Shown: positions 1-64,000 of the stretch, piece after piece
How the letters are laid out: every line of letters begins with the position of its first letter
Position numbering within the stretch: the first letter of the stretch is position 1
Source: Shigella phage ESh15
Sequence record: ON528725
Direction: 5' to 3' (one strand)
Length of the DNA: 64,000 nucleotides
Translations under genes and position numbers: made by a program
Notes under the pieces: generated by a model
What the model was told of the DNA's origin: nothing
Databases searched by the model: none
The model's input: the letters and a program-made list of their open reading frames with translations, nothing else

Positions 1-299
1 TCAGATTCCATGAATTCTTTCACCTTAGTGACGAATGTTTTCCAATTATTAATAGAAAAACATTCGTCTTCAGTTTCGATATTAACCCCACTATAAAGCC
101 CGTGATAAAAACGAACTTGAAGGTCTTCGTCAATGTTAATTACAGATGCATGGCCCGGTGGATTGAGCTTCAAAATCTTGTCCAGTTCCATAGGAAGAAT
201 AGTAACAGCATCATCTTCTTGTGTCAGAACGTAAGCGTAACCACGTTTTTCGATACATAAATCACCAAACAACTCAGTTGTTTCAATTACAGTTTTCAT
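1..299 (-). CDS. hypothetical protein, C-terminal end beyond window start
   Basis: ATG at 297-299 (minus) preceded by GGTGA SD; frame stays open to position 1, so no stop inside the window and it is absent from the ORF track. Confidence 0.4.
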   Translation of the reverse strand, partial: MKTVIETTELFGDLCIEKRGYAYVLTQEDDAVTILPMELDKILKLNPPGHASVINIDEDLQVRFYHGLYSGVNIETEDECFSINNWKTFVTKVKEFMES

Positions 300-300
300 A

Positions 301-480
301 TTATTCACCAATTAAAGTTTCAACAAAATTCACCAAATCATTCAGACAAGCATCAACCTGATTTTCATAAAAGTCTTCGTTATCATTTACCGCATGATAA
401 GCTACATCATTCAAATCTGAATCGGCTTCACGTAAGTTACGGATAAGTTCCATCAGTTTATTAGCTTGTTCACGGGTCAT
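301..480 (-). CDS. hypothetical small acidic protein (59 aa)
   Basis: ATG at 478-480 overlapping the stop of the upstream small ORF (ATGA); below track length cutoff; weak SD. Confidence 0.3.
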   Translation of the reverse strand: MTREQANKLMELIRNLREADSDLNDVAYHAVNDNEDFYENQVDACLNDLVNFVETLIGE

Positions 481-587
481 TTTACCATACTCGTTTCAAT
501 AAGATTCACTATGCCGTTTACCATGTTATAAGTAAACATCGGATAATTGTATTGTACTACAACATAAGCGATAAGCAAAAGTTTCAT
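477..587 (-). CDS. hypothetical hydrophobic peptide (36 aa)
   Basis: ATG at 585-587 with GGAG SD, directly downstream of the early promoter cassette at 616-645. Confidence 0.25.
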   Translation of the reverse strand: MKLLLIAYVVVQYNYPMFTYNMVNGIVNLIETSMVK

Positions 588-615
588 TTTGTTCTCCGTT
601 TGTTTTGATAGGACT

Positions 616-645
616 ACTATAACATAGTCCTACCAAGATGTAAAC
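616..645 (-). promoter_or_regulatory. early promoter cassette (-35 GTTTAC, -10 TATAGT inside inverted repeat)
   Basis: plus-strand gtaaac at 640-645 and actataa at 616-622; 8-bp inverted repeat taggacta/tagtccta flanks the -10. Confidence 0.6.
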
Positions 646-851
646 TACCGATTGTGTTTTAAATGTTGATAAAGTTCTTCAACTTGTTTAGGGTCCAAAA
701 CAATTAAGTCATTTTCTTGGCGAAGATAAATCCATCCCTTATCCCCAGGACCATTTTTACAAAACATCACCACCATATCATCATCTTCAGCGCTTTCAGG
801 TAAAAGTTCAAGTACACCGTCTTCAGATTTTCCAGTATAATCGTAAAGCAT
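645..851 (-). CDS. hypothetical acidic protein (68 aa)
   Basis: ATG at 849-851 with GAGGA SD; track ORF extends to 878 (also ATG but no SD). Confidence 0.45.
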   Translation of the reverse strand: MLYDYTGKSEDGVLELLPESAEDDDMVVMFCKNGPGDKGWIYLRQENDLIVLDPKQVEELYQHLKHNR

Positions 852-858
852 AATGTCC

Positions 859-1038
859 TCACATAATCTCGTTAACATACATTTGCAATTCGGTGTGGGC
901 GTCGGCCATCTTTTTCATAGCTCTGTTAATGTCGATGTCTCCATCTTCGCAACCATGAGCATTTTCCCAATCGGATACAGAATTAGCATACTCTTCAATC
1001 AAAAACATCAACTTAGAAATCTTTTCTTTACGTGTCAT
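859..1038 (-). CDS. hypothetical protein (59 aa), rI.-1 position
   Basis: ATG at 1036-1038 with GAGGAG SD; the longer track ORF starts at a non-SD codon. Confidence 0.45.
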   Translation of the reverse strand: MTRKEKISKLMFLIEEYANSVSDWENAHGCEDGDIDINRAMKKMADAHTELQMYVNEIM

Positions 1039-1065
1039 AACGTTCTCCTCTAGTAAGTAAAGACT

Positions 1066-1094
1066 ACTATAACACAACCTGAGGAGAAGTAAAC
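1066..1094 (-). promoter_or_regulatory. early promoter cassette
   Basis: gtaaac at 1089-1094, -10 from plus actata 1066-1071; inverted repeat ttctcctc/gaggagaa pairs the SD region with the spacer. Confidence 0.6.
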
Positions 1095-1105
1095 TGATAG
1101 ATGCC

Positions 1106-1133
1106 AAAAAGCCCCAACCATAAGGAAGGGGCT
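1106..1133 (-). terminator. rho-independent terminator downstream of rI
   Basis: minus-strand hairpin agcccc-12nt-ggggcu followed by UUUUU (plus A-run 1106-1110). Confidence 0.6.
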
Positions 1134-1139
1134 AGTAAA

Positions 1140-1442
1140 TTAGATAGATGTAGGCTCTAATTTTATTTTCATGAACTCAGCAAATTGTCTGGCAGTTTTT
1201 ATGCCTTGTTCATGACATTCAAATGCATCATCACAGGGGCTATTTTTGTAATGCTTTGCCATATACTTATAGAATTTTTCAGAATTCTCGACATTTTGAA
1301 TTTCAAACAAAGTATATACGTTTTTAATCCCTGATTCCATAAAGTTATCAAAATATGGGTCAATATGTGCAGTACCAACGATAGGAGTTGTTGCTGCAAA
1401 AAACCCCAGCATCGCTATGACAGCTATCGCTCTTAAGGCCAT
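1140..1442 (-). CDS. rI: lysis inhibition regulator rI (membrane-anchored periplasmic protein)
   Basis: 100 aa, N-terminal transmembrane segment, resemblance to T4 rI as recalled (MAL..., DPxFDxFMESGI), position next to tk. Confidence 0.7.
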   Translation of the reverse strand: MALRAIAVIAMLGFFAATTPIVGTAHIDPYFDNFMESGIKNVYTLFEIQNVENSEKFYKYMAKHYKNSPCDDAFECHEQGIKTARQFAEFMKIKLEPTSI

Positions 1443-1454
1443 ATAGGCCTCCTG

Positions 1455-1667
1455 TTAATTTTGGCCAGTATTTATTTTTCGCCTTTGGACGGCCTTAACA
1501 TCTGCGAGGTATTTTTCCAGCTTGCGCTTGCGTGTATAATCAGCTTTAGAACCAGTTTGACGGATATCCTCGTTTAAATGAGAAATAGAATGTCCTAATT
1601 CTCTTCGGATTTCATCCAATTGGGTTACAGTAAGATTACGAAGTTGTCTTTCGTTTAATTGCTGCAT
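1455..1667 (-). CDS. hypothetical basic protein (70 aa), rI.1 position
   Basis: ATG at 1665-1667 with AGAGG SD; between tk and rI. Confidence 0.5.
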
Positions 1668-1694
1668 ATATACCTCTTGGTTAGATATTAGTAT

Positions 1695-2276
1695 TTATAA
1701 CAACCCTGTCAAATCATTCCAATGCTTCCGGCATAATGACACGTATCTATCGGTATCACCAATTTCAATTTGACTGCCATCTGTAATTGGAAGTCCGTCT
1801 TCCGTGACTCTAGCTACCATTGTGGCCTTTTTACCACAATGACAGACACCTTTAAGTTCAACAAGCTTATCGGCAATAGCCATTAATGCTTGAGAACCTT
1901 CAAATAGATTACCTTTAAAATCTGTTCGTAGTCCATATGCCATTACTGGCACATTGTATACGTCAACAATACGACTAAGTTGATACACCTTTTCAGTAGT
2001 TAAGAACTGAGCTTCGTCAACAAATACACAGTGAATATCCTTTTGTGCCGCAGCCCATTTATAGAATTCAAAGACATCCATATCTTCGGTAATTATATTG
2101 GCATCCTGACGAATACCAATACGAGAGACTATTTCACCTTTTGAATCACGAGTATCAATAGCCGGTTTAAGAACTAATACACCCATGCCACGTTCTTTAT
2201 AGTTATGTGCGGCAGTAAGTAATGAAGCAGACTTACCAGCGTTCATAGCGGCATAGGTAAAAATTAAACTAGCCAT
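1695..2276 (-). CDS. tk: thymidine kinase
   Basis: 193 aa, P-loop AMNAGKS, zinc-ribbon CHCGKKA...CRKH; T4 Tk length. Confidence 0.9.
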   Translation of the reverse strand: MASLIFTYAAMNAGKSASLLTAAHNYKERGMGVLVLKPAIDTRDSKGEIVSRIGIRQDANIITEDMDVFEFYKWAAAQKDIHCVFVDEAQFLTTEKVYQLSRIVDVYNVPVMAYGLRTDFKGNLFEGSQALMAIADKLVELKGVCHCGKKATMVARVTEDGLPITDGSQIEIGDTDRYVSLCRKHWNDLTGLL

Positions 2277-2285
2277 AAGAGTCCC

Positions 2286-2468
2286 TTATAGTGAATTCAC
2301 ATAGTCAATGAGTTCTTGTTCTTTCCTGTCAAATGATTCCAACAATGCTTGATATTCTTCATCTGTTAAAGGAGCATATTCATCGTACGCATTGGTGGCT
2401 GCTTGCTCATCCAATAGGTCATGGATAAGTTCGAACAGTTTAGCTTTTTCTTCTTTAGTCAATTTCAT
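2286..2468 (-). CDS. hypothetical acidic protein (60 aa)
   Basis: ATG at 2466-2468; tk.1 position. Confidence 0.45.
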   Translation of the reverse strand: MKLTKEEKAKLFELIHDLLDEQAATNAYDEYAPLTDEEYQALLESFDRKEQELIDYVNSL

Positions 2469-2959
2469 TTAGGTTCCCAATCAACAATCACAATTTCTAG
2501 TTTAGTGGAATACGTATCTAAAATCTCTTCGATGACATCCCAGTTTCCACCACCAATACCTGCACCAATTCTTGGCATATAAATTACAGGCTTTGTTATC
2601 TTATTCTTTCCGAATTTATTTAATTCTATTATACAATTCATTAAAGCAGAGTACTCAAAATTAGGTCCCGGCTCAAACTGTGTATAAAGATTAAAGCAAT
2701 AAGCTTTATGGGTCTTAAAATATTTTTCATAAACCGAATAAGACCCGAGTTTAGACTCGTCTCCGAATTCGGTTTGAAGTTTATCGGCTTCCAGAATTTT
2801 TGGATAAGCCTTTGCTAATTGACCTGCTACACCAGCGCCCATTGTATGAAAACAATTACACCCATGAGCAATATTATTACCTTTAGAAAACAGGGCGACA
2901 ATATCGCCCTTGATATAGTTTTTAATCACTTGCTGCAAGTCCTCTAGTATAAGAGTCAA
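2465..2959 (-). CDS. macrodomain-like protein (putative ADP-ribose binding or hydrolase)
   Basis: motifs N-x-x-x-MGAGVAGQL and P-R-IGAGIGGG match the two glycine-rich loops of macro domains; first codon is TTG at 2957-2959 (GGTGGA SD), alternative GTG at 2927-2929. Confidence 0.55.
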   Translation of the reverse strand: MTLILEDLQQVIKNYIKGDIVALFSKGNNIAHGCNCFHTMGAGVAGQLAKAYPKILEADKLQTEFGDESKLGSYSVYEKYFKTHKAYCFNLYTQFEPGPNFEYSALMNCIIELNKFGKNKITKPVIYMPRIGAGIGGGNWDVIEEILDTYSTKLEIVIVDWEPK

Positions 2960-3269
2960 CTAGACGGTCCACCATAGAATTGCATGCTGCCTTATCTTTA
3001 GGTTCCGCCACCGAGCATTCTAATATTTGCCATTTTTTATAGTATCTTTTAATTAAGGTAGACGCCTTGAACCTACTAGACGCCCCATCTTTTTCTCCGT
3101 CTTTATATGCGTATAACAATTTTTGTGAAAAATCTACTTTACACTCTTGACTTTTACCACAATAATCAGACGCCGTTCTGTTTGTATACTCCGTTACATC
3201 AGTATATGTAGTATTAGCAAGAGCGTTAAATGAAACCAAGCCAACTATTAAAGCTAACATTTTGGTCAT
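2922..3269 (-). CDS. small secreted/periplasmic protein with signal peptide (vs position)
   Basis: 115 aa, N-terminal MTKMLALIVGLVSFNALA signal peptide, ATG at 3267-3269. Confidence 0.5.
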   Translation of the reverse strand: MTKMLALIVGLVSFNALANTTYTDVTEYTNRTASDYCGKSQECKVDFSQKLLYAYKDGEKDGASSRFKASTLIKRYYKKWQILECSVAEPKDKAACNSMVDRLVDSYTRGLAASD

Positions 3270-3808
3270 TCTTTTATTTCCAGTAGTTTATTTGATTTAA
3301 GGTAATTAGCCTTTTCTAGGACTTCAGAAGCATATTTACTTCCAGCACTTGTCTTCCATCCCGCATTATATGAGGATATGGCTTTCCTTATATCCCCGTT
3401 ATGTATATTTAACCAATAAGAAAATTCGATATAAGCCCATCTTGCTGAATTAGACCGCTTAGATAGCATTTTCTTAATTTGGGCATCAGTCATATTATAA
3501 CCAAGCTGGTTAATTCTTGCCCTCATTGTTGGTAGATAGTTTTGGAACATTCCATACGCATGGTGACCTTTCTTATCTTTAAGATTAATACCGGCGGATG
3601 ATTCTTGCCATAGTATTGCGGCCATTATGTATCCAAGTCCTTTCTTATGCATATTTTCATGCGTTTTAAATTTTCCGTCCTTAGAAAACTGTTCCCCAAA
3701 CTGATAAGCATAATTCAAGTTATCGAGTTGGACATTACTAAAAGTATGCTCGGAGCTATGTGCTGATAACGAAAGAGCAAATAGACCAGCGAGTAGTGCT
3801 TTTCTCAT
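3266..3808 (-). CDS. periplasmic lytic-transglycosylase-like (SLT domain) protein
   Basis: 180 aa, signal peptide, catalytic-type E-S-S motif (ILWQESSAG) and AYNAG-like SYNAGW motif; GAGGT SD. Confidence 0.6.
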   Translation of the reverse strand: MRKALLAGLFALSLSAHSSEHTFSNVQLDNLNYAYQFGEQFSKDGKFKTHENMHKKGLGYIMAAILWQESSAGINLKDKKGHHAYGMFQNYLPTMRARINQLGYNMTDAQIKKMLSKRSNSARWAYIEFSYWLNIHNGDIRKAISSYNAGWKTSAGSKYASEVLEKANYLKSNKLLEIKE

Positions 3809-3816
3809 GTTTACCT

Positions 3817-4275
3817 CTAGATTTTAATCACTGCTTTAGAAGCTTTTCCTGGTAGTCGTTTACTGTTAATAATAGCCATTCTGCATTGAAGAGTCTTCAT
3901 TTTGAATGCCGGATTTTCGCGACAAACTGTAAGTCCTAACCAAAGATTTCCATCAGTTATTTCTAAACGGCCTGGGCGATATTCGACACCTTCGACAAAA
4001 TCTTCATCAACATCTGGACGTGCCGGCATTGATAAAAATTCTGCAACTTCTTTAACATGATTTTTTACTTTATGAAATAATTCAAAAACGTAATTCTCAT
4101 CTATTTCTCTCTGGATGGCACGATCTAAGAGATGTTGAGAATACTTGATATGAAAGCCTGGTAGTCCAAGAGACTTTGCAGCATCTTTTATACCGGCATT
4201 TATTTTGCGGAACTCCGTTTCAAAGATTCGACGGAGTTTATTACGACGGATAAAAACTTCCGAATTGATAGTCAT
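3817..4275 (-). CDS. regB: RegB site-specific endoribonuclease
   Basis: 152 aa; N-terminus MTIN(S/T)EVFIRRNKLRR and C-terminus CRMAIINS(K/R)RLPGKASKAVIK match T4 RegB as recalled. Confidence 0.85.
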   Translation of the reverse strand: MTINSEVFIRRNKLRRIFETEFRKINAGIKDAAKSLGLPGFHIKYSQHLLDRAIQREIDENYVFELFHKVKNHVKEVAEFLSMPARPDVDEDFVEGVEYRPGRLEITDGNLWLGLTVCRENPAFKMKTLQCRMAIINSKRLPGKASKAVIKI

Positions 4276-4300
4276 TTTGATTTCTCCTCTAGTTGACAGG

Positions 4301-4332
4301 TCTATAGTAACACAACTAGAGGAGAAGTAAAC
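4301..4332 (-). promoter_or_regulatory. early promoter cassette upstream of regB
   Basis: gtaaac 4327-4332; -10 TACTAT from plus tctatagta 4301-4309; 12-bp inverted repeat including the SD. Confidence 0.6.
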
Positions 4333-4336
4333 TACT

Positions 4337-4546
4337 TTATTCTTGGAACGGTGTGAGTTTTCCAGCTATCGAACAAATTTCTACCATCGCAGGATAAAAC
4401 TCTTTCACTTGTTCAAGGCGCTGGACAGCGTACCGCATTTCGCCTTCTTCAAGACAAGCCGCCTGGTCATCGAGCAAATATTTGTGGTAACCTGTACAGG
4501 CTTCGCTAATGATACGTTGGAATTCTTGCAAACTTTCAATTTTCAC
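4337..4546 (-). CDS. hypothetical protein (69 aa), probable GTG start
   Basis: first codon GTG (plus cac 4544-4546) with GAGGA SD, overlapping upstream stop by 1 nt. Confidence 0.4.
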   Translation of the reverse strand: MKIESLQEFQRIISEACTGYHKYLLDDQAACLEEGEMRYAVQRLEQVKEFYPAMVEICSIAGKLTPFQE

Positions 4547-4812
4547 TAGTATTTTTCCTCGGGTCTAAATACTGCACGACAGGCCCACATGCTGGCTTCT
4601 TTTAGATGTTGCTTAGCGTACTTAAGAGCCTGCACTGCATCCATATCTTCTTTGGTTTGTTGCTCTGTTTCATTTTCTTTCAAGATATATGCTTCTTCAA
4701 TCAGAGCATCAAACATCAATCCAAGACGGACTTCAGCATCTTTAATAGCGTTCACTTTACTAATTTTATCATCGGTATGCGGCTTGTAGCCTTTGATGTC
4801 TTCAATTGACAT
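4546..4812 (-). CDS. hypothetical small helical protein (88 aa), vs.4-like position
   Basis: ATG at 4810-4812 with GAGGA SD; track ORF extends further at a non-SD codon. Confidence 0.45.
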   Translation of the reverse strand: MSIEDIKGYKPHTDDKISKVNAIKDAEVRLGLMFDALIEEAYILKENETEQQTKEDMDAVQALKYAKQHLKEASMWACRAVFRPEEKY

Positions 4813-5026
4813 AAGGAATTTCCTCATCGGTGGCAAGGTCATATTCGACCAATTGGATAGGCTCATTAATACCATATCCACGTACAGTGATATCAGTTGT
4901 CGGATAGTTTCCAGTAATATCACCCATTCTAAATGCTTCAATGAATGATTGCTCGCCTGAGCAACTAAACCAGGCGGCAAAACATTTTAAAACATCTTCA
5001 GACCCTTCTATAATCAATTTAGCCAT
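4802..5026 (-). CDS. hypothetical acidic protein (74 aa)
   Basis: ATG at 5024-5026 overlapping the upstream stop (TAATG). Confidence 0.45.
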   Translation of the reverse strand: MAKLIIEGSEDVLKCFAAWFSCSGEQSFIEAFRMGDITGNYPTTDITVRGYGINEPIQLVEYDLATDEEIPYVN

Positions 5027-5388
5027 TATAGACTCTCAGTAAAGGTACGAGCGATAACGTCGCGCTGCTGTTCCGGAGTCAGAGAGTTAAAGCGAACTGC
5101 ATAACCGGATACACGGATGGTCAGTTGCGGATATTTTTCCGGATGCTTAACTGCATCTTCCAGAGTTTCGCGACGCAGAACGTTAACGTTCAGGTGTTGA
5201 CCACCTTCAATTTTAACTTTAGGTTGATGTTCAATTTCAATTTCACGGGCATTCAAACCGTAGAAAATTTCCGGGTCTACAATAGCGTCTTCTTTAAAAG
5301 TCTTAGAGACAATAATCCGGGCTTGAGTACCGTCTTCAAAATAAATAGTGCCTTTGTGTGTGCCTTCAAGAATTTGATATGCTTTCAT
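5026..5388 (-). CDS. autonomous glycyl radical cofactor, GrcA/YfiD-like (T4 Y06I-like)
   Basis: 120 aa; C-terminal glycyl-radical motif RVSGYAVRF; C-terminal ~65 aa look the same as E. coli GrcA as recalled. Confidence 0.8.
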
Positions 5389-5394
5389 ATAACC

Positions 5395-5703
5395 TCAATT
5401 AGAAAATAAATTTATCCAAGTTTTTTCTTTAATCAAAAATGGGTCGGAATTAAACGCCATTAAACTTTGAGTGGTTAATCCCTTAAATGGCCCATCAATA
5501 AATTCCATTTTGAAATGCGGAATACTAGTCATCAACCGTGCATTAGGAGCAGTACAAAGAACCTGCTGCCCTGCGAACGGACCTTTAGTCAAACGATATC
5601 GTTTAGGTTTAAAATGGTAAATCTCGTAATTTTCTACAAGAGCCCTTTTATTGCATACTGGGCTGTTATAACAATACTCAAAAACTTCAATAGTGGTCAT
5701 CAT
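5395..5703 (-). CDS. hypothetical protein (102 aa)
   Basis: ATG ATG at 5698-5703; overlaps upstream stop. Confidence 0.5.
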   Translation of the reverse strand: MMTTIEVFEYCYNSPVCNKRALVENYEIYHFKPKRYRLTKGPFAGQQVLCTAPNARLMTSIPHFKMEFIDGPFKGLTTQSLMAFNSDPFLIKEKTWINLFSN

Positions 5704-6239
5704 TGCATTCCAATCACAAAAAATTGAGGACGAGCATTACCGCCTATGCAATATTTGCTTTTGCAACAGTGTTGGACTGTTTTAATATGTACATTGTAAA
5801 TCTTATCCATATCAGGAGCTTTAATAGGCTCGTCAATTATATACAGAATACGAGAAAGCGTTAATCCACGGAATTTAGAACCTTCATTGCCAATAAAACT
5901 ACGAACAGAATCAGTAAATAAACGGAATCGAATATCGTCGCTAGAATAACGAGAAAATTCTTTTTTAATGTTGCCAACAGAAATTTTAGCATAAGCTGAA
6001 GTATTAGAAAGAACAATAACTGTTCCACCATCATACAGCCAATTAACAGCGAAATTAGTTACTGCGGTCGATTTACCTGATTGTCTGCCGCCGTCTAAAC
6101 GAAGTGTACAGTACTGCTTGAGTACGTCTTCAAATGGTGGGACATAACCGTTCTTACAAATTTCTTCTACTCTAGCATCAGAATGGTGTGTAAAAGCATT
6201 CATCAGGGATAGATAAGGTCCAGTTAAAAATGTTCTCAT
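5700..6239 (-). CDS. P-loop NTPase (Walker A/B) of unknown function
   Basis: 179 aa; Walker A GGRQSGKST, Walker B-like ILYIIDEP; ATG at 6237-6239. Confidence 0.6.
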   Translation of the reverse strand: MRTFLTGPYLSLMNAFTHHSDARVEEICKNGYVPPFEDVLKQYCTLRLDGGRQSGKSTAVTNFAVNWLYDGGTVIVLSNTSAYAKISVGNIKKEFSRYSSDDIRFRLFTDSVRSFIGNEGSKFRGLTLSRILYIIDEPIKAPDMDKIYNVHIKTVQHCCKSKYCIGGNARPQFFVIGMQ

Positions 6240-6412
6240 TTAGTTTCTCTTAAGGTTGGGGCCATTCCGTGGCACATGTTAGGTCCTTCGACTCGCTATG
6301 TAAACCCATTACCGCACTTGGGCTCGACCTTATTACAGGTTGGAAAAGGTACATCACTCAGAGGACTCGACGTTCGTGAGGAGAGGTTGCGTTTCCCTTT
6401 ATTAGGCAAGAA

Positions 6413-6742
6413 TTATACTCTAGGCTTTTGAGCTTGTTTGGTATTGGATTCCCACGCTGCTTTAGTAATTTTGTTAGCGGCATAGCCAAAGGCATTAGAT
6501 AGAACACCTTTAGAGTTGAATACATCCAATCCAATAAGTACACCGGCTGCGTTAAATTTAGGAGCAAAGTATGCATTAGTTTTAGAAAGAGCTTTTTTCA
6601 ATTCAGGGTCTTGAACCAAGCCATCAAAAACGCCTTTACCATTTACTTTATATGTTACTTTAGGATTTTTACCTTCTTCGATAGCAGCTTTCTGTTCCGC
6701 AGATAATGTAACTTCAGTGATAAATTCTTGATACGTTTTCAT
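6413..6742 (-). CDS. internal-protein (IP) candidate with capsid-targeting sequence
   Basis: 109 aa; N-terminus MKTYQEFITE matches the T4 IP capsid-targeting sequence; basic. Confidence 0.65.
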   Translation of the reverse strand: MKTYQEFITEVTLSAEQKAAIEEGKNPKVTYKVNGKGVFDGLVQDPELKKALSKTNAYFAPKFNAAGVLIGLDVFNSKGVLSNAFGYAANKITKAAWESNTKQAQKPRV

Positions 6743-6783
6743 ATGTTTCCTTTAAATGTAAATAGGCCTAAGTATAGGCCTTA

Positions 6784-7362
6784 TTAATTACCACGGGCCG
6801 CATTAGCGACGGCGTAAGCGTACTGAACATTAGCGTCTTTAAACGTACCTTTAGATGTATCTATTTCTGCCTTAAAGCCACCTTTAGCCATAACATCGGC
6901 AAATTCTTTACGGAAAGCCATTGCATCAAGACCTTTCCATGATGATTTATGCTTGGCAAATTCAAGACCAGCGTAGTTGACAGCTTTAGCTAATTTATTA
7001 TCAATAACCCATTTACCGGCTTTAGGCACAAACTTCGGGCCTTTTTGTTTAGAGAACAGTTTTAAATTCCAGCGACGAAGGTCACTGTCGGCTTTAACAA
7101 AAGCTGCGTCTAAGTTACTAGCAACAACATCTTCAATATGAGCAAATTTAAGTCCGTCAACTTCAATATTTAGATCGTTACGCCAGCGTAGTCCTTCCCA
7201 AGCGAAGGCTTTAAAATCAGAAGCCTTTGTAGCTAAGTACCGTTCAATAGGAGCTGTTTTAGGGTCAAAGCCGTTTCCGCCACGATAATTCCACTCGTCC
7301 TTATTAATGCCTTGAGCTTTTCCTGCAAAGGCCTCGGCGATAAATTCTTTATATGTTTTCAT
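6784..7362 (-). CDS. internal-protein (IP) candidate with capsid-targeting sequence (IPIII-sized)
   Basis: 192 aa; N-terminus MKTYKEFIAE. Confidence 0.65.
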   Translation of the reverse strand: MKTYKEFIAEAFAGKAQGINKDEWNYRGGNGFDPKTAPIERYLATKASDFKAFAWEGLRWRNDLNIEVDGLKFAHIEDVVASNLDAAFVKADSDLRRWNLKLFSKQKGPKFVPKAGKWVIDNKLAKAVNYAGLEFAKHKSSWKGLDAMAFRKEFADVMAKGGFKAEIDTSKGTFKDANVQYAYAVANAARGN

Positions 7363-7388
7363 TTTTGTTCCTATTCTTTTAATTTATG

Positions 7389-7703
7389 TTATTCTTTAGG
7401 GAAGTTTTTAGAGTATGCGTCATAAAGTTTATTACCGATGCGACGGAAGACTTTAGCTGCAAAACGGTTTTCAGGGTTTTTAATCATGATTTGCATCATG
7501 TAAGTTCCTGCATCCGAAAGAGCTTCTTCATAGTACCCGTTAATTTCTTTAAGAGTCCTACGTTTACCACCAGGACCATCAACAGTAATTTTCCATTTAC
7601 CTGTAGAAGTGCGGCTCGGTGGCTCAACTTGTTCAATCCAAATATAACCACCTTCAACGCGTTGGTTGGCGGATTCTGCAATAAATTCTTTATACGTTTT
7701 CAT
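7389..7703 (-). CDS. internal-protein (IP) candidate with capsid-targeting sequence
   Basis: 104 aa; N-terminus MKTYKEFIAE; early promoter cassette immediately upstream. Confidence 0.65.
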   Translation of the reverse strand: MKTYKEFIAESANQRVEGGYIWIEQVEPPSRTSTGKWKITVDGPGGKRRTLKEINGYYEEALSDAGTYMMQIMIKNPENRFAAKVFRRIGNKLYDAYSKNFPKE

Positions 7704-7733
7704 TTTTGTTTCCTTGTTTGTTTTGATAGAGTA

Positions 7734-7763
7734 ATTATACCATATTAATACTTAAGCGTAAAC
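7734..7763 (-). promoter_or_regulatory. early promoter (-35 GTTTAC, -10 TATAAT)
   Basis: gtaaac 7758-7763; plus attata 7734-7739 gives minus TATAAT. Confidence 0.55.
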
Positions 7764-7766
7764 AAT

Positions 7767-8027
7767 TTAAGCTTTACCGCCAGAAATAATTCCGAAGTTG
7801 TTAAAATCGTATCCAATATCGTCAACATCTACTTTAGGACTTGCTACAACATAAGCAATTTCACTACGTTTTGCATAGGTGTTGATTTCTTTACCATCGC
7901 CACCTAAGAAAGAATACCCATTACGTTTTAATGAGCCAAAGTCTTCCTCATCACCAATGAAAGCTTTAACTTTAAATTTTGGGTCTTTGGCATCTGCTTC
8001 AGTGATAAATTCTTGATACATTTTCAT
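7767..8027 (-). CDS. internal-protein (IP) candidate with capsid-targeting sequence
   Basis: 86 aa; N-terminus MKMYQEFITE; AAGGA SD. Confidence 0.6.
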   Translation of the reverse strand: MKMYQEFITEADAKDPKFKVKAFIGDEEDFGSLKRNGYSFLGGDGKEINTYAKRSEIAYVVASPKVDVDDIGYDFNNFGIISGGKA

Positions 8028-8033
8028 TTTTCC

Positions 8034-8447
8034 TTAGTAAATTGATTTACCATAGTATTTGTACCAAGTCGGACGTTGAGCAATTTTTTCATCTAAGCGT
8101 GCTTGACTTATCGCAATGGACGCTTCGGACGGGACATAATTATTACGAAATTCGGCAGGGATGTCGGAAATATCCTGGACAGTCGTGTCCTTGATTTTGA
8201 AACCACGTTTCAAACATTCAGCGATTAGCTCGATTTGGCGTAAACGTAAAAATTCGAGTTTGTCGTAAAAGAATGTTACGTGACCCTTGCCTAAGATAAA
8301 TGTTGGAGAGATTTTAAAATCCTTTACACGTTTACCGTTTTGAACATGTTTACGGACTGCACCAAATACGCGTGGTAATTCACGATACTCAGCCATAAGA
8401 TGTTGGTCGGTCAGTTCAGAAACAAGTGTTAAATTGATACGAGTCAT
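8034..8447 (-). CDS. denV: endonuclease V (pyrimidine-dimer DNA glycosylase)
   Basis: 138 aa from ATG at 8445-8447 (GGAGGA SD); [12 protein letters not shown]...AEYRELPR...WYKYYGK match T4 DenV as recalled. Confidence 0.9.
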
Positions 8448-8472
8448 AATTTCCTCCAAGTAGTTGATGAAT

Positions 8473-8504
8473 GTATAGTATCAAAACCCTTGGAGGAAGT
8501 AAAC
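8473..8504 (-). promoter_or_regulatory. early promoter cassette upstream of denV
   Basis: gtaaac 8499-8504; -10 TACTAT; 10-bp inverted repeat ttcctccaag/cttggaggaa pairs the denV SD with the promoter spacer. Confidence 0.6.
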
Positions 8505-8505
8505 A

Positions 8506-8787
8506 CTATTTTTCTGAAGCGCCTGAAATATATTTTTCAAGACGTTGTTTCATCAGCGAGCCGTTCTTAGCGATTTCTTCCGGTTTATCGCACATACGCA
8601 ACAACGCTTCAAGCTTAACGATATCACTGGTGCGCTCAAATTTGCGAGTATCTATCTTACTGGCAAGTTCAGAAATACGTGCTAATAGACTTTCAGCTTC
8701 GACCAAAGCTGCACCTAGCTTAGTTGCAAATGTGTCAGTAGCTTCGTTAAGAATAGATTCTGATAAAAATTCACTATATGTTTTCAT
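8506..8787 (-). CDS. internal-protein (IP) candidate with capsid-targeting sequence
   Basis: 93 aa from ATG 8785-8787 (ATGA overlap with e stop); N-terminus [10 protein letters not shown]; sits between e and denV where T4 has ipIII/ipII. Confidence 0.65.
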
Positions 8788-9272
8788 ATATACGCTTTCC
8801 AAGTTCCTGTTTTAAATGTTGAGATTACGCGTTTCGCGCGATTAGGTGTCTGACGATACCATTTAGATTGGGCTAGATTTACTGCCGCTTCGTCCCAACG
8901 TTTCTGTTGAAGCATACGAAGAGAATTAGTAAAACCGGCGACGCCTGCTACACCCATTTGGAAGACCATATTGACTAATGCACATCGACGAACTGCGTCT
9001 AAAGAATCATATACCGGTTTAAGTTTAGCATTACCCAAGATTCCGCGAACGGCTTTATCAACATCTTCATTAAATAGCTTTTCAGCCTCATCAAGGGTAA
9101 TTGTACCGTTGCATTTACGACCGATCATTCTGTCAAGTTCAGTTTTAGCTACGGCTAAAGACGGGTTCTTTGTTACCAAATGGCCTATGCCAATAGTCCA
9201 AAAGCCTTCGGTGTCTTTGTATAAAGTCAGTCTAAGACCTTCGTCATTACGAAGCATTTCAAATATATTCAT
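8784..9272 (-). CDS. e: lysozyme e (endolysin)
   Basis: 163 aa from ATG 9270-9272; MNIFEMLR(N/I)DEGLRL...TEG matches T4 lysozyme including catalytic E11 and D20. Confidence 0.95.
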
Positions 9273-9274
9273 AA

Positions 9275-9298
9275 TACCTCCCACGTTTATAGGAGGTA
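9275..9298 (-). promoter_or_regulatory. SD-sequestering hairpin in the e leader
   Basis: minus-strand uaccucc-10nt-ggaggua places the GGAGG of e in a stem; loop contains TATAAAC; same architecture as the known T4 lysozyme translational control. Confidence 0.5.
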
Positions 9299-9306
9299 TT
9301 TATTAC

Positions 9307-9765
9307 TTATAGGAGGGTAGTGAGCACCTTATATAATGATTTGCCCATCACATATTCCCATTGAGAAGGTTTAATTAAAGCGAATGCATCAAATTCAGGA
9401 ATTTGTCGTCCGTCTGGGAATGTATGATAGGAATTACAAACACTGTTTCTGAATTGCTCGTGCTCTACAGGGATGGTATATAGGAACAGATGAATATTCT
9501 TATTGTCTGAGTAATGATGTTCACCTAGGTCTTTCAGGAAGGCAGGGTCATATTGTGTAAACCCAGTTTCTTCTTCGCATTCACGAATAGCGGCTTCGAT
9601 AGGAGATTCGCCGGGTTCGACACGGCCTTTAGGAATATCCCACCGATGAGCTAAAGAACCTTTAGGACGAGAACCAGTTACACGCCCCATGAATAACTCT
9701 TTATCTTTTGTCATGAAGATAATACCGGCTGATAGTTCTTTCACTTTATTTTTCTTACTCATCAT
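9307..9765 (-). CDS. nudE: Nudix hydrolase NudE
   Basis: 152 aa; Nudix box GRVEPGESPIEAAIRECEEETG; immediately upstream of e as in T4. Confidence 0.8.
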   Translation of the reverse strand: MMSKKNKVKELSAGIIFMTKDKELFMGRVTGSRPKGSLAHRWDIPKGRVEPGESPIEAAIRECEEETGFTQYDPAFLKDLGEHHYSDNKNIHLFLYTIPVEHEQFRNSVCNSYHTFPDGRQIPEFDAFALIKPSQWEYVMGKSLYKVLTTLL

Positions 9766-9991
9766 CTCGGTCCCATGATTTGGCCATTAATTCGGACATA
9801 AATTCTTCAATGCGCGTTTCTTTAGATGGACTTTCACTATTAGAGACCGCAAGTTTGTAATCTGCAATAGGACTGAACAAATCAAGGTCCATATTAAGAT
9901 CGTCTTTGATTTTTTCTTCTGACACATCTTTATCATATGTGTACAGATAACTATCACATGATTCTGATTTAATGTAAATTGCTATACTCAT
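9755..9991 (-). CDS. hypothetical acidic protein (78 aa)
   Basis: ATG 9989-9991 with AGGAA SD, ATGA overlap with upstream stop. Confidence 0.45.
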   Translation of the reverse strand: MSIAIYIKSESCDSYLYTYDKDVSEEKIKDDLNMDLDLFSPIADYKLAVSNSESPSKETRIEEFMSELMAKSWDRDDE

Positions 9992-10479
9992 CTCAAATTC
10001 CTGCATTCGGTAATAAAACGTTCAACTTCATTATTCTTGGCCTTTATCTTGTCTTTACGTTCCTGTAAACTACTTTTAACAAGATTAATAATGATGCCTA
10101 TAGTACCTCCACCAATAATACCACCAATAATACTTACGATAGTAGATGCTAATAAGATAGCGATAATATCTGGTATGGCAAAGGCGCTTACTTTAGTACT
10201 AAAAAACCATACCGATGGTACAAATATAATCCATCCTGTTATCCATTGGCACTTATTGAAAAACTTTTCAAGCTCAGCTTGAGTTGTTCGTATTACTTCA
10301 TCGATAGGTTGATATCCATTAATGTATCTGTTCACAATAATACCTGCTGGCTGGTCGATTTTAAATTCTTGGCAAATACGTTTCACTAAGTAGGATGGAC
10401 ATCCTGTCCAATCCACTGAATAGTACGAAATACCTTCGTTGCCGTCGTCAATATTAGACCAATATGTTTTGTTAATCAT
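9988..10479 (-). CDS. hypothetical membrane protein
   Basis: 163 aa; Gly/Ile-rich transmembrane segment IIAILLASTIVSIIGGIIGGGTIGIIINLV; GGAAGG SD. Confidence 0.5.
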   Translation of the reverse strand: MINKTYWSNIDDGNEGISYYSVDWTGCPSYLVKRICQEFKIDQPAGIIVNRYINGYQPIDEVIRTTQAELEKFFNKCQWITGWIIFVPSVWFFSTKVSAFAIPDIIAILLASTIVSIIGGIIGGGTIGIIINLVKSSLQERKDKIKAKNNEVERFITECRNLR

Positions 10480-11165
10480 TACCAGCCTTCCATAGGGAAT
10501 TCCAGATAAACTTGAGCATTGACACGAATTTCATTAGTAATCTTTTTAACTCGGTCTGTATTACGAGATACACGTCCGAACCAACGCCATCCGTTACTAA
10601 TTGCACGAGAACCAGTGTGCCATGTTTGCCAATCAAACTGAAGAAGAGTACGGTCTGGAGCTTCCCATTTCTCTAGTTCACCTTTTTCAATTTTTTCGAG
10701 GACTTCTTTGTGCCACTGGCGATAGATAAGTTCGCCATCAGGAATCTGACTGAACTCTGCAGTTCCTGTTGCAAAATGAGTAGGACACACGTCAGCGTTA
10801 ACAAGACCAAGAATATGTTCAGAATGGTAACGAGGGTTGTCATAGTCAGGTTGTCCTGCAGTAATAAAGTGTTGACCAACCGGAATATCCGGGCGTGGTA
10901 CATCGTCATGGTGATAACCTGGTATAGCAGGGTACCAACCAGGCATCAGCATATGAACCCGAGAATCAAATACAACCTGGTCGGTGTTCCAATCATCTGG
11001 CAAGTTCATGATGAAGCTGCGAGTAATAGGACCGCCGTTATTATAAGCAAATTCTAAACTACAGTTGAAGAACATAGGCTCGTTCTTGATTTTATCATTA
11101 GAAATACCGCCGGCAAAACCACCTACTGCACGAGCTTGACTATTAAACACTTTAGAACTATTCAT
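10479..11165 (-). CDS. hypothetical protein (228 aa), His/Asp-rich
   Basis: ATG 11163-11165 with GAGGA SD; contains GYHHDD and HSEH clusters, function not assignable. Confidence 0.55.
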   Translation of the reverse strand: MNSSKVFNSQARAVGGFAGGISNDKIKNEPMFFNCSLEFAYNNGGPITRSFIMNLPDDWNTDQVVFDSRVHMLMPGWYPAIPGYHHDDVPRPDIPVGQHFITAGQPDYDNPRYHSEHILGLVNADVCPTHFATGTAEFSQIPDGELIYRQWHKEVLEKIEKGELEKWEAPDRTLLQFDWQTWHTGSRAISNGWRWFGRVSRNTDRVKKITNEIRVNAQVYLEFPMEGW

Positions 11166-11166
11166 A

Positions 11167-11472
11167 TTATTTTCCTCGACATTCTTTAATGAAATTTTCT
11201 AGATTGGTAGATTCAATAGCTTTTTTACGAGCTTCTGCATGTTCTTCTTCAGACAATTTACATTTATAATTAACCCAGACGTTATGGTCAAAACTAGTCG
11301 TGGCATATAATAACAAAGCCCCGACGAATAATAAAAACGGTGATAAGAATACAAAACCAGGAACACCATCCATATCGTAAGCCTTTTGTAATACTGCAAC
11401 AGAAAGAGTTGCGTAAAAAGGTGATGCAAATATTGTTAAAAGACCAATTCGGTTGGTTTCTGTTAATTTCAT
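11167..11472 (-). CDS. hypothetical membrane protein (101 aa)
   Basis: two predicted transmembrane helices; ATG 11470-11472 with GAGGAG SD. Confidence 0.5.
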   Translation of the reverse strand: MKLTETNRIGLLTIFASPFYATLSVAVLQKAYDMDGVPGFVFLSPFLLFVGALLLYATTSFDHNVWVNYKCKLSEEEHAEARKKAIESTNLENFIKECRGK

Positions 11473-11498
11473 AATATTCTCCTCATGTTTTAATAGGA

Positions 11499-11530
11499 CT
11501 ACTATAACATAGTCCTATAATTGTGTAAAC
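11499..11530 (-). promoter_or_regulatory. early promoter cassette
   Basis: gtaaac 11525-11530, -10 TATAGT, 9-bp inverted repeat ataggacta/tagtcctat. Confidence 0.6.
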
Positions 11531-11542
11531 AGTTTTGTGAAG

Positions 11543-12499
11543 TTATTTGAAAGGTTTTACCATATGGAAATTTTGTTTGAAACGTTTTACATAATCGTCA
11601 TGTCCTAAGCTTTGGTACATACTTACAACTTTGCTGTAGTTTTCCCAAGCGTATTCACGGAACCAGCCTGACGTGATTGAAGTACAGACCTTTTCAAGAG
11701 CCATCATAAAACTATCACGTGGATGGATTTTAAAGTCATTAGGAATCTGAGAACGTTCTAATGCTAGTACACATGATTCTTCGTATACACCGGCCAATTT
11801 GACCATTTCTGGTAATGATTCGAACTTCTCGCGTGAGGTCATGACTTCAGAACCATCTTTCATGTAAAACGTATAAGCAGGGCGGTCTGTTAGTGCAATG
11901 GCTTCGTGAATAGTATCATGATCGTATGTGTAGATGTCATCTTTAAAGAATGCGCTTTTAGAAGTGTCAAGAACCGGGTGAGCATAGTTCAATGTTTCTT
12001 TCTGGCGTTTAAGCATAATTTCAGTAAGTTCATCGTTCAGTGTAACACCTTTACCACGAAGATACTGAATATGGTTCATAGTCTTTAAAAAGAATGGATT
12101 ATTTTTCTTGAAACGATGAGACATCTTAATTGCAAGACACATCTCAGGAGTTGCCCAGTAAAACCCGTTCAAACGATCTTTAGTCAAATTTTTCTTGGCG
12201 TATTTTAAAAGGTCATAAGAAGACGTGAAATCTTCAGGAGTGAGTTCACCAACTAATTCACGGACATTAGTGATTGCCGGAACAATATATGCTTCAAAAT
12301 GAGTTTCGCGTCCATTATGGAAGCATTTGAAAACTTGGACATCAGGGTTATCTTGGTGAACATATACACCCATCATTTGATTTTTGAATGCATTCCAAGA
12401 ACCTTGGTCCGCAATAAAGTCCCAATCACTATTTTTGATAGCGCTAGAATCAATAAGGCCGTGATAGTGAAGTGCACGAGAACCAATAACTAACATCAT
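11543..12499 (-). CDS. hypothetical protein (318 aa)
   Basis: ATG ATG at 12494-12499 with GAGGA SD; N-terminal GS...DWD pattern weakly reminiscent of a nucleotidyltransferase. Confidence 0.55.
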   Translation of the reverse strand: MMLVIGSRALHYHGLIDSSAIKNSDWDFIADQGSWNAFKNQMMGVYVHQDNPDVQVFKCFHNGRETHFEAYIVPAITNVRELVGELTPEDFTSSYDLLKYAKKNLTKDRLNGFYWATPEMCLAIKMSHRFKKNNPFFLKTMNHIQYLRGKGVTLNDELTEIMLKRQKETLNYAHPVLDTSKSAFFKDDIYTYDHDTIHEAIALTDRPAYTFYMKDGSEVMTSREKFESLPEMVKLAGVYEESCVLALERSQIPNDFKIHPRDSFMMALEKVCTSITSGWFREYAWENYSKVVSMYQSLGHDDYVKRFKQNFHMVKPFK

Positions 12500-12524
12500 A
12501 ATAATTTCCTCAAATTTAGATTAC

Positions 12525-12764
12525 TTAAATTTCACGACATGCGATATTATATTCATCCCAGAGGTCATCATGTGAAGCCTCTACCAATGGAACGATTGTA
12601 CCATTTATGTCTTCATTATAAGGACAAATTGTACAGTGCGCATCTTCGAATCGGATGCCTTTGTGTTCAGATTTTTTATAACGCATATCGAATATCTTTG
12701 CAAACTTTTCACGAGTAATAGTTTTAGCAACTACTTCGGTTCCGATACTTTCGTAATAAATCAT
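12525..12764 (-). CDS. hypothetical Cys-containing small protein (79 aa)
   Basis: ATG 12762-12764 with GGAG SD; HCTICP motif. Confidence 0.45.
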   Translation of the reverse strand: MIYYESIGTEVVAKTITREKFAKIFDMRYKKSEHKGIRFEDAHCTICPYNEDINGTIVPLVEASHDDLWDEYNIACREI

Positions 12765-12790
12765 TGTGGACTCCATTTAATTTGATAGGA

Positions 12791-12822
12791 CTACTATAAC
12801 ATAGCCCTATCTTGTTGTAAAC
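12791..12822 (-). promoter_or_regulatory. early promoter cassette
   Basis: gtaaac 12817-12822; -10 TATAGT; inverted repeat with one mismatch. Confidence 0.55.
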
Positions 12823-12827
12823 TGTTT

Positions 12828-13025
12828 TTAGCAAGAATAACTAGATGATACCCAGCCTTGAACAGTAATACTATTATTTGATAACGAGATCGCGTCCTGG
12901 AGATTCAGACCTGCGTTATCTTCAATCCATAATGTAACTTCTTCGCGTTCTTCTGTTGCAATTTGGAACAGGTTTTCCAGAGCAGCTACTGCCGTACGTA
13001 CAGCACAATCTAATTCACGAGACAT
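12828..13025 (-). CDS. small protein, member 3 of tandem GWVSSSxxC family (65 aa)
   Basis: C-terminus QGWVSSSYSC; AAGGA SD junction identical in style to the two upstream paralogs. Confidence 0.5.
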   Translation of the reverse strand: MSRELDCAVRTAVAALENLFQIATEEREEVTLWIEDNAGLNLQDAISLSNNSITVQGWVSSSYSC

Positions 13026-13034
13026 ATTGTTTCC

Positions 13035-13307
13035 TTAGCAAGTGTGAGAAGATGCAACCCAACCGCCATCTTCAAGGCTCAGGTTGTAGTCGTATTGGTA
13101 AACGTCAGCCCATTCAGCATAGCCGTTTTTTGTACAACGTTCAAGATCGGCTTTAAGATGTCCTGGTGAATGATAGGTTCCACCCATACCATAAGCTGGA
13201 TACAAGTCAAATGTTGTGTTTTGTTTATTGGCAATTTCTTTGGCTGCCTCAATAGCTGCATAGATTTTTGCTACGGCTTCAGCCAGTTCGGTTTGTTCTT
13301 TAGACAT
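13035..13307 (-). CDS. small protein, member 2 of tandem GWVSSSxxC family (90 aa)
   Basis: C-terminus DGGWVASSHTC; internal YGMGGTYHSPG motif shared with member 1. Confidence 0.5.
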   Translation of the reverse strand: MSKEQTELAEAVAKIYAAIEAAKEIANKQNTTFDLYPAYGMGGTYHSPGHLKADLERCTKNGYAEWADVYQYDYNLSLEDGGWVASSHTC

Positions 13308-13316
13308 AATGATTCC

Positions 13317-13622
13317 TTAGCACAATGCAGAAGACGAAACCCAAGCACCTTCAGTAATAACGTAACCATTACCTTCACGCTTAACGTCGCCACCATTATT
13401 TTCAATTTCATTTTTCATCCACTGGGATACGATTTCACCCTTAGGATAATAAGTACGACCGCTACCATAATCACCTACAGAAAATGATACAGCATATTGG
13501 TCTGCGATCTTTGTTGCTTCTTCTTCGATACGTTCAGCTTGATTCAGAAGTTTATAAATTGCATCTGAAGCGGATTTGGCATCATTAAACTCTGGCACTT
13601 TAATTTCAATAATCTTACTCAT
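13317..13622 (-). CDS. small protein, member 1 of tandem GWVSSSxxC family (101 aa)
   Basis: C-terminus EGAWVSSSALC; internal YGSGRTYYPKG motif; AAGGA SD. Confidence 0.5.
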   Translation of the reverse strand: MSKIIEIKVPEFNDAKSASDAIYKLLNQAERIEEEATKIADQYAVSFSVGDYGSGRTYYPKGEIVSQWMKNEIENNGGDVKREGNGYVITEGAWVSSSALC

Positions 13623-13680
13623 TTTCTACATTCCTTAATAAAGTTTTCGATTGTTTCATTTTCACGTCTAGCTAGGAGTT

Positions 13681-13710
13681 CATTATAACTAATCATTTGA
13701 GAAGCGTAAA
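13681..13710 (-). promoter_or_regulatory. early promoter (-35 GTTTAC, -10 TTATAAT) for the triplet
   Basis: gtaaac 13705-13710; plus attataa 13681-13687; 17-nt spacer. Confidence 0.55.
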
Positions 13711-13720
13711 CAGCATAAAT

Positions 13721-14113
13721 TCAGTTAAGGCTTTTGCATCTTATCTCCTTAACGAATTCCATGGCTTCATTGTATTCATACTTTTTAACAGCTTCATCAT
13801 ACTGAGCTTGGGCTTTTGCGCACTGAACTTTCCATTCTCTTAATCGGGCTCTGTGATGACGGCCTTGGTGCCAATATCCTGCCCAATTAATAGGCATTAA
13901 TAAAAACGGTACAATAAGTGGTGCGACGAACATTAATGAAAATGCTGCATCAGACGATATAACTTCACTAGAATCTAAAACAGCTCCTATAATCATAAAG
14001 ATTAAAAATGCTAAAGCTAAAATAGGACCAAACAACACCTCATTAGGAATTAATTTACGTTTGTATTCGTATGCCCAGGGCTTAATTGGCATGTACAGGG
14101 TTGGCTTTGACAT
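13721..14113 (-). CDS. hypothetical membrane protein (~130 aa)
   Basis: two predicted TM helices; ATG at 14111-14113 (track start at 14143 is a TTG). Confidence 0.45.
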   Translation of the reverse strand: MSKPTLYMPIKPWAYEYKRKLIPNEVLFGPILALAFLIFMIIGAVLDSSEVISSDAAFSLMFVAPLIVPFLLMPINWAGYWHQGRHHRARLREWKVQCAKAQAQYDEAVKKYEYNEAMEFVKEIRCKSLN

Positions 14114-14684
14114 ATTCTCTACATTCCATAATAAATTGCTCAAGGATTAAATTGTTAGTGAAATTAGGACTAACAACCATAGTTTCATAAAGCGCATCAA
14201 TAGCACTTAAAGCATCAACTCTTTTAAGCAAAGGCTTGCCTTCATACATAGTTTCAGAATCTACGATTAGCGTAAAGTAATATTTTTTATTATCGACTAG
14301 AACTTCAGTATCGATATAAAACATGTTAGACCTTAAAAGCTTATCTCTAAAACCATAATAATCTTCAGAGCGTTCGCTGATATATTCCCATTCAGTGTTT
14401 AAACAACAAACAGACCATGTAGGAGCAACGAAATCAGTGAATCTAATATCATGGTCTGCAACTAGTTTAGCAATAGCTCCGATATCATGAATCATAATAC
14501 CTGGGGCTAATAAAGATTTTCTGCTATGGCTAGCCGTTTTCTCAGTAGTCTCATAAGAAGACGACCAGTACCATTTACGTCCGGTTGCAACATATCGTAA
14601 TGAATCAACTAAAGACGTAGGTGGATTTACCTTATCTCGGAACTCTTCGAACATTGAGTCAATATCATTATTTTGGTTTCGCAT
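14082..14684 (-). CDS. hypothetical protein (200 aa)
   Basis: ATG 14682-14684 with AAGGAG SD (track start at 14705 is TTG). Confidence 0.5.
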   Translation of the reverse strand: MRNQNNDIDSMFEEFRDKVNPPTSLVDSLRYVATGRKWYWSSSYETTEKTASHSRKSLLAPGIMIHDIGAIAKLVADHDIRFTDFVAPTWSVCCLNTEWEYISERSEDYYGFRDKLLRSNMFYIDTEVLVDNKKYYFTLIVDSETMYEGKPLLKRVDALSAIDALYETMVVSPNFTNNLILEQFIMECREYVKANPVHAN

Positions 14685-14703
14685 GTTAACTCCTTTATTA
14701 TCC

Positions 14704-14727
14704 AAAAAAGGAGGACCGGAGTCCTCC
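14704..14727 (-). terminator. rho-independent terminator
   Basis: minus-strand hairpin ggaggac-ucc g-guccucc followed by UUUUUU (plus A-run 14704-14709). Confidence 0.6.
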
Positions 14728-14735
14728 GTATTATT

Positions 14736-15329
14736 TTATTTCAAAGAGTTAATATATTCTTGTACATCAGCAGAAGTTGTTTCGACACCAGCTGGAGTGC
14801 CATTGAATGTTTCAACACGAGTCAGAGTGTCTTCGATATCAACCTTAGTCAGTGCAGCAATTTCGATTACATCATCGGCCGTAGAGATACCAAGGGCATT
14901 GGCTGCTCGAGTTTCACGAATGTATTCGAGTTTGATTGCCAGATTCTGACGAGCATCATCAAGTTCAACCACCTTACGAGCAATTTCAATTCGCATAGCG
15001 GCGTACCCGTCAGCTTTTGTATTAAGTTGTTCGGCTGTTCGACGATACAGAAGTCCAAGCTTAGCATGCATGGTAACATCTTGTCCTTCAGCCAGGAGCT
15101 TACGAATTTCACGTTCTTTAGAAGCGGCTTGCTTGTTCTTTTCATTAACAAGTTCGCGAATACGTTTTTCTTCATTAATAGATTTAACAGAAGCCGTTTT
15201 TAGTTCTTTGATTTGGGTAATCAACTTATCTGCGGCTGCGTTATACTGTTCTTCGACAGTCAGATTTTTAGCCATAGCAGTACCCAGTTTAGTGCGGATG
15301 AATTCAACAAGTTTCTTCAGTGTGTTCAT
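14736..15329 (-). CDS. coiled-coil protein of unknown function (~197 aa)
   Basis: ATG at 15327-15329; long heptad-like helical sequence; no catalytic motif. Confidence 0.5.
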
Positions 15330-15370
15330 ATTATTACCTTTCAATTGGTGGTTTATTATCCAACGAGAGC

Positions 15371-15400
15371 ATTATACTCTGCTCTCAAGAGTTTGTAAAT
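15371..15400 (-). promoter_or_regulatory. early promoter (-35 ATTTAC variant, -10 TATAAT in inverted repeat gagagc/gctctc)
   Basis: plus attata 15371-15376, gtaaat 15395-15400. Confidence 0.5.
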
Positions 15401-15627
15401 TATTTTTTAATCAAATTGACATAAAACTTAGCGTCTTCAGGGTGCATGCCTTCGCAGTATTCTTCAACCATGAACTTCTTAACAGCTTCATAAGGACCAC
15501 TCAGATTAAGCTCAGTTGTCCAAAACTTGGAATCTTGGGCTGAATCGATATGAACTTCAGGGTGTCGGTTGCGAATAACTTCTTCGGTGTATTCATAATC
15601 AACGACATCAATACTAACTTTAGCCAT
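15400..15627 (-). CDS. hypothetical acidic protein (75 aa)
   Basis: ATG 15625-15627 with GAGGAA SD. Confidence 0.45.
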   Translation of the reverse strand: MAKVSIDVVDYEYTEEVIRNRHPEVHIDSAQDSKFWTTELNLSGPYEAVKKFMVEEYCEGMHPEDAKFYVNLIKK

Positions 15628-15652
15628 TTTGTTTTCCTCTTGATTTGATGTG

Positions 15653-15685
15653 ATTACTATAACATAAACTTACTTAGATGTAAAT
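15653..15685 (-). promoter_or_regulatory. early promoter cassette (-35 ATTTAC variant)
   Basis: plus actata 15655-15660, gtaaat 15680-15685. Confidence 0.45.
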
Positions 15686-15838
15686 TATTTCAACGTCACC
15701 TTTAGCTGCTTTATAACCTTCAGCCCAAGATATAACAGAGTTTTTATCTGAGGATTCAAATTCAGGCATTGGACTTTCACCAATATTCACACAGTATGTT
15801 TCTTCATTTTCATCGAACCAAATAATTAAAGTAGTCAT
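15674..15838 (-). CDS. hypothetical small acidic protein (54 aa), below track cutoff
   Basis: ATG 15836-15838 with GGAG SD; leader almost identical to that of the 89-aa gene at 52192-52461. Confidence 0.4.
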   Translation of the reverse strand: MTTLIIWFDENEETYCVNIGESPMPEFESSDKNSVISWAEGYKAAKGDVEIIYI

Positions 15839-15865
15839 TTTGTTTACTCCACTGTAGTTGATAAG

Positions 15866-15900
15866 TCTATAGTATCACCATCCTTGGTGCTTGTACATCA
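15866..15900 (-). promoter_or_regulatory. early promoter cassette (variant -35)
   Basis: -10 TACTAT from plus tatagtatc 15868-15876; leader 15841-15877 matches 52468-52503 with one mismatch. Confidence 0.4.
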
Positions 15901-15906
15901 TTATTT

Positions 15907-16212
15907 TTAATTTTTCCAACTTAACAACTTGTAGTGTCCTTCATTCATACGTGGTTTATCCCAAGAAATACTAATATATGATTCGCTGTCAATAGAAGTC
16001 GCCGGGTTTTTCTCTACCGTAAGACCTTCACTTTCTAACCATTCAATAGTGTTTGCGCATAAATCTGAAGAACACCTCATCGGAAACTGGCAAGATTTTT
16101 CACCTTTAGCTGCAGTGTTATACATCTTTTCTAAAATACGCTTTTGCACGTTTTTAAAAATAGTTTCAGCAGATTCTTCAGATTTTTTATTCAGTTCAGT
16201 GTAAAGACTCAT
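15907..16212 (-). CDS. hypothetical protein (101 aa)
   Basis: ATG 16210-16212 with GAGGAG SD. Confidence 0.45.
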   Translation of the reverse strand: MSLYTELNKKSEESAETIFKNVQKRILEKMYNTAAKGEKSCQFPMRCSSDLCANTIEWLESEGLTVEKNPATSIDSESYISISWDKPRMNEGHYKLLSWKN

Positions 16213-16242
16213 AATATTCTCCTCATGTTTTGATAGGTCTAT

Positions 16243-16269
16243 AATAACACATCTATGGAAGAAGTAAAC
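16243..16269 (-). promoter_or_regulatory. early promoter cassette
   Basis: gtaaac 16264-16269; -10 from plus tctataataaca. Confidence 0.5.
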
Positions 16270-16292
16270 AACTTTTTCAGTAAGTTATAGAC

Positions 16293-16316
16293 CCCCTAAA
16301 GGGGACCGAAGTCCCC
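16293..16316 (-). terminator. GC-rich hairpin after the 16322-16942 gene (weak terminator or stabiliser)
   Basis: ggggac-cgaa-gucccc hairpin immediately after the stop; only a short U tract. Confidence 0.35.
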
Positions 16317-16321
16317 ATTCT

Positions 16322-16942
16322 TTACTTACGAGTTTTTGCATACTGAGCAGCGTCAGCAGCCAAACGACCTGCCTGACGAAGTTTTTCTTTAATCTCATCA
16401 TGAAGTGGTTGAGTATACTTCAAACCTTCGATAGTCAAATAAAGACGATAAAGGTCTGGGGTATCAAGGTTGTTGATATGTTGGCCATTACGAAGAATAT
16501 TAAATTCACGAACGAGTGAAGATGTATCGGATTCAATATCACGAACAAGCGAAGATAGTTGTTTATATTTTTTTTCCAGGCTAGAAGTATCAAACTTAAG
16601 AGCAGGAGCTTTAGGAGTTGCTTTTACTTCCGGCTTAGGCTCAGGTTTTGCTTTAGGGGTCGTAGGTTTAGGAATGGTAGGAGCAGGTTTTACTTTAGGC
16701 GAACCAGATTTAGCAGAAACACCACCACTAACAATATCTTTGAATGCTTTAGAAGCTCTGTAATATTCTTTTTGGCTGGAAGTGTCGATACCGTACATGG
16801 CTTGAACGTTTTTGAAAAACTCTGTACTAGTTTTTGTACCAGAAATAGCATCGTAAGCAGCTTGCCATTTCTCTTTTGTCATACGTACACCGGCTTCGGT
16901 GATTACTTCCGTTTCGGCTAAAAATTCATTAAAAGTATACAT
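16322..16942 (-). CDS. IP-like protein with capsid-targeting-like N-terminus and Pro/Lys-rich linker
   Basis: 206 aa; N-terminus MYTFNEFLAE; central KPAPTIPKPTTPKAKPEPKPEVKATPKAP low-complexity linker. Confidence 0.55.
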   Translation of the reverse strand: MYTFNEFLAETEVITEAGVRMTKEKWQAAYDAISGTKTSTEFFKNVQAMYGIDTSSQKEYYRASKAFKDIVSGGVSAKSGSPKVKPAPTIPKPTTPKAKPEPKPEVKATPKAPALKFDTSSLEKKYKQLSSLVRDIESDTSSLVREFNILRNGQHINNLDTPDLYRLYLTIEGLKYTQPLHDEIKEKLRQAGRLAADAAQYAKTRK

Positions 16943-16987
16943 TGATGGTCCTTAGAAAGTAGGTTTATTGTTTACTATATTTATACA

Positions 16988-17016
16988 AAAAAGCCCCAAC
17001 CTTTCGGAAGGGGCTA
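16988..17016 (-). terminator. rho-independent terminator at the distal end of the tRNA/stable-RNA region
   Basis: minus-strand hairpin agcccc-12nt-ggggcu followed by UUUUUU; near-identical to the terminator at 1106-1133. Confidence 0.6.
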
Positions 17017-17058
17017 TATACCTTGTCGGGGTTTCCACCTACTAAGGCAAGTGTTTGT

Positions 17059-17150
17059 ACGAAACGCCGGGACTCGAACCCGGTTATTAAGCAGTTGACG
17101 CTACTCAATATTTTTAAAAGGCCATATCTCGACCATATCCGAACGTTCCG
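17059..17150 (-). ncRNA. candidate stable RNA with tRNA-like T-arm and acceptor stem (not a canonical tRNA)
   Basis: CCGGG-TTCGAGT-CCCGG T-arm and a 7-bp acceptor pairing CGGAACG/CGTTTCG, but 92 nt with no canonical D or anticodon arm. Confidence 0.3.
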
Positions 17151-17318
17151 TCAAAAACGCTACTCGGCTTACGGCAAAGATATTTCCTCGAATCGATAAT
17201 TCGGTGCGCCGTTTCTGCTGTGATGTAAGGGGATATTAACGAATCATAAAGATTTATTAAGACCAGTCCTTACTCAGGGAACATCAGTCCGACGTCTTGC
17301 CGGTAGCGACCCGGCTTC

Positions 17319-17663
17319 TTATTTTGGCATATCATCAATTTGTTCTCGACGCCGACGCCATAGATTAATCGCTTCATTGGCACATTCTGCGTTTGGTATA
17401 TGACGGCAATAATATAATGATTCGCGTTTCTGGAACCGATGTTGCAATGGAATTTCGTTTAAAAGGTCTTTACGGTCAAAGTATTCAAAACTAGTTAACC
17501 CAGAACGGTTTTTAAGAAACTTCCAATGTCCGAATTCATTTTGAAAATAAACGTAATCAGCGTGTTGATATAACGAATTAATCAACCGGTCGGAAATAAC
17601 TGTATCCTGTTCGTTAAAATAAAACGTTAAATCATGAACTACCAAATAAATATTGCCTTTCAT
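17319..17663 (-). CDS. hypothetical protein (114 aa) within the tRNA region
   Basis: ATG 17661-17663 with GAGGA SD; the track start at 17711 would overlap tRNA-Arg. Confidence 0.45.
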   Translation of the reverse strand: MKGNIYLVVHDLTFYFNEQDTVISDRLINSLYQHADYVYFQNEFGHWKFLKNRSGLTSFEYFDRKDLLNEIPLQHRFQKRESLYYCRHIPNAECANEAINLWRRRREQIDDMPK

Positions 17664-17681
17664 ATTTTCCTCACTTGAAGT

Positions 17682-17758
<77 letters not shown>

Positions 17759-17761
17759 GAT

Positions 17762-17836
17762 TGGTGACCCTGGCTGGTTTCGATCCAGCTACCTATCAGT
17801 TATGAGCTGACAGCTCTCCCATTGAGCTACAGGGCC
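17762..17836 (-). tRNA. tRNA with CAT anticodon (Ile-CAU/lysidine type or Met)
   Basis: hand-folded cloverleaf: acceptor GGCCCTG/CAGGGTC, D-stem GCTC/GAGC, anticodon loop CTCATAA, T-arm GCTGG-ATCGAAA-CCAGC, encoded CCA; 3 nt from tRNA-Arg. Confidence 0.7.
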
Positions 17837-17894
17837 TAAATAACTTTCTATTATGAAAGGCACTTTATAGCACCTTTGGTAATAGAGGGTATGA

Positions 17895-17923
17895 ATTAAT
17901 AATAACACATAATTCTTAAAGCA
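17895..17923 (-). promoter_or_regulatory. candidate MotA-dependent middle promoter upstream of the tRNA genes
   Basis: minus-strand TGCTTTA MotA-box-like element (plus taaagca 17917-17923) ~12 nt upstream of an AT-rich -10. Confidence 0.35.
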
Positions 17924-18431
17924 AATCAATCATTTTAACAGTCGGCAAAACAATTTCTTCTTCAATATAAGCGAATTCAACACGTTCAACTACACGCAAG
18001 AAATCGTAATCATAGTATTCAGAAGCATAGCCAAGAATATCAATAAGTCCTTGAGATATCTCATCGCCTTTCACAAAGAACAGGTCGAATACGCGGGCTT
18101 CGTCTTCTTCAGATTTATCACCAAGGTCTACTTCGATACCAAAGACCTTTTTAATAAATTCCGGTTGGAGTTGGTCTGAGAACAGTCCTTCAACCAAGTA
18201 TTCATAGATTAAAAGCGAGCAATCACTGAATGGTGTATTGCCACAGTAACGTTCAGCTTTAGTGCTGGAATGTCGGCTCTTAAATTTCTTCAAGAGGTAT
18301 TTGAACTGTTGGAGCTCATGCTCTCCCACTTCAAACAATGTTTTGGTTTTATAGTTGTCACCATCATTTTCATAGGTAGTGACATCAATTACGTAGCCCT
18401 TAGGAATTGTACTGCCTAAACAAATATTCAT
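17916..18431 (-). CDS. hypothetical acidic protein (171 aa)
   Basis: ATG 18429-18431. Confidence 0.5.
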   Translation of the reverse strand: MNICLGSTIPKGYVIDVTTYENDGDNYKTKTLFEVGEHELQQFKYLLKKFKSRHSSTKAERYCGNTPFSDCSLLIYEYLVEGLFSDQLQPEFIKKVFGIEVDLGDKSEEDEARVFDLFFVKGDEISQGLIDILGYASEYYDYDFLRVVERVEFAYIEEEIVLPTVKMIDLL

Positions 18432-18435
18432 TTAC

Positions 18436-18726
18436 TCACCGTACCATATTAATGTAATTATATTCAATGCAACGTAATTTCAAAGGATTCTTGAAAATAT
18501 CATATTCAAGAGGGCCTTTTTCTGTTTCAATAAAGAAATCAAAGTTCACACTATTAAATTTGCGGTCTTCCCAAAGTAATTTAACTTGCGAAGATGAACG
18601 GTCGATATAAACCTTTTCAACCTCAAAGTTAGTCAGAATACCGTAGTCATCGACTAGTGCTTTAGCTGCACGTTGATCGCTTTCATATCCATTCTCAACG
18701 GATTTTACCTTAGCATAAAGAATCAT
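18436..18726 (-). CDS. hypothetical protein (96 aa)
   Basis: ATG 18724-18726. Confidence 0.45.
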   Translation of the reverse strand: MILYAKVKSVENGYESDQRAAKALVDDYGILTNFEVEKVYIDRSSSQVKLLWEDRKFNSVNFDFFIETEKGPLEYDIFKNPLKLRCIEYNYINMVR

Positions 18727-19085
18727 GAGTGTTCCACCATTTCAAAGGTATGAGCATCAACAATATGATACCAGTCAAAATTTTCTTCTGCTTTTTTATA
18801 AATTTCGCGAAGAGCCTCAACAGTTTTTCCTGTAGCAACAAGGTCGTTAATACCGCCAAGAGGATAACAGTCGTAACCGGCAAACAGAAGGAAATTAATA
18901 GTTTCTGTAGGGGCCGGATGCAGTGTACCATTGTCATCGACTACTTCAAAGAACATATAACCAGGCGATTTAGATTTAATCCAAGCCCATGCTTGAGCTG
19001 CTGAATCAAATGGTCTGCGTATCAAACGACAATCAGGGTCTTTAGAAGGATTTGCTTCAAAATCCGCATATACATGATATTTCAT
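18723..19085 (-). CDS. hypothetical protein (~120 aa)
   Basis: ATG 19083-19085 with AAGGTGA SD (track start at 19103 is TTG). Confidence 0.45.
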   Translation of the reverse strand: MKYHVYADFEANPSKDPDCRLIRRPFDSAAQAWAWIKSKSPGYMFFEVVDDNGTLHPAPTETINFLLFAGYDCYPLGGINDLVATGKTVEALREIYKKAEENFDWYHIVDAHTFEMVEHS

Positions 19086-19086
19086 T

Positions 19087-19272
19087 TTACTCACCTTTTG
19101 CAATTTTATCCATAACGATAGCGATTAAGCCGATTAGAAATGCTACTACCAATGAGATAGAATTTTCTGTTGTTGTCAGTAGTCCACAAATGAATCCTAC
19201 AAACATCGAAAAACTAAAAGCCATTGAAGCAATTACTACAGCAACATTACGAATCAGTTCAGCGCGTTTCAT
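19087..19272 (-). CDS. hypothetical small membrane protein (61 aa)
   Basis: single TM helix; ATG 19270-19272 with GAGGAG SD. Confidence 0.4.
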   Translation of the reverse strand: MKRAELIRNVAVVIASMAFSFSMFVGFICGLLTTTENSISLVVAFLIGLIAIVMDKIAKGE

Positions 19273-19298
19273 TTTATTCTCCTCAGTAGTTGATAGGG

Positions 19299-19330
19299 TA
19301 ATAGTATCACTACCCTATCTAAAAGTAAAC
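19299..19330 (-). promoter_or_regulatory. early promoter cassette
   Basis: gtaaac 19325-19330; -10 TACTAT; 9-bp inverted repeat gatagggta/taccctatc with compensatory changes relative to other copies. Confidence 0.6.
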
Positions 19331-19341
19331 GGTTTTATAAA

Positions 19342-19650
19342 CTATTTTATTCCGCGTGATGCAATCGTATTCTGCCGTTTAACGCCAGTTTGTTTAAAGT
19401 TATGATTGTCGAGTTGATCGGTACGAGCAACTCCGAATGATGATTTAATCTTAGCTTTAGATCCTTTAGTTATAGAAATAAACATCTCGGGAGCCCCTTT
19501 CTTAAAGTCCGAAGCAATTACTTCAACACCGTTCTTAGCAAGTGACCTCAGAATTGCTTCCGCATACTCATCATCAAGACCCGCTTGAGTATGAATAACG
19601 AATGTCTTTGGTGCAGCTGCTTCACAGATAAATTCTTTAAATGTTTTCAT
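19342..19650 (-). CDS. internal-protein (IP) candidate with capsid-targeting sequence
   Basis: 102 aa; N-terminus MKTFKEFICE; basic. Confidence 0.6.
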   Translation of the reverse strand: MKTFKEFICEAAAPKTFVIHTQAGLDDEYAEAILRSLAKNGVEVIASDFKKGAPEMFISITKGSKAKIKSSFGVARTDQLDNHNFKQTGVKRQNTIASRGIK

Positions 19651-19680
19651 TTTATTTTCCTAATTAATTTTGATAGGACT

Positions 19681-19710
19681 ACTATAACATAGTCCTATCA
19701 GCATGTAAAC
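19681..19710 (-). promoter_or_regulatory. early promoter cassette
   Basis: gtaaac 19705-19710; -10 TATAGT; 11-bp inverted repeat. Confidence 0.6.
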
Positions 19711-19713
19711 TAC

Positions 19714-20001
19714 TTACAGAAGAGTTTTTGCAATAATTTTAAGCTGAGCTACAGAAATATGCTTAGCTTTAAACAGTGCAGTCTCTTCAGCTGGAGAGAT
19801 AACAATAGTAGCGCCATCTTTCTTAGCAGACCATCCATCACCTAAGTAAACAGTACCTTTTACTTCTTCGCCGTCAACCAGACTAATCATTGGTTTACCC
19901 TCACGTCCTTTATTTGCTTTAATAACTTCGGAAGTAAGGGTTGCTTCAGTCAGAGTAGAAACGTTAGCAACAGGTGATATAAATTCTTTATAGGTTTTCA
20001 T
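19714..20001 (-). CDS. internal-protein (IP) candidate, ipI-position and IPI-sized
   Basis: 95 aa; N-terminus MKTYKEFISP; adjacent to 57B as ipI is in T4. Confidence 0.6.
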   Translation of the reverse strand: MKTYKEFISPVANVSTLTEATLTSEVIKANKGREGKPMISLVDGEEVKGTVYLGDGWSAKKDGATIVISPAEETALFKAKHISVAQLKIIAKTLL

Positions 20002-20032
20002 TTTATTTCCTTGAGGTCGTTTATTTGATAGG

Positions 20033-20065
20033 ATGATAGTATCACACCGTCATCCTTATGTAAAC
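20033..20065 (-). promoter_or_regulatory. early promoter cassette
   Basis: gtaaac 20060-20065; -10 TACTAT; 7-bp inverted repeat aggatga/tcatcct. Confidence 0.55.
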
Positions 20066-20078
20066 TGTTTTGTGAAAA

Positions 20079-20764
<686 letters not shown>

Positions 20765-20768
20765 TTTA

Positions 20769-21503
20769 TTACCTTAAGATTGTTTCAATTTTAGAATAAA
20801 GCTCTTCTAAAGAGCCGTCGTTTGTAATAACTAAATCGCCTTCTTCAATAGGCAACCCAGCTTCTGTAATATGTTTATCTGTGGATTCCATACCGGAGCG
20901 AACCACATGAATAACTGTAGCACCCATCGCTCTAGCGGTTTCCATTTCATGGACTTGACGTGTATCGGTTACGACATAGTAATCGAAATCACTTCCAATA
21001 TAATCCATATAGTTTAATGCAAAAAGCTTAACCCAATACATACGGTCAAATAAATTAACGACAACATCCGTACCGAGGGCTTGCATAAGACGGCGGATTG
21101 ACCATGTGTCGTTGATATTATTTATAGCTTCACGCAGGGCTTCATATGGTTTAATATCTAGATATGAATATCCACCTTCTAACGATGATAATACTTTAAC
21201 ATTATTAATTGGTAAATATTGACTTTGTAAATAAATTAGCGTTTCTTCCAATAATTCAATAACATCCAACTTATTGAGATTTAATGGTGTTTCACGATCG
21301 TATCCAACACCTTCAAAGTATTCGTATTTCAACTCGGTGAATACATCAGGGTTTTCAGCATGTTTACGACCCCAGGCTATTGCTAGAGCGTCTTTAATCG
21401 GATATGCTAATTGATATTTTACAGATTTAAAGTTTGAATTGATGTAATCAGCAGTAGTGTCTTTACCACTACGTTTGATGCCACTTAAAAAGATTAGCTC
21501 CAT
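20769..21503 (-). CDS. 1: deoxynucleoside monophosphate kinase
   Basis: 244 aa; N-terminus M(E/K)LIFLSG(I/V)KRSGKDT P-loop as in T4 gp1. Confidence 0.9.
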   Translation of the reverse strand: MELIFLSGIKRSGKDTTADYINSNFKSVKYQLAYPIKDALAIAWGRKHAENPDVFTELKYEYFEGVGYDRETPLNLNKLDVIELLEETLIYLQSQYLPINNVKVLSSLEGGYSYLDIKPYEALREAINNINDTWSIRRLMQALGTDVVVNLFDRMYWVKLFALNYMDYIGSDFDYYVVTDTRQVHEMETARAMGATVIHVVRSGMESTDKHITEAGLPIEEGDLVITNDGSLEELYSKIETILR

Positions 21504-21556
21504 AGGTTTTCCTCATATAATTTATGAGCGATTATAACATACGGAGCTAGAAGCGA

Positions 21557-22141
21557 TTAACGCAAGGAAGGGTGTCTAGAAATGGATTTAGATTCGACCG
21601 CTTGACGTGGTTGTTGAGATACAATGACTTCACCATCTTTTTCTATCGTCATATACGCGAAGTGAATAGTTGCTACGCACGTAACGGCAGGGTCAGAGTC
21701 TTCAGTGTAACTAAATTCAATTTCGCTCAAATCGGAAATCCATGGTTTATAGAAATTTGCCGTCAAAACGACTTCTGTCTTATTGTTGTTTAAAATGTGC
21801 AAAGTAACAAACTCAGGACCATCGGCATGGGCCGTATTATGACCTGTTATATAGTTATTAGTGCTGAGCATCCATTTATACATGTTCATCCAGGACGTCA
21901 TGTCTTCATCAACTATAAATCGTACAATAAAAGGGTCATATTCAAATGTAGTGCCTGCACGCATTGCACGTCCTAACCCCATTGTGCCCGTCACAGTTTC
22001 AACAACAGGAATTCTCACACCAGGTAATGGAGCCGTTTGGGCATTGAGCACAAAACCTGAAGTTCGTGTACTATCCGGGATATCCACAACAAAGTTTGTT
22101 ATATTTGTTTGGTTAAAAATCTGTCTCGCTGGACGAGTCAT
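21557..22141 (-). CDS. 3: gp3 tail completion/sheath stabiliser
   Basis: ATG at 22139-22141 after GAGGTG SD (track start is the GTG inside the SD); position between genes 1 and 2. Confidence 0.7.
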   Translation of the reverse strand: MTRPARQIFNQTNITNFVVDIPDSTRTSGFVLNAQTAPLPGVRIPVVETVTGTMGLGRAMRAGTTFEYDPFIVRFIVDEDMTSWMNMYKWMLSTNNYITGHNTAHADGPEFVTLHILNNNKTEVVLTANFYKPWISDLSEIEFSYTEDSDPAVTCVATIHFAYMTIEKDGEVIVSQQPRQAVESKSISRHPSLR

Positions 22142-22243
22142 AAGCACCTCAAAAACGCTTTAATAAAAATGCAGTATAATGGTTTTAGGTCTCTTCCATT
22201 AATCCGGTTCAACAGAATATCAGAAGAACGGAAGAGAATAGAA

Positions 22244-23065
22244 TTAAGATTTCCAAACAGTATTCGCAGAGAAACGTTTTCCTTTTGACATAAACTGCTG
22301 AGTAGGTAACATGATTATGTTAGCCCAGTCTTTAGGAGCTATTTCTGTTATTGTTCCTCTAATGTGGCCTGGCAGGTATGCTTTAATCATTTTGTCAGCA
22401 CCTTGAAATCCTTTCACCTTGCTCCAGTCTATCTTCAACTTTGTGTTATTAGTAATTGTAGTTGTGCTAGCATATTGCTTCAGCAATTCTTCAAGAAACT
22501 GTTGACGTGCTTTAGGCGGGATATAGTGCAAGTTTAACCCATACATCAAATTATGTTTACCTAATCCTAAATAAATAATCAAAGGATATCGGTCCCAATA
22601 TGGCAGAGTATCTTTATGTTTAGCATCATACACGTAAGTATAAATTTTGCCTGGCGTAGGCTTGACTACTTTATGACCTTTTACACTTTTCTTAATTGTT
22701 TCAACAAACCACTTAGTTGATTTGTTGTTTACTGCTGCGCCTTCATTTCTAATCTTTTCTCGTATTGAACTGCGAAACGAGTTTATCATCAGAAGTTGAC
22801 GTTCTTGTTTATTGAGTTTATTTTTAGGTTTAGATTCAAGCGTTTCAATTTTCTGTGCAGTCTTAATAGATGATGCATATCTAGACATTGCAGATGTAAA
22901 AGACGAGTATTTTATTCCTTTTGATTCTGCAAATGCTTTTGCAGTGATTCCTTTCTCTTTAGCTTTCTTGTATTCTAATCCTATCTCAATCCATTTTCTT
23001 TCATTCATAGACTGAGCAATCTTAGGGGCTTGTACGCCTTCAGATATAATTTGGAATATGCTCAT
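22244..23065 (-). CDS. 2: gp2 DNA end-protector protein
   Basis: 273 aa, basic; synteny 3-2-4. Confidence 0.8.
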
Positions 23066-23067
23066 AA

Positions 23068-23517
23068 TTACCCCTTGTATCCGAGTTTCCTAAGTCCGTC
23101 TTCGGTTAGAACTCGAAATTTTATATTTCTCTTTTCAGCAACAGCTGAAGCAGCTTTCCATTTGTCACAGTTCACAGACCAGGTATATATTTCATTCATA
23201 TAACGTTTCTTTGCTGCGGTAGTAAGATTTGCAGGCTTAATAGGTGGTTGAGTTTCTTTCTTTGGTTTTATTTCTACAAAAAACTCTTGACCTGATGCAT
23301 CTTTCATCCATATGTCCATATAGTATCGACGTTTCTTACCTTCAGCATTACAAAAATATGGAATTACTGCTGTTTCACTACCCCATGCAATAATTTCTGG
23401 ATTTTTATCCAACCATTCGAAAAAGAATTTTTCCCAGTTTGAACGATACGTTATTTTGGTATGGTCTCCACGGTATTTTTTTAAATTTTTTGGGACCCAT
23501 TTACCAGAGTAGGCCAT
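23068..23517 (-). CDS. 4: gp4 head completion protein
   Basis: 149 aa from ATG 23515-23517 with AAGGAGG SD; T4 gp4 is 150 aa. Confidence 0.8.
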
Positions 23518-23528
23518 GTTGTCCTCCT

Positions 23529-23536
23529 TATAAATA
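23529..23536 (+). promoter_or_regulatory. late promoter TATAAATA for gene 53
   Basis: exact TATAAATA 43 nt upstream of the gene 53 start. Confidence 0.7.
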
Positions 23537-23543
23537 GTATTAT

Positions 23544-23551
23544 TATTTATA
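23544..23551 (-). promoter_or_regulatory. late promoter TATAAATA for gene 4 (divergent)
   Basis: plus tatttata is TATAAATA on the minus strand, 27 nt upstream of the gene 4 ATG. Confidence 0.65.
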
Positions 23552-23578
23552 CCAATTTCATATTGGAAGGAGACTATT

Positions 23579-24154
23579 TTGTTATTTACATTCTTCGACC
23601 CAATAGGATATAGTGCTAAAACAGTTGATAAGAATGCACCTACTATTCCTATGACAGACATATTTCGTAACTATAAAGAGTACTTTAAGCGTGTTGCTGC
23701 CAATTATAGATTACGTTCTTATTATATTAAAGGCTCTCCGCGTCCTGAAGAACTAGCAAACATAATTTATGGCAACCCTCAATTATACTGGGTCCTTTTG
23801 ATGTGTAATGATAACTATGACCCATATTATGGTTGGATTACATCTCAGGAAGCAGCGTATCAAGCTTCTATTCAGAAATATGCAAATGCTGGCGGAGACC
23901 AAATTCTTTATCATATTAACGAGAACCGTGAGAAATTTTACAATTTAGTTTCATATCCAGACGAGCCTTTAGTGTGGTACGATAAAGGTGACGAAGCTCG
24001 CAAATATCCGCAATATAAAGGGCCTTTAGCTGCTGTAGATACTTATGAAGCGGCAGTATTAGATAATGAAAAACTTCGTAAAATAAAAATTGTTGCAAAA
24101 GAAGATATAAACTCGTTTATTACTGATTTGATTCGTGAGATGGAGATTGCATAA
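23579..24154 (+). CDS. 53: gp53 baseplate wedge protein
   Basis: 191 aa; MLFTFFDPI...YDPYYGWITSQEAAYQASIQKY matches T4 gp53; first codon is TTG at 23579 with AGGAG SD. Confidence 0.9.
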   Translation: MLFTFFDPIGYSAKTVDKNAPTIPMTDIFRNYKEYFKRVAANYRLRSYYIKGSPRPEELANIIYGNPQLYWVLLMCNDNYDPYYGWITSQEAAYQASIQKYANAGGDQILYHINENREKFYNLVSYPDEPLVWYDKGDEARKYPQYKGPLAAVDTYEAAVLDNEKLRKIKIVAKEDINSFITDLIREMEIA

Positions 24155-25887
24155 TGGAAATGATTAGTAGTAGCCTTAATTGGTTCGTGGGTGTTGTCGA
24201 GGACAGAATGGACCCATTAAAACAAGGGCGAGTTCGAGTTCGAGTCGTTGGTCTTCATCCGGCACAGAGAGCACAAGGTGATGTGCAAGGTATTCCTACA
24301 GAAAAACTTCCATGGATGACTGTTATTCAACCTATTACGTCTGCATCAATGTCAGGTATTGGTGGTTCTGTTACAGGTCCTGTTGAAGGAACTCGAGTAT
24401 ATGGTCATTTCTTAGACAAATGGAAAACAAACGGAATTGTACTTGGTACATATGGCGGAATCGTACGTGAAAAGCCTAATAGACTTGAAGGTTTTTCAGA
24501 CCCGACAGGCCAGTATCCACGACGTTTAGGTAATGATACGAACGTATTAAACCAAGGTGGTGAAGCTGGTTATTATTCAAACTCTAACGTAATTCAAGAT
24601 AACAACTTAGATTATGGTATAAACCCAGATGATACAGATTTAGCAAATATTCCAGAAGATGATGACCCTAATTTTACAATAACAGAAATGTTACGTCGTG
24701 ACGAAGGTCTTCGTGATAAAGTGTATTGGGACCATCTCGGATATCCTACAGTAGGTATTGGACACCTTATCGTAATGGAAAAGACCCGAGATATGTCTCG
24801 AATTAATAAATTGTTATCTGATCAAGTAGGGCGTGAAGTAACAGGAAATCCAGGAACTATTACATTAGAAGAAGCAACAGCGTTATTTGAGAAAGACCTT
24901 GCTAAGATGCAGAAAGACATTCGTTCTAATTCTAAAGTAGGTCCTGTTTATGCTAAAATGAACAGATCTCGTCAAATGGCATTAGAAAACATGTGCTTCC
25001 AAATGGGCGTTGGTGGTGTAGCAAAATTCAATACTATGCTTAAAGCAATGGCCACAGGTGATTGGAAAACTGCATACAAATCTGGGCGCGATTCATTATG
25101 GTTCCAACAGACTAAAGGACGTGCTTCACGCGTAACAACAATTATTTTAACTGGTAACATGGAATCATACGGTGTTCCTGTTAAAACACCACCTTCACCA
25201 GGAGTTGGTGCCGATTTAGTTACTAGAAATACCGATTCAGAAGACCCAGCCGGTCCTCCTGTTCCATTAGATTCACGTATCCTTTTTAAAGAACCGGAAT
25301 CAAGTTATCGCGGTGAGTATCCGTATGTTCATGCTATGGAAACAGAAAGTGGTCATATCCAAGAATTTGACGATACTCCAGGTAATGAACGTTATCGATT
25401 AGTTCATCCAACAGGGTCATATGAGGAAGTTTCTCCATCCGGGCGTCGTACTCGTAAAACTGTAGAAGACCTTTTTGACATCACTAATGGTGATGGGAAC
25501 TTCTTGATTTCTGGTGATAAACTTGTTAACGTTGGTGCTAATGAAATATATTATAACATGGCAGACCGCCTCCATCAAATAGACGGCAATGACACAATCT
25601 TTATTCGTGGTAACCAAACTAAAACTGTTGAAGGCGATGGAACTCTTTACGTTAAGGGTAATATCAAAATAGTTGTTGACGGAAATGCAGATATTCTTGT
25701 TAAAGGTGATGCTAAAACTCAGGTCGAAGGGAATCATGATTACACCGTCAACGGAAACGTTAAATGGACTGTTAATGGTAATGTTGATATGACTGTTGCC
25801 GGGGATTGGGCAGAAACAATGTCTACAATGAGCTCAGTAGCTTCAGGACAATACACTGTTGACGGATCTCGTATTGATATTGGGTAA
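24154..25887 (+). CDS. 5: gp5 baseplate hub and tail lysozyme
   Basis: 577 aa; lysozyme domain (EGLR...GIGHL) and C-terminal VxGxxxx beta-helix repeats. Confidence 0.95.
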   Translation: MEMISSSLNWFVGVVEDRMDPLKQGRVRVRVVGLHPAQRAQGDVQGIPTEKLPWMTVIQPITSASMSGIGGSVTGPVEGTRVYGHFLDKWKTNGIVLGTYGGIVREKPNRLEGFSDPTGQYPRRLGNDTNVLNQGGEAGYYSNSNVIQDNNLDYGINPDDTDLANIPEDDDPNFTITEMLRRDEGLRDKVYWDHLGYPTVGIGHLIVMEKTRDMSRINKLLSDQVGREVTGNPGTITLEEATALFEKDLAKMQKDIRSNSKVGPVYAKMNRSRQMALENMCFQMGVGGVAKFNTMLKAMATGDWKTAYKSGRDSLWFQQTKGRASRVTTIILTGNMESYGVPVKTPPSPGVGADLVTRNTDSEDPAGPPVPLDSRILFKEPESSYRGEYPYVHAMETESGHIQEFDDTPGNERYRLVHPTGSYEEVSPSGRRTRKTVEDLFDITNGDGNFLISGDKLVNVGANEIYYNMADRLHQIDGNDTIFIRGNQTKTVEGDGTLYVKGNIKIVVDGNADILVKGDAKTQVEGNHDYTVNGNVKWTVNGNVDMTVAGDWAETMSTMSSVASGQYTVDGSRIDIG

Positions 25888-25890
25888 TAT

Positions 25891-26406
25891 ATGGCACAAA
25901 TACTTCCTTTAAATACCGACTTAGGAGAAGACATGGAAGGGGCGTCTATTGACGTCCTTTTTACTCCACAGTTAGAAACAACCGAAACTTTAGTGTCAAT
26001 AAATATAATAGATTATGAACCGACACAAGGCATTACGGTAGATGGTAATCATTTATATGGAACATATGAAAGTGTATTTAGCTTTTCTTCAGACGCATTG
26101 AAATATCGATTAAATGATGATTTTAAAACTGCATCTTCATGGGATGATTTACCGAAAGATGAATCCACACAGTTATATTTGTGGAGAGCTCCTCAGAATC
26201 TTCGTAAAGTGTTTAGTTATACGGTTGAAATGATTTATAACTACCAAGAAGAAAGTTCATCAGGCGGTTCTAGAAGTGACTCTGGTACAGAACCTCCACC
26301 GGCTCCAGTACAAAAAACTCTTACTAAGGTTTATACAAAAACTATAGTAGGAAATTGGAGCAAATGGGCACAACAATTACGAAACTATGTTTATATGAGG
26401 CCATAA
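25891..26406 (+). CDS. 5.1: gp5.1-like protein
   Basis: 171 aa; position between 5 and 5.4. Confidence 0.6.
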
Positions 26407-26408
26407 AA

Positions 26409-26702
26409 ATGTCTGGCTTAAGTTACGACAAGTGCGTTACAACAGGTCATGAAGCATGGCCTCCTACTATAATAAATGCTTCCCAATCTAAAGTGTTCAC
26501 CGGCGGTATTCCTGTTCTTGTGGCAGGAGACCAAATAACACCTCATACAGAAATTAAAAAACCATACGAGACTCATGGAGGTGTTACTGAACCTCGTACA
26601 TCTAAAGTATATGTCACCGGTAAAAAAGCCGTTCAAATGGCTGACCCAATTTCATGCGGGGATACTGTTTCTCAGGCCTCGTCAAAAGTCTTTATAAAAT
26701 AG
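26409..26702 (+). CDS. 5.4: gp5.4-like PAAR-type spike tip protein
   Basis: 97 aa from ATG 26409; same length and position as T4 gp5.4. Confidence 0.65.
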
Positions 26703-26710
26703 GAATTAAA

Positions 26711-28684
26711 ATGGCAAACACTCCTGTAAATTATCAGTTAGTCAGAACAGCGAATGCTATTCCCGAGATTTTTATCGGGGGCACATTTGCCGAAATCAAA
26801 CAAAACATTATCGAATGGCTCAATGGACAGAACGAATTTCTTGATTATGATTTTGAAGGTTCACGCTTAAACGTATTGTGCGACCTTTTAGCATATAACA
26901 CTCTTTACATCCAACAGTTCAGTAATAGTGCAGTGTATGAAAGTTTTATGCGTACTGCAAACTTGCGTAGTTCTGTTGTACAAGCGGCTCAAGATAACGG
27001 ATATCTGCCTTCATCTAAATCAGCAGCGCAAACAGAAATTATGCTCACATGTACAGATGCATTAAATAGAAACTATATCACCATTCCACGTGGTACTCGT
27101 TTCTTAGCATATGCTAAAGATACTTCTGTTAACCCGTATAACTTTGTTTCTACTGAAGATGTCATTGTAGTTAAAGACAAAAATAACCAATATTTTCCAC
27201 GTCTTCGATTAGCTCAAGGACGTATTGTTCGCACTGAATTAACATTTGATAGATTAAAACCTATCATTATTCGTGATAAGAATATTGACCGTAATTTGGT
27301 TAAGTTGTATGTTGACGGAGCAGAATGGATTAACTGGACTCGTAAGTCGATGGTTCATGCTGGTTCTACATCAACAATCTATTATATGCGTGAAACTGTT
27401 GATGGTAACACCGAATTTTATTTTGGTGAAGGCGAAATCTCTATTAACACATCAGAAGGTGCGTTAACATCTAACTATATTGGTGGCCTTAAACCTGTTC
27501 AGGGTTCTAAAATCGTAATTGAGTATATTTCTACTAATGGCGCAGATGCTAACGGTGCTGTAGGATTTTCTTATGCTGATACATTAGCTAATATCACGGT
27601 AATCGATATTAATGAGAACCCTAGCAATAACCCAGACTTTGTCGGGGCTGATGGTGGCGGTGACCCTGAAGATATTGAACGTATTCGAGAATTAGGCACA
27701 ATTAAACGCGAAACTCAACAACGTTGTGTAACCGCTTCCGACTATGACACATTCGTCTCTGAGCGGTTTGGTTCTATTATTCAAGCAGTTCAAACATTCA
27801 CAGATTCATCTAAACCAGGGTACGCATATATTGCTGCTAAGCCTAAATCTGGATTGTATTTGACTTCTGTTCAACGCGACGACATCAAAAACTATTTAAA
27901 TGATTATAACTTAGGGACTATTACTCCTGTTGTTATTTCGCCTGATTATTTGTTTATCAAAATGAATATCAAAGTTACATACGCGTTGAATAAACTCCAA
28001 GAATCAGAACAATATCTTGAAGGGCAAATTATTAATAAAATTGACCGTTATTATATTGAAGATGTAGAAATTTTTAACTCATCATTTGCAAAATCTAAAA
28101 TGCTAACTTATGTCGATGATGCAGATATTTCTATTATTGGTTCTTCGGCTACTATTCAAATGGTTCGCGAAGTACAGAACTTTTATAAAACGCCTGAGGC
28201 CGGTATTAAATACAATAATCAGATTAAAGATAGATCGATGGAATCTAATATATTCTCGTTTGATTCGCACAGACCTAATCCAGAAAATGCAAACGAAACT
28301 ATTAAATACGGTGTTCGCATAGTATCTTCCGACCGTAATGACCGTGGCATAGGTCAAGTTATTATTGGTCCATTTGCAGACGGTGATGTTGTTGAAAACG
28401 AAAATATACAACCTTATACAGGTGATGATTTTAATAAACTTACTGTTACTGACGGACGAAACAAATACTATTCAATTGGTGAAGTGAATTATCCTGCCGA
28501 TTCGATTTATTGGAACATTGCTAAAATTGACCTCACTTCAGATCGTTTTGAAGTTCAAACAATTGAACTTTATTCAGACCCTGCAGATGATATTATTTTT
28601 ACAAAGGATGGTTCTTTAATCGTATTCGAAAATGACTTACGTCCTCAGTACTTAACTATAGATTTGGAGCCTATTTCACAATGA
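26711..28684 (+). CDS. 6: gp6 baseplate wedge
   Basis: 657 aa from ATG 26711 (MANTPVNYQL as in T4 gp6). Confidence 0.9.
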   Translation: MANTPVNYQLVRTANAIPEIFIGGTFAEIKQNIIEWLNGQNEFLDYDFEGSRLNVLCDLLAYNTLYIQQFSNSAVYESFMRTANLRSSVVQAAQDNGYLPSSKSAAQTEIMLTCTDALNRNYITIPRGTRFLAYAKDTSVNPYNFVSTEDVIVVKDKNNQYFPRLRLAQGRIVRTELTFDRLKPIIIRDKNIDRNLVKLYVDGAEWINWTRKSMVHAGSTSTIYYMRETVDGNTEFYFGEGEISINTSEGALTSNYIGGLKPVQGSKIVIEYISTNGADANGAVGFSYADTLANITVIDINENPSNNPDFVGADGGGDPEDIERIRELGTIKRETQQRCVTASDYDTFVSERFGSIIQAVQTFTDSSKPGYAYIAAKPKSGLYLTSVQRDDIKNYLNDYNLGTITPVVISPDYLFIKMNIKVTYALNKLQESEQYLEGQIINKIDRYYIEDVEIFNSSFAKSKMLTYVDDADISIIGSSATIQMVREVQNFYKTPEAGIKYNNQIKDRSMESNIFSFDSHRPNPENANETIKYGVRIVSSDRNDRGIGQVIIGPFADGDVVENENIQPYTGDDFNKLTVTDGRNKYYSIGEVNYPADSIYWNIAKIDLTSDRFEVQTIELYSDPADDIIFTKDGSLIVFENDLRPQYLTIDLEPISQ

Positions 28685-31600
28685 CAGTAAAAGCGCCAGC
28701 AGTCACAAGTCTCAGAATATCCAAGTTGTCCGCTAACCAAGTTCAAATACGCTGGGATGACGTTGGTGCTAATTTCTACTATTTTGTAGAAATCGCTGAG
28801 ACTAAAACGGCAGACGGGGAAATAATTCCCCCTGCCAGCTATAGATGGATAAATTTAGGATATACTCCTAATAGCAACTGGTTCGAAAGTAGCTTAGACC
28901 CATTAACTTCTTATATTATTCGTGTATCAACTGCCGCCGAAGGCTTCGAGAGATCTGATTGGGTATATACCGAAATATTTGAATCATTTCAGACTAACGC
29001 GTATACATTTCAACATATGATTGAAATGCAATTGGCCAACACTTTTATTAGAGAAAAATTTACAAATAACAACATGGCTTATGTCGATTTTAATAACGAC
29101 ACTATAATGGCAGCTCTAATGAATGAATCGTTCCAATTTAGCCCTGCTTATGCGGATATTTCATCTATTAAAAATTTCATTATTGGCGAAAATGAGTATC
29201 ATGAAATTCAAGGTTCGATTCAACAGGTGTGTCATGATATAAACCGTGTTTATTTGATGGAATCTGAAGGAATTCTTTATTTGTTTGAACGGTATCAGCC
29301 TGTGGTTAAAGTCTCTAATGATAAGGGACAAACCTGGAAATCGGTTAAATTGTTTAATGACCGTGTAGGGTACCCTGTATCAAGAACAGTGTATTACCAG
29401 ACAGATTACACCACGTATGTTCTTGGGTATGATAAATTATTTTACGGCCGTAAATCAACTGACGTTCGTTGGTCTGCTGATGATGTGAGATTTAGTTCTC
29501 AAGATATAACATTTGCTAAAATTGGTGATCAGTTAAATTTAGGATTTGATGTAGAAATATTTGGTAACTACGCATCATTACCTGCTAACGTATCACGTAT
29601 TGCAGAAGCTATCGTTTGTAATGATGATTATGTATATGTTGCTGCTCGAGATAAAGTTCGGTTTATTAAAACTAGTAATGCCCCTATTGATTCAGACCCG
29701 TTATCTCCAACATATTCCGAACGTTTGTTTGAACAAGAAACATTTAACATCACAGGTAACCCTAAGGCAGTTTGTTATAAAATGGATTCTGTCGGTGGTA
29801 AAATATTTGCACTGATTATCGGTGAAGTTGTTAATCTTAACGATGACCCGAGGACTACTCCTATTGTTGATTCTGCTGATAAGGGTATTTACGTTCTAGA
29901 CCATGATGCTGGCACATTTAAACGTGTGTTTGGTAATACTGAAGAAGAACGCCGTCGTATTGAACCAGGGTACACCAGTATGTCTACTGATGGTGTTGAG
30001 TTATCTATTTCATCTAGTAATTTTAAATTTCTAGAATCGGATATTGTTGATGACCAAAAAACACAAGTCAAGTACGGTTTAATCGGTGCTGTTAAATATG
30101 AGTATCCTCGTGAATGGCTGGCTGATAAACATTATCATATGATGGCATTTATTTCAACTGAAGACTCTCAATGGGAATCGTTCACTCCCCAACCAATGGA
30201 ATACTATGCTGAGCCATTCTTTAGTTATTCTAGAAAGTCTGGTACTCGTTGTTGGATTAATAACTCAGACAAGGCCGTTGTAATTTATTCTGATTTACTT
30301 TACACTAAGGTTATTGAGAATCATCCACTTAGTTCTTCAGACCGTGAAGTTCATGAATATTGGAAGGACGGTGACTGTACAATAGTGATGCCTAACGTAG
30401 ATTTCACTGGATTTAAAAAATATGCTTCCGGTATGATTTTCTATAAATCATCAGGTGAGATTATTTCTTATTATGATTTTAGTTATCGTGTTAGAGATAA
30501 TGTTTCTATAATTTGGAAGCCTACTAATATATTCTTAACAGCATCATTACAAAACCAAGAAAAAGATACCACATGGACTCCTGTAGAAGAGAACGGTATT
30601 GCAGACCCGGATTTACGACCATTGCTCACTACAATGATGCCAGAGTCTTATCTTTTAGATAATACAAACTTTGAAGCATTCTGCGAGGCTTATATTCAGT
30701 ATCTTTCTGACGGTTATGGGACCCATTATAACAACCTTTTAAATCTTATTAAAAATCAATATCCGCGAGAAGAACATGCGTGGGAATACTTATGGTCTGA
30801 GATTTATAAACGAAACATTTACTTAAACGCCGAAAAACGCGATTTAGTGTCTCGTTTCTTTGAATCAAGAAGTTATGACTTCTATTCAACTAAAGGAACT
30901 GAAGCATCATATAAATTCTTGTTTAAAGTGCTTTATAACGAAGATGTTGAAATTGAAATTGAATCTAGTTCCGGGACCGAATATGATATCATCATTGAAT
31001 CTGATTCGTTGACAGAAGATTTGGTCGGACAAACCATATACACCGCGACAGGACGTTGTAATGTGACGTATATCGAGAGAAGTTACTCTAAAGGTAAATT
31101 ACAATGGACCGTAACAATTCACAACCTCTTAGGTCGTTTAATCCAAGGACAGGAAGTTAAAGCTGAAAGACTCCCTGGTTTTGAAGGTGAAATTGTTCGT
31201 GGTATTAAAGGTAAAGAGCTTTCTCAGAACAACATCGATTATATAAATCGTGGTAGAGCATACTACGTAATGAAGATTAAATCTAAACTTCCATCGTCTC
31301 GTTGGAAATCAGACGTATTACGTTTTGTTCATCCGGTTGGATTTGGATTTATCGCAATTACCCTTCTCACAATGTTTATTAACACCGGATTAACACTTAA
31401 ACATGTTGAAACCATTATTAATAAATACAAAAACTATAAGTGGGATTCTGGATTACCGACTAAATATGCAGACCGAGTGGCTAAATTAGACCCACAAGGA
31501 AATGTTGAGTTTGACCCTATTACAGGTAAAGCGATATATGAAATAGGCCCTATGGCTGGTCAAGATTATCCATTGCCTGAAGATTATAACGCTGAAAACA

Positions 31601-31779
31601 ATAACTCCATATTTCAAGGTCAACTTCCATCGGAACGACGTAAACTGATGAGCCCATTATTTGATGCGTCCGGAACAACATTCTCTAGATTTAGAGATTT
31701 AGTTGAACAACGGTTAATCGATAATGTAGGAAATCCAAGAGACCCCGTGAATCCACCACAGGTTAAATTAGATGAATGA
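28681..31779 (+). CDS. 7: gp7 baseplate wedge
   Basis: 1032 aa, identical length to T4 gp7; synteny. Confidence 0.9.
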   Translation: MTVKAPAVTSLRISKLSANQVQIRWDDVGANFYYFVEIAETKTADGEIIPPASYRWINLGYTPNSNWFESSLDPLTSYIIRVSTAAEGFERSDWVYTEIFESFQTNAYTFQHMIEMQLANTFIREKFTNNNMAYVDFNNDTIMAALMNESFQFSPAYADISSIKNFIIGENEYHEIQGSIQQVCHDINRVYLMESEGILYLFERYQPVVKVSNDKGQTWKSVKLFNDRVGYPVSRTVYYQTDYTTYVLGYDKLFYGRKSTDVRWSADDVRFSSQDITFAKIGDQLNLGFDVEIFGNYASLPANVSRIAEAIVCNDDYVYVAARDKVRFIKTSNAPIDSDPLSPTYSERLFEQETFNITGNPKAVCYKMDSVGGKIFALIIGEVVNLNDDPRTTPIVDSADKGIYVLDHDAGTFKRVFGNTEEERRRIEPGYTSMSTDGVELSISSSNFKFLESDIVDDQKTQVKYGLIGAVKYEYPREWLADKHYHMMAFISTEDSQWESFTPQPMEYYAEPFFSYSRKSGTRCWINNSDKAVVIYSDLLYTKVIENHPLSSSDREVHEYWKDGDCTIVMPNVDFTGFKKYASGMIFYKSSGEIISYYDFSYRVRDNVSIIWKPTNIFLTASLQNQEKDTTWTPVEENGIADPDLRPLLTTMMPESYLLDNTNFEAFCEAYIQYLSDGYGTHYNNLLNLIKNQYPREEHAWEYLWSEIYKRNIYLNAEKRDLVSRFFESRSYDFYSTKGTEASYKFLFKVLYNEDVEIEIESSSGTEYDIIIESDSLTEDLVGQTIYTATGRCNVTYIERSYSKGKLQWTVTIHNLLGRLIQGQEVKAERLPGFEGEIVRGIKGKELSQNNIDYINRGRAYYVMKIKSKLPSSRWKSDVLRFVHPVGFGFIAITLLTMFINTGLTLKHVETIINKYKNYKWDSGLPTKYADRVAKLDPQGNVEFDPITGKAIYEIGPMAGQDYPLPEDYNAENNNSIFQGQLPSERRKLMSPLFDASGTTFSRFRDLVEQRLIDNVGNPRDPVNPPQVKLDE

Positions 31780-32776
31780 TTCAAGTGTTATCTATCGTGC
31801 AATAGTTACATCAAAATTTAGAACAGAGAAAATGCTGAATTTTTATAATTCAGTCGGGGATGGAGATGATAAGAACTCCATTTATATTACGTTTGGACGT
31901 TCAGAGCCTTGGGCGTCAAATGAAAATGAGGTGGGCTTCGCCCCACCTTATCCTACAGATTCTGTTCTTGGTGTTACTGATATGTGGACCCATATGATGG
32001 GCACCGTTAAAGTTTTACCTTCAATGTTAGATTCTGTTATTCCTAGACGTGATTGGGGAGATGTGCGATATCCGGACCCTTACACGTTTAGAATTAACGA
32101 TATAGTCGCGTGTAATACTGCTCCGTACAACGCGACAGAAGTTGGAGCCGGTTGGTTAATTTACCGTTGTTTAGACGTCCCTGACGTAGGGCTCTGTTCA
32201 ATAGAATCTTTAGATAATAAAGATGAATGTCTTAAATTAGGTGGTAAATGGACCCCGTCTGTTCGTTCTATGTCTCCTCCTGAAGGCAGAGGCGATGCTA
32301 ATGGGGTTATCGAAACCGGTGATGGATATATTTGGGAATACCTTTATGAGATTCCTGCCGATGTGTCAATTAACCGTTGCACTAATGAATATCTTGTAGT
32401 TCCATGGCCGGAAGAAATTAAAGAAGACCCTACGCGTTGGGGATACGAAAATAACTTAACTTGGCAACAAGATGACTATGGCTTGATTTACCGTGTTAAA
32501 GCCAATACGATGCGGTTTAAAGCATATTTTGATTCTGTTTATTTCCCTGAGGCAGCTTTGCCTGGTAACAAGGGTTTTAGACAGATATCAATTATCACAA
32601 ACCCATTAGAAGCTAAGAAAAATCCAAATGACCCTAATGTTAAAGCAGAAAAGGATTATTACGACCCTAGAGACCTGCAACGTCATTCCGGTGAAATGAT
32701 TTATATGGAAAACCGACCACCTGTTATTATGGCAATGGACCAAACAGAAGAAATTAACATTTTGTTTATGTTTTAA
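31772..32776 (+). CDS. 8: gp8 baseplate wedge
   Basis: 334 aa as T4 gp8; synteny. Confidence 0.9.
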   Translation: MNDSSVIYRAIVTSKFRTEKMLNFYNSVGDGDDKNSIYITFGRSEPWASNENEVGFAPPYPTDSVLGVTDMWTHMMGTVKVLPSMLDSVIPRRDWGDVRYPDPYTFRINDIVACNTAPYNATEVGAGWLIYRCLDVPDVGLCSIESLDNKDECLKLGGKWTPSVRSMSPPEGRGDANGVIETGDGYIWEYLYEIPADVSINRCTNEYLVVPWPEEIKEDPTRWGYENNLTWQQDDYGLIYRVKANTMRFKAYFDSVYFPEAALPGNKGFRQISIITNPLEAKKNPNDPNVKAEKDYYDPRDLQRHSGEMIYMENRPPVIMAMDQTEEINILFMF

Positions 32777-32779
32777 TTA

Positions 32780-32804
32780 GGGAGCCTTCGGGCTCCCATT
32801 TTTG
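32780..32804 (+). terminator. rho-independent terminator after gene 8
   Basis: gggagcc-ttcg-ggctccc followed by ATTTTTG. Confidence 0.7.
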
Positions 32805-32808
32805 TATC

Positions 32809-32816
32809 TATAAATA
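32809..32816 (+). promoter_or_regulatory. late promoter TATAAATA for gene 9
   Basis: exact TATAAATA 33 nt upstream of the gene 9 ATG. Confidence 0.7.
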
Positions 32817-32848
32817 GAATATAATATCGGACAACAAAAGGCAGAATT

Positions 32849-33721
32849 ATGGCATTTTTTAAGCAAACTCCTAAACAATTAATCGATACCGGCGAAATTG
32901 GTAATGCCTCAACAGGTGATATCTTATTCGACGGTGGTAATAAAATAAATGACGATATCAACGCTATTTACAATGCATTTGGCGATCAACGTAAAATGGC
33001 CGTAGCAGATGGAACCGGACCTACAGGTCAAACTATTCATGCCACAGGTTATTATCAAAAAGGAAAGGCGGCCGATTATCAAACTCCTATTAAACCAGGC
33101 ACTATGCATGATATTGATGCTTCTGATGGTGGTGTGATTGTTATTATTGACCGTCCTGAATTAGGTGACTCTGTAGAATTCATAAACTCTAATGGGTCTA
33201 TTTCTGTTAACAATCCTTTAAGTATCCAAGTAACCGATGGTTCAATTAAAGGTGTTCTTAATAATCTTGTTATTTCCACACCTTATACCCATGTTGTTCT
33301 TCGTTGTGTTGAAATTAATGGGCCGACTTCAGTATGGAATTATTCTACTGATAGCATGTTTGGACAGAAAGAATCTCCTGTTGATGGGACTTGGAGTCTT
33401 ACAGGAAACACAGTTTCTATTCCTCTGTTTTATCGCACGGATTATAACATGGCTAAATTGCTTGTTACATGCCAATCCGCTGACGGTAGAAAAATAAAAA
33501 CATGCGAAATAAATATTCTAATAGATACAATTAACTCAGAAGTTCTTTCTACCGAATTTGCAGTAATGCGAGTTGGTAATGTAGATGAAACCGACGAGAT
33601 TGCTAATATTAGCTTTAGTATTATTAACAACTTTGCTACTATGACGATTACATCCGATATTATTGGATTACGTTCAGCAGTTAAAATTATCTCAACTCAG
33701 AAAATTGGGGTCGCTCAATAA
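32849..33721 (+). CDS. 9: gp9 baseplate protein (long tail fibre socket)
   Basis: 290 aa; synteny. Confidence 0.85.
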   Translation: MAFFKQTPKQLIDTGEIGNASTGDILFDGGNKINDDINAIYNAFGDQRKMAVADGTGPTGQTIHATGYYQKGKAADYQTPIKPGTMHDIDASDGGVIVIIDRPELGDSVEFINSNGSISVNNPLSIQVTDGSIKGVLNNLVISTPYTHVVLRCVEINGPTSVWNYSTDSMFGQKESPVDGTWSLTGNTVSIPLFYRTDYNMAKLLVTCQSADGRKIKTCEINILIDTINSEVLSTEFAVMRVGNVDETDEIANISFSIINNFATMTITSDIIGLRSAVKIISTQKIGVAQ

Positions 33722-35526
33722 TGAAACAAAATATTAAAATTGGTAACGTCGTTGATGACGGACAAGGCGATTACCTTCGTCGAGGTGGTGAAAAAATAAA
33801 TGAGAACTTTGACGAAATCTATTATGAATTAGGTGATGGTGAAGTTCCTTATGCAGCTGGTGCATGGAAGACCTATGATGCGGCTGATGGTCTTAATCTT
33901 AAGGCGGCTTGGGGTAAATCTTATGCAATTAATACTACTTCTGGACGGGTTTCGGTAAATCTTCCTAAAGGGACAATTGCAGACTATAATAAAGTTATTC
34001 GTGCTCGTGACGTATTTGCAACTTGGAACATTAACCCTGTTACTTTAATTCCGGCAAACGGAGACACGATTAAAGGTTCTTCATCTCCGGTAGAAATTAA
34101 CGTTCAGTTCTCTGATTTAGAATTAGTTTATTGTGCTCCTGGACGTTGGGAATACATCAAGAACAAACAAATTGATAAAATAGTTAGCTCTGACATTAGT
34201 AATGTTGCTCGTAGAGAATATCTGGTTGAAACCCAAGGCCAGACCGATTTCATGGATGTTTTTAATGGGACCTCTTATAACGTTAACAACATTCGCGTAA
34301 AACATCGTGGCAACGAATTGTATTATGGTGATGTATTCAGTGATAATAGTGATTTTGGTTCTCCAGGCGCTAATCCTGGTGAGCTGGTTGCACTTGATGG
34401 ATTTAATATTAGATTACGCCAACCATGTAATGTTGGGGACACTGTACAAATTGAGACATTCCTAGATGGTGTTTCTCAGTGGCGTAGTTCATATACTCGT
34501 CGCCAAGTTCGCATTTTAGATAGTAAATTGACTGCTAAAAAGTCTATTGATGGAAGTATTTACGTCACTGATTTGAGTACGTTCCGATCTATTCCATTTA
34601 CAGCATTTGGTATTAATCCTACAGAACCACCTAACCCGAATTCATTAGAAGTTCGCTTCAATGGTATTCTCCAAGAATTAGCTGGTACTGTTGGAACTCC
34701 TATTTTCCGTTGTGAAGGTGTAGATGCTGATTCTGAAGAGTCATGCGCTAATCTCGGTGGGACATGGACTCAATCGTATACAGATTATGCGATTGAATAT
34801 ACTGATAATATCCCTAGCGCAATTCTGTTTGACCGTCAATTTGAAGACCAAGACATTATTACCATCACATGGTTTAATAACGATTTAGGAACTCTTCTTG
34901 AAATGGAAGAAATCCTTGATGTCGCTGATGAGAAATATGTTTCTCAAGGGTCTAACATTGAAATTACTGGTGATGTTGCATTAACCGATTTCGATAAAAT
35001 TGGATGGCCTAATGTAGAACCTGTTCCTAAGTATGAACGTGAATTCTCGACTATCTCAGCAATATTTGATACAATTTATCCTGTCGGGACTATTTACGAA
35101 AATGCGGTTAACCCTAATAATCCGGCCACTTATTTAGGTTTTGGTTCGTGGAAAATTTGGGGACAAGGCAAAGTATTAGCAGGTTGGAATGATGACGCGT
35201 CGGATCCTAATTTTGCATTAAATAATAATGACCTTGACATCAATGGTAACCCTACTCATACCGCAGGTGGTACCGTTGGTGTAACAACCATCACATTAGA
35301 AAATGCTGATTTACCAGCTACGCAAACCGATGAAAAGGTTCTTATTTCTGATGATAATGGTACAGTAATTATAGGCGGTTGCCAATATGACCCGGATGCA
35401 GAAGGTCCTATTTACACTAAATATCGTGAAGACCATGCAAAGACTAATGGATCTCATGTTCCAGCGCGTTCTATAACTAATATTCAGCCATCTATAACTG
35501 TATACCGTTGGGTAAGGATTGCATAA
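33721..35526 (+). CDS. 10: gp10 baseplate wedge
   Basis: 601 aa; synteny. Confidence 0.85.
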
Positions 35527-36185
35527 TGACTGTACTTAATACAAAGGCGGGAGTTATTTCCCGTCATGCTGATTTTTTGAATTACAGAAAAAATCCAGCT
35601 CAAATTGATGTTTTAAACAACCAAGCTGTAGGTTCCGTGACTATTTCTCAGTTAGCTCGTGGTTTTTATGATGCTAACGTAGAATCTGCAATAAATGATG
35701 TCCATAATATGGCACGAGCTGATATTGGTACTGTTATCACAAACACTTCAGGCATATCGCCTGAAGGTACAGCACAAGTTGATTATTGGACTTTTTCTGG
35801 TGATGTTCTCGACGATACTTTGGCCCCTGGAACACCGGTCGTTATTAACGTATTTGGACTTGCTGTTAAAGCAACAATCGGTATGACTGATAACGAATTA
35901 ACTGCACAAGTTCGTATAGCTTTACAAGAAGCCATTGCTAATCAAATCGCTATTTCTTCTTATAAAGACCATCCGTCCGAAGGTAATAAACTTCAGGTGA
36001 CATATTTAGATAACCAACGTCATGTGTTGCCAACATACGCTTCGTTTGGTGTAACAATTTCGCAAGAAATTTTGTCTGAAGCAAAATCTGGGTACGGAAC
36101 ATGGAATTTATTGGGTGCCCAAACGGTTACTCTCGATAACCATAATACTCCTACCGTTTTCTACCACTTTGTGAGAGCCTCATGA
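35526..36185 (+). CDS. 11: gp11 baseplate wedge (short tail fibre attachment)
   Basis: 219 aa from ATG 35526; M(T/S)(V/L)LN(T/N)KAGVISR as in T4 gp11. Confidence 0.9.
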
Positions 36186-37765
36186 GTAATAACAATACAT
36201 ACCAACACGTTTCAAACGAATCCATTTACGTTGAATTCGACCCTGTAGGGTCGAATTTTCCAGATACGGTCACTAATGTCCAAGCCGCATTAGCTGCTAT
36301 TTCTCCTTCAGGTGTTAATGGTGTACCGGAAGCAACAACTACTACACCAGGAATTATTCAAATAGCTACTCCACAAGAAGTTATTGATGGATTAGATAAT
36401 AGTAAAGCTGTTACTCCGGCAACACTGAATGCTCGTCTACAATATCCTAATGCAACCGAAACTCAATATGGCTTAACTCGTTATGCTACTGAAGATGAAG
36501 CAGTAACCGGAGCTATTGACGATGCATCAATTACTCCGCTTAAATTGAATCAAAAAATAGACAATGTATTTCAGACAAAAGTGTCAACAGAAGCAACAAA
36601 TGGTGTAATTAAAATTTCAACTTCTGCTGCGGCATTAGCTGGTTCTGATGATACAACGGCAATGACTCCGTTAAAAACGCAACAATTAGCAATTAAACTT
36701 ATTTCGCAAATTGCTCCAAATAATAGTGACGCCACCGAATCTATTACCGGTGTTGTTCGTTTAGCTACAGTTGCACAAGCACAACAAGGCACCCTGCGTG
36801 AAGGCTATGCAATTTCACCTTATACCTTTATGAATTCAGTAGCATCAGAAACTAATAAAGGCGTCGTTAAACTAGGGACACAGACTGAAGTAAATAGTAA
36901 CAACTCTTCAGTTGTAGTGACCGGCGCAACATTAAATGGGCGTGGAGCTACAACTTCTTTACGTGGAGTTGTTCGTTTAACTACACAAGCAGGTAGTCAA
37001 TCAGGTGGTGATGGTTCTTCAGCCCTTGCTTGGAATGCTGATGTTATCCACCAACGAGGCGGACAAACTATTAATGGCACGCTTCGCATTAATAATACGT
37101 TGACGGTTGGTTCTGGTGGAGCTAATATAACTGGTACTGTCAACATGACCGGTGGTTATATTCAGGGCAATCGTATTGTGACTCAAAATGAATTAGACCG
37201 AATTCTTCCAGTCGGTGCTATTACAATGTGGGCAGCAGATAGTTTACCGAGTTCTGACTGGCGCTTCTGTCATGGTGGGACCGTTTCTGCTTCAGAATGT
37301 CCGGTATATGCTTCCAGAATTGGGACCCGATATGGTGGTAGCTCTTCTAACCCGGGCTTGCCTGATATGCGTGGATTATTTGTTCGCGGCTCAGGTCGTG
37401 GTAACCATTTAACTAACCCTAATGTTAATGGTAATGACCAATTTGGTAAACCTCGTCTGGCGGTAGGTTGTACCGGTGGATATGTTGGTGAAGTGCAAAA
37501 ACAACAGATGTCATATCATAAGCATGCTGGTGGTTTTGGCGAACATGATGATTCCGGTGCATTTGGTAATACTCGACGTTCAAACTTTGTTGGTACTCGT
37601 AAAGGACTTGACTGGGATAACCGTTCATATTTTACTAACGACGGATATGAAATTGATCCAGCGTCTCAGCGTAACTCTAAATATACCATGAATCGTCCAG
37701 AATTAATTGGAAATGAAACTCGTCCATGGAATATTTCTTTAAACTATATTATTAAGGTAAAATAA
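36182..37765 (+). CDS. 12: gp12 short tail fibre
   Basis: 527 aa as in T4 gp12. Confidence 0.85.
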
Positions 37766-39213
37766 TGGCTGATATAACTCTGGTAGATTTACCATATGTT
37801 GACGGCCCGCCAGACGCGGGTCAGAGTCGTATTGAATGGATTAAAAACGATGAAGAAATAACAGGTGCTGACACAAAATACGGTTCTGAAGGTGTAATGA
37901 ACCGTCCTATTGTTGAAGTTCAACGTAACGTAGAAGCGTTAGATGTTAATATTAAAACTATAGCATCTTCTTTGAATACAGCCAATGAAGATATTAAAGT
38001 TATTCAAGGTATTTTAGATGTTTCTGGGGATGTTGATGCTCTTGCACAGATAGGCCAGAACACCCAAGATATTGATGTCATTAAAGTCACAGTTCAAACC
38101 CATGCTAGTGAATTGAATGATTTGAATGAACATATTGATGCGAATACTGATGATATTGGTGTTTATAATCAGGAAACAGATTCAGTTTATAGAACGGTTC
38201 GTAACGACCTGCTTTGGATTAAAAATGAATTAGGACAATATACTGGTCAAGATATTAATGGTGTTCCTACTCCAGGAAATGATAGTACTGGTATGAAACG
38301 CCGTATTATGACTAATAGCTCTGTAATTGTTGACCACGGTGTTCGATTAACCGATTTAGAAACTAAATTTGCCGATTCTGATGTTGGCTCTTTAACTATT
38401 GAAGTCGAACACTTGCGCGAAGAAATGGGACCTCGTACTTCTTTCACTACTCCAGTGTTTAGTCGTCTTTCCGGTATTGATTTAACTTTGTCGCGTCAAA
38501 ATGCTGACTTGGACGGCATTAAACAGTCTATTGGGTATCCTAATACGACTTCTATTATTACTACCACTAATGCAAATAGCTCAGCAATAAATGACATTAA
38601 TCTTGAGCTCAATCAATCTGGTGGTATTAAACCTCGTTTGACTACAGTAGAAACTGCCATTGGCTCTGATGATTTACCTACTACAATCCAAGGACGTATT
38701 AAACTCAATACTGATGCTATCGGAGCATTGAATACTGTTGTCGGCTCTGATTCTTCATCGGGATTGCGTTTTAATGTGTCATGGTTAAATAACGTAGTTG
38801 GTGTTGACGCTTCAGGTGGGAAACCGGAACCAGACGGCTCTTTGCTTTATCGTACTCGAGAGCTTGAAGGAACTATCAGTGGGATGAGTAATGACATTCA
38901 GAACATTCAAACTGATGTTGGGACTAATTCCACAGGAATTAAGGGTTCTGTAAACACATTAAATACTCTTATAAATGGCACCAACCCAAATGGTTCGACT
39001 GTTGAAGAACGTGGTATATTGCCTACAGTTAAAAGTCATGATACGACAATTAATAGTTTAACTTCTAGAATTGCTACTCTTGAAACTGATTTGGCCGCTG
39101 CAGAAGCTGAAATCCAAACTCTTAAGGAAGCTGGATATATTGAAGATGCTCCTTCAGACGGTAAATTCTATGTTCGCAAAGATGGTGCATGGGTTGAACT
39201 TCCTACAGCTTAA
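37765..39213 (+). CDS. wac: fibritin (whisker antigen control)
   Basis: 482 aa coiled-coil with C-terminal foldon-like GYIEDAPSDGKFYVRKDGAWVELPTA. Confidence 0.9.
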   Translation: MADITLVDLPYVDGPPDAGQSRIEWIKNDEEITGADTKYGSEGVMNRPIVEVQRNVEALDVNIKTIASSLNTANEDIKVIQGILDVSGDVDALAQIGQNTQDIDVIKVTVQTHASELNDLNEHIDANTDDIGVYNQETDSVYRTVRNDLLWIKNELGQYTGQDINGVPTPGNDSTGMKRRIMTNSSVIVDHGVRLTDLETKFADSDVGSLTIEVEHLREEMGPRTSFTTPVFSRLSGIDLTLSRQNADLDGIKQSIGYPNTTSIITTTNANSSAINDINLELNQSGGIKPRLTTVETAIGSDDLPTTIQGRIKLNTDAIGALNTVVGSDSSSGLRFNVSWLNNVVGVDASGGKPEPDGSLLYRTRELEGTISGMSNDIQNIQTDVGTNSTGIKGSVNTLNTLINGTNPNGSTVEERGILPTVKSHDTTINSLTSRIATLETDLAAAEAEIQTLKEAGYIEDAPSDGKFYVRKDGAWVELPTA

Positions 39214-39218
39214 TGAAA

Positions 39219-39234
39219 AGGGCCTTCGGGCCCT
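39219..39234 (+). terminator. hairpin after wac (weak terminator)
   Basis: gggcc-ttcg-ggccc hairpin right after the wac stop; poor U tract. Confidence 0.4.
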
Positions 39235-39245
39235 AAAGGATTTAT

Positions 39246-40172
39246 ATGTCAGGTTATAATGCACAAAACCCTAAAGAATTAAAGGATGTAATATTACGTC
39301 GTTTAGGCGCTCCTATTGTAAATGTCGAATTAACTACAGACCAAATTTATGATTGTATTTCACGAGCGTTAGAACTTTATGGCGAATACCATTTTGACGG
39401 GTTGAATAAAGGTTTCCATGTATTTTTTGTTGATGACGAAGAAAAATACCGTCACGGCGTATTTGATATGCGTGGTTCTAACGTATTTGCTGTAACAAGA
39501 ATTATAAGAACAAACGTTGGCTCTATTACTTCAATGGATGGTAATGCAACTTATCCATGGTTCACTGATTTCCTTTTAGGAATGGCCGGTGTTTCAGGTG
39601 GTATGGGTAGTAATTGTGGTAAATTCTACGGCCCGAACGCTTTTGGCGCTGACCTCGGGTATTATTCTCAATTAGTATCTTATATGGGTATGCTTCAAGA
39701 TATGATTGCTCCTCTTCCAGACTTTTGGTTTAACTCTGCAAACGAGCAATTAAAAGTAATGGGTAATTTTAGACAGAAAGATGTCATTATCGTTGAATCA
39801 TATGTTCGCTCTTATATCGAGACCCATAAGATGGTAGGAAATACAGTAGGGTATGGTCAGGTCGGTCCTCGTGATTCATGGTCTATTTCTGAACGTTATG
39901 ATAATCCGGACCATAATTTAGTCGGACGTCGAGTTGGTGAAGATCCTGCAACTAAACAAGGCGCATATAACAATCGCTGGGTTAAAGATTATGCAACTGC
40001 ATTAGCTAAAGAGCTTAATGGACAAATTCTTGCTAAACATCAAGGTATGATGTTACCTGGTGGTGTCACTGTTGACGGTGTTCGATTAATTGAAGAAGCT
40101 CGTTTAGAGAAAGAAGCTTTACGAGAAGAGTTATATTTACTGGACCCTCCTGCAGGTATTTTGGTAGGTTAA
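39246..40172 (+). CDS. 13: gp13 neck protein
   Basis: 308 aa; synteny. Confidence 0.85.
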
Positions 40173-40173
40173 T

Positions 40174-40938
40174 ATGGCAACTTATGATAAAAATCTTTTC
40201 GCCAAACTAGAAAATCGTGGTGGGTATTCTCAGACAAATGAGACTGAAATCCTCAATCCATTTGTCAATTTTAATAACTATGAGAATAGTCAGACATTAG
40301 CTGATGTTCTAGTGGCAGAAAGCATACAAATGCGCGGTATTGAATGTTTTTATGTTCCACGTGAATATGTTGCTGTGGACCTTATCTTTGGTGAGGACCT
40401 TAAAAATAAATTTACTAAAGCATGGAAATTTGCAGCATATCTGAACTCATTTGAAGGTTATGAAGGAGCGAAATCGTTCTTCAGCAACTTCGGAATGCAA
40501 GTTCAAGACGAAGTTACATTATCTATTAACCCAGGTCTTTTCAAACACCAGGTCAACAATCAGGAGCCCAAGGAAGGTGATTTAATATACTTCCCAATGG
40601 ACAACAGTTTGTTTGAGATTAACTGGGTTGAACCATATGACCCATTCTATCAAGTAGGTAAAAATGCGATTCGTAAAATTACTGCAGGCAAGTTTATTTA
40701 CTCTGGCGAAGAAATCAATCCGGTGCTTCAGAAAAATGAAGGTATCAATATACCTGAATTTAGTGACTTGGAACTTAACCCTGTTAGAAATCTTGACGGT
40801 ATCCATGACATTAATATCGATGAATATTCTGAAGTTGAGCAAATCAATTCAGAGGCAAGTGAATACGTTGAGCCGTATGTAGTAGTTAACAACCGTGGTA
40901 GACAAAATTCACCATTTGACGATGGGTTTATGAATTAA
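40174..40938 (+). CDS. 14: gp14 neck protein
   Basis: 254 aa; synteny. Confidence 0.85.
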
Positions 40939-40990
40939 TAAATAGATAAGATAAAGCAAACACCGGTCGAAAGGCCGGTTAGGAGAAATG

Positions 40991-41812
40991 ATGTTTGGCT
41001 ATTTTTACAACTCGTCGTTCAGGCGATATATCACAATGATGGGCGATTTGTTTTCAAATATCCAAGTTAACCGTCAATTGTCTACAGGCAATAAATTAAT
41101 TAGAGTTCCTATTACGTATGCATCTAAAGAGCACTTTATGATGAAACTTAATAAATGGACCTCTATAAACTCACAAGAAGATGTGGCTAAAGTCGAAACT
41201 ATTCTACCACGTATAAATCTCCAAATGGTAGATTTCGTTTATAACCCAACGTTTAAAACGAATATATTGAATAACTCTCTTTTGAGTAAATCAACTAAGG
41301 ATATTGTAGACCAATACAACCCATCACCAATTAAAATGATTTTTGAACTGAGCATCTTTACTCGTTATGAAGATGATATGTTCCAAATCGTTGAGCAAAT
41401 TATTCCATATTTTCAGCCGCATTTTAATACGACTATGATTGAGCAATATGGACAGGATATTCCGTTTGAAAGGGATATTAAAGTCGTATGGATGGCAGCA
41501 GCAATGGATGAACAAATAGACGGTGATAATTTATCTCGTCGACGTTTAGAGTGGTCATTAACATTTGAAGTAAATGGATGGATGTATCCTCCGGTAGGCG
41601 CAGCTGAAGGCCTTATTAAAACGACTTATCTTGATTTTCATGCTAATGAACGAGACCTTCAAACAGCCGCCAGCGTTTTTGAATCAGTTGATACAGAAAT
41701 TAAACCGAGAGACGTTGAAGCACAAGATTGGAATGGTGAAGTTGAACAAACTTATACTCATGATATTCCAATCCCGACTCCACCAACCCCTCCTGGTCCT
41801 AGAAAACAATAA
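40991..41812 (+). CDS. 15: gp15 tail sheath stabiliser/terminator
   Basis: 273 aa from ATG 40991; MFGYFYNSSFRRY as in T4 gp15. Confidence 0.9.
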   Translation: MFGYFYNSSFRRYITMMGDLFSNIQVNRQLSTGNKLIRVPITYASKEHFMMKLNKWTSINSQEDVAKVETILPRINLQMVDFVYNPTFKTNILNNSLLSKSTKDIVDQYNPSPIKMIFELSIFTRYEDDMFQIVEQIIPYFQPHFNTTMIEQYGQDIPFERDIKVVWMAAAMDEQIDGDNLSRRRLEWSLTFEVNGWMYPPVGAAEGLIKTTYLDFHANERDLQTAASVFESVDTEIKPRDVEAQDWNGEVEQTYTHDIPIPTPPTPPGPRKQ

Positions 41813-44138
<2,326 letters not shown>

Positions 44139-44165
44139 AAATAAAGCAAATTAAGAGGAATTAAA

Positions 44166-46148
44166 ATGGCACTTCTCTCTCCGGGCGTTGAGCTCAAAGA
44201 AACTACCGTACAGAGTACTGTAGTTAATAACTCCACTGGTACTGCTGCCCTGGCTGGAAAATTCCAATGGGGACCTGCATTCCAGATTAAACAAATCACT
44301 GATGAAGTTGCATTAGTTGATATGTTTGGTACTCCTAATACGGATACAGCAGATTATTTCATGTCTGCTATGAACTTCCTTCAATATGGTAATGACCTTC
44401 GTGTTGTACGTGCGGTTGATCGTGATACTGCTAAGAACTCATCTCCTGTAGCAGGCAATATTGAATTCACAATCTCTGCTGCTGGTAGTAACTATGCAGT
44501 TGGTGATAAAATTATCGTTAAGTATTTGACCGAAACTGTTGAAGCAGATGGTTATGTCACTTCAGTTGATGTCGATGGTAAAATTCTTAACATTTATATC
44601 CCGACTGGTAAAATTATTGCTCGTGCAAAAGAAATTAATGAATATCCAGCATTGGGTTCTAACTGGACTGCCGAAGTTGCCAGTTCTTCTTCTGGACTCT
44701 CTGGCGTTATTACAATTGGTTCTATCGTAACCGATTCGGGTATTCTGTTAACTGAAGTTGAAACTTCTGAAGAAGCTATTACTTCTCTAACTTTCCAAGA
44801 ATCTATTAAAAAATATGGCGTCCCAGGCGTAGTTGCTCTTTATCCTGGTGAACTTGGCGACCAGCTCGAAATTGAAATCGTATCTAAAGCAGACTATGAC
44901 AAAGGTGCTTCAGCCCAGTTAAAAATTTATCCTGATGGTGGTACTCGTGCATCTACTGCTAAAGCAATCTTTGGGTATGGTCCACAAACTGATGACCAAT
45001 ATGCAATTATCGTTCGTCGTAACGATGCTGTAGTTCAGAGCGTAGTTCTTTCTACTAAACGTGGTGAACGCGATATTTATGGTAGTAATATCTTTATTGA
45101 TGATTTCTTTGCTAAAGGCGCAAGCAATTATATTTTCGCTACTGCACAAGGTTGGCCAAAAGGTTTCTCTGGCGTAATCAAACTGAGTGGTGGCTTATCA
45201 TCTAATGAAACGGTTGACGCTGGTGATTTAATGGAAGCTTGGGATTTGTTTGCTGACCGCGAATCTGTTAATGCGCAGTTGTTTATTGCTGGTTCTTGTG
45301 CAGGTGAATCTTTAGAAGTTGCTTCCACGGTTCAGAAACATGTTGTAGCAATTGGTGATTCTCGCCAAGATTGTTTGGTTCTTTGCTCACCGCCACGTGC
45401 AACTATAGTTGGTATTCCTGTTAATCGTGCAGTTGATAATCTGGTTGATTGGCGTACTGCGTCAGGAACTTACACTGATAATAACTTTAATGTAAGTTCT
45501 ACTTATGCTGCTATTGACGGTAACTATAAATATCAATATGACAAATATAATGACGTGAATCGTTGGGTTCCATTAGCTGCTGATATCGCTGGTCTTTGTG
45601 CTCGTACAGACAATATTTCTCAGCCTTGGATGTCTCCAGCCGGTTATAACCGTGGACAAATTCTTAACGTTATTAAGCTTGCAATTGAAACTCGTCAACC
45701 ACAGCGTGATCGTTTGTATCAGGAAGCTATTAACCCTGTTACTGGTACTGGTGGTGATGGGTATGTTCTGTATGGTGATAAAACTGCCACTTCCGTTCCT
45801 TCGCCATTTGACCGTATTAACGTTCGTCGTTTGTTCAATATGGTTAAAACGAACATTGGTTCAGCATCTAAATATCGCCTGTTTGAATTGAACAACGCAT
45901 TTACCCGTTCTTCTTTCCGTACAGAGACTTCTCAATATCTACAGGGTATTAAAGCTCTCGGTGGTGTATATAACTTTAAAGTTGTTTGTGATACTACCAA
46001 TAACACCCCAGCAGTTATCGACCGTAATGAATTTGTAGCTACTTTCTACTTACAACCTGCCCGCTCGATAAATTATATTACGTTGAACTTTGTAGCAACA
46101 GCAACTGGTGCCGATTTCGACGAACTAATTGGTGCTGTAGGTGGTTAA
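44166..46148 (+). CDS. 18: tail sheath protein gp18
   Basis: 660 aa; MALLSPG(V/I)EL... as in T4 gp18. Confidence 0.95.
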   Translation: MALLSPGVELKETTVQSTVVNNSTGTAALAGKFQWGPAFQIKQITDEVALVDMFGTPNTDTADYFMSAMNFLQYGNDLRVVRAVDRDTAKNSSPVAGNIEFTISAAGSNYAVGDKIIVKYLTETVEADGYVTSVDVDGKILNIYIPTGKIIARAKEINEYPALGSNWTAEVASSSSGLSGVITIGSIVTDSGILLTEVETSEEAITSLTFQESIKKYGVPGVVALYPGELGDQLEIEIVSKADYDKGASAQLKIYPDGGTRASTAKAIFGYGPQTDDQYAIIVRRNDAVVQSVVLSTKRGERDIYGSNIFIDDFFAKGASNYIFATAQGWPKGFSGVIKLSGGLSSNETVDAGDLMEAWDLFADRESVNAQLFIAGSCAGESLEVASTVQKHVVAIGDSRQDCLVLCSPPRATIVGIPVNRAVDNLVDWRTASGTYTDNNFNVSSTYAAIDGNYKYQYDKYNDVNRWVPLAADIAGLCARTDNISQPWMSPAGYNRGQILNVIKLAIETRQPQRDRLYQEAINPVTGTGGDGYVLYGDKTATSVPSPFDRINVRRLFNMVKTNIGSASKYRLFELNNAFTRSSFRTETSQYLQGIKALGGVYNFKVVCDTTNNTPAVIDRNEFVATFYLQPARSINYITLNFVATATGADFDELIGAVGG

Positions 46149-46180
46149 TAAGACGTCTGATGGGCTATTTCGGTAGCCCA

Positions 46181-46188
46181 TATAAATA
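46181..46188 (+). promoter_or_regulatory. late promoter TATAAATA for gene 19
   Basis: exact TATAAATA in the 18-19 intergenic region, directly after hairpin tgggcta-tttcgg-tagccca. Confidence 0.65.
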
Positions 46189-46260
46189 TACTATATCGTT
46201 TAAAAATTAATTCTATGGGCATCCGGTTAATCCTAAGCCCATATTACTACAGAGGCTAAT

Positions 46261-46752
46261 ATGTTTGTAGATGACGTAACTCGTGCCTTCGAATCAGGTG
46301 ATTTCGCTCGCCCTAACCTGTTCGAAGTAGAAATCTCTTATCTTGGGCAAAACTTTAGCTTCCAGTGTCGTGCTACGGCTCTTCCTGCTGCGATCGTTGA
46401 AAAGGTTCCTGTTTCTTATATGAACCGTAAAATTAACGTGGCCGGTGATCGTACATTTGATGATTGGACTATTACAGTAATGAACGATGATGCTCATAGC
46501 ATTCGTCAGAAATTTGTTGATTGGCAAGGTATTGCAGCAGGACAAGGTAATGAAATTACCGGTGGTAAACCTGCTGAATATAAAAAGACCGCTATCGTTC
46601 GTCAATTTGCTCGTGATGCTAAAACGGTCACTAAAGAAGTTGAAATTGTCGGCTTGTGGCCTACTAACGTTGGCGAAGTATCTCTTGACTGGGACAGCAA
46701 TAACGAGATTGAAACGTTCGAAGTAACTCTTGCTCTTGATTGGTGGGAATAA
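46261..46752 (+). CDS. 19: tail tube protein gp19
   Basis: 163 aa as in T4 gp19. Confidence 0.95.
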   Translation: MFVDDVTRAFESGDFARPNLFEVEISYLGQNFSFQCRATALPAAIVEKVPVSYMNRKINVAGDRTFDDWTITVMNDDAHSIRQKFVDWQGIAAGQGNEITGGKPAEYKKTAIVRQFARDAKTVTKEVEIVGLWPTNVGEVSLDWDSNNEIETFEVTLALDWWE

Positions 46753-46800
46753 TCTGGTTGGGGAGAAATCCCCAGCTTCCCGTGATGACGGAGAAGTCCA

Positions 46801-46808
46801 TATAAATA
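46801..46808 (+). promoter_or_regulatory. late promoter TATAAATA for gene 20
   Basis: exact TATAAATA 29 nt upstream of the gene 20 ATG. Confidence 0.7.
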
Positions 46809-46836
46809 TAACTATAATTCCCATTCGGAGAATACA

Positions 46837-48408
46837 ATGAAATTTAATATCTTAAGTTTGTTTGCTCCATGGGCAAAAATGGACGAACGTGATTACAAAG
46901 ACCAAGAAAAAGAAAATTTAGAATCGATCACCTCACCAAAATTAGATGACGGCGCTAAAGAATACGAAGTATCTGAAAATGAAGCACAGCAAACATATAA
47001 TGCTATGTTTCAGAGAATGTTCGGTAGCCAAGAACCAGGGCTCAAATCAACGCGTGAATTAATCGATACGTATCGAAATTTGATGACGAACTATGAAGTG
47101 GATAATGCAGTCTCTGAAATAGTTTCCGATGCTATCGTATATGAAGATGATACAGAAGTCGTTTCTATAAATTTAGACAACACAAAATTTAGTCCAAATA
47201 TCAAATCAATGATGTTGGATGAATTTAACGAAGTGTTAAATCATTTATCTTTCCAACGTAAAGGTTCAGACCATTTTAGACGTTGGTATGTAGATTCTCG
47301 AATTTTCTTCCATAAAATTATTGACCCTAAACGCCCTAAAGAAGGTATTAAAGAGCTTCGTCGTTTAGACCCACGTCAAGTTCAATATGTCCGTGAAGTT
47401 ATTACAACCACTGAAGCCGGTGTTAAAATAGTCAAGGGTTATAAAGAATATTTCATTTATGACACATCACACGAATCTTATGCTTGTGATGGTCGCATAT
47501 ATGAAGCTGGCACAAAAATAAAAATCCCTAAAGCCGCGATTGTTTATGCTCATTCTGGTTTAGTTGATTGTTGTGGTAAAAATATCATTGGTTATTTGCA
47601 TCGGGCTATTAAGCCGGCGAACCAATTAAAACTTCTTGAAGATGCCGTCGTAATTTATCGTATTACTCGTGCTCCAGATCGTCGTGTATGGTACGTTGAT
47701 ACAGGTAATATGCCTTCAAGAAAAGCAGCAGAACATATGCAACATGTTATGAATACGATGAAAAACCGTATTGCGTATGATGCTACTACAGGCAAGATTA
47801 AAAACCAGCAGCATATTATGTCGATGACCGAAGATTATTGGTTACAACGACGTGATGGTAAAGCAGTAACAGAAGTTGATACATTACCAGGTGCAGATAA
47901 TACTGGAAATATGGAAGATGTACGTTGGTTCCGTAATGCGCTTTATATGGCTTTACGTATTCCTATTACCCGTATTCCAAGCGACCAAGGTGGTATACAG
48001 TTTGATGCTGGTACTTCTATTACACGAGATGAATTGTCATTTGGTAAATTTATTCGTGAGCTGCAACATAAATTTGAAGAGATATTCCTAGACCCGCTTA
48101 AAACTAATTTAATTCTTAAAGGAATTATTACAGAAGATGAGTGGAATGATGAAATAAATAATATTAAGATAAAATTTCATCGGGATAGTTATTTCTCGGA
48201 ATTAAAGGATGCTGAGATTCTGGAGCGTCGCATTAATATGCTTCAGATGGCCGAACCATTTATTGGTAAATATATTTCTCACAGAACAGCTATGAAAGAT
48301 ATTCTTCAGATGTCTGACGAGGAAATTGAACAAGAGGCTAAGCAAATTGAAGAAGAGTCGAAAGAGGCTCGTTTCCAAGACCCCGACCAAGAACAAGAGG
48401 ATTTTTAA
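46837..48408 (+). CDS. 20: portal vertex protein gp20
   Basis: 523 aa; synteny. Confidence 0.95.
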
Positions 48409-48641
48409 TGGACGATTTAATTCAAGCTATTAAATCAAACGACCTCGTTGCTACTCGAAAGTTTTTTGAAAGTGCAATGGCAGAAAAAACGGTTCGTTTG
48501 ATTGAAGCACGCAAAGCAGAAATCGCTTCTCAATTTTTGATTGAAGGCGAAGAACCTGAAGAAGAAGAAAAGAAAGCTTCGGAAGACGACGCTGATGAAG
48601 GCGATGACGACGAAGACGAAGATGATGAGGACGACGAATAA
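48408..48641 (+). CDS. 67: prohead core protein gp67
   Basis: 77 aa with acidic C-terminal tail; position after gene 20. Confidence 0.8.
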
Positions 48642-49066
48642 TGTATCTTATCCCTGAATCTTATGAATTGGTACTCGAAAATGTCGAAGCACTTATTCCT
48701 GAAGCACAGGGCCGAATCGATGCATTGTCTTCCGCTCTCGATATTGACGATATAAATACTATTATCGAGAACATGCTTGAAACTGAAACGGATTTAGCTG
48801 TTGCAATGGCTTCCATTATTAATGAAGAACAGTTAAATGAGTTTATCGTTAAACATGTTTCTTCTCGTGGTGAAGTCACCCGCACTAAAGACCGTAAAAC
48901 TCGTGAACGTAACGCGTTCCAAACAACCGGTCTTTCTAAAGCAAAACGTAGACAAATCGCTCGTAAGGTCGTTAAAGCTAAAAAAGCTAACCCTTCAGGC
49001 CAAGTTAAAGGCATGCGTAAGCGTAAAAAAGCTCTTAAACGTCGTAAAGCATTAGGATTAAGCTAA
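48641..49066 (+). CDS. 68: prohead core protein gp68
   Basis: 141 aa, basic C-terminus; synteny. Confidence 0.8.
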
Positions 49067-49707
49067 TGAATAAACCCGAGTTACTTATTGAAACTTGGGG
49101 TCAACCCGGTGAGATTATTGATGGCGTTCCAATGTTGGAATCTCATGATGGAAAAGATTCTGGCTTAAAACCAGGGCTTTATATAGAAGGTATTTTTCTT
49201 CAGGCAGAGGTTGTTAACCGAAATAAACGTTTATATCCTAAACGCGTTTTGGAAAAAGCAGTAAGTGACTATATTAAAGAACAAGTCGCAACCAAACAAG
49301 CCCTTGGAGAATTAAACCATCCACCTCGCGCAAATGTTGACCCTATGCAAGCCGCTATCATTATTGAAGATATGTGGTGGAAAGGAAACGATGTATATGG
49401 ACGCGCTAGAATTATTGAAGGCGACCATGGTCCCGGCGATAAATTAGCTGCTAATATACGAGCTGGTTGGATTCCAGGTGTTTCCTCTCGTGGTCTTGGT
49501 TCTTTAACCGACACCAATAAAGGGTACCGTATCGTGAACGAAGGATTTAAATTAACCGTCGGCGTAGATGCCGTATGGGGACCTTCTGCTCCAGATGCTT
49601 GGGTTACTCCTAAACAAATATCAGAATCAGAAAATTCGGTGGAAATCACCAAAAACAGTGCTGATGAAGCATTTAAAGCTCTCGCAGAGAGTTTAAAAGC
49701 ATTATAA
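49066..49707 (+). CDS. 21: prohead core scaffold and protease gp21
   Basis: 213 aa; synteny 68-21-22. Confidence 0.9.
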   Translation: MNKPELLIETWGQPGEIIDGVPMLESHDGKDSGLKPGLYIEGIFLQAEVVNRNKRLYPKRVLEKAVSDYIKEQVATKQALGELNHPPRANVDPMQAAIIIEDMWWKGNDVYGRARIIEGDHGPGDKLAANIRAGWIPGVSSRGLGSLTDTNKGYRIVNEGFKLTVGVDAVWGPSAPDAWVTPKQISESENSVEITKNSADEAFKALAESLKAL

Positions 49708-49710
49708 ATA
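49703..49710 (+). promoter_or_regulatory. late promoter TATAAATA for gene 22
   Basis: exact TATAAATA overlapping the gene 21 stop, 31 nt upstream of gene 22. Confidence 0.7.
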
Positions 49711-49740
49711 ATAATGTAATCTAAACCACAGGACACTAAA

Positions 49741-50553
49741 ATGATCAAAGAACAACTTTTGAAAGAAGCTCAGAATATCGAGACTTCAGTTGCTCTTAAT
49801 AGTGTTTTCGAATCAGTAGAACTGTCTCCGGACGTTAAAGCTAATTTCAGCACTGTATTCGAAGCCACCGTTAAGCAGGAAGCAGTCAAACTAGCTGAAT
49901 CTCATATCAAAGCTATCGCCGAAAAAGCCGAAGAAGAAGTTGAAAAGGCTAAAGAAGATGCTGAAGAGAAAGCTGATAAAAAATTGGCTGAACAAGCTTC
50001 TAAATTCCTGGACCATCTTGCAAAAGAATGGCTCGCAGAAAACCAAATCGCAGTTGATAAAGGCATTAAAGCTGATTTGTTTGAATCCATGCTTGGTGGT
50101 CTGAAAGAACTGTTTGTTGAACATAACGTTGTTGTTCCAGAAGAATCTGTAGATGTTGTAGCAGAAATGGAAGAAGAGCTGGCCGAACATAAAGAAGAAA
50201 CCGCTCGTTTGTTCGAAGAAGTTACCAAACGTGATGCATATATCAATTACGTTCAGCGTGAAACCGCTATTAATGAAAGCGTAAAAGACCTGACTGAATC
50301 TCAGAAAGAAAAAGTTATTGGCCTGGTTGAAGGTATGGATTATTCTGACGCATTTGGTACTAAGTTAACTGCTATTGTAGAAATGGTTAAAGGTTCTACT
50401 AAAGAAGAAGCCGCTATTACCGAAAGTATAAATACAGTTGACAATGACGCTGCCGGTCTTAATTTTGTTGCCGAAGCAGTTGACACTACCACAACTCAGG
50501 TAGAACAGAATTCTAATGTAAGTTTATATGCGAAAGTCGCATCTCGTTTCTAA
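49741..50553 (+). CDS. 22: prohead core scaffold protein gp22
   Basis: 270 aa acidic coiled-coil; synteny. Confidence 0.9.
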   Translation: MIKEQLLKEAQNIETSVALNSVFESVELSPDVKANFSTVFEATVKQEAVKLAESHIKAIAEKAEEEVEKAKEDAEEKADKKLAEQASKFLDHLAKEWLAENQIAVDKGIKADLFESMLGGLKELFVEHNVVVPEESVDVVAEMEEELAEHKEETARLFEEVTKRDAYINYVQRETAINESVKDLTESQKEKVIGLVEGMDYSDAFGTKLTAIVEMVKGSTKEEAAITESINTVDNDAAGLNFVAEAVDTTTTQVEQNSNVSLYAKVASRF

Positions 50554-50570
50554 TTTAAAGGTTAACACAA

Positions 50571-52139
50571 ATGACTACTATCAAAACTAAAGCTCAGCTC
50601 GTAGACAAATGGAAAGAACTGCTGGAAGGTGAAGGCCTGCCGGAAATCGCTAATAGCAAGCAGGCTATTATCGCTAAAATCTTCGAAAACCAGGAAAAAG
50701 ATTTCGAAGTATCCCCTGAATATAAAGACGAGAAAATCGCTCAGGCATTTGGTTCTTTCTTGACCGAAGCTGAAATTGGTGGTGACCACGGTTATAATGC
50801 TCAGAACATCGCAGCAGGTCAAACCTCTGGTGCAGTAACCCAAATTGGGCCGGCAGTTATGGGTATGGTTCGTCGTGCTATTCCTAATCTGATTGCTTTT
50901 GATATTTGTGGTGTTCAGCCTATGAACAGCCCGACCGGTCAGGTATTTGCTCTCCGTGCAGTATATGGTAAAGACCCTATCGCTGCTGGCGCTAAAGAAG
51001 CTTTCCATCCGATGTATGCTCCGGATGCAATGTTCTCTGGTCAGGGTGCTGCTAAGAAATTCCCAGCTCTGGCTGCTAGCACACAAACCACAGTAGGTGA
51101 TATCTATACTCACTTCTTCCAGGAAACTGGTACTGTATATCTGCAAGCTTCTGTTCAAGTAACAATCGATGCCGGTGCAACTGATGCTGCTAAATTAGAT
51201 GCCGAAGTTAAGAAACAAATGGAAGCTGGTGCACTGGTAGAAATCGCTGAAGGTATGGCTACTTCTATCGCTGAACTCCAGGAAGGTTTCAACGGTTCTA
51301 CCGATAACCCATGGAATGAAATGGGCTTCCGTATCGATAAACAAGTTATCGAAGCTAAATCTCGCCAGCTGAAAGCTGCTTACTCTATCGAATTAGCACA
51401 AGACCTCCGTGCAGTACACGGTATGGATGCTGATGCTGAACTGAGCGGTATTCTGGCTACAGAAATTATGCTAGAAATCAACCGTGAAGTTGTTGATTGG
51501 ATTAACTACTCAGCACAGGTTGGTAAATCTGGTATGACCCTGACTCCGGGTTCTAAAGCCGGTGTATTTGACTTCCAGGACCCGATTGATATCCGTGGTG
51601 CTCGTTGGGCCGGTGAAAGCTTTAAATCTCTGTTGTTCCAGATTGATAAAGAAGCAGTTGAAATTGCTCGTCAAACCGGTCGTGGTGAAGGTAACTTCAT
51701 TATCGCTTCCCGTAACGTAGTTAACGTACTGGCTTCAGTTGATACTGGTATTTCTTACGCTGCACAGGGTCTGGCTTCTGGTTTTAATACCGACACTACT
51801 AAGTCTGTATTTGCCGGTGTACTTGGTGGTAAATACCGCGTATACATCGACCAGTATGCTAAACAGGATTACTTCACCGTTGGTTACAAAGGCGCTAACG
51901 AAATGGATGCAGGTATCTACTATGCTCCTTACGTTGCACTTACCCCACTGCGTGGTTCCGATCCTAAGAACTTCCAGCCGGTAATGGGCTTTAAAACTCG
52001 TTACGGTATCGGTGTTAACCCGTTTGCTGAAAGTTCCCTGCAGGCTCCAGGTGCTCGCATCCAGTCCGGTATGCCGTCTATCCTGAACAGCCTTGGTAAG
52101 AACGCTTACTTCCGCCGTGTATATGTAAAAGGCATCTAA
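50571..52139 (+). CDS. 23: major capsid protein gp23
   Basis: 522 aa; nearly identical to T4 gp23 over long stretches as recalled. Confidence 0.98.
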   Translation: MTTIKTKAQLVDKWKELLEGEGLPEIANSKQAIIAKIFENQEKDFEVSPEYKDEKIAQAFGSFLTEAEIGGDHGYNAQNIAAGQTSGAVTQIGPAVMGMVRRAIPNLIAFDICGVQPMNSPTGQVFALRAVYGKDPIAAGAKEAFHPMYAPDAMFSGQGAAKKFPALAASTQTTVGDIYTHFFQETGTVYLQASVQVTIDAGATDAAKLDAEVKKQMEAGALVEIAEGMATSIAELQEGFNGSTDNPWNEMGFRIDKQVIEAKSRQLKAAYSIELAQDLRAVHGMDADAELSGILATEIMLEINREVVDWINYSAQVGKSGMTLTPGSKAGVFDFQDPIDIRGARWAGESFKSLLFQIDKEAVEIARQTGRGEGNFIIASRNVVNVLASVDTGISYAAQGLASGFNTDTTKSVFAGVLGGKYRVYIDQYAKQDYFTVGYKGANEMDAGIYYAPYVALTPLRGSDPKNFQPVMGFKTRYGIGVNPFAESSLQAPGARIQSGMPSILNSLGKNAYFRRVYVKGI

Positions 52140-52163
52140 TCTTAATTGATTAAATCTTATTTT

Positions 52164-52195
52164 GGGAGACTTCGGTCTCCCATTTTTGGTTTTAT
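52164..52195 (+). terminator. rho-independent terminator after gene 23
   Basis: gggagac-ttcg-gtctccc followed by ATTTTTGGTTTT. Confidence 0.8.
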
Positions 52196-52461
52196 TTCTG
52201 TGCAATTTTGATGTAAGTTTTCAAAATATTTTGCCAATTAGGCATACCTTCTTGGACATATGCCGGAGAACCGTCTTTGTTTTTGAATGATGCAAGTTTA
52301 TCAGTGGCCCAATAACCTTTAGCTCGAGCTTCAGAATCAACTTTCATCCATACTTTGTTGAAGGCATTACCATTAACTTTTGCACCGTATTTTTCTACTA
52401 ACTTAACGGCTTCAGCTTCCAGAACTTTTAAAGTATCTCTTAAGAAACGTGCTTTAGTCAT
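52192..52461 (-). CDS. hypothetical basic protein (89 aa) between genes 23 and 24
   Basis: minus-strand ORF with GAGGAG SD and its own early-promoter cassette; occupies the locus where T4 carries segD. Confidence 0.5.
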   Translation of the reverse strand: MTKARFLRDTLKVLEAEAVKLVEKYGAKVNGNAFNKVWMKVDSEARAKGYWATDKLASFKNKDGSPAYVQEGMPNWQNILKTYIKIAQK

Positions 52462-52488
52462 TTTGTTTACTCCTCTGTAGTTGATAAG

Positions 52489-52521
52489 TCTATAGTATCA
52501 CATACCAAATACGTTGTAAAC
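52489..52521 (-). promoter_or_regulatory. early promoter cassette inside the late region
   Basis: gtaaac 52516-52521, -10 TACTAT; leader 52468-52503 matches 15841-15877 with one mismatch. Confidence 0.55.
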
Positions 52522-52527
52522 AATCTT

Positions 52528-52535
52528 TATAAATA
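52528..52535 (+). promoter_or_regulatory. late promoter TATAAATA for gene 24
   Basis: exact TATAAATA 27 nt upstream of the gene 24 ATG. Confidence 0.7.
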
Positions 52536-52561
52536 ATCTATATCACATAAGGAAAAATGCA

Positions 52562-53842
52562 ATGAGTAAAATCCAAAAATTATTGCGTGAATCTACAACG
52601 TCTACTAGCAACTCAATCGGTCGCCCAAATCTCGTTGCTTTGACTCGCGCTACGACTAAATTAATATATTCTGACATTGTGGCAACACAAAGAACTAACC
52701 AACCTGTTGCTGCTTTTTATGGTATTAAATATCTTAACCCAGACAACGAATTAACATTTAAAACTGGTGCTACTTATGCAGGTGAAGCTGGATATGTAGA
52801 CCGAGAAAAAATTACTGAGCTCACAGAAGAATCAAAAGCCACACTAAATAAAGGTGATTTTTTCAAATATAATAATATCGTCTATAAAGTGTTAGAAGAT
52901 ACACCGTTTGCAGATATTCAGGAAAGTGATCTAGAATTAGCTCTTCAGATTGCGGTCGTTCATTTAAAGGTACGGTTATTTTCGGATGCAGCGGTAACAA
53001 GCAAATTTGAAAGCTCTGGTAGCGAAATTTCTGATGCAAGATTCCAGATTAATAAATGGCAAACTTCAGTCAAATCTCGTAAACTTAAAACCGGCCTCAC
53101 GGTTGAATTAGCGCAAGATTTAGAAGCGAATGGATTTGATGCCCCTAACTTCTTAGAAGATTTGCTTGCTACTGAAATGGCTGATGAAATTAATAAAGAT
53201 ATTCTTCAATCTTTAATTACTGTATCGAAACGTTATAAAGTTACTGGAATTACTGACACCGGATTTATTGACTTGAGCTATGCGTCTGCTCCGGAAGCAG
53301 GTCGTTCGTTATATCGAATGGTGTGTGAAATGGTATCACACATTCAAAAAGAGTCAACTTATACTGCAACGTTTTGTGTAGCTTCAGCTCGTGCAGCTGC
53401 TATTCTTGCTGCTTCGGGTTGGTTAAAACATAAGCCGGAAGATGATAAGTATCTTTCACAAAATGCTTATGGATTCTTGGCAAATGGATTACCTCTTTAC
53501 TGCGATACCAACAGTCCGTTAGATTATGTTATTGTGGGTGTTGTAGAAAATATCGGCGAAAAAGAGATTGTAGGGTCCATCTTTTATGCTCCATACACTG
53601 AAGGAATGGATTTAGACGACCCGGAACATGTTGGTGCATTTAAAGTTGTAGTTGATCCGGAAAGCTTACAACCGTCTATAGGTTTATTGGTTAGATATGC
53701 TTTATCAGCAAATCCTTACACAGTAGCAAAAGATGAAAAAGAAGCGAGAGTAATTGATGGCGGGGACATGGATAAAATGGCAGGACGTTCAGACTTGTCT
53801 GTTTTACTCGGTGTTAAATTGCCTAAAATTATTATAGATTAA
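52562..53842 (+). CDS. 24: capsid vertex protein gp24
   Basis: 426 aa, paralog of gp23; synteny. Confidence 0.95.
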   Translation: MSKIQKLLRESTTSTSNSIGRPNLVALTRATTKLIYSDIVATQRTNQPVAAFYGIKYLNPDNELTFKTGATYAGEAGYVDREKITELTEESKATLNKGDFFKYNNIVYKVLEDTPFADIQESDLELALQIAVVHLKVRLFSDAAVTSKFESSGSEISDARFQINKWQTSVKSRKLKTGLTVELAQDLEANGFDAPNFLEDLLATEMADEINKDILQSLITVSKRYKVTGITDTGFIDLSYASAPEAGRSLYRMVCEMVSHIQKESTYTATFCVASARAAAILAASGWLKHKPEDDKYLSQNAYGFLANGLPLYCDTNSPLDYVIVGVVENIGEKEIVGSIFYAPYTEGMDLDDPEHVGAFKVVVDPESLQPSIGLLVRYALSANPYTVAKDEKEARVIDGGDMDKMAGRSDLSVLLGVKLPKIIID

Positions 53843-53843
53843 T

Positions 53844-53871
53844 AAAAAGGGACCGTAAGGTCCCTTTTTCG
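53844..53871. terminator. bidirectional rho-independent terminator between gene 24 and rnlB
   Basis: gggacc-gtaa-ggtccc flanked by AAAAA on one side and TTTTT on the other. Confidence 0.75.
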
Positions 53872-54870
53872 TTATGATACTAATTCAATCCATGCAGGAC
53901 GCAGAACATCTTGCACCATTCGGACTAATTCTTTCTTAACAAGATTCGGATTATCAGATGATGTTAATACAATACCTTCACGAGAAGTTTCTTCCAGAAT
54001 ATCTTGAACAGTCAATCCCATCACTTTGCCAAAATCTTTCGGCGTTACAGTCCCAATCTTAGAAATAACATTATTAACACGATTTAATGTAACATAACAA
54101 GCTAGAACATCAAGCAAGTTTTTGTCAATTTCGGTTAATGGAACCTGAGTTTTAATAGGCTTATCAGACTTTTTCTTTTCACTAAATTTAGAGTTCTTGC
54201 ACTTAATAGCTACACGAGTACCGTTTGGCAGCCATTTAGGGAAACAAGGCTTCAGAACATAACCTTCCGCAGTATTATCACCAATAACATTAGCATCAAA
54301 TACGCAATTATTTGCTTCGACAAGGTCTTCCGATGCCGTAGCGTTATAAGCGGCTAAAACGGAATCAAGGTCATTTGGAATCATGATAAGAGCATCAAAT
54401 GTTCCACGGCCAAGCATTGGTGCCATTTTAAAACCGAATTCATTACAGAAATCTTGCATTTCGTAATCGGTCAAATACGTATTATCACCACTTTCTGTAT
54501 TGATAATGATATCGAACACATAAAAATCTTTTTCACCGTAGTCAACACCTTTCTGGATTCCACCACCAGCGAATTCACCGAATACTTGATATGATACGGC
54601 TCGAGCTGTGTACATGAATTCCTGAACGGCTTTAATAGCTTTATCATACTTCTTGAGTACGATTTCATAACCATAAAAATCTTCTGCTGGAAGAATAGGG
54701 CCTGTGCGCTTGGCGCATGTGACGTTGTCACGTTCAATTATTAACGAGAAGTTAGTCCCATGGATTTTCTCACGTGCTACCCAAACACCAGTAGTCAAAC
54801 CATTAGTGTAGAGTTTTTCAATAAACTTAGAGTTGTAGTGGTTTTCAAGACTGCTGTATTTCTTAAACAT
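53872..54870 (-). CDS. rnlB: RNA ligase 2
   Basis: 332 aa; ligase motif I KIHGTN; N-terminus [21 protein letters not shown] and C-terminus RPAWIELVS match T4 Rnl2 as recalled. Confidence 0.95.
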
Positions 54871-54962
54871 AAATCACCATTATAAATAATAATATCAAAA
54901 TAATTAGCAGAGACTCTATCTCCGACCAGATGTTTAATTTGAATGGATAGAACCTAGATTCA

Positions 54963-54989
54963 TTATACCATCAAAAAATGTAAAGCATA
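54963..54989 (-). promoter_or_regulatory. MotA-dependent middle promoter for rnlB
   Basis: minus-strand ATGCTTTAC MotA box (plus 54981-54989) 13 nt upstream of TATAAT (plus 54963-54968). Confidence 0.55.
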
Positions 54990-55241
54990 TTAGAACTTGA
55001 TTTCTATCCAATGCCCATCACGTTGGTCATGATTAATTTTGTACTGAAAGCCATTATCACGAAGCCATTGACCTACTTGCTCGGTGATAGTTAAATCATT
55101 CTTTGATGGATAGTACGTGAATTGTGTCTGACCTTTGTCAGCGGCTTTCTCTGCCATCACAGAGAAGTTAGTAATAAAATCACTCAACAAATTAGCTTTA
55201 GTGGCCAGAGCCCTTTCTCTTAATTCCTGTGCAAAACTCAT
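54990..55241 (-). CDS. 24.2: hypothetical protein 24.2 (83 aa)
   Basis: ATG 55239-55241; synteny with T4 24.2. Confidence 0.55.
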   Translation of the reverse strand: MSFAQELRERALATKANLLSDFITNFSVMAEKAADKGQTQFTYYPSKNDLTITEQVGQWLRDNGFQYKINHDQRDGHWIEIKF

Positions 55242-55432
55242 TTCTTCACCTTTTTGTTAATCAAACGTTTACGGTATACAACTTTTTCTTTTGCTTTAAA
55301 CTTTGACCGAGCTGTCTCGGCTTTAGTCCATAGTAATCCAACTTCTTTAGGTTGTAAACCAATTTTTTGAGCAATTTCTACGAATGAAAATCCCGCCTCG
55401 TGTAATGTATAAACTTCAACTTCAGCTCTCAT
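55238..55432 (-). CDS. 24.3: small helix-turn-helix-like basic protein 24.3 (64 aa)
   Basis: ATG 55430-55432 (track start is TTG); FSFVEIAQKIGLQPKEV resembles an HTH. Confidence 0.5.
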   Translation of the reverse strand: MRAEVEVYTLHEAGFSFVEIAQKIGLQPKEVGLLWTKAETARSKFKAKEKVVYRKRLINKKVKK

Positions 55433-55500
55433 AATCAATCCTGTATTATTTGGTTTGTGCCATTATATACATCGATCTCAAGTTGTGTTTTGTATGCTTT

Positions 55501-55527
55501 AAAAACGAAGAAAGGGGCCGAAGCCCC
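55501..55527 (-). terminator. rho-independent terminator after hoc
   Basis: minus-strand ggggcuucggcccc hairpin followed by UUUCUUCGUUUUU. Confidence 0.65.
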
Positions 55528-55533
55528 TTACGA

Positions 55534-56664
55534 TTATGGATATGTATAGATGATACCAGTTTCCAAAGCAGTTTTATGGATGATGTATCCATTACGTGAT
55601 TCTTGAACATCAACTTCTGGATAGTCTTTCAACATCTTTTGGAGAGTGTAACGATGCAAGTAGTACTTACTATCTGGATCGTCAGTTTTCCAATCTTTAC
55701 CTTCTTCAGTCATTTTTTGGATTTCATCCATAACCCACCAACCGCACCAGATGTAAGCTGAAGTACGGTGTGGAAGAGGATGAACATAAGGCAATTCACC
55801 TTCTGGTTCCGGAGCAACTTTATCAGTCACTTGAACTTGACCTTCTGCTGTAATAGTTTTGCTATCATAATCAGCAGCAGTAACAGTTGCAGTAACTTCA
55901 ATAGTTTGACTTCCAACAGATGAAGTATCAACGGTATATACATTAGTCGACCCTTCTACAGGAGAAGAATCTTTCTTCCATGAATATGCAATTTGCGCTT
56001 CTTCTGGAGCATCAGTGACATTAGCGGTAAATGTAGCTGAAGCATCTTGCTGAACGTTAATAGAAGGAGGAGTCAATGTAACCTGTGGATTCATTGTCTT
56101 CTTATTAACCGTTAATGATACTTCATTCGAAGTAACTTCCTTTGCATCATAATCTGTCGCAGTTACTTGGGCTACACATTTAATTCTTTTTACACCACTT
56201 GTAGTTGGAGTATAGCTAAATGTAGAGTTAGTTTCTCCACCAACCTGTGAATCATCTACATACCACTGATACGTAGCAGATGCTCCAGCCGGTTGAGAAG
56301 CTAAGGCAGCAGTAAATTGAACTGGGGTTCCAATTACTCCAGCTGAAGGACTATTGGGAGTTACTGCCAACGTAGTTGTCTGAGTTTTATTTTTAACCGT
56401 GATAGTCGTAGTAATTTCTGCTGTTTCTGCGTCAGTATCAGGAATAGTATTTGTTGCAACAACTTTAATTGTTTTTGTTCCAGCAGGTCCTTTTAACACA
56501 TAATCAAAAGTTTCTGCCGATCCTACTTGAGGAGCACCGTCTACACTCCATGCATAGGTAATAGTTCCACCTCCAGTTTCACCACTTGGAGTAGCAGTAA
56601 ACTGCTTAGTCTCATCGATAACTCCAGTAGGTGTTTTAGGAGTTATATCAACTGTAAAAGCCAT
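55534..56664 (-). CDS. hoc: highly immunogenic outer capsid protein Hoc
   Basis: 376 aa as in T4; Thr/Val-rich Ig-like repeats and C-terminal capsid-binding domain; AAGGA SD. Confidence 0.85.
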   Translation of the reverse strand: MAFTVDITPKTPTGVIDETKQFTATPSGETGGGTITYAWSVDGAPQVGSAETFDYVLKGPAGTKTIKVVATNTIPDTDAETAEITTTITVKNKTQTTTLAVTPNSPSAGVIGTPVQFTAALASQPAGASATYQWYVDDSQVGGETNSTFSYTPTTSGVKRIKCVAQVTATDYDAKEVTSNEVSLTVNKKTMNPQVTLTPPSINVQQDASATFTANVTDAPEEAQIAYSWKKDSSPVEGSTNVYTVDTSSVGSQTIEVTATVTAADYDSKTITAEGQVQVTDKVAPEPEGELPYVHPLPHRTSAYIWCGWWVMDEIQKMTEEGKDWKTDDPDSKYYLHRYTLQKMLKDYPEVDVQESRNGYIIHKTALETGIIYTYP

Positions 56665-56673
56665 AAGTTATCC

Positions 56674-57342
56674 TTATTTTAATGTTACGAAAGAAGAATT
56701 ACGAGTTTCACGAATTAGAACTGATCCATCGCGATTAATATAATAAATTAAGCTAAATAATGTTTGGTGAGCAGAAGCATGCACAAAACTAGTTGGGCGA
56801 GATTTCCAATCTGGGGTTTCGGCTATCCATTGATAAATCCACCAAGGAACAGTGACATATCCTGGGCCTTTGCCTAATTTAATGAGTGTAGGACTAAAAT
56901 TTTCAGGCAGAACAAAATTTACTTCTTTATTTACTTCTGTCTCAGGCTCTTTTTCAGATTCAACAACCTGAGTAATTGCTTCTTCGAATTTATCATGGTC
57001 GAATTCTTTTTCTTGTTCGACAACTTCTAATACTTCAACTTGTTCTGTTGGAGAATCAAACAACAGAATAGCTTCTTCTTTAACTTCTTCGTTGGTGAAA
57101 TTAACACCGTCCACATCATCTGCGGCAGTAATTAAATCGGTGATAGATAATCCATCAGTTTCAGGTAATGGTTCATCAGCCAGTGCGTTAAGAGCTTCTT
57201 CGATATCAATAACAATATTATCGAATGATTTTGTTTTCTTAACACTAATGCCAAATTGTTCTGCATATTCAAACAGTTTAGCTTTGGCTTCCTTTTTATC
57301 AGAAAGAGCACGTAACTCTTCAATATAGTCTTTATCGATCAT
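56674..57342 (-). CDS. inh: Inh, inhibitor of prohead protease
   Basis: 222 aa; position between hoc and uvsW. Confidence 0.7.
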   Translation of the reverse strand: MIDKDYIEELRALSDKKEAKAKLFEYAEQFGISVKKTKSFDNIVIDIEEALNALADEPLPETDGLSITDLITAADDVDGVNFTNEEVKEEAILLFDSPTEQVEVLEVVEQEKEFDHDKFEEAITQVVESEKEPETEVNKEVNFVLPENFSPTLIKLGKGPGYVTVPWWIYQWIAETPDWKSRPTSFVHASAHQTLFSLIYYINRDGSVLIRETRNSSFVTLK

Positions 57343-57355
57343 GGTATTTCCTCAT

Positions 57356-57363
57356 TATAAATA
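57356..57363 (+). promoter_or_regulatory. late promoter TATAAATA for uvsW
   Basis: exact TATAAATA 30 nt upstream of the uvsW ATG. Confidence 0.7.
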
Positions 57364-57392
57364 TAACTATATTTATTACATGGTAATTTGAC

Positions 57393-58907
57393 ATGACTGA
57401 CATTAAAGTACATTTTTATGATTTTAGTCACGTTCGCATTGAATGCGACGAAAGTACGTTTTACGAACTTCGTGACTTTTTTAGCTTTGAAGCTGACGGG
57501 TATAAATTTAACCCAAAATATCGCTATGGGCAATGGGATGGTAGAATTCGACTTTTAGATTACAATCGTTTGTTACCATATGGACTTGTAGGACAAATAA
57601 AAAAGTTCTGTAACAATATGAGTTATTCTGTATGGATTGACCCTAAAATCTTTGAGACTGAAGACCTTACTAGGGAAGATTTTGACGCATGGCTTTCTAA
57701 ACAAGAAATTTATTCAGGCAACGCCAAAATCGAACCACATTGGTATCAAAAAGATGCAGTATATGAAGGTCTAGTTAATCGTCGTCGAATTTTAAACCTT
57801 CCGACATCAGCAGGTAAATCACTAATCCAAGCACTTTTAGCTCGGTATTATCTAGAGAACTATGAAGGTAAAATTCTCATTATCGTCCCTACAACAGCAT
57901 TGACAACCCAGATGGCTAATGATTTTGTTGATTATCGCTTGTTTAGTCATTCGATGATTAAGAAAATTGGCGGTGGTGCTGATAAAGCGGACAAATCTAA
58001 AAACGACGCTCCAATTATTGTTGGCACATGGCAAACGGTAGTTAAGCAGCCTAAAGAATGGTTCTCTCAGTTCGGTATGATGATGAACGATGAATGCCAC
58101 TTAGCAACAGGCAAAAGTATTTCTTCAATCATCTCAGGATTAAATAATTGCATGTTTAAATTCGGTTTATCTGGCTCATTAAGAGACGGAAAAGCCAATG
58201 TAATGCAGTACGTAGGCATGTTCGGCGAAATCTTCCGTCCTGTTAGCACGTCTAAATTAATGGAAGACGGACAGGTAACTGAGCTTAAGATTAATAGTAT
58301 TTTCCTTCGTTATCCAGACGAATTCGCCACCAAATTAAAAGGTAAAACATACCAAGAAGAAGTTAAAATTATTACCGGACTAAAACGACGCACAAAGTGG
58401 ATTGCTCAACTTTCAGTCAAATTGGCTAAGAAAGACGAGAACGCCTTTGTAATGTTTAAACACGTTACACACGGTAAAGAAATATTTGAAGCTATTAAAG
58501 AGCTTGGATACGAAAAAGTTTATTACGTATCAGGTGAAGTTGATACTGAAACACGTAACGCGCTTAAAGTCATGGCAGAAAATGGTAAAGGCATTATTAT
58601 CGTCGCATCATATGGAGTATTCTCTACTGGTATTTCAGTCAAGAATCTTCATCATGTTATTTTTGCCCATGGTGTTAAATCAAAAATTATCGTACTTCAA
58701 ACCGTAGGTCGCGTGCTTCGTAAGCATGGTTCTAAAGCTGTTGCTACAGTTTGGGATCTCATTGATGACGCAGGTGTAAAACCTAAATCATTAAATACTA
58801 AAAAGAAGTATACTCATCTTAATTACTTGTTAAAACACGGTATTGATCGTATCCAACGTTACGCTGATGAGAAATTTAACTATGTAATGAAAACAATTAA
58901 TTTATAA
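57393..58907 (+). CDS. uvsW: UvsW DNA/RNA helicase
   Basis: 504 aa; Walker A LPTSAGKS and DECH box (MMNDECHLA). Confidence 0.9.
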   Translation: MTDIKVHFYDFSHVRIECDESTFYELRDFFSFEADGYKFNPKYRYGQWDGRIRLLDYNRLLPYGLVGQIKKFCNNMSYSVWIDPKIFETEDLTREDFDAWLSKQEIYSGNAKIEPHWYQKDAVYEGLVNRRRILNLPTSAGKSLIQALLARYYLENYEGKILIIVPTTALTTQMANDFVDYRLFSHSMIKKIGGGADKADKSKNDAPIIVGTWQTVVKQPKEWFSQFGMMMNDECHLATGKSISSIISGLNNCMFKFGLSGSLRDGKANVMQYVGMFGEIFRPVSTSKLMEDGQVTELKINSIFLRYPDEFATKLKGKTYQEEVKIITGLKRRTKWIAQLSVKLAKKDENAFVMFKHVTHGKEIFEAIKELGYEKVYYVSGEVDTETRNALKVMAENGKGIIIVASYGVFSTGISVKNLHHVIFAHGVKSKIIVLQTVGRVLRKHGSKAVATVWDLIDDAGVKPKSLNTKKKYTHLNYLLKHGIDRIQRYADEKFNYVMKTINL

Positions 58908-58932
58908 GGGCTTCGGCCCTTAGGAGATAAAA

Positions 58933-59166
58933 ATGGTACTTGAATTTAAACAATTTTTATACGAAGCATCTATTGACGAATTCATGGGTAAAATTGCTAA
59001 TTGTCATACCTTAGAAGGGCTTGAAGAATTGGAAGCTTATTATAAGAAACGTATAAAAGAAACGGAATTAAAAGATACAGATGATATTTCTGTCAGGGAT
59101 GCCTTAGCAGGTAAGCGTGCCGAACTTGAAGGCGACGATGATGAGGATGAGGAAGAAGACTTCTAA
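58933..59166 (+). CDS. uvsW.1: UvsW.1 small acidic protein
   Basis: 77 aa with poly-acidic C-terminus; directly after uvsW. Confidence 0.7.
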   Translation: MVLEFKQFLYEASIDEFMGKIANCHTLEGLEELEAYYKKRIKETELKDTDDISVRDALAGKRAELEGDDDEDEEEDF

Positions 59167-59170
59167 TTAA

Positions 59171-59198
59171 AAAAAGGCCCGACCTTTTTGGAAGGGCC
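59171..59198 (-). terminator. rho-independent terminator after uvsY.-2
   Basis: minus-strand ggccc-13nt-gggcc hairpin followed by UUUUUUU. Confidence 0.5.
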
Positions 59199-59223
59199 AA
59201 AACCATAGGCAAAAAAGGTAACA

Positions 59224-59391
59224 CTATAGTAAAAGTTGGGTTTCGTTCAATTGCTCTTCTGAACTTTCTGAAACCGGTAATTGTTGGACATAATTATAAC
59301 AAGGACCAGGATGTGCTGGACCTTTGTCTGTTTCAACAACCAATGCAGAATCGATTGGAGTTTTACAGACAACACAAATCTTATCTGACAT
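59224..59391 (-). CDS. UvsY.-2-position Cys-rich small protein (55 aa), missed by the ORF track
   Basis: ATG 59389-59391 with GGAGG SD; CVVC...C motif; minus-strand TATAAATA 30 nt upstream. Confidence 0.5.
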   Translation of the reverse strand: MSDKICVVCKTPIDSALVVETDKGPAHPGPCYNYVQQLPVSESSEEQLNETQLLL

Positions 59392-59420
59392 GATTGCCTC
59401 CTAAGTTGAAATTACATATC

Positions 59421-59428
59421 TATTTATA
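59421..59428 (-). promoter_or_regulatory. late promoter TATAAATA (minus) for the small ORF at 59224-59391
   Basis: plus tatttata 59421-59428. Confidence 0.55.
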
Positions 59429-59648
59429 CAACTCGCATGCACATATCGATACCCATATCTTTTGTATAAAAATACTCGTCGATGTACCCGGCAAACTTCC
59501 CTTTAATATAAAGGACGTCTTCGCCACAAGGGTGGTCTGCCAGAATACGAATATCCTGACGACGTAGACGATACTTTTCCATTAAGAATTTAATTTCAGT
59601 TTCAAATTCTTCATCATTATTAAAGGCATCTTCAATTGAATAACGCAT
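59424..59648 (-). CDS. UvsY.-1-position protein (74 aa)
   Basis: ATG 59646-59648, overlapping the uvsY stop. Confidence 0.6.
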   Translation of the reverse strand: MRYSIEDAFNNDEEFETEIKFLMEKYRLRRQDIRILADHPCGEDVLYIKGKFAGYIDEYFYTKDMGIDMCMRVV

Positions 59649-60061
59649 TATTGCCCCGCTTCAAATTCTCGCATATCCTGGATATGTTTAAGTGCAAAAC
59701 TACGAGACTTGACTGCGTCAAGTGCACCACTACAGAACTCAAGTAAAATTCCCCAGTATTGTAAAGTAGTCTCTATTTTAAGCACATCTTTATCTGCAGC
59801 CAGGACAGTTTTCATTTCAGATTTCTCATATCGGTCCATACTGAATTCATCACCGTCACCTCGTCCCGAGTAGTAGTCTAATCTTGCTTTTAGAGCAGTT
59901 TTCTTCTGAGTCTCTATACGCAGCATTTCTTTACGAATAAATGAGTGCTTACGTAGCCATTTGCTATATAACTTAACATTATTCGCCGTCTCATATTGCA
60001 ACTTTGTCGTATCAATAGCTAAGTCTGCGTCTAACTCTTCCTGTAAATCTTCCAGCTTCAT
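59648..60061 (-). CDS. uvsY: UvsY recombination mediator
   Basis: 137 aa from ATG 60059-60061 (T4 UvsY length); MKLEDLQEELD N-terminus. Confidence 0.85.
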   Translation of the reverse strand: MKLEDLQEELDADLAIDTTKLQYETANNVKLYSKWLRKHSFIRKEMLRIETQKKTALKARLDYYSGRGDGDEFSMDRYEKSEMKTVLAADKDVLKIETTLQYWGILLEFCSGALDAVKSRSFALKHIQDMREFEAGQ

Positions 60062-60116
60062 AATGTTCTCTCTTTTAACTAATAATCTCCCGGCTGTATC
60101 GGAAGGACCTAAAACC

Positions 60117-60142
60117 ATTATACATAGGTTGCCTTGAAGCAT
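60117..60142 (-). promoter_or_regulatory. MotA-dependent middle promoter for uvsY
   Basis: minus-strand ATGCTTCA MotA box 12 nt upstream of TATAAT (plus attata 60117-60122). Confidence 0.55.
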
Positions 60143-60540
60143 TACACTCTATTGCTTGACGCTAACTGAAGTTTAATTTGTTCAATATCGTCAGGGTTGT
60201 CTACGACCGAAAATCTAATCTCTACTATAACCGTATAGTCATCATATACTGGCGTTACACTTACAGAAAGTTTGTCGATGCGTGGCTCATAGTTACGAAC
60301 AGCTGCCTGGATATTACGCTCAATCGTATCGGCTGTAAGTGGTGTCATGTTCTCGAAAAGTTCATCAACCAAATCGCATCCAAATTCAGGGTCGAAGGGG
60401 CGTGAGCCTTTTCTAGTTGTCACTATGCCAAGAAGACTATTTTTAATAGAACGAAGTCCTACAGAACGAGCAACGTCCTTGTTCCAATCCATACGCATTT
60501 CTGGGTCGATATCTGAATAAAGTTTATTGATATTAGACAT
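60142..60540 (-). CDS. 25: gp25 baseplate wedge
   Basis: 132 aa as in T4 gp25. Confidence 0.9.
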   Translation of the reverse strand: MSNINKLYSDIDPEMRMDWNKDVARSVGLRSIKNSLLGIVTTRKGSRPFDPEFGCDLVDELFENMTPLTADTIERNIQAAVRNYEPRIDKLSVSVTPVYDDYTVIVEIRFSVVDNPDDIEQIKLQLASSNRV

Positions 60541-61166
60541 TATAATAACTCAAAGAATTCTTTGAGGCCTCGTATTGTGTGAACGTGTGACGCCCCACAT
60601 TTGGGACATTTAATAGGGGTTGCCAGATAAATTGATGGCGATACCAAAAGATTTTTAATATTGATCATGTCATCTTCAGTTATAAGGCCGTAAAGGTCGT
60701 TTATTTCTGCTTCAGTTAAATCTTCAACAGGGATGGACTCTCCATTGACAAAAACAGCCTCAATACATGAAGCAATCATTAATGCGATATTTTTATCGTC
60801 AAATAATTTAGGTTGACGGAACTTAATTTTAATACCACTGAACGAATACCAGGGATCGGCCTGTTCATCTAATTGAGTGTGCAATAAATTCATATAGACT
60901 TGAAATGAATGCCCACAGGAACAATTCCAGGTGTGTTCTTGATTCACTTCACCTAATGAATGTGCCCACAGATTTACTAACAATAGCTCGGCTTCTTGTT
61001 TAGACAAGTTTTTAGCATTAGAGCAATTAGTGATAATATTGTTCACTGCTGATTCAATAGTACCGGTAGCACGAGCACCTATGAGCCCTAAATATTCTTT
61101 TAAAGTAAAGGCTCTACAATTCACTTCTTTATCGCCTAAACGTACGGTAAACGTATATTTGTACAT
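60540..61166 (-). CDS. 26: gp26 baseplate hub
   Basis: 208 aa as in T4 gp26. Confidence 0.85.
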   Translation of the reverse strand: MYKYTFTVRLGDKEVNCRAFTLKEYLGLIGARATGTIESAVNNIITNCSNAKNLSKQEAELLLVNLWAHSLGEVNQEHTWNCSCGHSFQVYMNLLHTQLDEQADPWYSFSGIKIKFRQPKLFDDKNIALMIASCIEAVFVNGESIPVEDLTEAEINDLYGLITEDDMINIKNLLVSPSIYLATPIKCPKCGASHVHTIRGLKEFFELL

Positions 61167-61184
61167 GTTAACTCCTTTATTGTG

Positions 61185-61192
61185 TATTTATA
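61185..61192 (-). promoter_or_regulatory. late promoter TATAAATA (minus) for genes 26-25
   Basis: plus tatttata 61185-61192 overlapping the divergent plus-strand promoter. Confidence 0.6.
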
Positions 61193-61196
61193 AATA
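61189..61196 (+). promoter_or_regulatory. late promoter TATAAATA for gene 51
   Basis: exact TATAAATA 18 nt upstream of the gene 51 ATG. Confidence 0.65.
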
Positions 61197-61213
61197 ATAG
61201 AAAAGGAGTAATT

Positions 61214-61966
61214 ATGGCTAATATAATTCGTTGTAAATTACCGGATGGTGTTCATCGTTTTAAGCCGTTCACTGTGGCGGATTATAGAGACTTTTTACTA
61301 GTTAGAAATGATATCGAACATCGTTCGCCACAAGAACAAAAAGAAATAATTGCCGATCTGATTGATGATTATTTTGGCGAGTACCCTAAAACATGGCAAC
61401 CATTTATATTCCTGCAAGTTTTTGCAGGCTCTATAGGCAAAACAAAAGTTCCCGTTATTTTCACTTGCCCTAAATGCTCTAAAGAAAAAACTGCACCATT
61501 TGAGATATATCAAAAAGAACTAGTCGAACCTGAACTTGATGTTGCTGGTATAAAAATACGTTTTTCTTTCCCTGAAAAGTTTTATGACAACAAAGCATTA
61601 ATGATAAGTGAAAACATAAAAGAAATATATTATAATGATGAATGGTATCCATGGAATGATTTGACTGAAGAGAACCAAATCCAAGTAATAGAAGCAATAG
61701 ACATTGACTCTCTCGAGAAGGTTATTGCTTCTATGAACCCTATTAATTTGACCCTTAGATTAGGTTGTTGTGAACGCCATGTTAAAACATATACTGATAT
61801 CTTAGAGGTTTTTAAATTGTTAGTTAACCCTGATGAGATTTTTACATTCTATCAGATAAACCATTCACTAGTAAAGAGTCAATACACATTGGATTCTATT
61901 ATGCAAATGATTCCTGTTGAACGTGGTATTGCTTTAACATTAGTAGAAAAGGACCATAAAAAATGA
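61214..61966 (+). CDS. 51: gp51 baseplate hub assembly catalyst
   Basis: 250 aa; divergent from gene 26 as in T4. Confidence 0.85.
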
Positions 61967-63135
61967 CAGTATTCCAACGTCCAGGATATCCTAACTTAAG
62001 CGTTAAATTATACCAAGATTATTCGGCTTGGCAAGAAAATAGATATGTTGAACTCGCAGCAACAATAACAACTTTAACCATGCGAGATTCGCTATATGGA
62101 AGAAATGAAGGGATTCTTCAATTTTATGACACTAAAAACATCCACACTAAAATGGATGGTAGACAGATAGTCCAAATCTCTGTTTCAAATTCAAACACAC
62201 CTCTTCAAGTTAGAACTCGAATTTATGGATGTAGACATTATTCTGTGTCTGTGGACTCAAAAGGTGACAATATTATTGCAATTGAGCTTGGAACAATACA
62301 TTCTATAGAGAATCTTAAATTTGGACGACCATTCTTCCCAGACGCAGGAGAATCTATACGTGAAATGTTAGGTGTCATATATAAAGACCGTACGTTAATT
62401 ACTCCGCCAATAAACACTATTAATGCTTATGTTCCTGATATTCCTTGGACAAGCACATTTGATGATTATTTGGCATATGTCAGAGAATTAGGACTTGCTA
62501 CAGCGAGTGATAAGTTCGTATTCGTATGGCAAGATATTTTAGGCGTAAACATGATTGACTACGATACTCTTATTGGTCAGGAAGGCATTAAGATGATTGT
62601 AGGTGAGCCAAATACTGTAGGTCAGTATATTCAAGAGCTTGAGTATCCATTAGTATGGGATTTTACCTGGATGACTAAAGCCAACCAATTTACAAGAGAC
62701 CCTATTAAAAACGCCACGATATTCGCCCATTCATTTTTAGATACATCTATTCCGGTTATTGTTACAGGTGATGGTGATAATGCTATTCTTGTGTCAAGAT
62801 CTGGTGGATATTCCGAAATGACCTATCGTAATGGATTTGAAGAAGCAAGTCGTCTTCAGACAATGGCTCAATACGACGGATATGCTAAATGCACTACTAC
62901 AGGTAATTTTAACATAACGCCTGCTACTAAAATTATATTTGTTGACCAAAAGAACCAATTCAAATCCGAATTTTACGTGGATGAAGTTATTCATGAGTTA
63001 TCAAATAACAACTCACAAACTCATCTGTACATGTTTACCAACTCAATGGTGTTAGAACCTGTTAACCCAGTTAAGGTTAAAAATGAACTTAAATCTGATT
63101 CTACCTCTAAAGAAAATAATTCTACCACAGTCTAA
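61963..63135 (+). CDS. 27: gp27 baseplate hub
   Basis: 390 aa; synteny. Confidence 0.9.
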
Positions 63136-63616
63136 TAAAAAGGTAATGATTCCTAAATTAGGGCTCAAACATTATAATCTTTTAAAGGACGTTAAAGGTC
63201 CTGACGAAAACATGAAAATCTTAGCTGATTCTATTTGTAAAAATATGAGTCCCGCAGATTTTGATTTTGCATGTCTACACATATTGGAATTTAATAACAA
63301 ACTTAAGTCTGAAGTTGAAAAAGACGGATTCACATATAAACTAGATGACGTCTATGTATGCCAACGAACAGAATTCCAATTCCAAGGCAATACTTTTTAT
63401 TTTAGACCTCCAGGCAAATTTGAACAATTCGCTACAATCAGTGAAATGTTATCAAATTGCTTAATAAAAGTTAATGACGAAGAGAAAGAAATTTCTTTCC
63501 TTGAGATGCCTGCTTTTGTAATCAAATGGGCAGAAGACCTTTCGACAACTATTGCTATTCCAGGCCCTAATGGCCCTATTAAGGGTATAGCAGAAATTAT
63601 TGGATTGCTTGAATGA
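63083..63616 (+). CDS. 28: gp28 baseplate hub distal subunit
   Basis: 177 aa as in T4 gp28; overlaps the 3' end of gene 27. Confidence 0.8.
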
Positions 63617-64000
63617 AACCTGAAGAAATGAAATCCATGCGTAGAAATAAGGTCATTGCCGATAATAAACCACAAAAAGTAGCTGCAACAGCAGCTACCG
63701 ATTCATTAGAAGCATTGAATGATATTTCATCAAAACTAGACGATGTCCAAGCCGCGTCTGAACTCACATCGCAAAGTGTAGAAGATAAAGGCAATGGAAT
63801 TATTGAATCAATTGGAGACTTAAAGAATTCGACAGATAATACTGCTGAAGGCACAGAGCTTATCGCAGAAGTTATTGAAAAACAAACTGAAGTCACTAAA
63901 AGTATAAATGAAGTTTCTAGTGCAATAAGCTCTAAGTTAGACCGATTAGCTACATTATTAGAGCAAAAATTACAAACATCTACCGCTATTCAAAATACAG
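63613..64000 (+). CDS. 29: gp29 tail tape-measure/hub protein, N-terminal part (continues beyond window)
   Basis: N-terminus MK(P/S)E(E/N)M(K/S)(S/T)MRR(N/R)KVIAD resembles T4 gp29; no stop before the window end. Confidence 0.85.
   Translation, partial: MKPEEMKSMRRNKVIADNKPQKVAATAATDSLEALNDISSKLDDVQAASELTSQSVEDKGNGIIESIGDLKNSTDNTAEGTELIAEVIEKQTEVTKSINEVSSAISSKLDRLATLLEQKLQTSTAIQNT

Follow-up and report, generated by a model that had tools for sequence, protein, structure and literature searches.

The 64,000 nucleotides of Shigella phage ESh15 that we analyzed (sequence record ON528725, hereafter the window) carry three adjacent genes whose small products end in a common C-terminal tail. Genes with this tail are found in many phages, upstream of a gene encoding a nucleotidyltransferase-fold enzyme. 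The linkage between the two is near-obligate and co-directional, and the dependence is asymmetric, i.e., the enzyme can stand alone whereas the tail genes were never seen alone. We tentatively propose, giving this reading somewhat less than an even chance, that the tail proteins are clients of the co-encoded MenT/AbiEii-like nucleotidyltransferase, with the tail as the acceptor, in a two-component module restricted to phages.

Three genes with a common tail in Shigella phage ESh15

The window is 96-97% identical to Mosigvirus (RB69-like) phages. The initial annotation had described three adjacent minus-strand open reading frames (ORFs) of 101, 90, and 65 aa with one common C-terminal tail, and the ORF list and the translations confirmed this. 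Tail protein 1 (101 aa, RB69ORF139c type, 13317..13622) ends in GAWVSSSALC, tail protein 2 (90 aa, RB69ORF137c type, 'YGMGGTY' subfamily, 13035..13307) in GGWVASSHTC, and tail protein 3 (65 aa, RB69ORF136c type, 12828..13025) in QGWVSSSYSC. The corresponding tail codons, all on the minus strand, are located at 13320..13343 (WVSSSALC), 13038..13061 (WVASSHTC), and 12831..12854 (WVSSSYSC). Proteins 1 and 2 also have the internal motif that had been reported for them (YGSGRTYYPKG and YGMGGTYHSPG, respectively), and protein 3 is devoid of the YGxGxTY loop. When compared in pairs using BLASTP, the paralogues align over their C-terminal parts only (E-values of 1e-4 and 6e-4). The tail pattern was matched by 3 of the 502 ORFs of the window, which are exactly the triplet, and by none of the 1259 ORFs in the whole T4 genome. 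The recurrence of the tail in the triplet is far above chance.

The three genes are the equivalents of RB69ORF139c, 137c, and 136c, which are 'hypothetical' in annotated relatives and located there between e.2/nudE and e.3-e.6. In T4, e.2 abuts e.3. A search of the whole T4 genome revealed no HMM match at E<=10 for either the small-protein or the enzyme profile, and the motif scan found no tail; the early statement that the family cannot be placed in T4 was therefore correct. The RB69 reference ORF139c has 71 aa and is identical to the window protein through residue 68, after which it reads ...WYEK and has no tail. Since it ends without the tail, the comparison of the two sequences points to a frameshift or sequencing error in the reference, which probably accounts for the separate 'ORF138c'. 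In phage JK45 a neighbor gene is labeled 'sulfurtransferase'. We rejected this label because the matching ORF of the window has two strongly hydrophobic stretches, is membrane-protein-like, and falls in a PHROG of unknown function. Genes for tRNA-Arg(tct) and tRNA-Met(cat) are located around 4 kb upstream of the triplet, in the same orientation (17682-17836, minus strand).

The junctions within the triplet are as stereotyped as had been claimed (TGC TAA GGA AtC AtT ATG TCT and TGC TAA GGA AaC AaT ATG TCT), and TAAGGAA also stands before the first gene. Such near-identical junctions would be consistent with Shine-Dalgarno-coupled translation. A consensus scan identified an early-type promoter-like site upstream of the triplet, (G)TTTACG-17-TATAAT (10/12, 13682..13710, minus strand), and a second one, TTTACA-17-TATAGT with a TG, between the triplet and the genes for an 83-aa protein and the enzyme (10/12, 12793..12821, minus strand). 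The initial annotation had the triplet driven by one promoter. A sigma-70/T4-early-like site is indeed present at 13710..13682, but it is a consensus match only and a second such site follows the triplet. Besides, sites of this type are not in excess in the region (10 found against 10.6 expected from shuffled sequence). An imperfect hairpin, called a terminator in the annotation of one relative, overlaps the site at 12793-12821, and the triplet and the enzyme gene may be separate transcription units. The gene e.3 is absent from 13623-13720 of the window, where the first promoter-like site occupies the space. Many close relatives do have e.3 at this place, overlapping the beginning of the first triplet gene, and their alignment to the window comes in two parts, with around 240 bp of additional sequence.

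Conservation of the tail

Profile searches left the family without a functional name in PHROG, Pfam, NCBIfam, or PADLOC. Proteins 1 and 2 match phrog_899 (E-values of 1.8e-22 and 2.2e-18) and protein 3 matches phrog_4882 (1.1e-36), both of 'unknown' function; their E-values against our family HMM are 7e-25, 9.9e-31, and 1.1e-11, respectively. None of the three proteins has a match in Pfam, NCBIfam, or PADLOC, since we regard the marginal, below-threshold Pfam matches to Peptidase_S78_2 and E217_Gp32 as noise, and the larger N-terminal bodies of the long members of the family gave nothing useful in Pfam. Single-sequence and profile searches of the PDB returned low-complexity helix matches only. 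The monomer model of tail protein 1 is a confidently folded domain, predicted as a small antiparallel sheet with a long helix packed on it. A Foldseek search of viral models retrieved family members alone, every one of them 'uncharacterized'. The body of the 65-aa type consists of a helix and a hairpin. Of 5.8 billion proteins searched with a profile, 181 matched, none of them named, and an exhaustive HMMER search identified 977 clusters (at 50% identity) with E<=1e-3 among 1.84 billion representatives, 401 of them with E<=1e-10. Among the matches listed, lengths range from 68 to 175 aa and the alignment reaches the C-terminus or stops at most one residue short of it.

To describe the tail, we aligned the first 121 sequences retrieved, six of which came from an earlier single-sequence search. 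A W..SS..C end is present in 111 of them. The invariant positions are one Gly of the YGxG loop, W-7, S-4, and C0, and S-3 is nearly invariant, being at times replaced by Thr. The consensus is W-x-x-S-S-(x0-3)-C, at most one residue away from the C-terminus. Hence, the terminal Cys emphasized by the initial annotation is invariant in the alignment, but it is neither strictly terminal nor strictly spaced: four proteins have one extra residue beyond it, and the SS-to-C spacing is 0, 2, or 3 residues, some members having the spacer-free variant W-x-x-S-S-C. A subfamily of 74-80 aa, absent from the window, contains the motif twice, as DW-x-x-S-S-C-YGE inside the protein and as W-x-x-S-S-C at its end. 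JS98-like, Marfa-like, and Aeromonas phages encode this subfamily (loci L010-L018, L044-L056 etc., e.g., L015 3709-3933). Outside the tail, the bodies (60-175 aa) are unrelated between subfamilies. The family is acidic, with a median pI of 4.5 and 94% of the values below 6, and 153 of 247 members have exactly one Cys. Among 114 distinct tail DNAs we found all six Ser codons (TCN and AGY) at both Ser positions, Cys in either of its codons, and each of the three stops. This mixed usage means that selection acts on the amino acids and not on an RNA signal. The tail is thus under strong selection at the amino-acid level, and what it keeps invariant is a chemistry of two hydroxyls and a thiol beside a free carboxylate.

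Peptides of the epidermin type have a ring between a Ser and a C-terminal Cys three residues on, and the common variant of the tail, with Ser at -3 and a terminal Cys, has the same i, i+3 spacing. One might thus think of RiPP-like precursors whose S-x-x-C C-terminus is cyclised to a lanthionine or aminovinyl-cysteine-type ring. We regard this as highly improbable: no gene for a dehydratase, a cyclase, a LanD-type flavoprotein/decarboxylase, or a radical-SAM protein is conserved nearby, the proteins are predicted to be confidently folded domains and not leader-core peptides, and the variants with W-x-x-S-S-C or with the Cys at +8 break the spacing.

The partner nucleotidyltransferase

On the same strand as the triplet, 330 bp downstream of the last tail gene, lies the gene of the enzyme (318 aa, RB69ORF134c type, 11543..12499, minus strand). 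The intervening gene encodes 83 aa (RB69ORF135c type, phrog_3723 by PHROG match, 12525..12776, minus strand). Pfam assigns to the enzyme DUF7277, an N-terminal Pol-beta-type nucleotidyltransferase core, followed by DUF7275. The Pol-beta nucleotidyltransferase fold comes with the G[GS]...DxD motif and the third carboxylate. Structural comparison indicates a MenT-like fold, with TM1012 and LnuA further down the ranking; around 145 of the 318 residues align structurally and the helical C-terminal half has no match. Among 78 homologues, with identities as low as around 47%, G6-S7, D25-x-D27, E69, and K125/H128 never vary. With its catalytic residues invariant, the enzyme is presumably active. In spite of the fold, it is no demonstrable member of the DUF1814/AbiEii sequence family: the 78 members matched DUF7275 and DUF7277 only, even at E<=10, with no match to Pfam AbiEii/DUF1814. 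PADLOC gave nothing for the enzyme and NCBIfam a single sub-threshold match, hisJ_fam (18.2 bits for a cut-off of 90.2 bits).

The enzyme is common, with more than 2,200 clusters at 90% identity and, by tblastn, 734 sequenced phage records. The phages carrying it include therapeutic-type coliphages as well as Klebsiella, Acinetobacter, Aeromonas, and Pseudomonas phages. Some public records label its homologues 'prohead assembly scaffold protein' or 'HNS-dependent protein', which look like annotation errors, and, in Acinetobacter phages, 'putative nucleotidyltransferase'. In one metagenomic homologue (P0175, 308 aa), the DUF7275 part is fused to an N-terminal signal/lipoprotein-like DUF1190 segment that replaces the DUF7277 core. 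The protein may reflect a chimeric assembly, or the exchange of domains may be genuine.

Linkage between the tail genes and the enzyme

We collected 88 enzyme loci in two scans of IMG/VR and one scan of GTDB genomes. The automatic scoring found upstream tail ORFs on the same strand in 80 of the 88, with 1-5 tail ORFs per positive locus. All of the 209 tail-pattern ORFs in the 88 loci are on the strand of the enzyme and none is on the opposite one. Upon inspection, three of the eight automatic negatives turned out to be positive, one because of start-codon calling (L041) and two having short-spacer tails (L024 and L037), and one more corresponds to a contig end. Tail genes are thus upstream of the enzyme and co-directional in around 83 of 87 evaluable loci, and the true negatives are restricted to L019 and to the lineage of L065/66/70/85. 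L019, a CC31-like phage of 165,540 bp, and L065, L066, L070, and L085 have the enzyme, with the 2.5 kb upstream of it free of tail genes; moreover, the enzyme ORF of L070 is broken into two parts of 55 and 209 aa. Starting from the small proteins, we searched 33 loci found through the YGMGGTY subfamily. The enzyme is at most around 1.4 kb downstream in 31 of them and the other two are contig ends, so that no tail gene without the enzyme was seen in this set.

The pairing is present in Mosigvirus, Dhakavirus, Karamvirus, Tulanevirus, Otagovirus, and Phapecoctavirus, and in Acinetobacter and Myxococcus phages. Karamvirus, Tulanevirus, Otagovirus, and Phapecoctavirus have an enzyme gene of around 300 aa after the tail genes, and in the Acinetobacter phages and Myxococcus phage Mx1 canonical tail genes are immediately upstream of the enzyme. 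Among the 185,579 species genomes of GTDB we found only five loci, all on MAG contigs. The module is restricted to phage contigs, mostly large, and is not on plasmids or chromosomes. We then clustered the neighbors of the enzyme across 32 lineages (<70% identity), and the tail-protein clusters were the only broadly co-occurring families. The cluster of the 83-aa gene is confined to one enzyme lineage, i.e., this gene is lineage-specific and outside the conserved core. Fusions between the enzyme and the small proteins, or enzymes bearing a tail, were not found (0/120).

These results put the initial reading of the tail in a different light. The suggestion of a modification, a metal ligand, or a docking tag went in the right direction, but it was anchored to nothing. 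It missed the decisive context, a nucleotidyltransferase-fold gene located 330 bp downstream to which the tail genes are linked almost without exception. A role of the tail that is independent of the enzyme, with the linkage reflecting co-regulation only, can be imagined: metal or disulfide bridging between subunits via the Cys, a degradation or sorting tag, or a redox function. Most members have a single Cys (153/247), the two W-x-x-S-S-C units of the double-motif subfamily are around 25 residues apart and could pair, and the modules of Aeromonas phages are near thioredoxin and glutaredoxin genes. Against this, co-directional adjacency over 32 lineages, in phages of hosts from Enterobacteria to Myxococcus and with no other conserved neighbor, makes a linkage free of coupling very unlikely, and we give such roles a very small probability.

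Possible roles as regulators or clients of the enzyme

More distant DUF7275-like enzymes were found in Gordonia phage ClubL (L130), Streptomyces phage TunaTartare (L131), Vibrio phage ValKK3 (L132), and DSS3_VP1 (L133), where Cys-tail genes are absent. The first three enzymes are shorter (around 255 aa) and flanked by a different family of small acidic proteins of around 100 aa (..RYF[RK]..GYY.S[WY].G..W.G..VEV.P..); that of DSS3_VP1 has 301 aa. An RNA ligase gene is directly upstream of the enzyme in TunaTartare, RNA ligase 2 and a phosphoesterase are encoded around 1-2 kb upstream in DSS3_VP1, and a tRNA cluster is near the enzyme in ClubL. The RNA ligase and tRNA neighbors of these distant relatives suggest an RNA substrate or an RNA-end function for the enzyme.

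If so, the small proteins might be MenA-like regulators, which would bind a nucleotidyltransferase acting on tRNA or RNA 3' ends and restrain or tune it, the tail plugging or reshaping the active site without being modified itself. The neighborhoods of the distant relatives fit such a role, and so do the gene order, with the small gene preceding that of the MenT-fold enzyme as in MenAT1, and the similar size of the small protein. A long N-terminal helix is predicted in the tail proteins, and MenA1 works via a single extended helix (PMC11375011). Finally, their acidity (median pI of 4.5) makes mimicry of the tRNA acceptor arm possible. We nevertheless hold this role to be unlikely. The enzyme persists without tail genes and never the converse, which is the reverse of the usual toxin/antitoxin pattern, and a single toxin would hardly account for as many as five paralogues in one genome, ancient and divergent as they are. 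Conservation is limited to the tail and does not extend to the N-terminal bodies. We found no similarity in sequence or fold to MenA1, MenA3, or AbiEi, and the module is on phage contigs, mostly large, and not on plasmids or chromosomes. It is the reversed asymmetry, together with the number of paralogues, that leads us to prefer a client role to that of an antitoxin.

A possible mechanism

According to the proposal that the tail proteins are clients, each of these small acidic proteins would have its own N-terminal body and one common tail that the enzyme recognizes. It is likely that the tail physically contacts the enzyme. In the predicted model it extends just around five residues past the last strand, and with so short a protrusion the whole small-protein domain would need to dock closely on the enzyme. 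The tail would enter the active-site cleft, where the hydroxyl of the invariant tail Ser would take the position of the tRNA 3'-OH of MenT toxins and become nucleotidylylated or, in the manner of MenT auto-phosphorylation, phosphorylated. Anchoring or metal contacts would be provided by the Trp and by the terminal Cys/carboxylate. There are precedents for the chemistry: MenT active sites can transfer phosphate to Ser or Thr (PMC11375011), and the Pol-beta-type MntA covalently polyadenylylates its neighbor protein HepT (PMC7641770). By analogy with the two, Ser modification would be the most likely step. Covalent modification of the tail Ser is possible, at somewhat less than even chances. Several different early proteins of host takeover or counter-defence would thereby be switched in their activity together; the early-promoter context, the acidity, and the small size of the clients are typical of such proteins and would be in line with this role.

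Some observations do not fit easily. Modification of the Ser does not by itself account for the invariant Cys. The variable SS-C spacing and the internal second copy of the motif suit a loosely bound tag equally well as a precise acceptor. Furthermore, those enzymes of the closest structural family that have been characterized use tRNA or antibiotics as substrates, not proteins. One may then ask if the small proteins could be targeting adaptors, with the variable body binding a host or phage target and the common tail docking on the enzyme, so that nucleotidylylation is directed to several targets. Variable bodies next to a constant tail, the copy number of 1-5 with orthologues kept across genera (e.g., the 65-aa type), and the dependence of the tail genes on the presence of the enzyme would all be accounted for. 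A docking peptide, in contrast, would have no need of an invariant Cys or of two invariant serines kept across the TCN/AGY boxes. The bodies are also of very small size, and no known target-binding domain was detected in them, which makes adaptors of this sort distinctly improbable. If the tail proteins are instead clients, as we prefer, a bolder version can be formulated, in which phages have a tag-directed protein modification of their own: the MenT-like enzyme would read the W-x-x-S-S..C tag on up to five early proteins and either nucleotidylylate it or use its Ser as a primer for template-independent addition, resulting in protein-linked (oligo)nucleotides acting in host takeover or counter-defence. 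We consider this version rather doubtful.

Comparison with known systems

The closest arrangement is MenAT1 of Mycobacterium tuberculosis, in which MenT1, a DUF1814 nucleotidyltransferase, is paired with the 7.4-kDa helical MenA1; the phage module likewise combines a small protein with a MenT-fold enzyme. There is, however, no sequence or Pfam relationship between the two systems, the phage enzyme being DUF7277/DUF7275 and not DUF1814. It is also around 120 aa longer, with its C-terminal half unmatched. Where MenAT1 has a single small gene, the phage module has 1-5, and the W-x-x-S-S..C tail that defines their products is missing from MenA1. Moreover, it is confined to phages, and its enzyme occurs without the small genes and not the reverse. 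For the proposed mechanism, the best precedent would be HepT/MntA (HEPN/MNT, type VII), where a minimal Pol-beta enzyme modifies a hydroxyl side chain of the product of the adjacent gene (PMC7641770). The substrates differ, since HepT is a HEPN RNase modified on Tyr whereas the phage proteins offer Ser and Cys in a terminal tail; we found no Pfam match to a HEPN domain (Rx4-6H) in the tail proteins, and their predicted fold is not HEPN-like. The phage enzyme is much larger than MntA and belongs to the MenT/ANT(2'') branch.

In GlnD/PII and GlnE/glutamine synthetase, too, a Pol-beta-fold enzyme switches the activity of a protein by nucleotidylylating one of its hydroxyls. Their sequences are unrelated to those of the phage module, and the modified residue is a loop Tyr of a conserved metabolic regulator, with no terminal tag and no multi-client array. 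To our knowledge, the combination of a tail tag and a dedicated transferase has no described precedent on a MenT-like fold. The window proteins are members of PHROG 899/4882 and Pfam DUF7277/DUF7275, entries that give no function, tail motif, or gene linkage, and our literature search found no paper on the module, the tail, the linkage, or these families. The Pol-beta family described in a comparative paper on jumbo phages is another one, RlaP, which is associated with RNA ligase; the DUF7277/DUF7275 enzyme is not mentioned there.

Owing to the strict linkage, what had been a group of 'hypothetical proteins' now leads to a concrete hypothesis that is cheap to test. If the tail is a modification tag, it would represent a new enzyme-client logic in early phage biology and widen the known substrate range of MenT/AbiEii-type nucleotidyltransferases. 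Should the small proteins prove to be regulators, a MenAT-like module would for the first time be known as a stable component of lytic phage genomes. The fold of the enzyme is already known, as are the pairing of a small protein with a MenT-fold enzyme (MenAT1) and the covalent modification of a neighbor (HepT/MntA). What is new with respect to both systems are the multi-copy, tail-tagged putative clients, the restriction to phages, and the reversed dependence.

Follow-up and report, generated by a model that had tools for sequence, protein, structure and literature searches.

The locus and its neighbourhood

The window analysed here is a stretch of 64,000 nucleotides from a Mosigvirus, a member of the RB69/HX01/JS09-like group of T4-type phages. 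We focus on one ORF of 206 codons on the minus strand. The 10-kb region around this ORF shows 95.7-96.6% identity to TH12, the LF82 series, SSE1, HX01 and other phages, and the minus-strand gene order was assigned via homology to annotated relatives. The main features are as follows.

16322..16942, minus strand: ORF for a 206-aa two-domain protein with a capsid targeting sequence (CTS), PHROG 2280 (from the ORF list, ATG start)
Head of the minus-strand gene order, before the first internal head protein (IP) genes, minus strand: gp2, gp3, gp1, 57A and 57B (by homology)
19714-20001 and 19342-19650, minus strand: two IP genes, the classical ip locus beside 57B
Between the 57B-side IP genes and tRNA-Met, minus strand: four small ORFs
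17762-17836, minus strand: tRNA-Met
17682-17758, minus strand: tRNA-Arg
Between tRNA-Arg and rnaD, minus strand: RB69ORF150c homologue (by homology)
17203-17322, minus strand: rnaD, 84% identity to T4
17058-17196, minus strand: rnaC, 97.8% identity to T4
6413-8787, minus strand: second classical IP cluster, around denV and e (by homology to RB69)
49066..49707, plus strand: gp21 prohead protease (Pfam Peptidase_S77, 2.9e-107)

The 95-aa ORF at 19714-20001 is an IPI homologue with a match to Pfam IPI_T4. The identity of rnaC and rnaD came from BLAST against T4, and neither matched an Rfam family. On the 3' side of rnaC, the order is a terminator hairpin, the 206-aa ORF and then the e.8-region genes. 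The ORF thus sits between both classical ip loci, directly past the rnaC terminator that ends the tRNA/small-RNA block; these coordinates agree with the preliminary description, which had placed it outside both classical loci and beside that terminator.

The window also contains the head-morphogenesis block. Near gp21, ORFs of 77, 141 and 270 aa occupy the positions of gp67, gp68 and gp22, an assignment made solely by position and length. The gp21 protease is the predicted enzyme that would cut off the propeptide of the 206-aa protein.

Expression signals

The ORF is flanked by the following signals.

16988..17015, minus strand: upstream terminator hairpin AGCCCCTTCCGAAAGGTTGGGGCTTTTTT, which closes the tRNA/rnaD/rnaC block and has its homologue in the terminator that follows rnaC in T4
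16978..16985, minus strand: late promoter consensus TATAAATA, an exact match 36 nt upstream of the ATG
16947..16955, minus strand: Shine-Dalgarno region AAGGA, 6 nt before the ATG (read from the sequence)
16296..16318, minus strand: downstream G+C-rich hairpin GGGGACTTCGGTCCCC (also placed at 16301-16316), directly past the stop codon and conserved in relatives
16268-16241, minus strand: early-type promoter-like site GTTTAC..TATTAT for the next gene, past the hairpin

The motif TATAAATA is the T4 late-promoter consensus. It occurs 19 times without mismatch in the window, where 8.3 occurrences would be expected, and most copies precede structural genes; the match upstream of the 206-aa ORF is one of seven on the minus strand in the 64 kb. 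The arrangement recurs in relatives. In Dhakavirus, Karamvirus, Kanagawavirus and Klebsiella phage Clarke_MM3, the orthologue likewise follows the hairpin and TATAAATA, CATAAATA or GATAAATA, and one of these three late-promoter motifs is found at the same place in five genera. The hairpin and TATAAATA also stand upstream of bas36_0245, the positional homologue in Tequatrovirus. Going by these consensus matches, the gene is predicted to form an insulated late transcription unit within the early region, as expected of a virion component.

Coding status and domain structure

The translation opens with MYTFNEFLAETEVITEAG and contains a Pro/Lys stretch, KPAPTIPKPTTPKAKPEPKPEVKATPKAP, at residues 84-112. 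The gene is intact, with at least 80% query coverage, in 130 of 138 phage records. Comparison with close relatives gives a dN/dS ratio of 0.19-0.29, and comparison with JS98, in which synonymous sites are saturated (dS 1.9), gives 0.11. The ORF is therefore a genuine gene under purifying selection.

Residues 1-201 match positions 1-178 of the 178-position profile of PHROG 2280, a family of unknown function, at 4.6e-58. Searches against Pfam, NCBIfam and PADLOC gave no match, including to IPI_T4 (PF11634), the GmrSD nuclease inhibitor fold. A sequence-profile search of the PDB returned nothing under E = 0.1, and a fold search with the C-terminal domain found only generic helical-bundle matches. 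An exhaustive phmmer search against 1.84 billion representatives retrieved only 13 relatives; at this sensitivity, the protein has no distant homologue with an annotation. None of the fold and family searches pointed to an activity of the mature protein.

An AlphaFold2 model was calculated from an input alignment of 15 sequences. It contains a short helix at residues 4-10, followed by disorder at residues 10-18, and then three parts.

16730..16876, minus strand: three-helix N-domain, residues 23-71 (helices 23-31, 39-50 and 57-71; pLDDT about 80)
16610..16723, minus strand: disordered basic linker rich in Pro, Lys, Ala and Thr, residues 74-111 (pLDDT 31-44)
16331..16585, minus strand: helical C-domain, residues 120-204 (helices 120-151, 162-175 and 178-204; pLDDT about 90)

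The N-domain region contains residues that are invariant in alignment A1, namely T22, W26, F42, Y60, A66 and K68, and the C-domain carries a conserved NNLDTPDLY motif. The linker is indel-rich among orthologues, and residues 74-114, which include it, have a net charge of +6.8. The layout that had been read from the letters, a folded N-domain, a basic low-complexity linker and a helical C-domain, is thus reproduced in the model, in which both domains are helical and confidently predicted.

The predicted mature product would have a mass of 21.8 kDa (minus residues 1-10) or 21.2 kDa (minus residues 1-16), with a pI of 9.6-9.7 and a net charge of +11 to +13 (9.73 and +13 for residues 17-206). The predicted propeptide is acidic, with a net charge of -2.5 (residues 1-10) or -4.5 (residues 1-16).

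The N-terminus as a probable capsid targeting sequence

Two elements are distinguished at the N-terminus.

16913..16942, minus strand: capsid targeting sequence MYTFNEFLAE, codons 1-10, by PSSM; a first predicted gp21 site, L-A-E, ends at residue 10
16895..16912, minus strand: TEVITE, codons 11-16, by alignment; I-T-E at its end, up to residue 16, is another predicted gp21 site; disordered in the model

In the T4 record, the CTS of IPII and IPIII is MKTYQEFIAE, and IPI begins MKTFKEFTST...ITE. When all Met-initiated ORFs in the six reading frames of the window were put through a class-based scan, eight had CTS-like starts: the seven genes of the classical loci and the 206-aa ORF. For scoring, a PSSM was trained solely on the N-termini of accepted IPs, namely those of T4 and RB69 and the seven in the window, with the family under study excluded. 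It was applied to every Met start that has 50 or more codons after it, 513 in all. The seven window IPs score 24.9-31.8 bits. The 206-aa protein comes directly after them, at rank 8 of 513, with 14.2 bits, and the next candidate scores 3.0. Among 20 shuffled windows the best score was 0.8, and none of the 1,615 null candidates reached the score of the 206-aa protein. The resemblance of its N-terminus to a CTS is beyond chance, and the earlier reading of MYTFNEFLAE as a CTS variant is borne out.

Mutational work has assigned the control of targeting mainly to CTS residues 4 and 7 and that of processing to residues 8 and 10 (PMC9026906). The 206-aa protein has Phe4, i.e. an aromatic residue at position 4, Phe7, Leu8 and Glu10 at these mapped positions; at position 2 it has Tyr, where the usual residue is Lys. 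The gp21 protease cleaves after Glu in I/L-x-E (PMC12991175). A gp21 site behind the targeting motif, proposed as a check in the preliminary description, is found twice, as L8-A9-E10 and I14-T15-E16, both within the segment predicted to be disordered. The sole further I/L-x-E motif, I-K-E at 184-186, was rejected as a C-terminal processing site because it lies within a helix and is not conserved.

The wider alignment argues against a coincidental similarity, since the orthologues retain the motif. For example, the Dhakavirus orthologue has the near-canonical start MKTYNEFLNES-VLNE-A, that of Karamvirus begins MLNFKEFIAESEYDVITE-A, that of Tegunavirus begins MLQYNEFLKESLISE-A, and the Klebsiella phage group (Clarke_MM3 and the related P0019) has MLKFKDILTES. 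An [LI]-x-E ends at residue 9 or 10 in 21 of 23 family members, and one more has its sole site at 15. A second [LIV]-x-E ends at residues 14-18 in most of these 23 members, and Glu16 is invariant in alignment A1. Certain orthologues have Ile at position 7 or a shift of register, and P0027, a weak distant match, is without a CTS.

Profile comparison limits the likeness to the other IPs of the window to the first 17-26 residues. When hhalign was run against the IPIII-like ORF at 6784-7362, only residues 1-28 aligned, and against the ORF at 8506-8787 only residues 1-18 did; a profile comparison with gp22 gave no similarity. The possibility that the protein is a diverged scaffold or an IPIII paralogue was rejected on these grounds. 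A likeness confined to the N-terminus fits the pattern described for IPs, in which a conserved CTS is placed on diverse mature proteins (PMC3012670).

The rnaC-e.8 slot in related phages

In T4, there is no gene in the interval between rnaC and e.8. In RB69, this slot holds ORF149c (MKTYAEFLTEA...) and the overlapping ORF148c past the same terminator, which together are a frameshifted copy of the intact 187-aa bas36_0244 of the Tequatrovirus Paracelsus. The first 104 residues of bas36_0244 are found at 95-99% identity in 165 records, mostly of Tequatrovirus. Since this allele is near-identical across genera, its sequence suggests recent lateral exchange. Paracelsus has a second CTS gene, bas36_0245, which encodes 157 aa starting MKSYTQFLNEAVLNEA... 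and lies directly past the rnaC terminator and TATAAATA, i.e. at exactly the position of the 206-aa ORF. Note that the branch counts, 138 records for the family under study, 165 for the bas36_0244 type and 512 for the bas36_0245 type, refer to database records that are not de-duplicated and may overlap. Yersinia phage fHe-Yen9-01 likewise has tandem CTS genes in the slot, gp154 and gp153.

The slot proteins have a common plan, which consists of a CTS, a small helical N-domain, a Pro/Lys/Ala linker and a helical C-domain. When the family of the 206-aa protein was compared by hhalign with bas36_0244 and bas36_0245, the alignments were full length, with a probability of 96% and an E-value of about 1e-9. 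The metagenomic protein P0028 links the branches directly: in BLASTP searches, it shares 42% identity with bas36_0245 (8e-34) and 28% with the 206-aa protein (3e-14), and it combines an N-domain of the bas36_0245 type with a C-domain of the type described here, including an NLDTPDLY motif. Kanagawavirus Q7622 and P0024 have an N-domain of the present type and an unrelated C-terminal part. These mixed pairings indicate that domains have been reshuffled around the linker.

The superfamily in this slot comprises several hundred Tevenvirinae records, and the database copies seen were all labelled "hypothetical protein". The preliminary description had called the 206-aa protein atypical; the ORF itself stands, but it is not a one-off, belonging instead to a widespread modular superfamily. 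In T4, the rnaC-e.8 junction falls within the 3' end of the terminator, and the sequence beyond the junction matches the stretch downstream of the bas36_0244 terminator. This single comparison would fit a cassette that was gained or lost via recombination between terminator hairpins. The rnaC-e.8 slot is most likely, in effect, a third ip locus, which exists in many Tevenvirinae and is absent from T4.

Comparison with known systems

The sequence features of the IP class, i.e. CTS determinants, a gp21 site, genes for gp21 and the core, and a basic product with a late promoter, are all found for the 206-aa protein. As in the T4 IPs, the CTS is about 10 residues long with an aromatic residue at position 4, Phe at 7, Ile or Leu at 8 and Glu at 10, and the predicted propeptide falls within 10-19 residues and ends in I/L-x-E. 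The T4 IPs have been described as basic proteins of about 8-20 kDa (PMC9026906), and the predicted mature protein is, like IPIII, basic and of about 21 kDa. The gene is also accessory and non-conserved, lies in the variable region between gene 57B and gene e, and has a mature sequence unrelated to other IPs, all of which it shares with the T4 IPs. It differs from them in having no sequence or profile likeness beyond the propeptide, no IPI_T4 domain, and a location at rnaC-e.8 rather than beside 57B or denV/e. Moreover, IPI* consists of one compact domain, whereas the 206-aa protein has two, with an extended, disordered Pro/Lys linker. For the 206-aa protein, entry into the head, trimming and injection are predictions.

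Among the slot proteins, fD1 g140, bas36_0245 and RB32ORF132c, which are Tequatrovirus hypothetical proteins, share the CTS, the helical N-domain, the P/K/A linker and the helical C-domain. They have, however, a different N-domain sequence, a shorter linker and a C-domain without NNLDTPDLY; their pairwise identity to the 206-aa protein is below direct BLAST detection, and the connection is made through P0028 and hhalign. The RB69 ORF149c/148c and bas36_0244 type, with the CTS MKTYAEFLTE, shares the slot and the two-domain plan (hhalign 96%) but is a divergent allele, frameshifted in the RB69 reference.

A further system for comparison is T4 Alt, a packaged ADP-ribosyltransferase that is trimmed by gp21, injected, and has an N-terminal I-T-E site (PMC5694885). 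Alt shows that the head-packaging route is used by proteins besides the small IPs. However, Alt is an enzyme of 70 kDa whose fold can be recognised, and its C-terminus is processed too; the 206-aa protein shows neither an enzymatic signature nor a conserved site at its C-terminus. Judged by these sequence characters, the 206-aa protein most likely represents a new family of the CTS-bearing internal head protein class, outside the IPI, IPII and IPIII sequence families.

Virion evidence

Yersinia phage fD1 (HE956711) encodes g140, a protein of 157 aa (67942-68415) with 98% identity to bas36_0245. This protein is listed as particle-associated in LC-MS/MS of purified virions, and g138, g139 (e.8) and the degraded core protein gp67 are absent from the same list (PMC8309999 Table S3). 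The dataset is permissive, with 113-137 of 277 gene products called particle-associated (PMC8309999), so the detection of g140 gives weak support. The searchable literature yielded no virion proteome or N-terminal sequencing for the 206-aa protein or its close orthologues, and nothing usable among virion proteomes of Mosigvirus, Dhakavirus, Karamvirus, Kosakonia phage 305, fHe-Yen9-01 and JS98. In the portions of the Jiaodavirus and ECLFM1 proteome papers reached by a term search, nothing usable on the family appeared; Jiaodavirus phages probably do not have the gene.

Proposed mechanism and alternatives

We propose, with a probability of about 0.7, that the 206-aa protein represents a new family of T4-type internal head proteins, which would be packed via the CTS, trimmed by gp21 and probably injected with the DNA. 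On the sequence consensus, transcription would be late, from the TATAAATA promoter. By the rules known from T4, MYTFNEFLAE would then bind the precursor to the prohead scaffolding core, and gp21 would cut after Glu10 (L-A-E) and/or Glu16 (I-T-E), shedding the acidic propeptide. The mature protein of about 21 kDa would stay in the head with the DNA. By NMR, the lysines of T4 internal proteins were found to touch the phosphates of the DNA (PMC3012670); the Lys-rich linker probably rides the phosphates in this manner, which would largely hold the protein with the DNA. By analogy, the mature protein would be ejected into the cell with the genome, where, more speculatively, its two helical domains may act on a host or defence factor. 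Such a role is suggested by the presence/absence polymorphism, the tandem paralogy and the domain shuffling, as arms-race proteins would be expected to be reshuffled between phages. The binding of DNA or a host factor that the preliminary description raised is likewise conjectural.

What is known of the CTS, the cleavage sites and the late promoter would equally suit an accessory of the prohead core that enters by its CTS, is trimmed by gp21 and then serves as a DNA counter-ion or core organiser, with a role in head assembly or DNA condensation rather than as an injected effector. The Lys-rich linker and the net charge of +13 suit a polycation, the lysine-phosphate contacts of the T4 internal proteins (PMC3012670) point the same way, IPIII mutants have slowed head assembly and a reduced burst (PMC9026906), and the dN/dS of 0.1-0.3 indicates moderately strong purifying selection. 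However, T4 and many relatives manage without the cassette, the protein has no similarity to gp22, and the swaps of alleles and domains, with tandem paralogues in places, suit an accessory host-directed function better; we consider a pure core role rather unlikely. A late cytoplasmic protein that is not packaged, whose CTS likeness came from recombination among ip-type genes that copied the 5' end or from selection for efficient translation initiation, would account for the replacement of Lys2 by Tyr, for the position away from the classical ip loci, and for a virion detection that concerns solely a distant homologue in a permissive dataset. This seems quite improbable, since the CTS is kept at the amino-acid level across genera in which synonymous sites are saturated (dS 1.9 for JS98), and since conservation falls on exactly the four mapped positions and on a further invariant I/L-x-E-A/S site. 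Moreover, all paralogous families of the slot retain the CTS while their mature parts have diverged almost past pairwise recognition, and the late promoter, which is conserved although the surrounding region is early, suits a gene for a virion component.

It is also conceivable that the ORF is spurious or decaying and that its low-complexity linker is an artefact produced by translating non-coding or repeat DNA, given that in RB69 the annotation splits the related allele into two frameshifted ORFs. This is very improbable, and conservation has in effect already refuted it: 130 of the 138 records carry an intact gene (at least 80% query coverage), the dN/dS is 0.1-0.3, both domains are confidently predicted, and the promoter, ribosome binding site and hairpins are conserved.

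Beyond the injected-protein reading of the single gene, we tentatively raise a broader possibility for the slot as a whole. The rnaC-e.8 interval may be a third, hitherto unrecognised hyperplastic ip locus of the Tevenvirinae, made up of terminator-bounded late cassettes that T4 would have lost through recombination inside the terminators. Their products would be modular injected anti-defence or host-takeover effectors, with exchangeable helical domains on either side of a DNA-riding Lys/Pro linker, and would reach the cell before genes are expressed.

Significance

Head-packaged proteins reach the cell ahead of any phage gene expression, which makes them prime candidates for counter-defence, and the action of IPI* against GmrSD is a precedent for packaged counter-defence. 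To our knowledge, only three IPs and Alt have been studied so far, because T4 is the model phage and T4 lacks the cassette. The breadth and modularity of the slot superfamily, and its absence from T4, make it a testable pool of candidate injected counter-defence factors. With a packaging address and a late promoter, its members are a cheap candidate set for virion proteomics and for host-range or anti-defence screens, and many of the phages that bear them are candidate therapeutic phages. The results also suggest that simple scans for the CTS motif may enumerate the injected proteome of any T4-like genome. Finally, and of use in phage engineering, the natural variants MYTFNEFLAE, MLNFKEFIAE and MLKFKDILTE would extend the range of sequence changes that the targeting tag is known to tolerate.

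Apparent gain and loss of the cassette between rnaC and e.8

T4 lacks the whole cassette of genes bearing the capsid targeting sequence (CTS) between rnaC and e.8 (positions 6125-6408 of the T4 locus, L010, versus 1518-3596 of the locus of the Tequatrovirus Paracelsus, L011). The T4 junction lies within the rnaC terminator (GGGGCTTTTTGG), in its 3' end, and the T4 sequence past the junction matches the sequence that follows the terminator of bas36_0244, one of the two Paracelsus CTS genes in this slot. Between its two cassette genes, Paracelsus carries the rnaC terminator a second time, as an exact copy of 30 nt. Terminator hairpins seem to be the recombination joints of cassette gain and loss.

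Cassette genes in RB69, Paracelsus and fHe-Yen9-01:

L009 (RB69, NC_004928) 11429-11991: RB69ORF149c and ORF148c, a frameshifted version of bas36_0244
L011 (Paracelsus) 2501-3064: bas36_0244, intact CTS-bearing gene, 187 aa
L008 (Yersinia phage fHe-Yen9-01) 3001-4116: gp154 (MLQYNEFLKE) and gp153 (MLEYSEFLKE), CTS-bearing two-domain paralogues in tandem

Over the first 104 residues, the gene of RB69, a Mosigvirus, is 95-99% identical to about 160 records, mostly from Tequatrovirus. This identity is far higher than the genome-wide similarity and suggests a recent lateral transfer of the RB69ORF149c/bas36_0244-type gene. The frameshift in the RB69 copy may be a sequencing error or mark a pseudogene. 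In fHe-Yen9-01, gp154 and gp153 are separated by 9 nt, and gp153 joins an N-domain like that of bas36_0245, the other Paracelsus cassette gene, to yet another C-terminal variant, a combination that is further evidence for domain shuffling.

Sequences flanking the 206-aa ORF

Three features lie upstream of the 206-aa ORF (16322-16942, minus strand) and one downstream:

17319-17711, minus strand: mechanically listed 130-aa ORF, TTG start inside tRNA-Arg
17203-17322, minus strand: rnaD homologue, 84% identical to T4 rnaD over 121 nt
17058-17196, minus strand: rnaC homologue, 97.8% identical to T4 rnaC over 139 nt
16285-16320, minus strand: hairpin after the stop codon, with the motif behind it

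These two homologues of small stable RNAs of T4 lie between tRNA-Arg/ORF114 and the 206-aa ORF; rnaC is conserved far above its flanking sequence, and neither region matched an Rfam 15 family at E up to 1. The 130-aa ORF has no Pfam match. Since its annotated homologues (RB69ORF150c, 114 aa) start farther downstream than the TTG, the real gene lies at about 17319-17663, abutting rnaD.

In place of a U-run, a conserved motif, T/A-TTAGGGGGT, comes after the downstream hairpin, and the motif occurs at the same site in Mosigvirus, Dhakavirus and Klebsiella phage Clarke_MM3 (loci L001, L002, L004 and L007). On the coding strand the hairpin does not resemble a classical intrinsic terminator; a pattern scan called it on the opposite strand only.

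Classical internal protein loci

6413-8787, minus strand: denV/e-side locus, five CTS-bearing ORFs (109, 192, 104, 86 and 93 aa) with denV interleaved
19342-19650, minus strand: second internal protein of the 57B-side locus, 102 aa, MKTFKEFICE

The 192-aa ORF resembles T4 IPIII and is apparently missing from this locus in the RB69 reference. Textbook internal proteins are basic, whereas two of the five denV/e-side ORFs are acidic (pI 4.9 and 5.5). The propeptide of the 93-aa ORF (LSE-S-ILNE-A) has the same two-site arrangement as that of the Dhakavirus orthologues of the 206-aa protein. The 102-aa protein gave a weak, sub-threshold match to Pfam AbiJ_NTD3 (E 0.0076; 16 bits, cutoff 32.5 bits), which is probably noise but a curious one in a protein that is injected.

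Follow-up and report, generated by a model that had tools for sequence, protein, structure and literature searches.

Between gene 57B and the small gene trna.4, in the slot that ipI occupies in bacteriophage T4, Shigella phage ESh15 (sequence record ON528725; the 64,000 nucleotides analysed are called the window here) has two short open reading frames whose products begin MKTFKEFICE and MKTYKEFISP, and the question is whether they encode new injected effectors or internal head proteins that are already known. The first-pass annotation took both for internal-protein candidates at the ipI locus and thought that they may be alternative effectors with a different target. Both frames are in the six-frame list of open reading frames, on the minus strand and at exactly the positions first given, 19342-19650 (102 aa) and 19714-20001 (95 aa), and as 283 and 291 phage records respectively contain homologues of them, they are not chance frames. 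Read by sequence and by analogy with T4, they are very probably the known internal-protein genes ip7 and ipI, arranged as tandem cassettes in an RB69-like phage, with products that would follow the T4 paradigm of capsid-targeting leaders, cleavage by gp21, injection and inhibition of host defence.

A megablast search with positions 18400-21600 returned 716 phage records, and as the top matches are Mosigvirus (RB69-like) genomes of about 96% identity, SHSML-52-1 and ATK47 among them, the window is assigned to a T-even phage of that genus. The order on the minus strand is 57B, ipI, ip7, trna.4, and the placing of two genes with capsid-targeting sequences (CTS) at the ipI locus is borne out by the same neighbours as in T4. 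The upstream neighbour 57B (20079-20534, minus strand; 85% amino acid identity to T4 57B) is the anti-CBASS phosphodiesterase Acb1 by its Pfam match (PF23474, E=1.3e-58), and therefore the stretch 57B-ipI-ip7 constitutes a small counter-defence neighbourhood. Downstream, the trna.4 homologue (19087-19272, minus strand; phrog_1692) specifies a predicted membrane protein of 61 aa, 84% identical to T4 Trna.4. The portal gp20, protease gp21, scaffold gp22 and capsid protein gp23 are all encoded within the window, the prohead protease at 49066-49707 on the plus strand (Peptidase_S77, PF03420, E=2.9e-107) and, adjoining it, the scaffold gene at 49741-50553 (T4_CASP, E=1.5e-89).

The 95-aa product of 19714-20001 (minus strand; phrog_4363) is the precursor of internal protein I. 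It matches the Pfam family IPI_T4 (PF11634) over profile positions 1-76 of 76 with E=1.3e-50 and 169.7 bits, the cut-off being 25, and it is 88% identical to T4 IpI (AF158101, 73591-73878) across all 95 residues. Against the solved mature protein IPI* (PDB 2JUB, 76 aa), 72 of the 76 residues are identical, and residue 1 of that chain corresponds to residue 20 of the open reading frame. Proteins 100% identical to it are encoded by several deposited Mosigvirus genomes, and gp155 of RB69 is an IPI homologue (PMC13326640). Homology over the full length of the mature domain, a propeptide of 19 residues with a gp21 site, and the position between 57B and trna.4 together place the protein in the IPI_T4 family. 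A match to the Pfam family DUF7412 fell below threshold, was confined to the leader region and was set aside. The view that the sequences past the leaders are unlike T4 IPI thus survives for 19342-19650 and fails for 19714-20001; the clear full-length homology that was to mark a gene as a known allele is what the latter has, and with it the idea of an alternative effector lapses for this gene.

The propeptide of IpI, codons 1-19 (19945-20001, minus strand; MKTYKEFISPVANVSTLTE), is CTS-like and ends at a predicted gp21 site, L-T-E|A, which, cut after Glu19, is the sole [LIVF]-x-E|[AGS] site in the protein and is followed by ATLTSE. Propeptides of internal proteins are 10-19 residues long (PMC9026906). 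In the T4 propeptide, MKTFKEFTSTTTPVSTITE|A, the corresponding site is I-T-E|A. That the gene lacks a glutamate at codon 10 was correctly seen, but the suggestion that its processing may therefore differ does not hold: T4 IpI also lacks Glu10, so its absence is no sign of departure, and in both proteins the cut would come after Glu19 at [I/L]-T-E|A. The two share the length of 95 aa, the position by 57B and trna.4, and the 19-residue propeptide ending in TE|A. They differ in four conservative substitutions in the mature part (I28V, A65V, H67Q and N74T in IPI* numbering) and in seven more in the propeptide.

The 102-aa product of 19342-19650 (minus strand) is also a known protein, the precursor of internal protein 7. 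Its match to phrog_2667, 'internal head protein', runs over positions 1-101 of 101 with E=6e-40, and it is 91% identical to 'internal head protein 7' of T2, 89% to Ip7 of ATK47 and 100% to the homologue of Shigella phage phi25-307. The family is named Ip7 or internal head protein 7 in the annotations of T2, ATK47, Shf125875, WG01 and VR5, 'Ip7 protein' stands among the source names, and the ATK47 annotation refers to RB15 Ip7 (CAA84464), K3 Ip7 and RB69ORF156c. The best BFVD match of the window protein is Ip7 of phage MX01. Ip7 was reportedly first described by Repoila et al. in 1994 (EMBO J 13:4181). Full-length homology, a 10-residue CTS ending in I-x-E|A, and a place in an internal-protein locus with promoter and hairpin elements make it a member of the family, and as it shares the short CTS and the flanking elements with Ip7 of the T-even phages and differs in nothing material, it is an allele. 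Here the idea of an alternative effector fares better, in that the protein is unrelated to IPI past its leader and a different target may well hold, though for a protein that already has a name.

By tblastn, ip7 is found in 283 phage records, among phages of Escherichia, Klebsiella, Enterobacter, Shigella, Salmonella and Citrobacter. When 1.84 billion representative proteins were searched exhaustively by profile, two clusters matched Ip7 strongly, and beside them there were only a truncated piece of Ip7 and two distant relatives that carry a CTS, so that the family is confined to T4-like phages; a 764-aa repeat protein returned by the same search is a spurious low-complexity match. A match of Ip7 to the Pfam family AbiJ_NTD3, at 16.1 bits with a cut-off of 32.5, was likewise rejected, and a sequence search of the PDB yielded chance matches only (DARPins, E>=0.03). 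In Escherichia phage OLB35, whose record is flagged UNVERIFIED, ip7 is annotated as a shortened product of 77 aa (2442-2675 of the compared stretch), the truncated piece of the profile search, which aligns with the family in its C-terminal part alone; this is either a disrupted allele or an artefact of sequencing or annotation.

The capsid-targeting sequence of Ip7 is codons 1-10, MKTFKEFICE (19621-19650, minus strand), with a predicted gp21 site, I-C-E|A, that is the sole [LIVF]-x-E|[AGS] site in the protein. Experiment has assigned residues 4 and 7 of such leaders to targeting and residues 8 and 10 to processing (PMC9026906). Among 28 Ip7 homologues of 38-95% identity, M1, E6, F7, I8 and E10 are invariant and position 4 is always aromatic (F or Y). 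Position 9, which is Cys in the window and for which other alleles have Asn, Ala or Thr, would be removed with the propeptide by the predicted cleavage. The mature protein is predicted to have 92 aa, 9.9 kDa and a pI of 9.85, with 15 K+R as against 9 D+E, and its core, residues 14-80, is predicted to be a well-folded globular domain of generic ferredoxin-like fold (pLDDT about 90). When Ip7 is compared by profile with another internal protein of the window, likeness stops after a 13-residue leader.

One repeated element, seen as direct-repeat families D1-D3 and in an alignment of its copies, precedes each of ipI, ip7 and trna.4. It is composed of a GTTTAC(A) -35 box, a spacer of 17 nt, a TAnnnT -10 box with TG upstream, an inverted repeat with the -10 box between its arms and a shared ribosome-binding region, after which ipI and ip7 also have their first codons in common; repeat D3 extends about 25 nt into coding sequence at 93% identity. 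That each gene has its own early-promoter cassette, as first claimed, is therefore confirmed, with TTTACA-17-TACTAT (20064 to 20036) in the element upstream of ipI (20002-20078, minus strand), TTTACA-17-TATAGT (19709 to 19681) in that upstream of ip7 (19651-19713, minus strand), and TG before the -10 box in both. The ipI hairpin, at about 20030-20056, has a predicted energy of -13.8 kcal/mol (z=-2.1), and that of ip7, at 19671-19700, has 11-12 bp and -17.7 kcal/mol (z=-4.6), its inverted repeat, I10, being 11 nt long and 100% complementary. The third copy, upstream of trna.4 (19273-19341, minus strand; D1 and D2; GTTTAC at 19330; -16.4 kcal/mol, z=-2.9), closes the ip7 cassette at its distal end.

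The stems are AT-rich (GATAGGACTA / TAGTCCTATC), the promoters are of T4 early type, and a scan for terminator-like sites found none at these elements. The PeSL (promoter-early stem-loop) cassettes of RB49- and phi1-type phages resemble them in that a promoter and a hairpin flank each small open reading frame and in the gain or loss of whole cassettes with junctions inside the repeat (PMC2839356, PMC4122927). PeSLs in the sense of Arbiol et al. (2010), however, join a sigma-70-like promoter to a GC-rich GGGG...CCCC stem-loop terminator, and the elements of the window do not qualify as such: with T4 early promoters (GTTTAC at -35) and weaker, AT-rich stems devoid of polyG and polyC they are analogues of PeSLs and not homologues (PMC2839356). 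The promoter and stem-loop elements of internal-protein loci are thought to drive the shuffling of internal proteins (PMC2839356; Comeau et al. 2014, PMC4122927). Accounts of the two genes, of their leaders and promoter cassettes and of cassette shuffling go back to the 1990s. Such cassettes and their shuffling belong to the textbook picture of T-even internal-protein loci, and many GenBank records carry annotations of both genes, an ipI allele and the long-named Ip7.

The contents of the locus vary by such units. Of the two genes T4 carries just ipI and phi25-307 just ip7, both are present in the window and in ATK47, and T2 has ip7 with a different CTS-bearing frame of 85 aa in place of ipI. 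When the window, phi25-307 and T4 are aligned, whole units of promoter plus open reading frame are present or absent and the indel junctions lie at the AGTTTACAT box, so that the -35 box GTTTACAT is the point of whole-cassette gain or loss. In the Dhakavirus VR5, ip7 is in the other internal-protein locus, between ip3 and denV on the lysozyme e side (1501-1800 of the compared stretch), in Klebsiella phage phi1_146055 it is just downstream of the endolysin gene (1501-1800), and Salmonella phage PSE-D1, a Jiaodavirus, also has an ip7-family gene (1501-1806); the three proteins are 44-52% identical to Ip7 of the window. From its presence in the other locus in VR5 and beside an endolysin gene in phi1_146055, one internal-protein family moves between the two loci, and recombination at the repeated promoter elements would be the means by which cassettes are gained, lost and moved.

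IpI is more similar to its T4 counterpart than the flanking gp1 and 57A are to theirs. Over 18436-21503, compared with T4, it has 88% amino acid and 83% nucleotide identity, and 95% amino acid identity in the mature part, while gp1 and 57A have 61% and 55% amino acid identity. The similarity of IpI to that of T4, and of Ip7 to that of T2 (91%), would fit an exchange of cassettes by genera that do not otherwise recombine, or else unusually strong constraint.

By the T4 model, the leader MKT[YF]KEFI... would dock each precursor on the gp22 scaffolding core of the prohead, and gp21 would cut IpI after Glu19 (LTE|A) and Ip7 after Glu10 (ICE|A), giving products of 76 aa, 8.0 kDa and pI 9.0 in the one case and 92 aa, 9.9 kDa and pI 9.85 in the other. 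These basic mature proteins would be enclosed with the DNA in hundreds of copies and ejected into the host at infection. T4 IPI* is packaged, is ejected and inhibits the Type IV enzyme GmrSD of E. coli CT596 (PMC9026906, PMC12373910). A literature search for virion proteomics of Ip7 found none.

Directly upstream of ipI and ip7 there are only promoters of early type, even though head proteins are needed late. A search for late promoters directly upstream of the two genes found none, the nearest candidate, TATAAATA on the same strand, being at 21119-21126 inside gene 1, 1.1 kb upstream. One or both genes could on this account encode ordinary early cytoplasmic proteins that are never packaged, with the shared N-terminus a by-product of recombination at the promoter and leader repeat, and the reach of repeat D3 into coding sequence means that recombination could carry a leader along. 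This is very improbable. The residues for targeting (4 and 7) and cleavage (8 and 10) are invariant or conservatively kept among Ip7 homologues down to 38% identity, the solved IPI* starts exactly at residue 20, and some 360 copies of T4 IpI, whose leader and promoter architecture is no different, are packaged (Table 1 of PMC9026906). Because T4 ipI has that architecture and is packaged, the early-only promoters are not counted against packaging of the window proteins.

For IpI of the window, the 95% identity of the mature part to T4 points to a protein that would be packaged, ejected and active against GmrSD, where IPI* would inhibit a Type IV restriction enzyme of GmrSD type and so spare the sugar-modified DNA of the phage from being cut. 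As judged from its genus, the DNA of this phage carries arabinosyl-5-hydroxycytosine (PMC13390438), in contrast to the glucosyl-hmC of T4, and because the modification differs between Mosigvirus and T4, the cognate restriction enzyme of the window IpI may differ too. BrxU, an enzyme of the GmrSD family, cleaves arabinosylated Mosigvirus DNA (PMC13390438), and so an inhibitor of GmrSD enzymes would be useful to this phage.

The target of Ip7 is the one live question at the locus, and it has already been posed in the literature and attacked experimentally. Each of Ip1, Ip2 and Ip3 blocks a GmrSD variant of its own, with no cross-protection (Silas et al. 2025, PMC12373910), and the same authors proposed GmrSD variants as the targets of every protein encoded at the two Ip loci (PMC12373910). 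Ip7 is modelled on T4 Ip2 and Ip3, injected inhibitors of GmrSD-ECOR21 and GmrSD-ECOR17 (PMC12373910), which have the CTS leader, the cassettes of an internal-protein locus and the expected delivery in common with it. They differ from Ip7 in being without sequence likeness to it past the leader, and in having demonstrated GmrSD targets. By this analogy Ip7 would be another injected, subtype-specific inhibitor of host defence, most likely of a Type IV restriction variant, the best guess being a GmrSD-family variant beyond those tested. Since all three T4 internal proteins have been known from 2025 as subtype-specific GmrSD inhibitors, Ip7, with its 283 phage records, is a reasonable probe for a defence variant.

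Part of the evidence pulls away from GmrSD. When ip4-10 were set against 15 GmrSD groups no inhibition was reproducible, and an apparent effect of ip7 on CLS_011 did not repeat (PMC12373910, Supplementary Fig. 9); as the screen was without reproducible interaction, Ip7 is not filed here among the GmrSD-inhibiting Ip proteins. GmrSD-ECOR21 and GmrSD-ECOR17 both restrict T2 (PMC12373910) although T2 carries ip7, and neither is therefore likely to be its target. The family also occurs in phages of Klebsiella, Enterobacter, Citrobacter and Salmonella, in several genera with differing DNA modifications, and the adjoining Acb1 is anti-CBASS, so the locus is not exclusively anti-restriction. These points would suit an injected counter-defence protein directed at something other than a GmrSD-type enzyme, such as a different nuclease, a sensor for abortive infection or a housekeeping factor of the host, and this is a possibility of some substance, if clearly the lesser one. 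It has to be set against the fact that all three internal proteins with known targets act on the GmrSD family, the diversity of GmrSD, which far exceeds 15 tested representatives, and the use in those tests of glucosylated T-even phages and not of Mosigvirus DNA. A tentative extension of similar standing is that the defence inhibited by Ip7 lies outside the tested GmrSD groups, as a new class of modification-dependent nuclease, acting on arabinosylated or glucosylated cytosines, or as a non-restriction immune system; if so, its compact ferredoxin-like domain, as modelled, would be a new inhibitor scaffold.

That screens gave no target could also be read to mean that Ip7 has no specific host target and serves mainly a structural or physical role in the head, by neutralising charge, condensing the DNA or helping the core to assemble. 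Its small size and basic character, with the pI and excess of K+R given above, would fit, and T4 mutants in IPIII assemble their heads more slowly and give a smaller burst (PMC9026906). Yet the well-folded prediction for residues 14-80 is not that of a disordered polycation, and genes for internal proteins are dispensable, hypervariable and patchy in distribution, as is typical of arms-race genes and not of structural ones. Ip1-3 were themselves long suspected of being structural and all proved to be specific inhibitors (PMC12373910). A mainly structural Ip7 is accordingly held to be unlikely, and the injected inhibitor of a Type IV restriction variant is preferred, at about even odds.

With ipI and ip7, at least six proteins with capsid-targeting sequences are encoded by the phage. 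A second internal-protein locus at 6413-8787, on the minus strand, has four more such open reading frames: one of 109 aa at 6413-6742 (phrog_3966), one of 192 aa at 6784-7362 that matches phrog_5341, 'internal virion protein', and is probably IpIII-like by its size, one of 104 aa at 7389-7703 (phrog_3966), and one of 93 aa at 8506-8787 (phrog_3499, 'internal head protein').

Outside the two classical loci, near tRNA-Arg and tRNA-Met, the product of a 206-aa open reading frame (16322-16942, minus strand) has an N-terminus, MYTFNEFLAETEVITE|AG, that resembles the capsid-targeting leader of an internal protein. It is found in 143 records, and in 15 of 15 among the matches listed it is named 'hypothetical protein'. 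M1, E6 and F7 are kept across four genera, as is, at residues 14-17, an [I/L]-x-E|A site, and the region upstream, to 17020, has a GC-rich hairpin with a T-run and, at 16978-16985, a conserved T4 late-promoter box, TATAAATA. Judged by these features, it is possible that the product is an unannotated, late-expressed head-packaged protein processed by gp21.

Follow-up and report, generated by a model that had tools for sequence, protein, structure and literature searches.

A conserved early-promoter gene between genes 23 and 24 of RB69-like T-even phages, and the exchangeable slot that it appears to occupy

Why does a small leftward gene with a promoter of its own lie between gene 23 and gene 24 of a T-even phage, and how did it come to be there? 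The question arises in the window analysed here, a stretch of 64,000 nucleotides of Shigella phage ESh15 (ON528725), which belongs to Mosigvirus, the RB69-like T-even phages. An earlier note, made from the sequence alone, described a basic 89-aa ORF on the minus strand, flanked by the terminator of gene 23 and the late promoter of gene 24, in the slot where T4 carries segD, and proposed that this gene had been placed into the late region together with an early-promoter cassette. The description is accurate: the ORF occupies 52192-52461, and segD of T4 also lies on the minus strand between genes 23 and 24. The origin of the gene reads differently, as set out below. The features of the locus, and the leader elsewhere in the window that resembles its own, are the following.

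50571-52139, plus strand: gp23
52163-52192, plus strand: intrinsic terminator of gene 23, GGGAGAC-TTCG-GTCTCCC followed by a T-run; right end of the slot
52192-52461, minus strand: 89-aa ORF (PHROG 6003), stop codon included, starting with ATG
52462-52485, minus strand: predicted 5' UTR of 24 nt, AUCAACUACAGAGGAGUAAACAAA, its start placed by the distance to the -10 element
52475-52470, minus strand: Shine-Dalgarno sequence (SD) GAGGAG, 8 nt from the ATG; in LF82-3 the allele replacement has its left junction here
52497-52492, minus strand: -10 hexamer TACTAT, with a TG one base upstream (extended -10)
52521-52515, minus strand: -35 element GTTTACA of a T4-type early promoter, kept across genera
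52528-52535, plus strand: gene 24 late promoter, TATAAATA; left end of the slot
52562-53842, plus strand: gp24, with its ATG at 52562
53872-54870, minus strand: rnlB, beyond gp24
15836-15878, minus strand: partner leader, preceding a 54-aa ORF at 15674-15838 (phrog_5461)

phiEC1, APCEc01, NBG1 and many others share the 501 bases around the ORF at 99 % identity. The encoded protein is basic, with a pI of 9.8 and a net charge of +7.5 (14 K and 3 R against 9 D/E). Early minus-strand genes within the late region are part of the normal T4 architecture, and rnlB, 24.2 and 24.3 adjoin the locus. The block formed by rnlB and an 83-aa ORF at 54990-55241 (phrog_2416) is the counterpart of T4 24.3/24.2/rnlB; upstream of it lies a strict early-promoter match at 55359-55330 on the minus strand.

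The promoter of the 89-aa gene, GTTTACA-N17-TG-a-TACTAT with a spacer of 17 nt between -35 and -10, matches the T4-type sigma-70 early consensus, which consists of a -35 element GTTTAC(A), a spacer of approximately 17 nt and a -10 element TAYWAT (PMC4122927, PMC1524935). The -10 hexamer ends 30 nt 5' of the ATG. We searched the window with the strict pattern [GA]TTTAC-N18-TAYWRT, using a first-order Markov control, and obtained 14 matches against 0.4 expected. All 14 lie on the minus strand, and only two fall in the late-gene part of the window, the 52.5-kb site and the match at 55359-55330. The sequence directly upstream of the 52.5-kb early promoter is the gene 24 late promoter; the two stand back to back, the late promoter overlapping the A/T-rich upstream region of the early one, and the late promoter is aligned and kept beside the early promoter across the compared loci. 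The -10 element is retained as TA(C/T)TAT in JS98, phage 04086 and the loci L006 and L008, as is the -35 element, with a varying spacer, and the SD and ATG are conserved among the compared loci. An early promoter and a leader of its own, which the earlier note had assigned to the gene, are thus present in the sequence. Three other kinds of element were considered and rejected. A middle promoter would need a TGCTT Mot box, which is absent upstream of the ORF. For a late promoter, the minus strand offers only a 7/8 match, TATAAAGA, opposite the gene 24 late promoter, and no exact one. As to a structured RNA, folding of the mRNA gave a z-score of -2.6 and showed nothing distinctive besides the terminator hairpin.

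The gene 23 hairpin (52163-52182, plus strand), followed by TTTTTGGTTT, is the sole intrinsic-terminator-like site at the locus, and it is invariant in the four loci compared (window, JS98, L006 and L008). On the minus strand, AAAATAAG and no U-run comes after the hairpin, which is not a canonical terminator for the 89-aa ORF. The hairpin belongs to a family (D8) with a second member in the window, at 32762-32811 (GGGAGCC-TTCG-GGCTCCC, against GGGAGAC-TTCG-GTCTCCC within 52146-52195). A further hairpin family, D6, occurs at 1101-1134, 16983-17016 and 59166-59199. Together with the promoters, such terminator hairpin families could supply short homologies for recombination.

It was proposed that the leader of the gene matches, with one mismatch, that of the small ORF at 15.8 kb. 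In substance this is correct: 52459-52501 and 15836-15878, both on the minus strand, are identical at 42 of 43 positions, and no equal match was obtained in 100 shuffles; the coordinates originally given for the match, 52468-52503 and 15841-15877, were slightly out of register. The identity ends at 52501 and runs on through ATG ACT A. The similarity as a whole extends to 47 nt at 98 % (family D3), from the -10 region through the first codons. The 15.8-kb ORF and its leader have approximately 86 % DNA identity to a Tequatrovirus stretch, annotated in T2 as 'hypothetical protein', e.8.

This likeness has to be seen against the whole family of such units. The window contains approximately 13 related promoter-leader units, namely families D1-D3 at 0.5-20 kb and the unit at 52.5 kb. 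Most of the 14 strict promoter matches precede related leaders of the form (C/T)TATCAA..GGAG..ATG, and four cassettes form a subfamily with the common leader ATCAACTAC..GGAG. Related units, 77-84 % identical over 60-70 nt, also precede early genes in Tequatrovirus, Klebsiella and other T-even phages, for instance in front of ip9 of RB15. The 42/43 pair is the closest pair in a cassette family and not a private link between two genes. The cassette nature of promoter and leader is supported by this comparison, and the family is otherwise concentrated in the hyperplastic region, at 0.5-20 kb.

Two observations on the hyperplastic region were made in passing. Most of its cassettes (584-20071, minus strand) contain a perfect 8-bp inverted repeat, TAGGACTA..TAGTCCTA, which brackets the -10 hexamer, for example at 600-651, 11485-11536, 12777-12828 and 19665-19716. 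The position of this repeat is unlike that of the stem-loop in PeSL (promoter-early stem-loop) cassettes, which lies upstream of the -35 element, and the 52.5-kb cassette does not contain the 8-bp palindrome. The stretch at 15380-16230, with the e.8-region ORF and the partner leader, differs by indels between close Mosigvirus relatives: in APCEc01, mar005P1 and JK45 the 851-nt query spans approximately 1040 nt, and other relatives match only part of it, which is typical hyperplastic plasticity.

A leader of this kind could mean that, in this particular phage, the gene and its early-promoter cassette were recently transferred from the hyperplastic early region to the late region. The near-identity with the 15.8-kb leader and the membership of the promoter in the 0.5-20 kb family agree with such a recent insertion, as does the corresponding slot of T2, which is empty and without an early promoter. 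The distribution of the gene, however, makes this scarcely tenable. In a tblastn search we found 119 phage records with the gene at 90 % aa identity or more and 119 others below 60 %, and 241 places in 239 records in total; neither these matching genomes nor the rest of the window contain a second copy of the ORF. The annotation 'hypothetical protein' stands at exactly this locus in approximately 120 Mosigvirus records, which hold the same gene at 90 % identity or more. In every T4-type locus for which the flanks were read (NBG1, JS98, 04086, mogra, L006/L007, L008, L013, LF82-3 and RB69), gp23 and gp24 flank the gene, which lies on the strand opposite to theirs. The synteny of promoter, ORF and terminator extends over Mosigvirus, Dhakavirus and related phages from metagenomes. 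Since the same locus is occupied in Mosigvirus, Dhakavirus and metagenomic T4-type contigs, the gene is not a recent insertion, and since the locus is shared at only 30-70 % protein identity, its occupancy predates the split of the genera. The earlier note had itself named conservation of the gene at this locus among close relatives as the outcome that would speak against its reading, and the comparison of the 23-24 interval found precisely this.

The gene has been annotated before, in two pieces. RB69ORF188c and RB69ORF189c of the RB69 reference are the same gene at the same locus, and the identity is 96-100 % in the listed Mosigvirus records. The RB69 copy is split by a +1 and a -1 indel with clustered substitutions, while the copy in the window is intact. 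In the RB69 sequence (L016, NC_004928; 5292-5532), approximately 8 substitutions fall within 25 nt besides the two indels. In mogra (L004, 1501-1769), a 1-nt deletion in an A-run frameshifts the gene. These frameshifts are either real pseudogenes or sequencing errors; if they are real, the gene is dispensable in the laboratory. Given the disrupted RB69 reference copy, we consider the gene probably dispensable. Its near-universal retention in Mosigvirus and Dhakavirus argues that it is useful in nature and not freely lost. A literature search for RB69ORF188c, RB69ORF189c and phrog_6003 found nothing.

It is also conceivable that the selected product of the interval is an RNA, either an antisense ('anti-late') transcript against gene 23 or a transcriptional insulator between genes 23 and 24, and that the ORF is incidental. 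Promoter and hairpin are indeed better conserved than the ORF. No canonical minus-strand terminator follows the ORF, so that the transcript could enter gene 23 in antisense; read-through is possible because the hairpin is without a U-run on the minus strand. However, the ORF behaves as a real protein-coding gene. It matches PHROG 6003 with E = 2.9e-45, residues 1-89 against profile positions 1-90 of 90. In comparisons that were not saturated, dN/dS is 0.11-0.14, which corresponds to purifying selection. In the family alignment F6, L11, L14, L21, G26, N30-G31-N32-A33 and N35 are invariant, as are A45, W51, G64, Q70 and I79. The AlphaFold2 model is confident (pLDDT 90.8), with helices at 3-25, 31-48 and 76-88 and a β-hairpin at 56-70 in an α-α-β-β-α arrangement. 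Together with the conserved SD and ATG and with protein homologues in unrelated phages without gene 23 nearby, this makes an RNA product very unlikely, although an antisense side effect of the transcript is possible.

The family is small. A profile search of 1.84 billion representative proteins returned 11 matches, limited to this family. Three of these (P0018, P0020 and P0022) are long repeat proteins that we judged to be spurious, and P0021 looks like a chimeric assembly with a JS98-type fragment. Sensitive sequence and structure searches produced no known fold or function. Pfam gave only DUF4859, below threshold and in 2 of 11 family members; NCBIfam, PADLOC and a sequence-profile search of the PDB gave no match. 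Foldseek returned nothing significant from the PDB (E ≥ 0.37) and a single significant match from BFVD, an 88-aa, 32 %-identical protein that is probably the homologue in phage ABPH49. For anti-defence and defence families in particular, PADLOC, Pfam, NCBIfam and the solved structures gave nothing above threshold. We also asked whether the ORF is a remnant or domain of a homing endonuclease and rejected this, as hhalign against T4 SegD gave a probability of 1.9 % and Pfam no GIY-YIG domain.

Relatives were found in phages only. A scan of bacterial and archaeal genomes contained no relative of the protein, while IMG/VR yielded six loci at 32-35 % identity on contigs of 155-172 kb, one of the six coinciding with the JS98 coordinates. 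Three homologues, at 32-36 % identity to the window protein, lie in other genomic contexts. Acinetobacter phage ABPH49 (Vequintavirinae) has one among small hypothetical ORFs. On contig L011 the homologue is one of several small ORFs in a row, among them one for a T7 gp0.6-like protein, and on contig L012 it adjoins λ-J-type tail genes. Because of these homologues, it is the protein and not the position that is conserved. A phage-only family that is spread across unrelated virulent phages and has no structural relatives makes an inexpensive candidate for host-takeover and anti-defence screens.

With genes 23 and 24 as its neighbours, the ORF lies within the cluster of head genes, which raises the possibility that the protein is related to the head, as a packaged internal protein or an accessory of capsid assembly. 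The gp21 prohead protease cuts at an L/I-x-E site, and an L-V-E-K motif (residues 21-24) that resembles such a site is nearly invariant in the T4-type members. A very weak PHROG match to an internal virion protein family was also seen (E = 0.13), but it is not significant. T4 internal proteins carry an N-terminal capsid-targeting sequence of the MKTYQEF..E type that is cleaved by gp21, whereas the N-terminus of the 89-aa protein reads MTKARFLRDTLK, without a sequence of this type. The LVE motif falls within a helix of the model, and homologues outside the T4 type do not have this motif. The gene is on the opposite strand, with an early promoter and without an exact late-promoter match on its own strand. 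A role in the head is therefore hard to credit. Elsewhere in the window (6712-8787 and 19620-20001, minus strand), the starts of seven genes have in common a repeated 5' end of 31-47 nt (families D4/D5) that encodes MKTYQEFI...; these starts resemble the T4 capsid-targeting sequence and presumably belong to internal-protein-type gene arrays.

While the gene is conserved in Mosigvirus and Dhakavirus, the content of the 23-24 interval is not the same in all T-even phages. T4 and approximately 50 other records hold segD in this slot. A short spacer takes its place in T2, in most Tequatroviruses and in Klebsiella phages such as JD18. In T2 the spacer keeps the late promoter and the terminator and has no early promoter; compared with this empty spacer, promoter and gene are present together in the window. 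The ORF itself comes in two deeply divergent alleles: the slot contains a type-A ORF in the window, a type-B ORF in JS98, and a type-B ORF with a SegD-like endonuclease in LF82-3.

LF82-3 (L010, 2994-3990) shows how these contents are replaced. It is a Mosigvirus, with 95.6 % and 97.4 % identity to the window on the two sides of the slot and a gp24 that is 100 % identical. Its allele, however, is 93 % identical to the JS98 protein and only 33 % to that of the window. The replacement begins exactly in the SD GAGGAG. At the other end, the sequence becomes similar to the window again near the terminator hairpin and stays so into gene 23, with a different short spacer between the hairpin and the gene 23 stop; this right junction is approximate. 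Downstream of the allele, on the same strand, lies a SegD-like GIY-YIG endonuclease that is 57 % identical to T4 SegD, and a hypothetical protein with a homing endonuclease is likewise annotated in LF82-4, LF82-16, AV114 and JK45. The converse arrangement is found in L006. Here a JS98-like backbone (gp24 94 % identical, gene 24 duplicated) contains a window-like allele, with 62 % identity to the window protein and 30 % to JS98. The identity matrices of gp24 and of the ORF allele are accordingly discordant. Because allele and backbone are mismatched in LF82-3 and L006, the alleles move between backbones, with junctions in or near conserved regulatory sequences. Exchange of the slot content between lineages, which a cassette reading implies, is thus seen at this locus. 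We also noted that gene 24 varies in copy number. JS98 (L002), L006 and L013 have tandem copies, 24a and 24b, which in JS98 are 57 % identical; the window, L008, LF82-3 and phage 04086 (listed as Dhakavirus) have a single gene 24.

The endonucleases suggest a further explanation, in which SegD-like enzymes have the ORF as their target, immunity determinant or co-mobile passenger, and the divergent alleles are kept by gene conversion (marker exclusion) and not by the function of the protein. That segD occupies the slot in T4 fits this, as does the endonuclease directly 3' of the type-B allele in LF82-3, LF82-4, LF82-16, AV114 and JK45. The resemblance of the LF82-3 enzyme to SegD, and the closely similar DNA on both sides of the replaced tract, also speak for it. 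On the other hand, JS98, most carriers of type B and all carriers of type A that were examined are without an endonuclease, and so is L006 with its type-A-like allele on a JS98-like backbone. The family is present in non-T4 phages, and its protein has no sequence relation to SegD. Homing may explain some of the transfers, but not why the gene exists, and we consider it an improbable account of the locus as a whole.

When would the gene be expressed? T4 offers a guide, since an early-type promoter, TTTACA-N17-TATTAT, lies directly upstream of segD (L005, NC_000866; 7234-7300, minus strand). Measured from the late promoter of gene 24, it stands where the window has the promoter of the 89-aa gene (52492-52521). 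The supplements of a 2022 omics study of T4 (PMC9697503) class segD as early-RNA/middle-protein and list SegD peptide intensities. According to a 2010 review, no segD promoter could be identified (PMC2988022); despite this, the early-type promoter in front of segD offers an explanation for its early-RNA class. Early expression of the 89-aa gene is plausible, because segD at the homologous slot is classed as early RNA and the promoter position is shared. The alignment of the LF82-3 endonuclease with T4 SegD as annotated begins at residue 4 of the latter, and for this reason the second ATG of segD, 11 nt after GGAG, may be the true start.

Taken together, these results suggest to us, as a likely explanation, that the gene is a conserved and probably dispensable accessory early gene of the RB69/JS98 T-even branch that resides in a small exchangeable slot. 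To judge by the sequence comparisons, the slot would extend from the terminator of gene 23 to the late promoter of gene 24. In this model, unmodified host RNA polymerase would transcribe the gene leftwards in the first minutes of infection, as with T4 segD. The transcript would stop at the gene 23 hairpin or leak past it, and may continue in antisense into gene 23. The mRNA would give rise to a 10-kDa basic three-helix/β-hairpin protein. Alleles would be swapped by recombination in the SD or promoter on one side and in the terminator or the 3' end of gene 23 on the other, and a SegD-like homing endonuclease would sometimes carry alleles along.

As to function, the gene most likely encodes a non-essential early accessory protein of the host-interaction kind. 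A role of this kind fits the early promoter, the small size and basic charge of the protein, its patchy, phage-only spread, its rapid divergence and the swapping of its alleles. That this protein targets a host macromolecule, in host takeover or counter-defence, is a guess that we offer tentatively and would sooner doubt than adopt. A broader reading, on balance unlikely, regards the 23-24 interval as a miniature hyperplastic slot, in which genera trade the two divergent alleles of a phage-only protein without a detectable structural relative, probably of host-interaction or counter-defence function, through recombination in SD/promoter and terminator, sometimes driven by a SegD-like homing endonuclease. 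Which allele a phage carries would, if this were true, influence its host range or its evasion of defences.

The 89-aa gene is not a new kind of element. It is already known as an uncharacterised early 'novel ORF' of RB69-like phages, annotated in hundreds of GenBank records and collected in PHROG 6003. The early promoters that precede the 'novel ORFs' of RB69 (Nolan et al. 2006, PMC1524935) are of the same kind as its promoter. Its counterpart in Dhakavirus, JS98 orf173 together with its relatives, has the same slot, orientation, promoter position and terminator, and a length of 88-90 aa. The two proteins have residues in common that include F6, L11, L14, L21, N30-G31-N32-A33, N35, W51 and Q70, but they are only 31-36 % identical. 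JS98 orf173 thus represents a second allele class, which is also found on Mosigvirus backbones (LF82-3). T4 segD shares the intergenic slot, the minus orientation and a similar downstream hairpin; its product, a free-standing GIY-YIG homing endonuclease, is unrelated to the 89-aa protein.

The closest parallel in organisation is provided by the PeSL cassettes. Their consensus, TTTACW-N17-TAYWAT followed by an SD and ATG (Arbiol et al. 2010, PMC2839356; Comeau et al. 2014, PMC4122927), fits the unit of the 89-aa gene. There are differences as well. The 52.5-kb unit has no stem-loop upstream of the -35 element; among inverted repeats of at least 6 nt, the interval 52440-52600 contains none but a CTATAG palindrome that overlaps the -10 element. 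A canonical PeSL is therefore ruled out, as the stem-loop that defines it is absent. The cassette is also single and not a tandem pair, and it is located in the conserved structural region, where PeSLs are infrequent (PMC2839356, PMC4122927). The likeness lies in promoter, SD and start codon as a repeated unit (families D1-D3 in the window) and in the placement of this unit where close relatives exchange genes (LF82-3, T2 and T4), with junctions in regulatory sequence. The 23-24 slot thereby provides a clean natural case of allele and gene replacement with regulatory-sequence junctions in the T-even structural core, and movement of alleles with junctions in or near such sequences is the behaviour that was proposed for PeSL-type cassettes.
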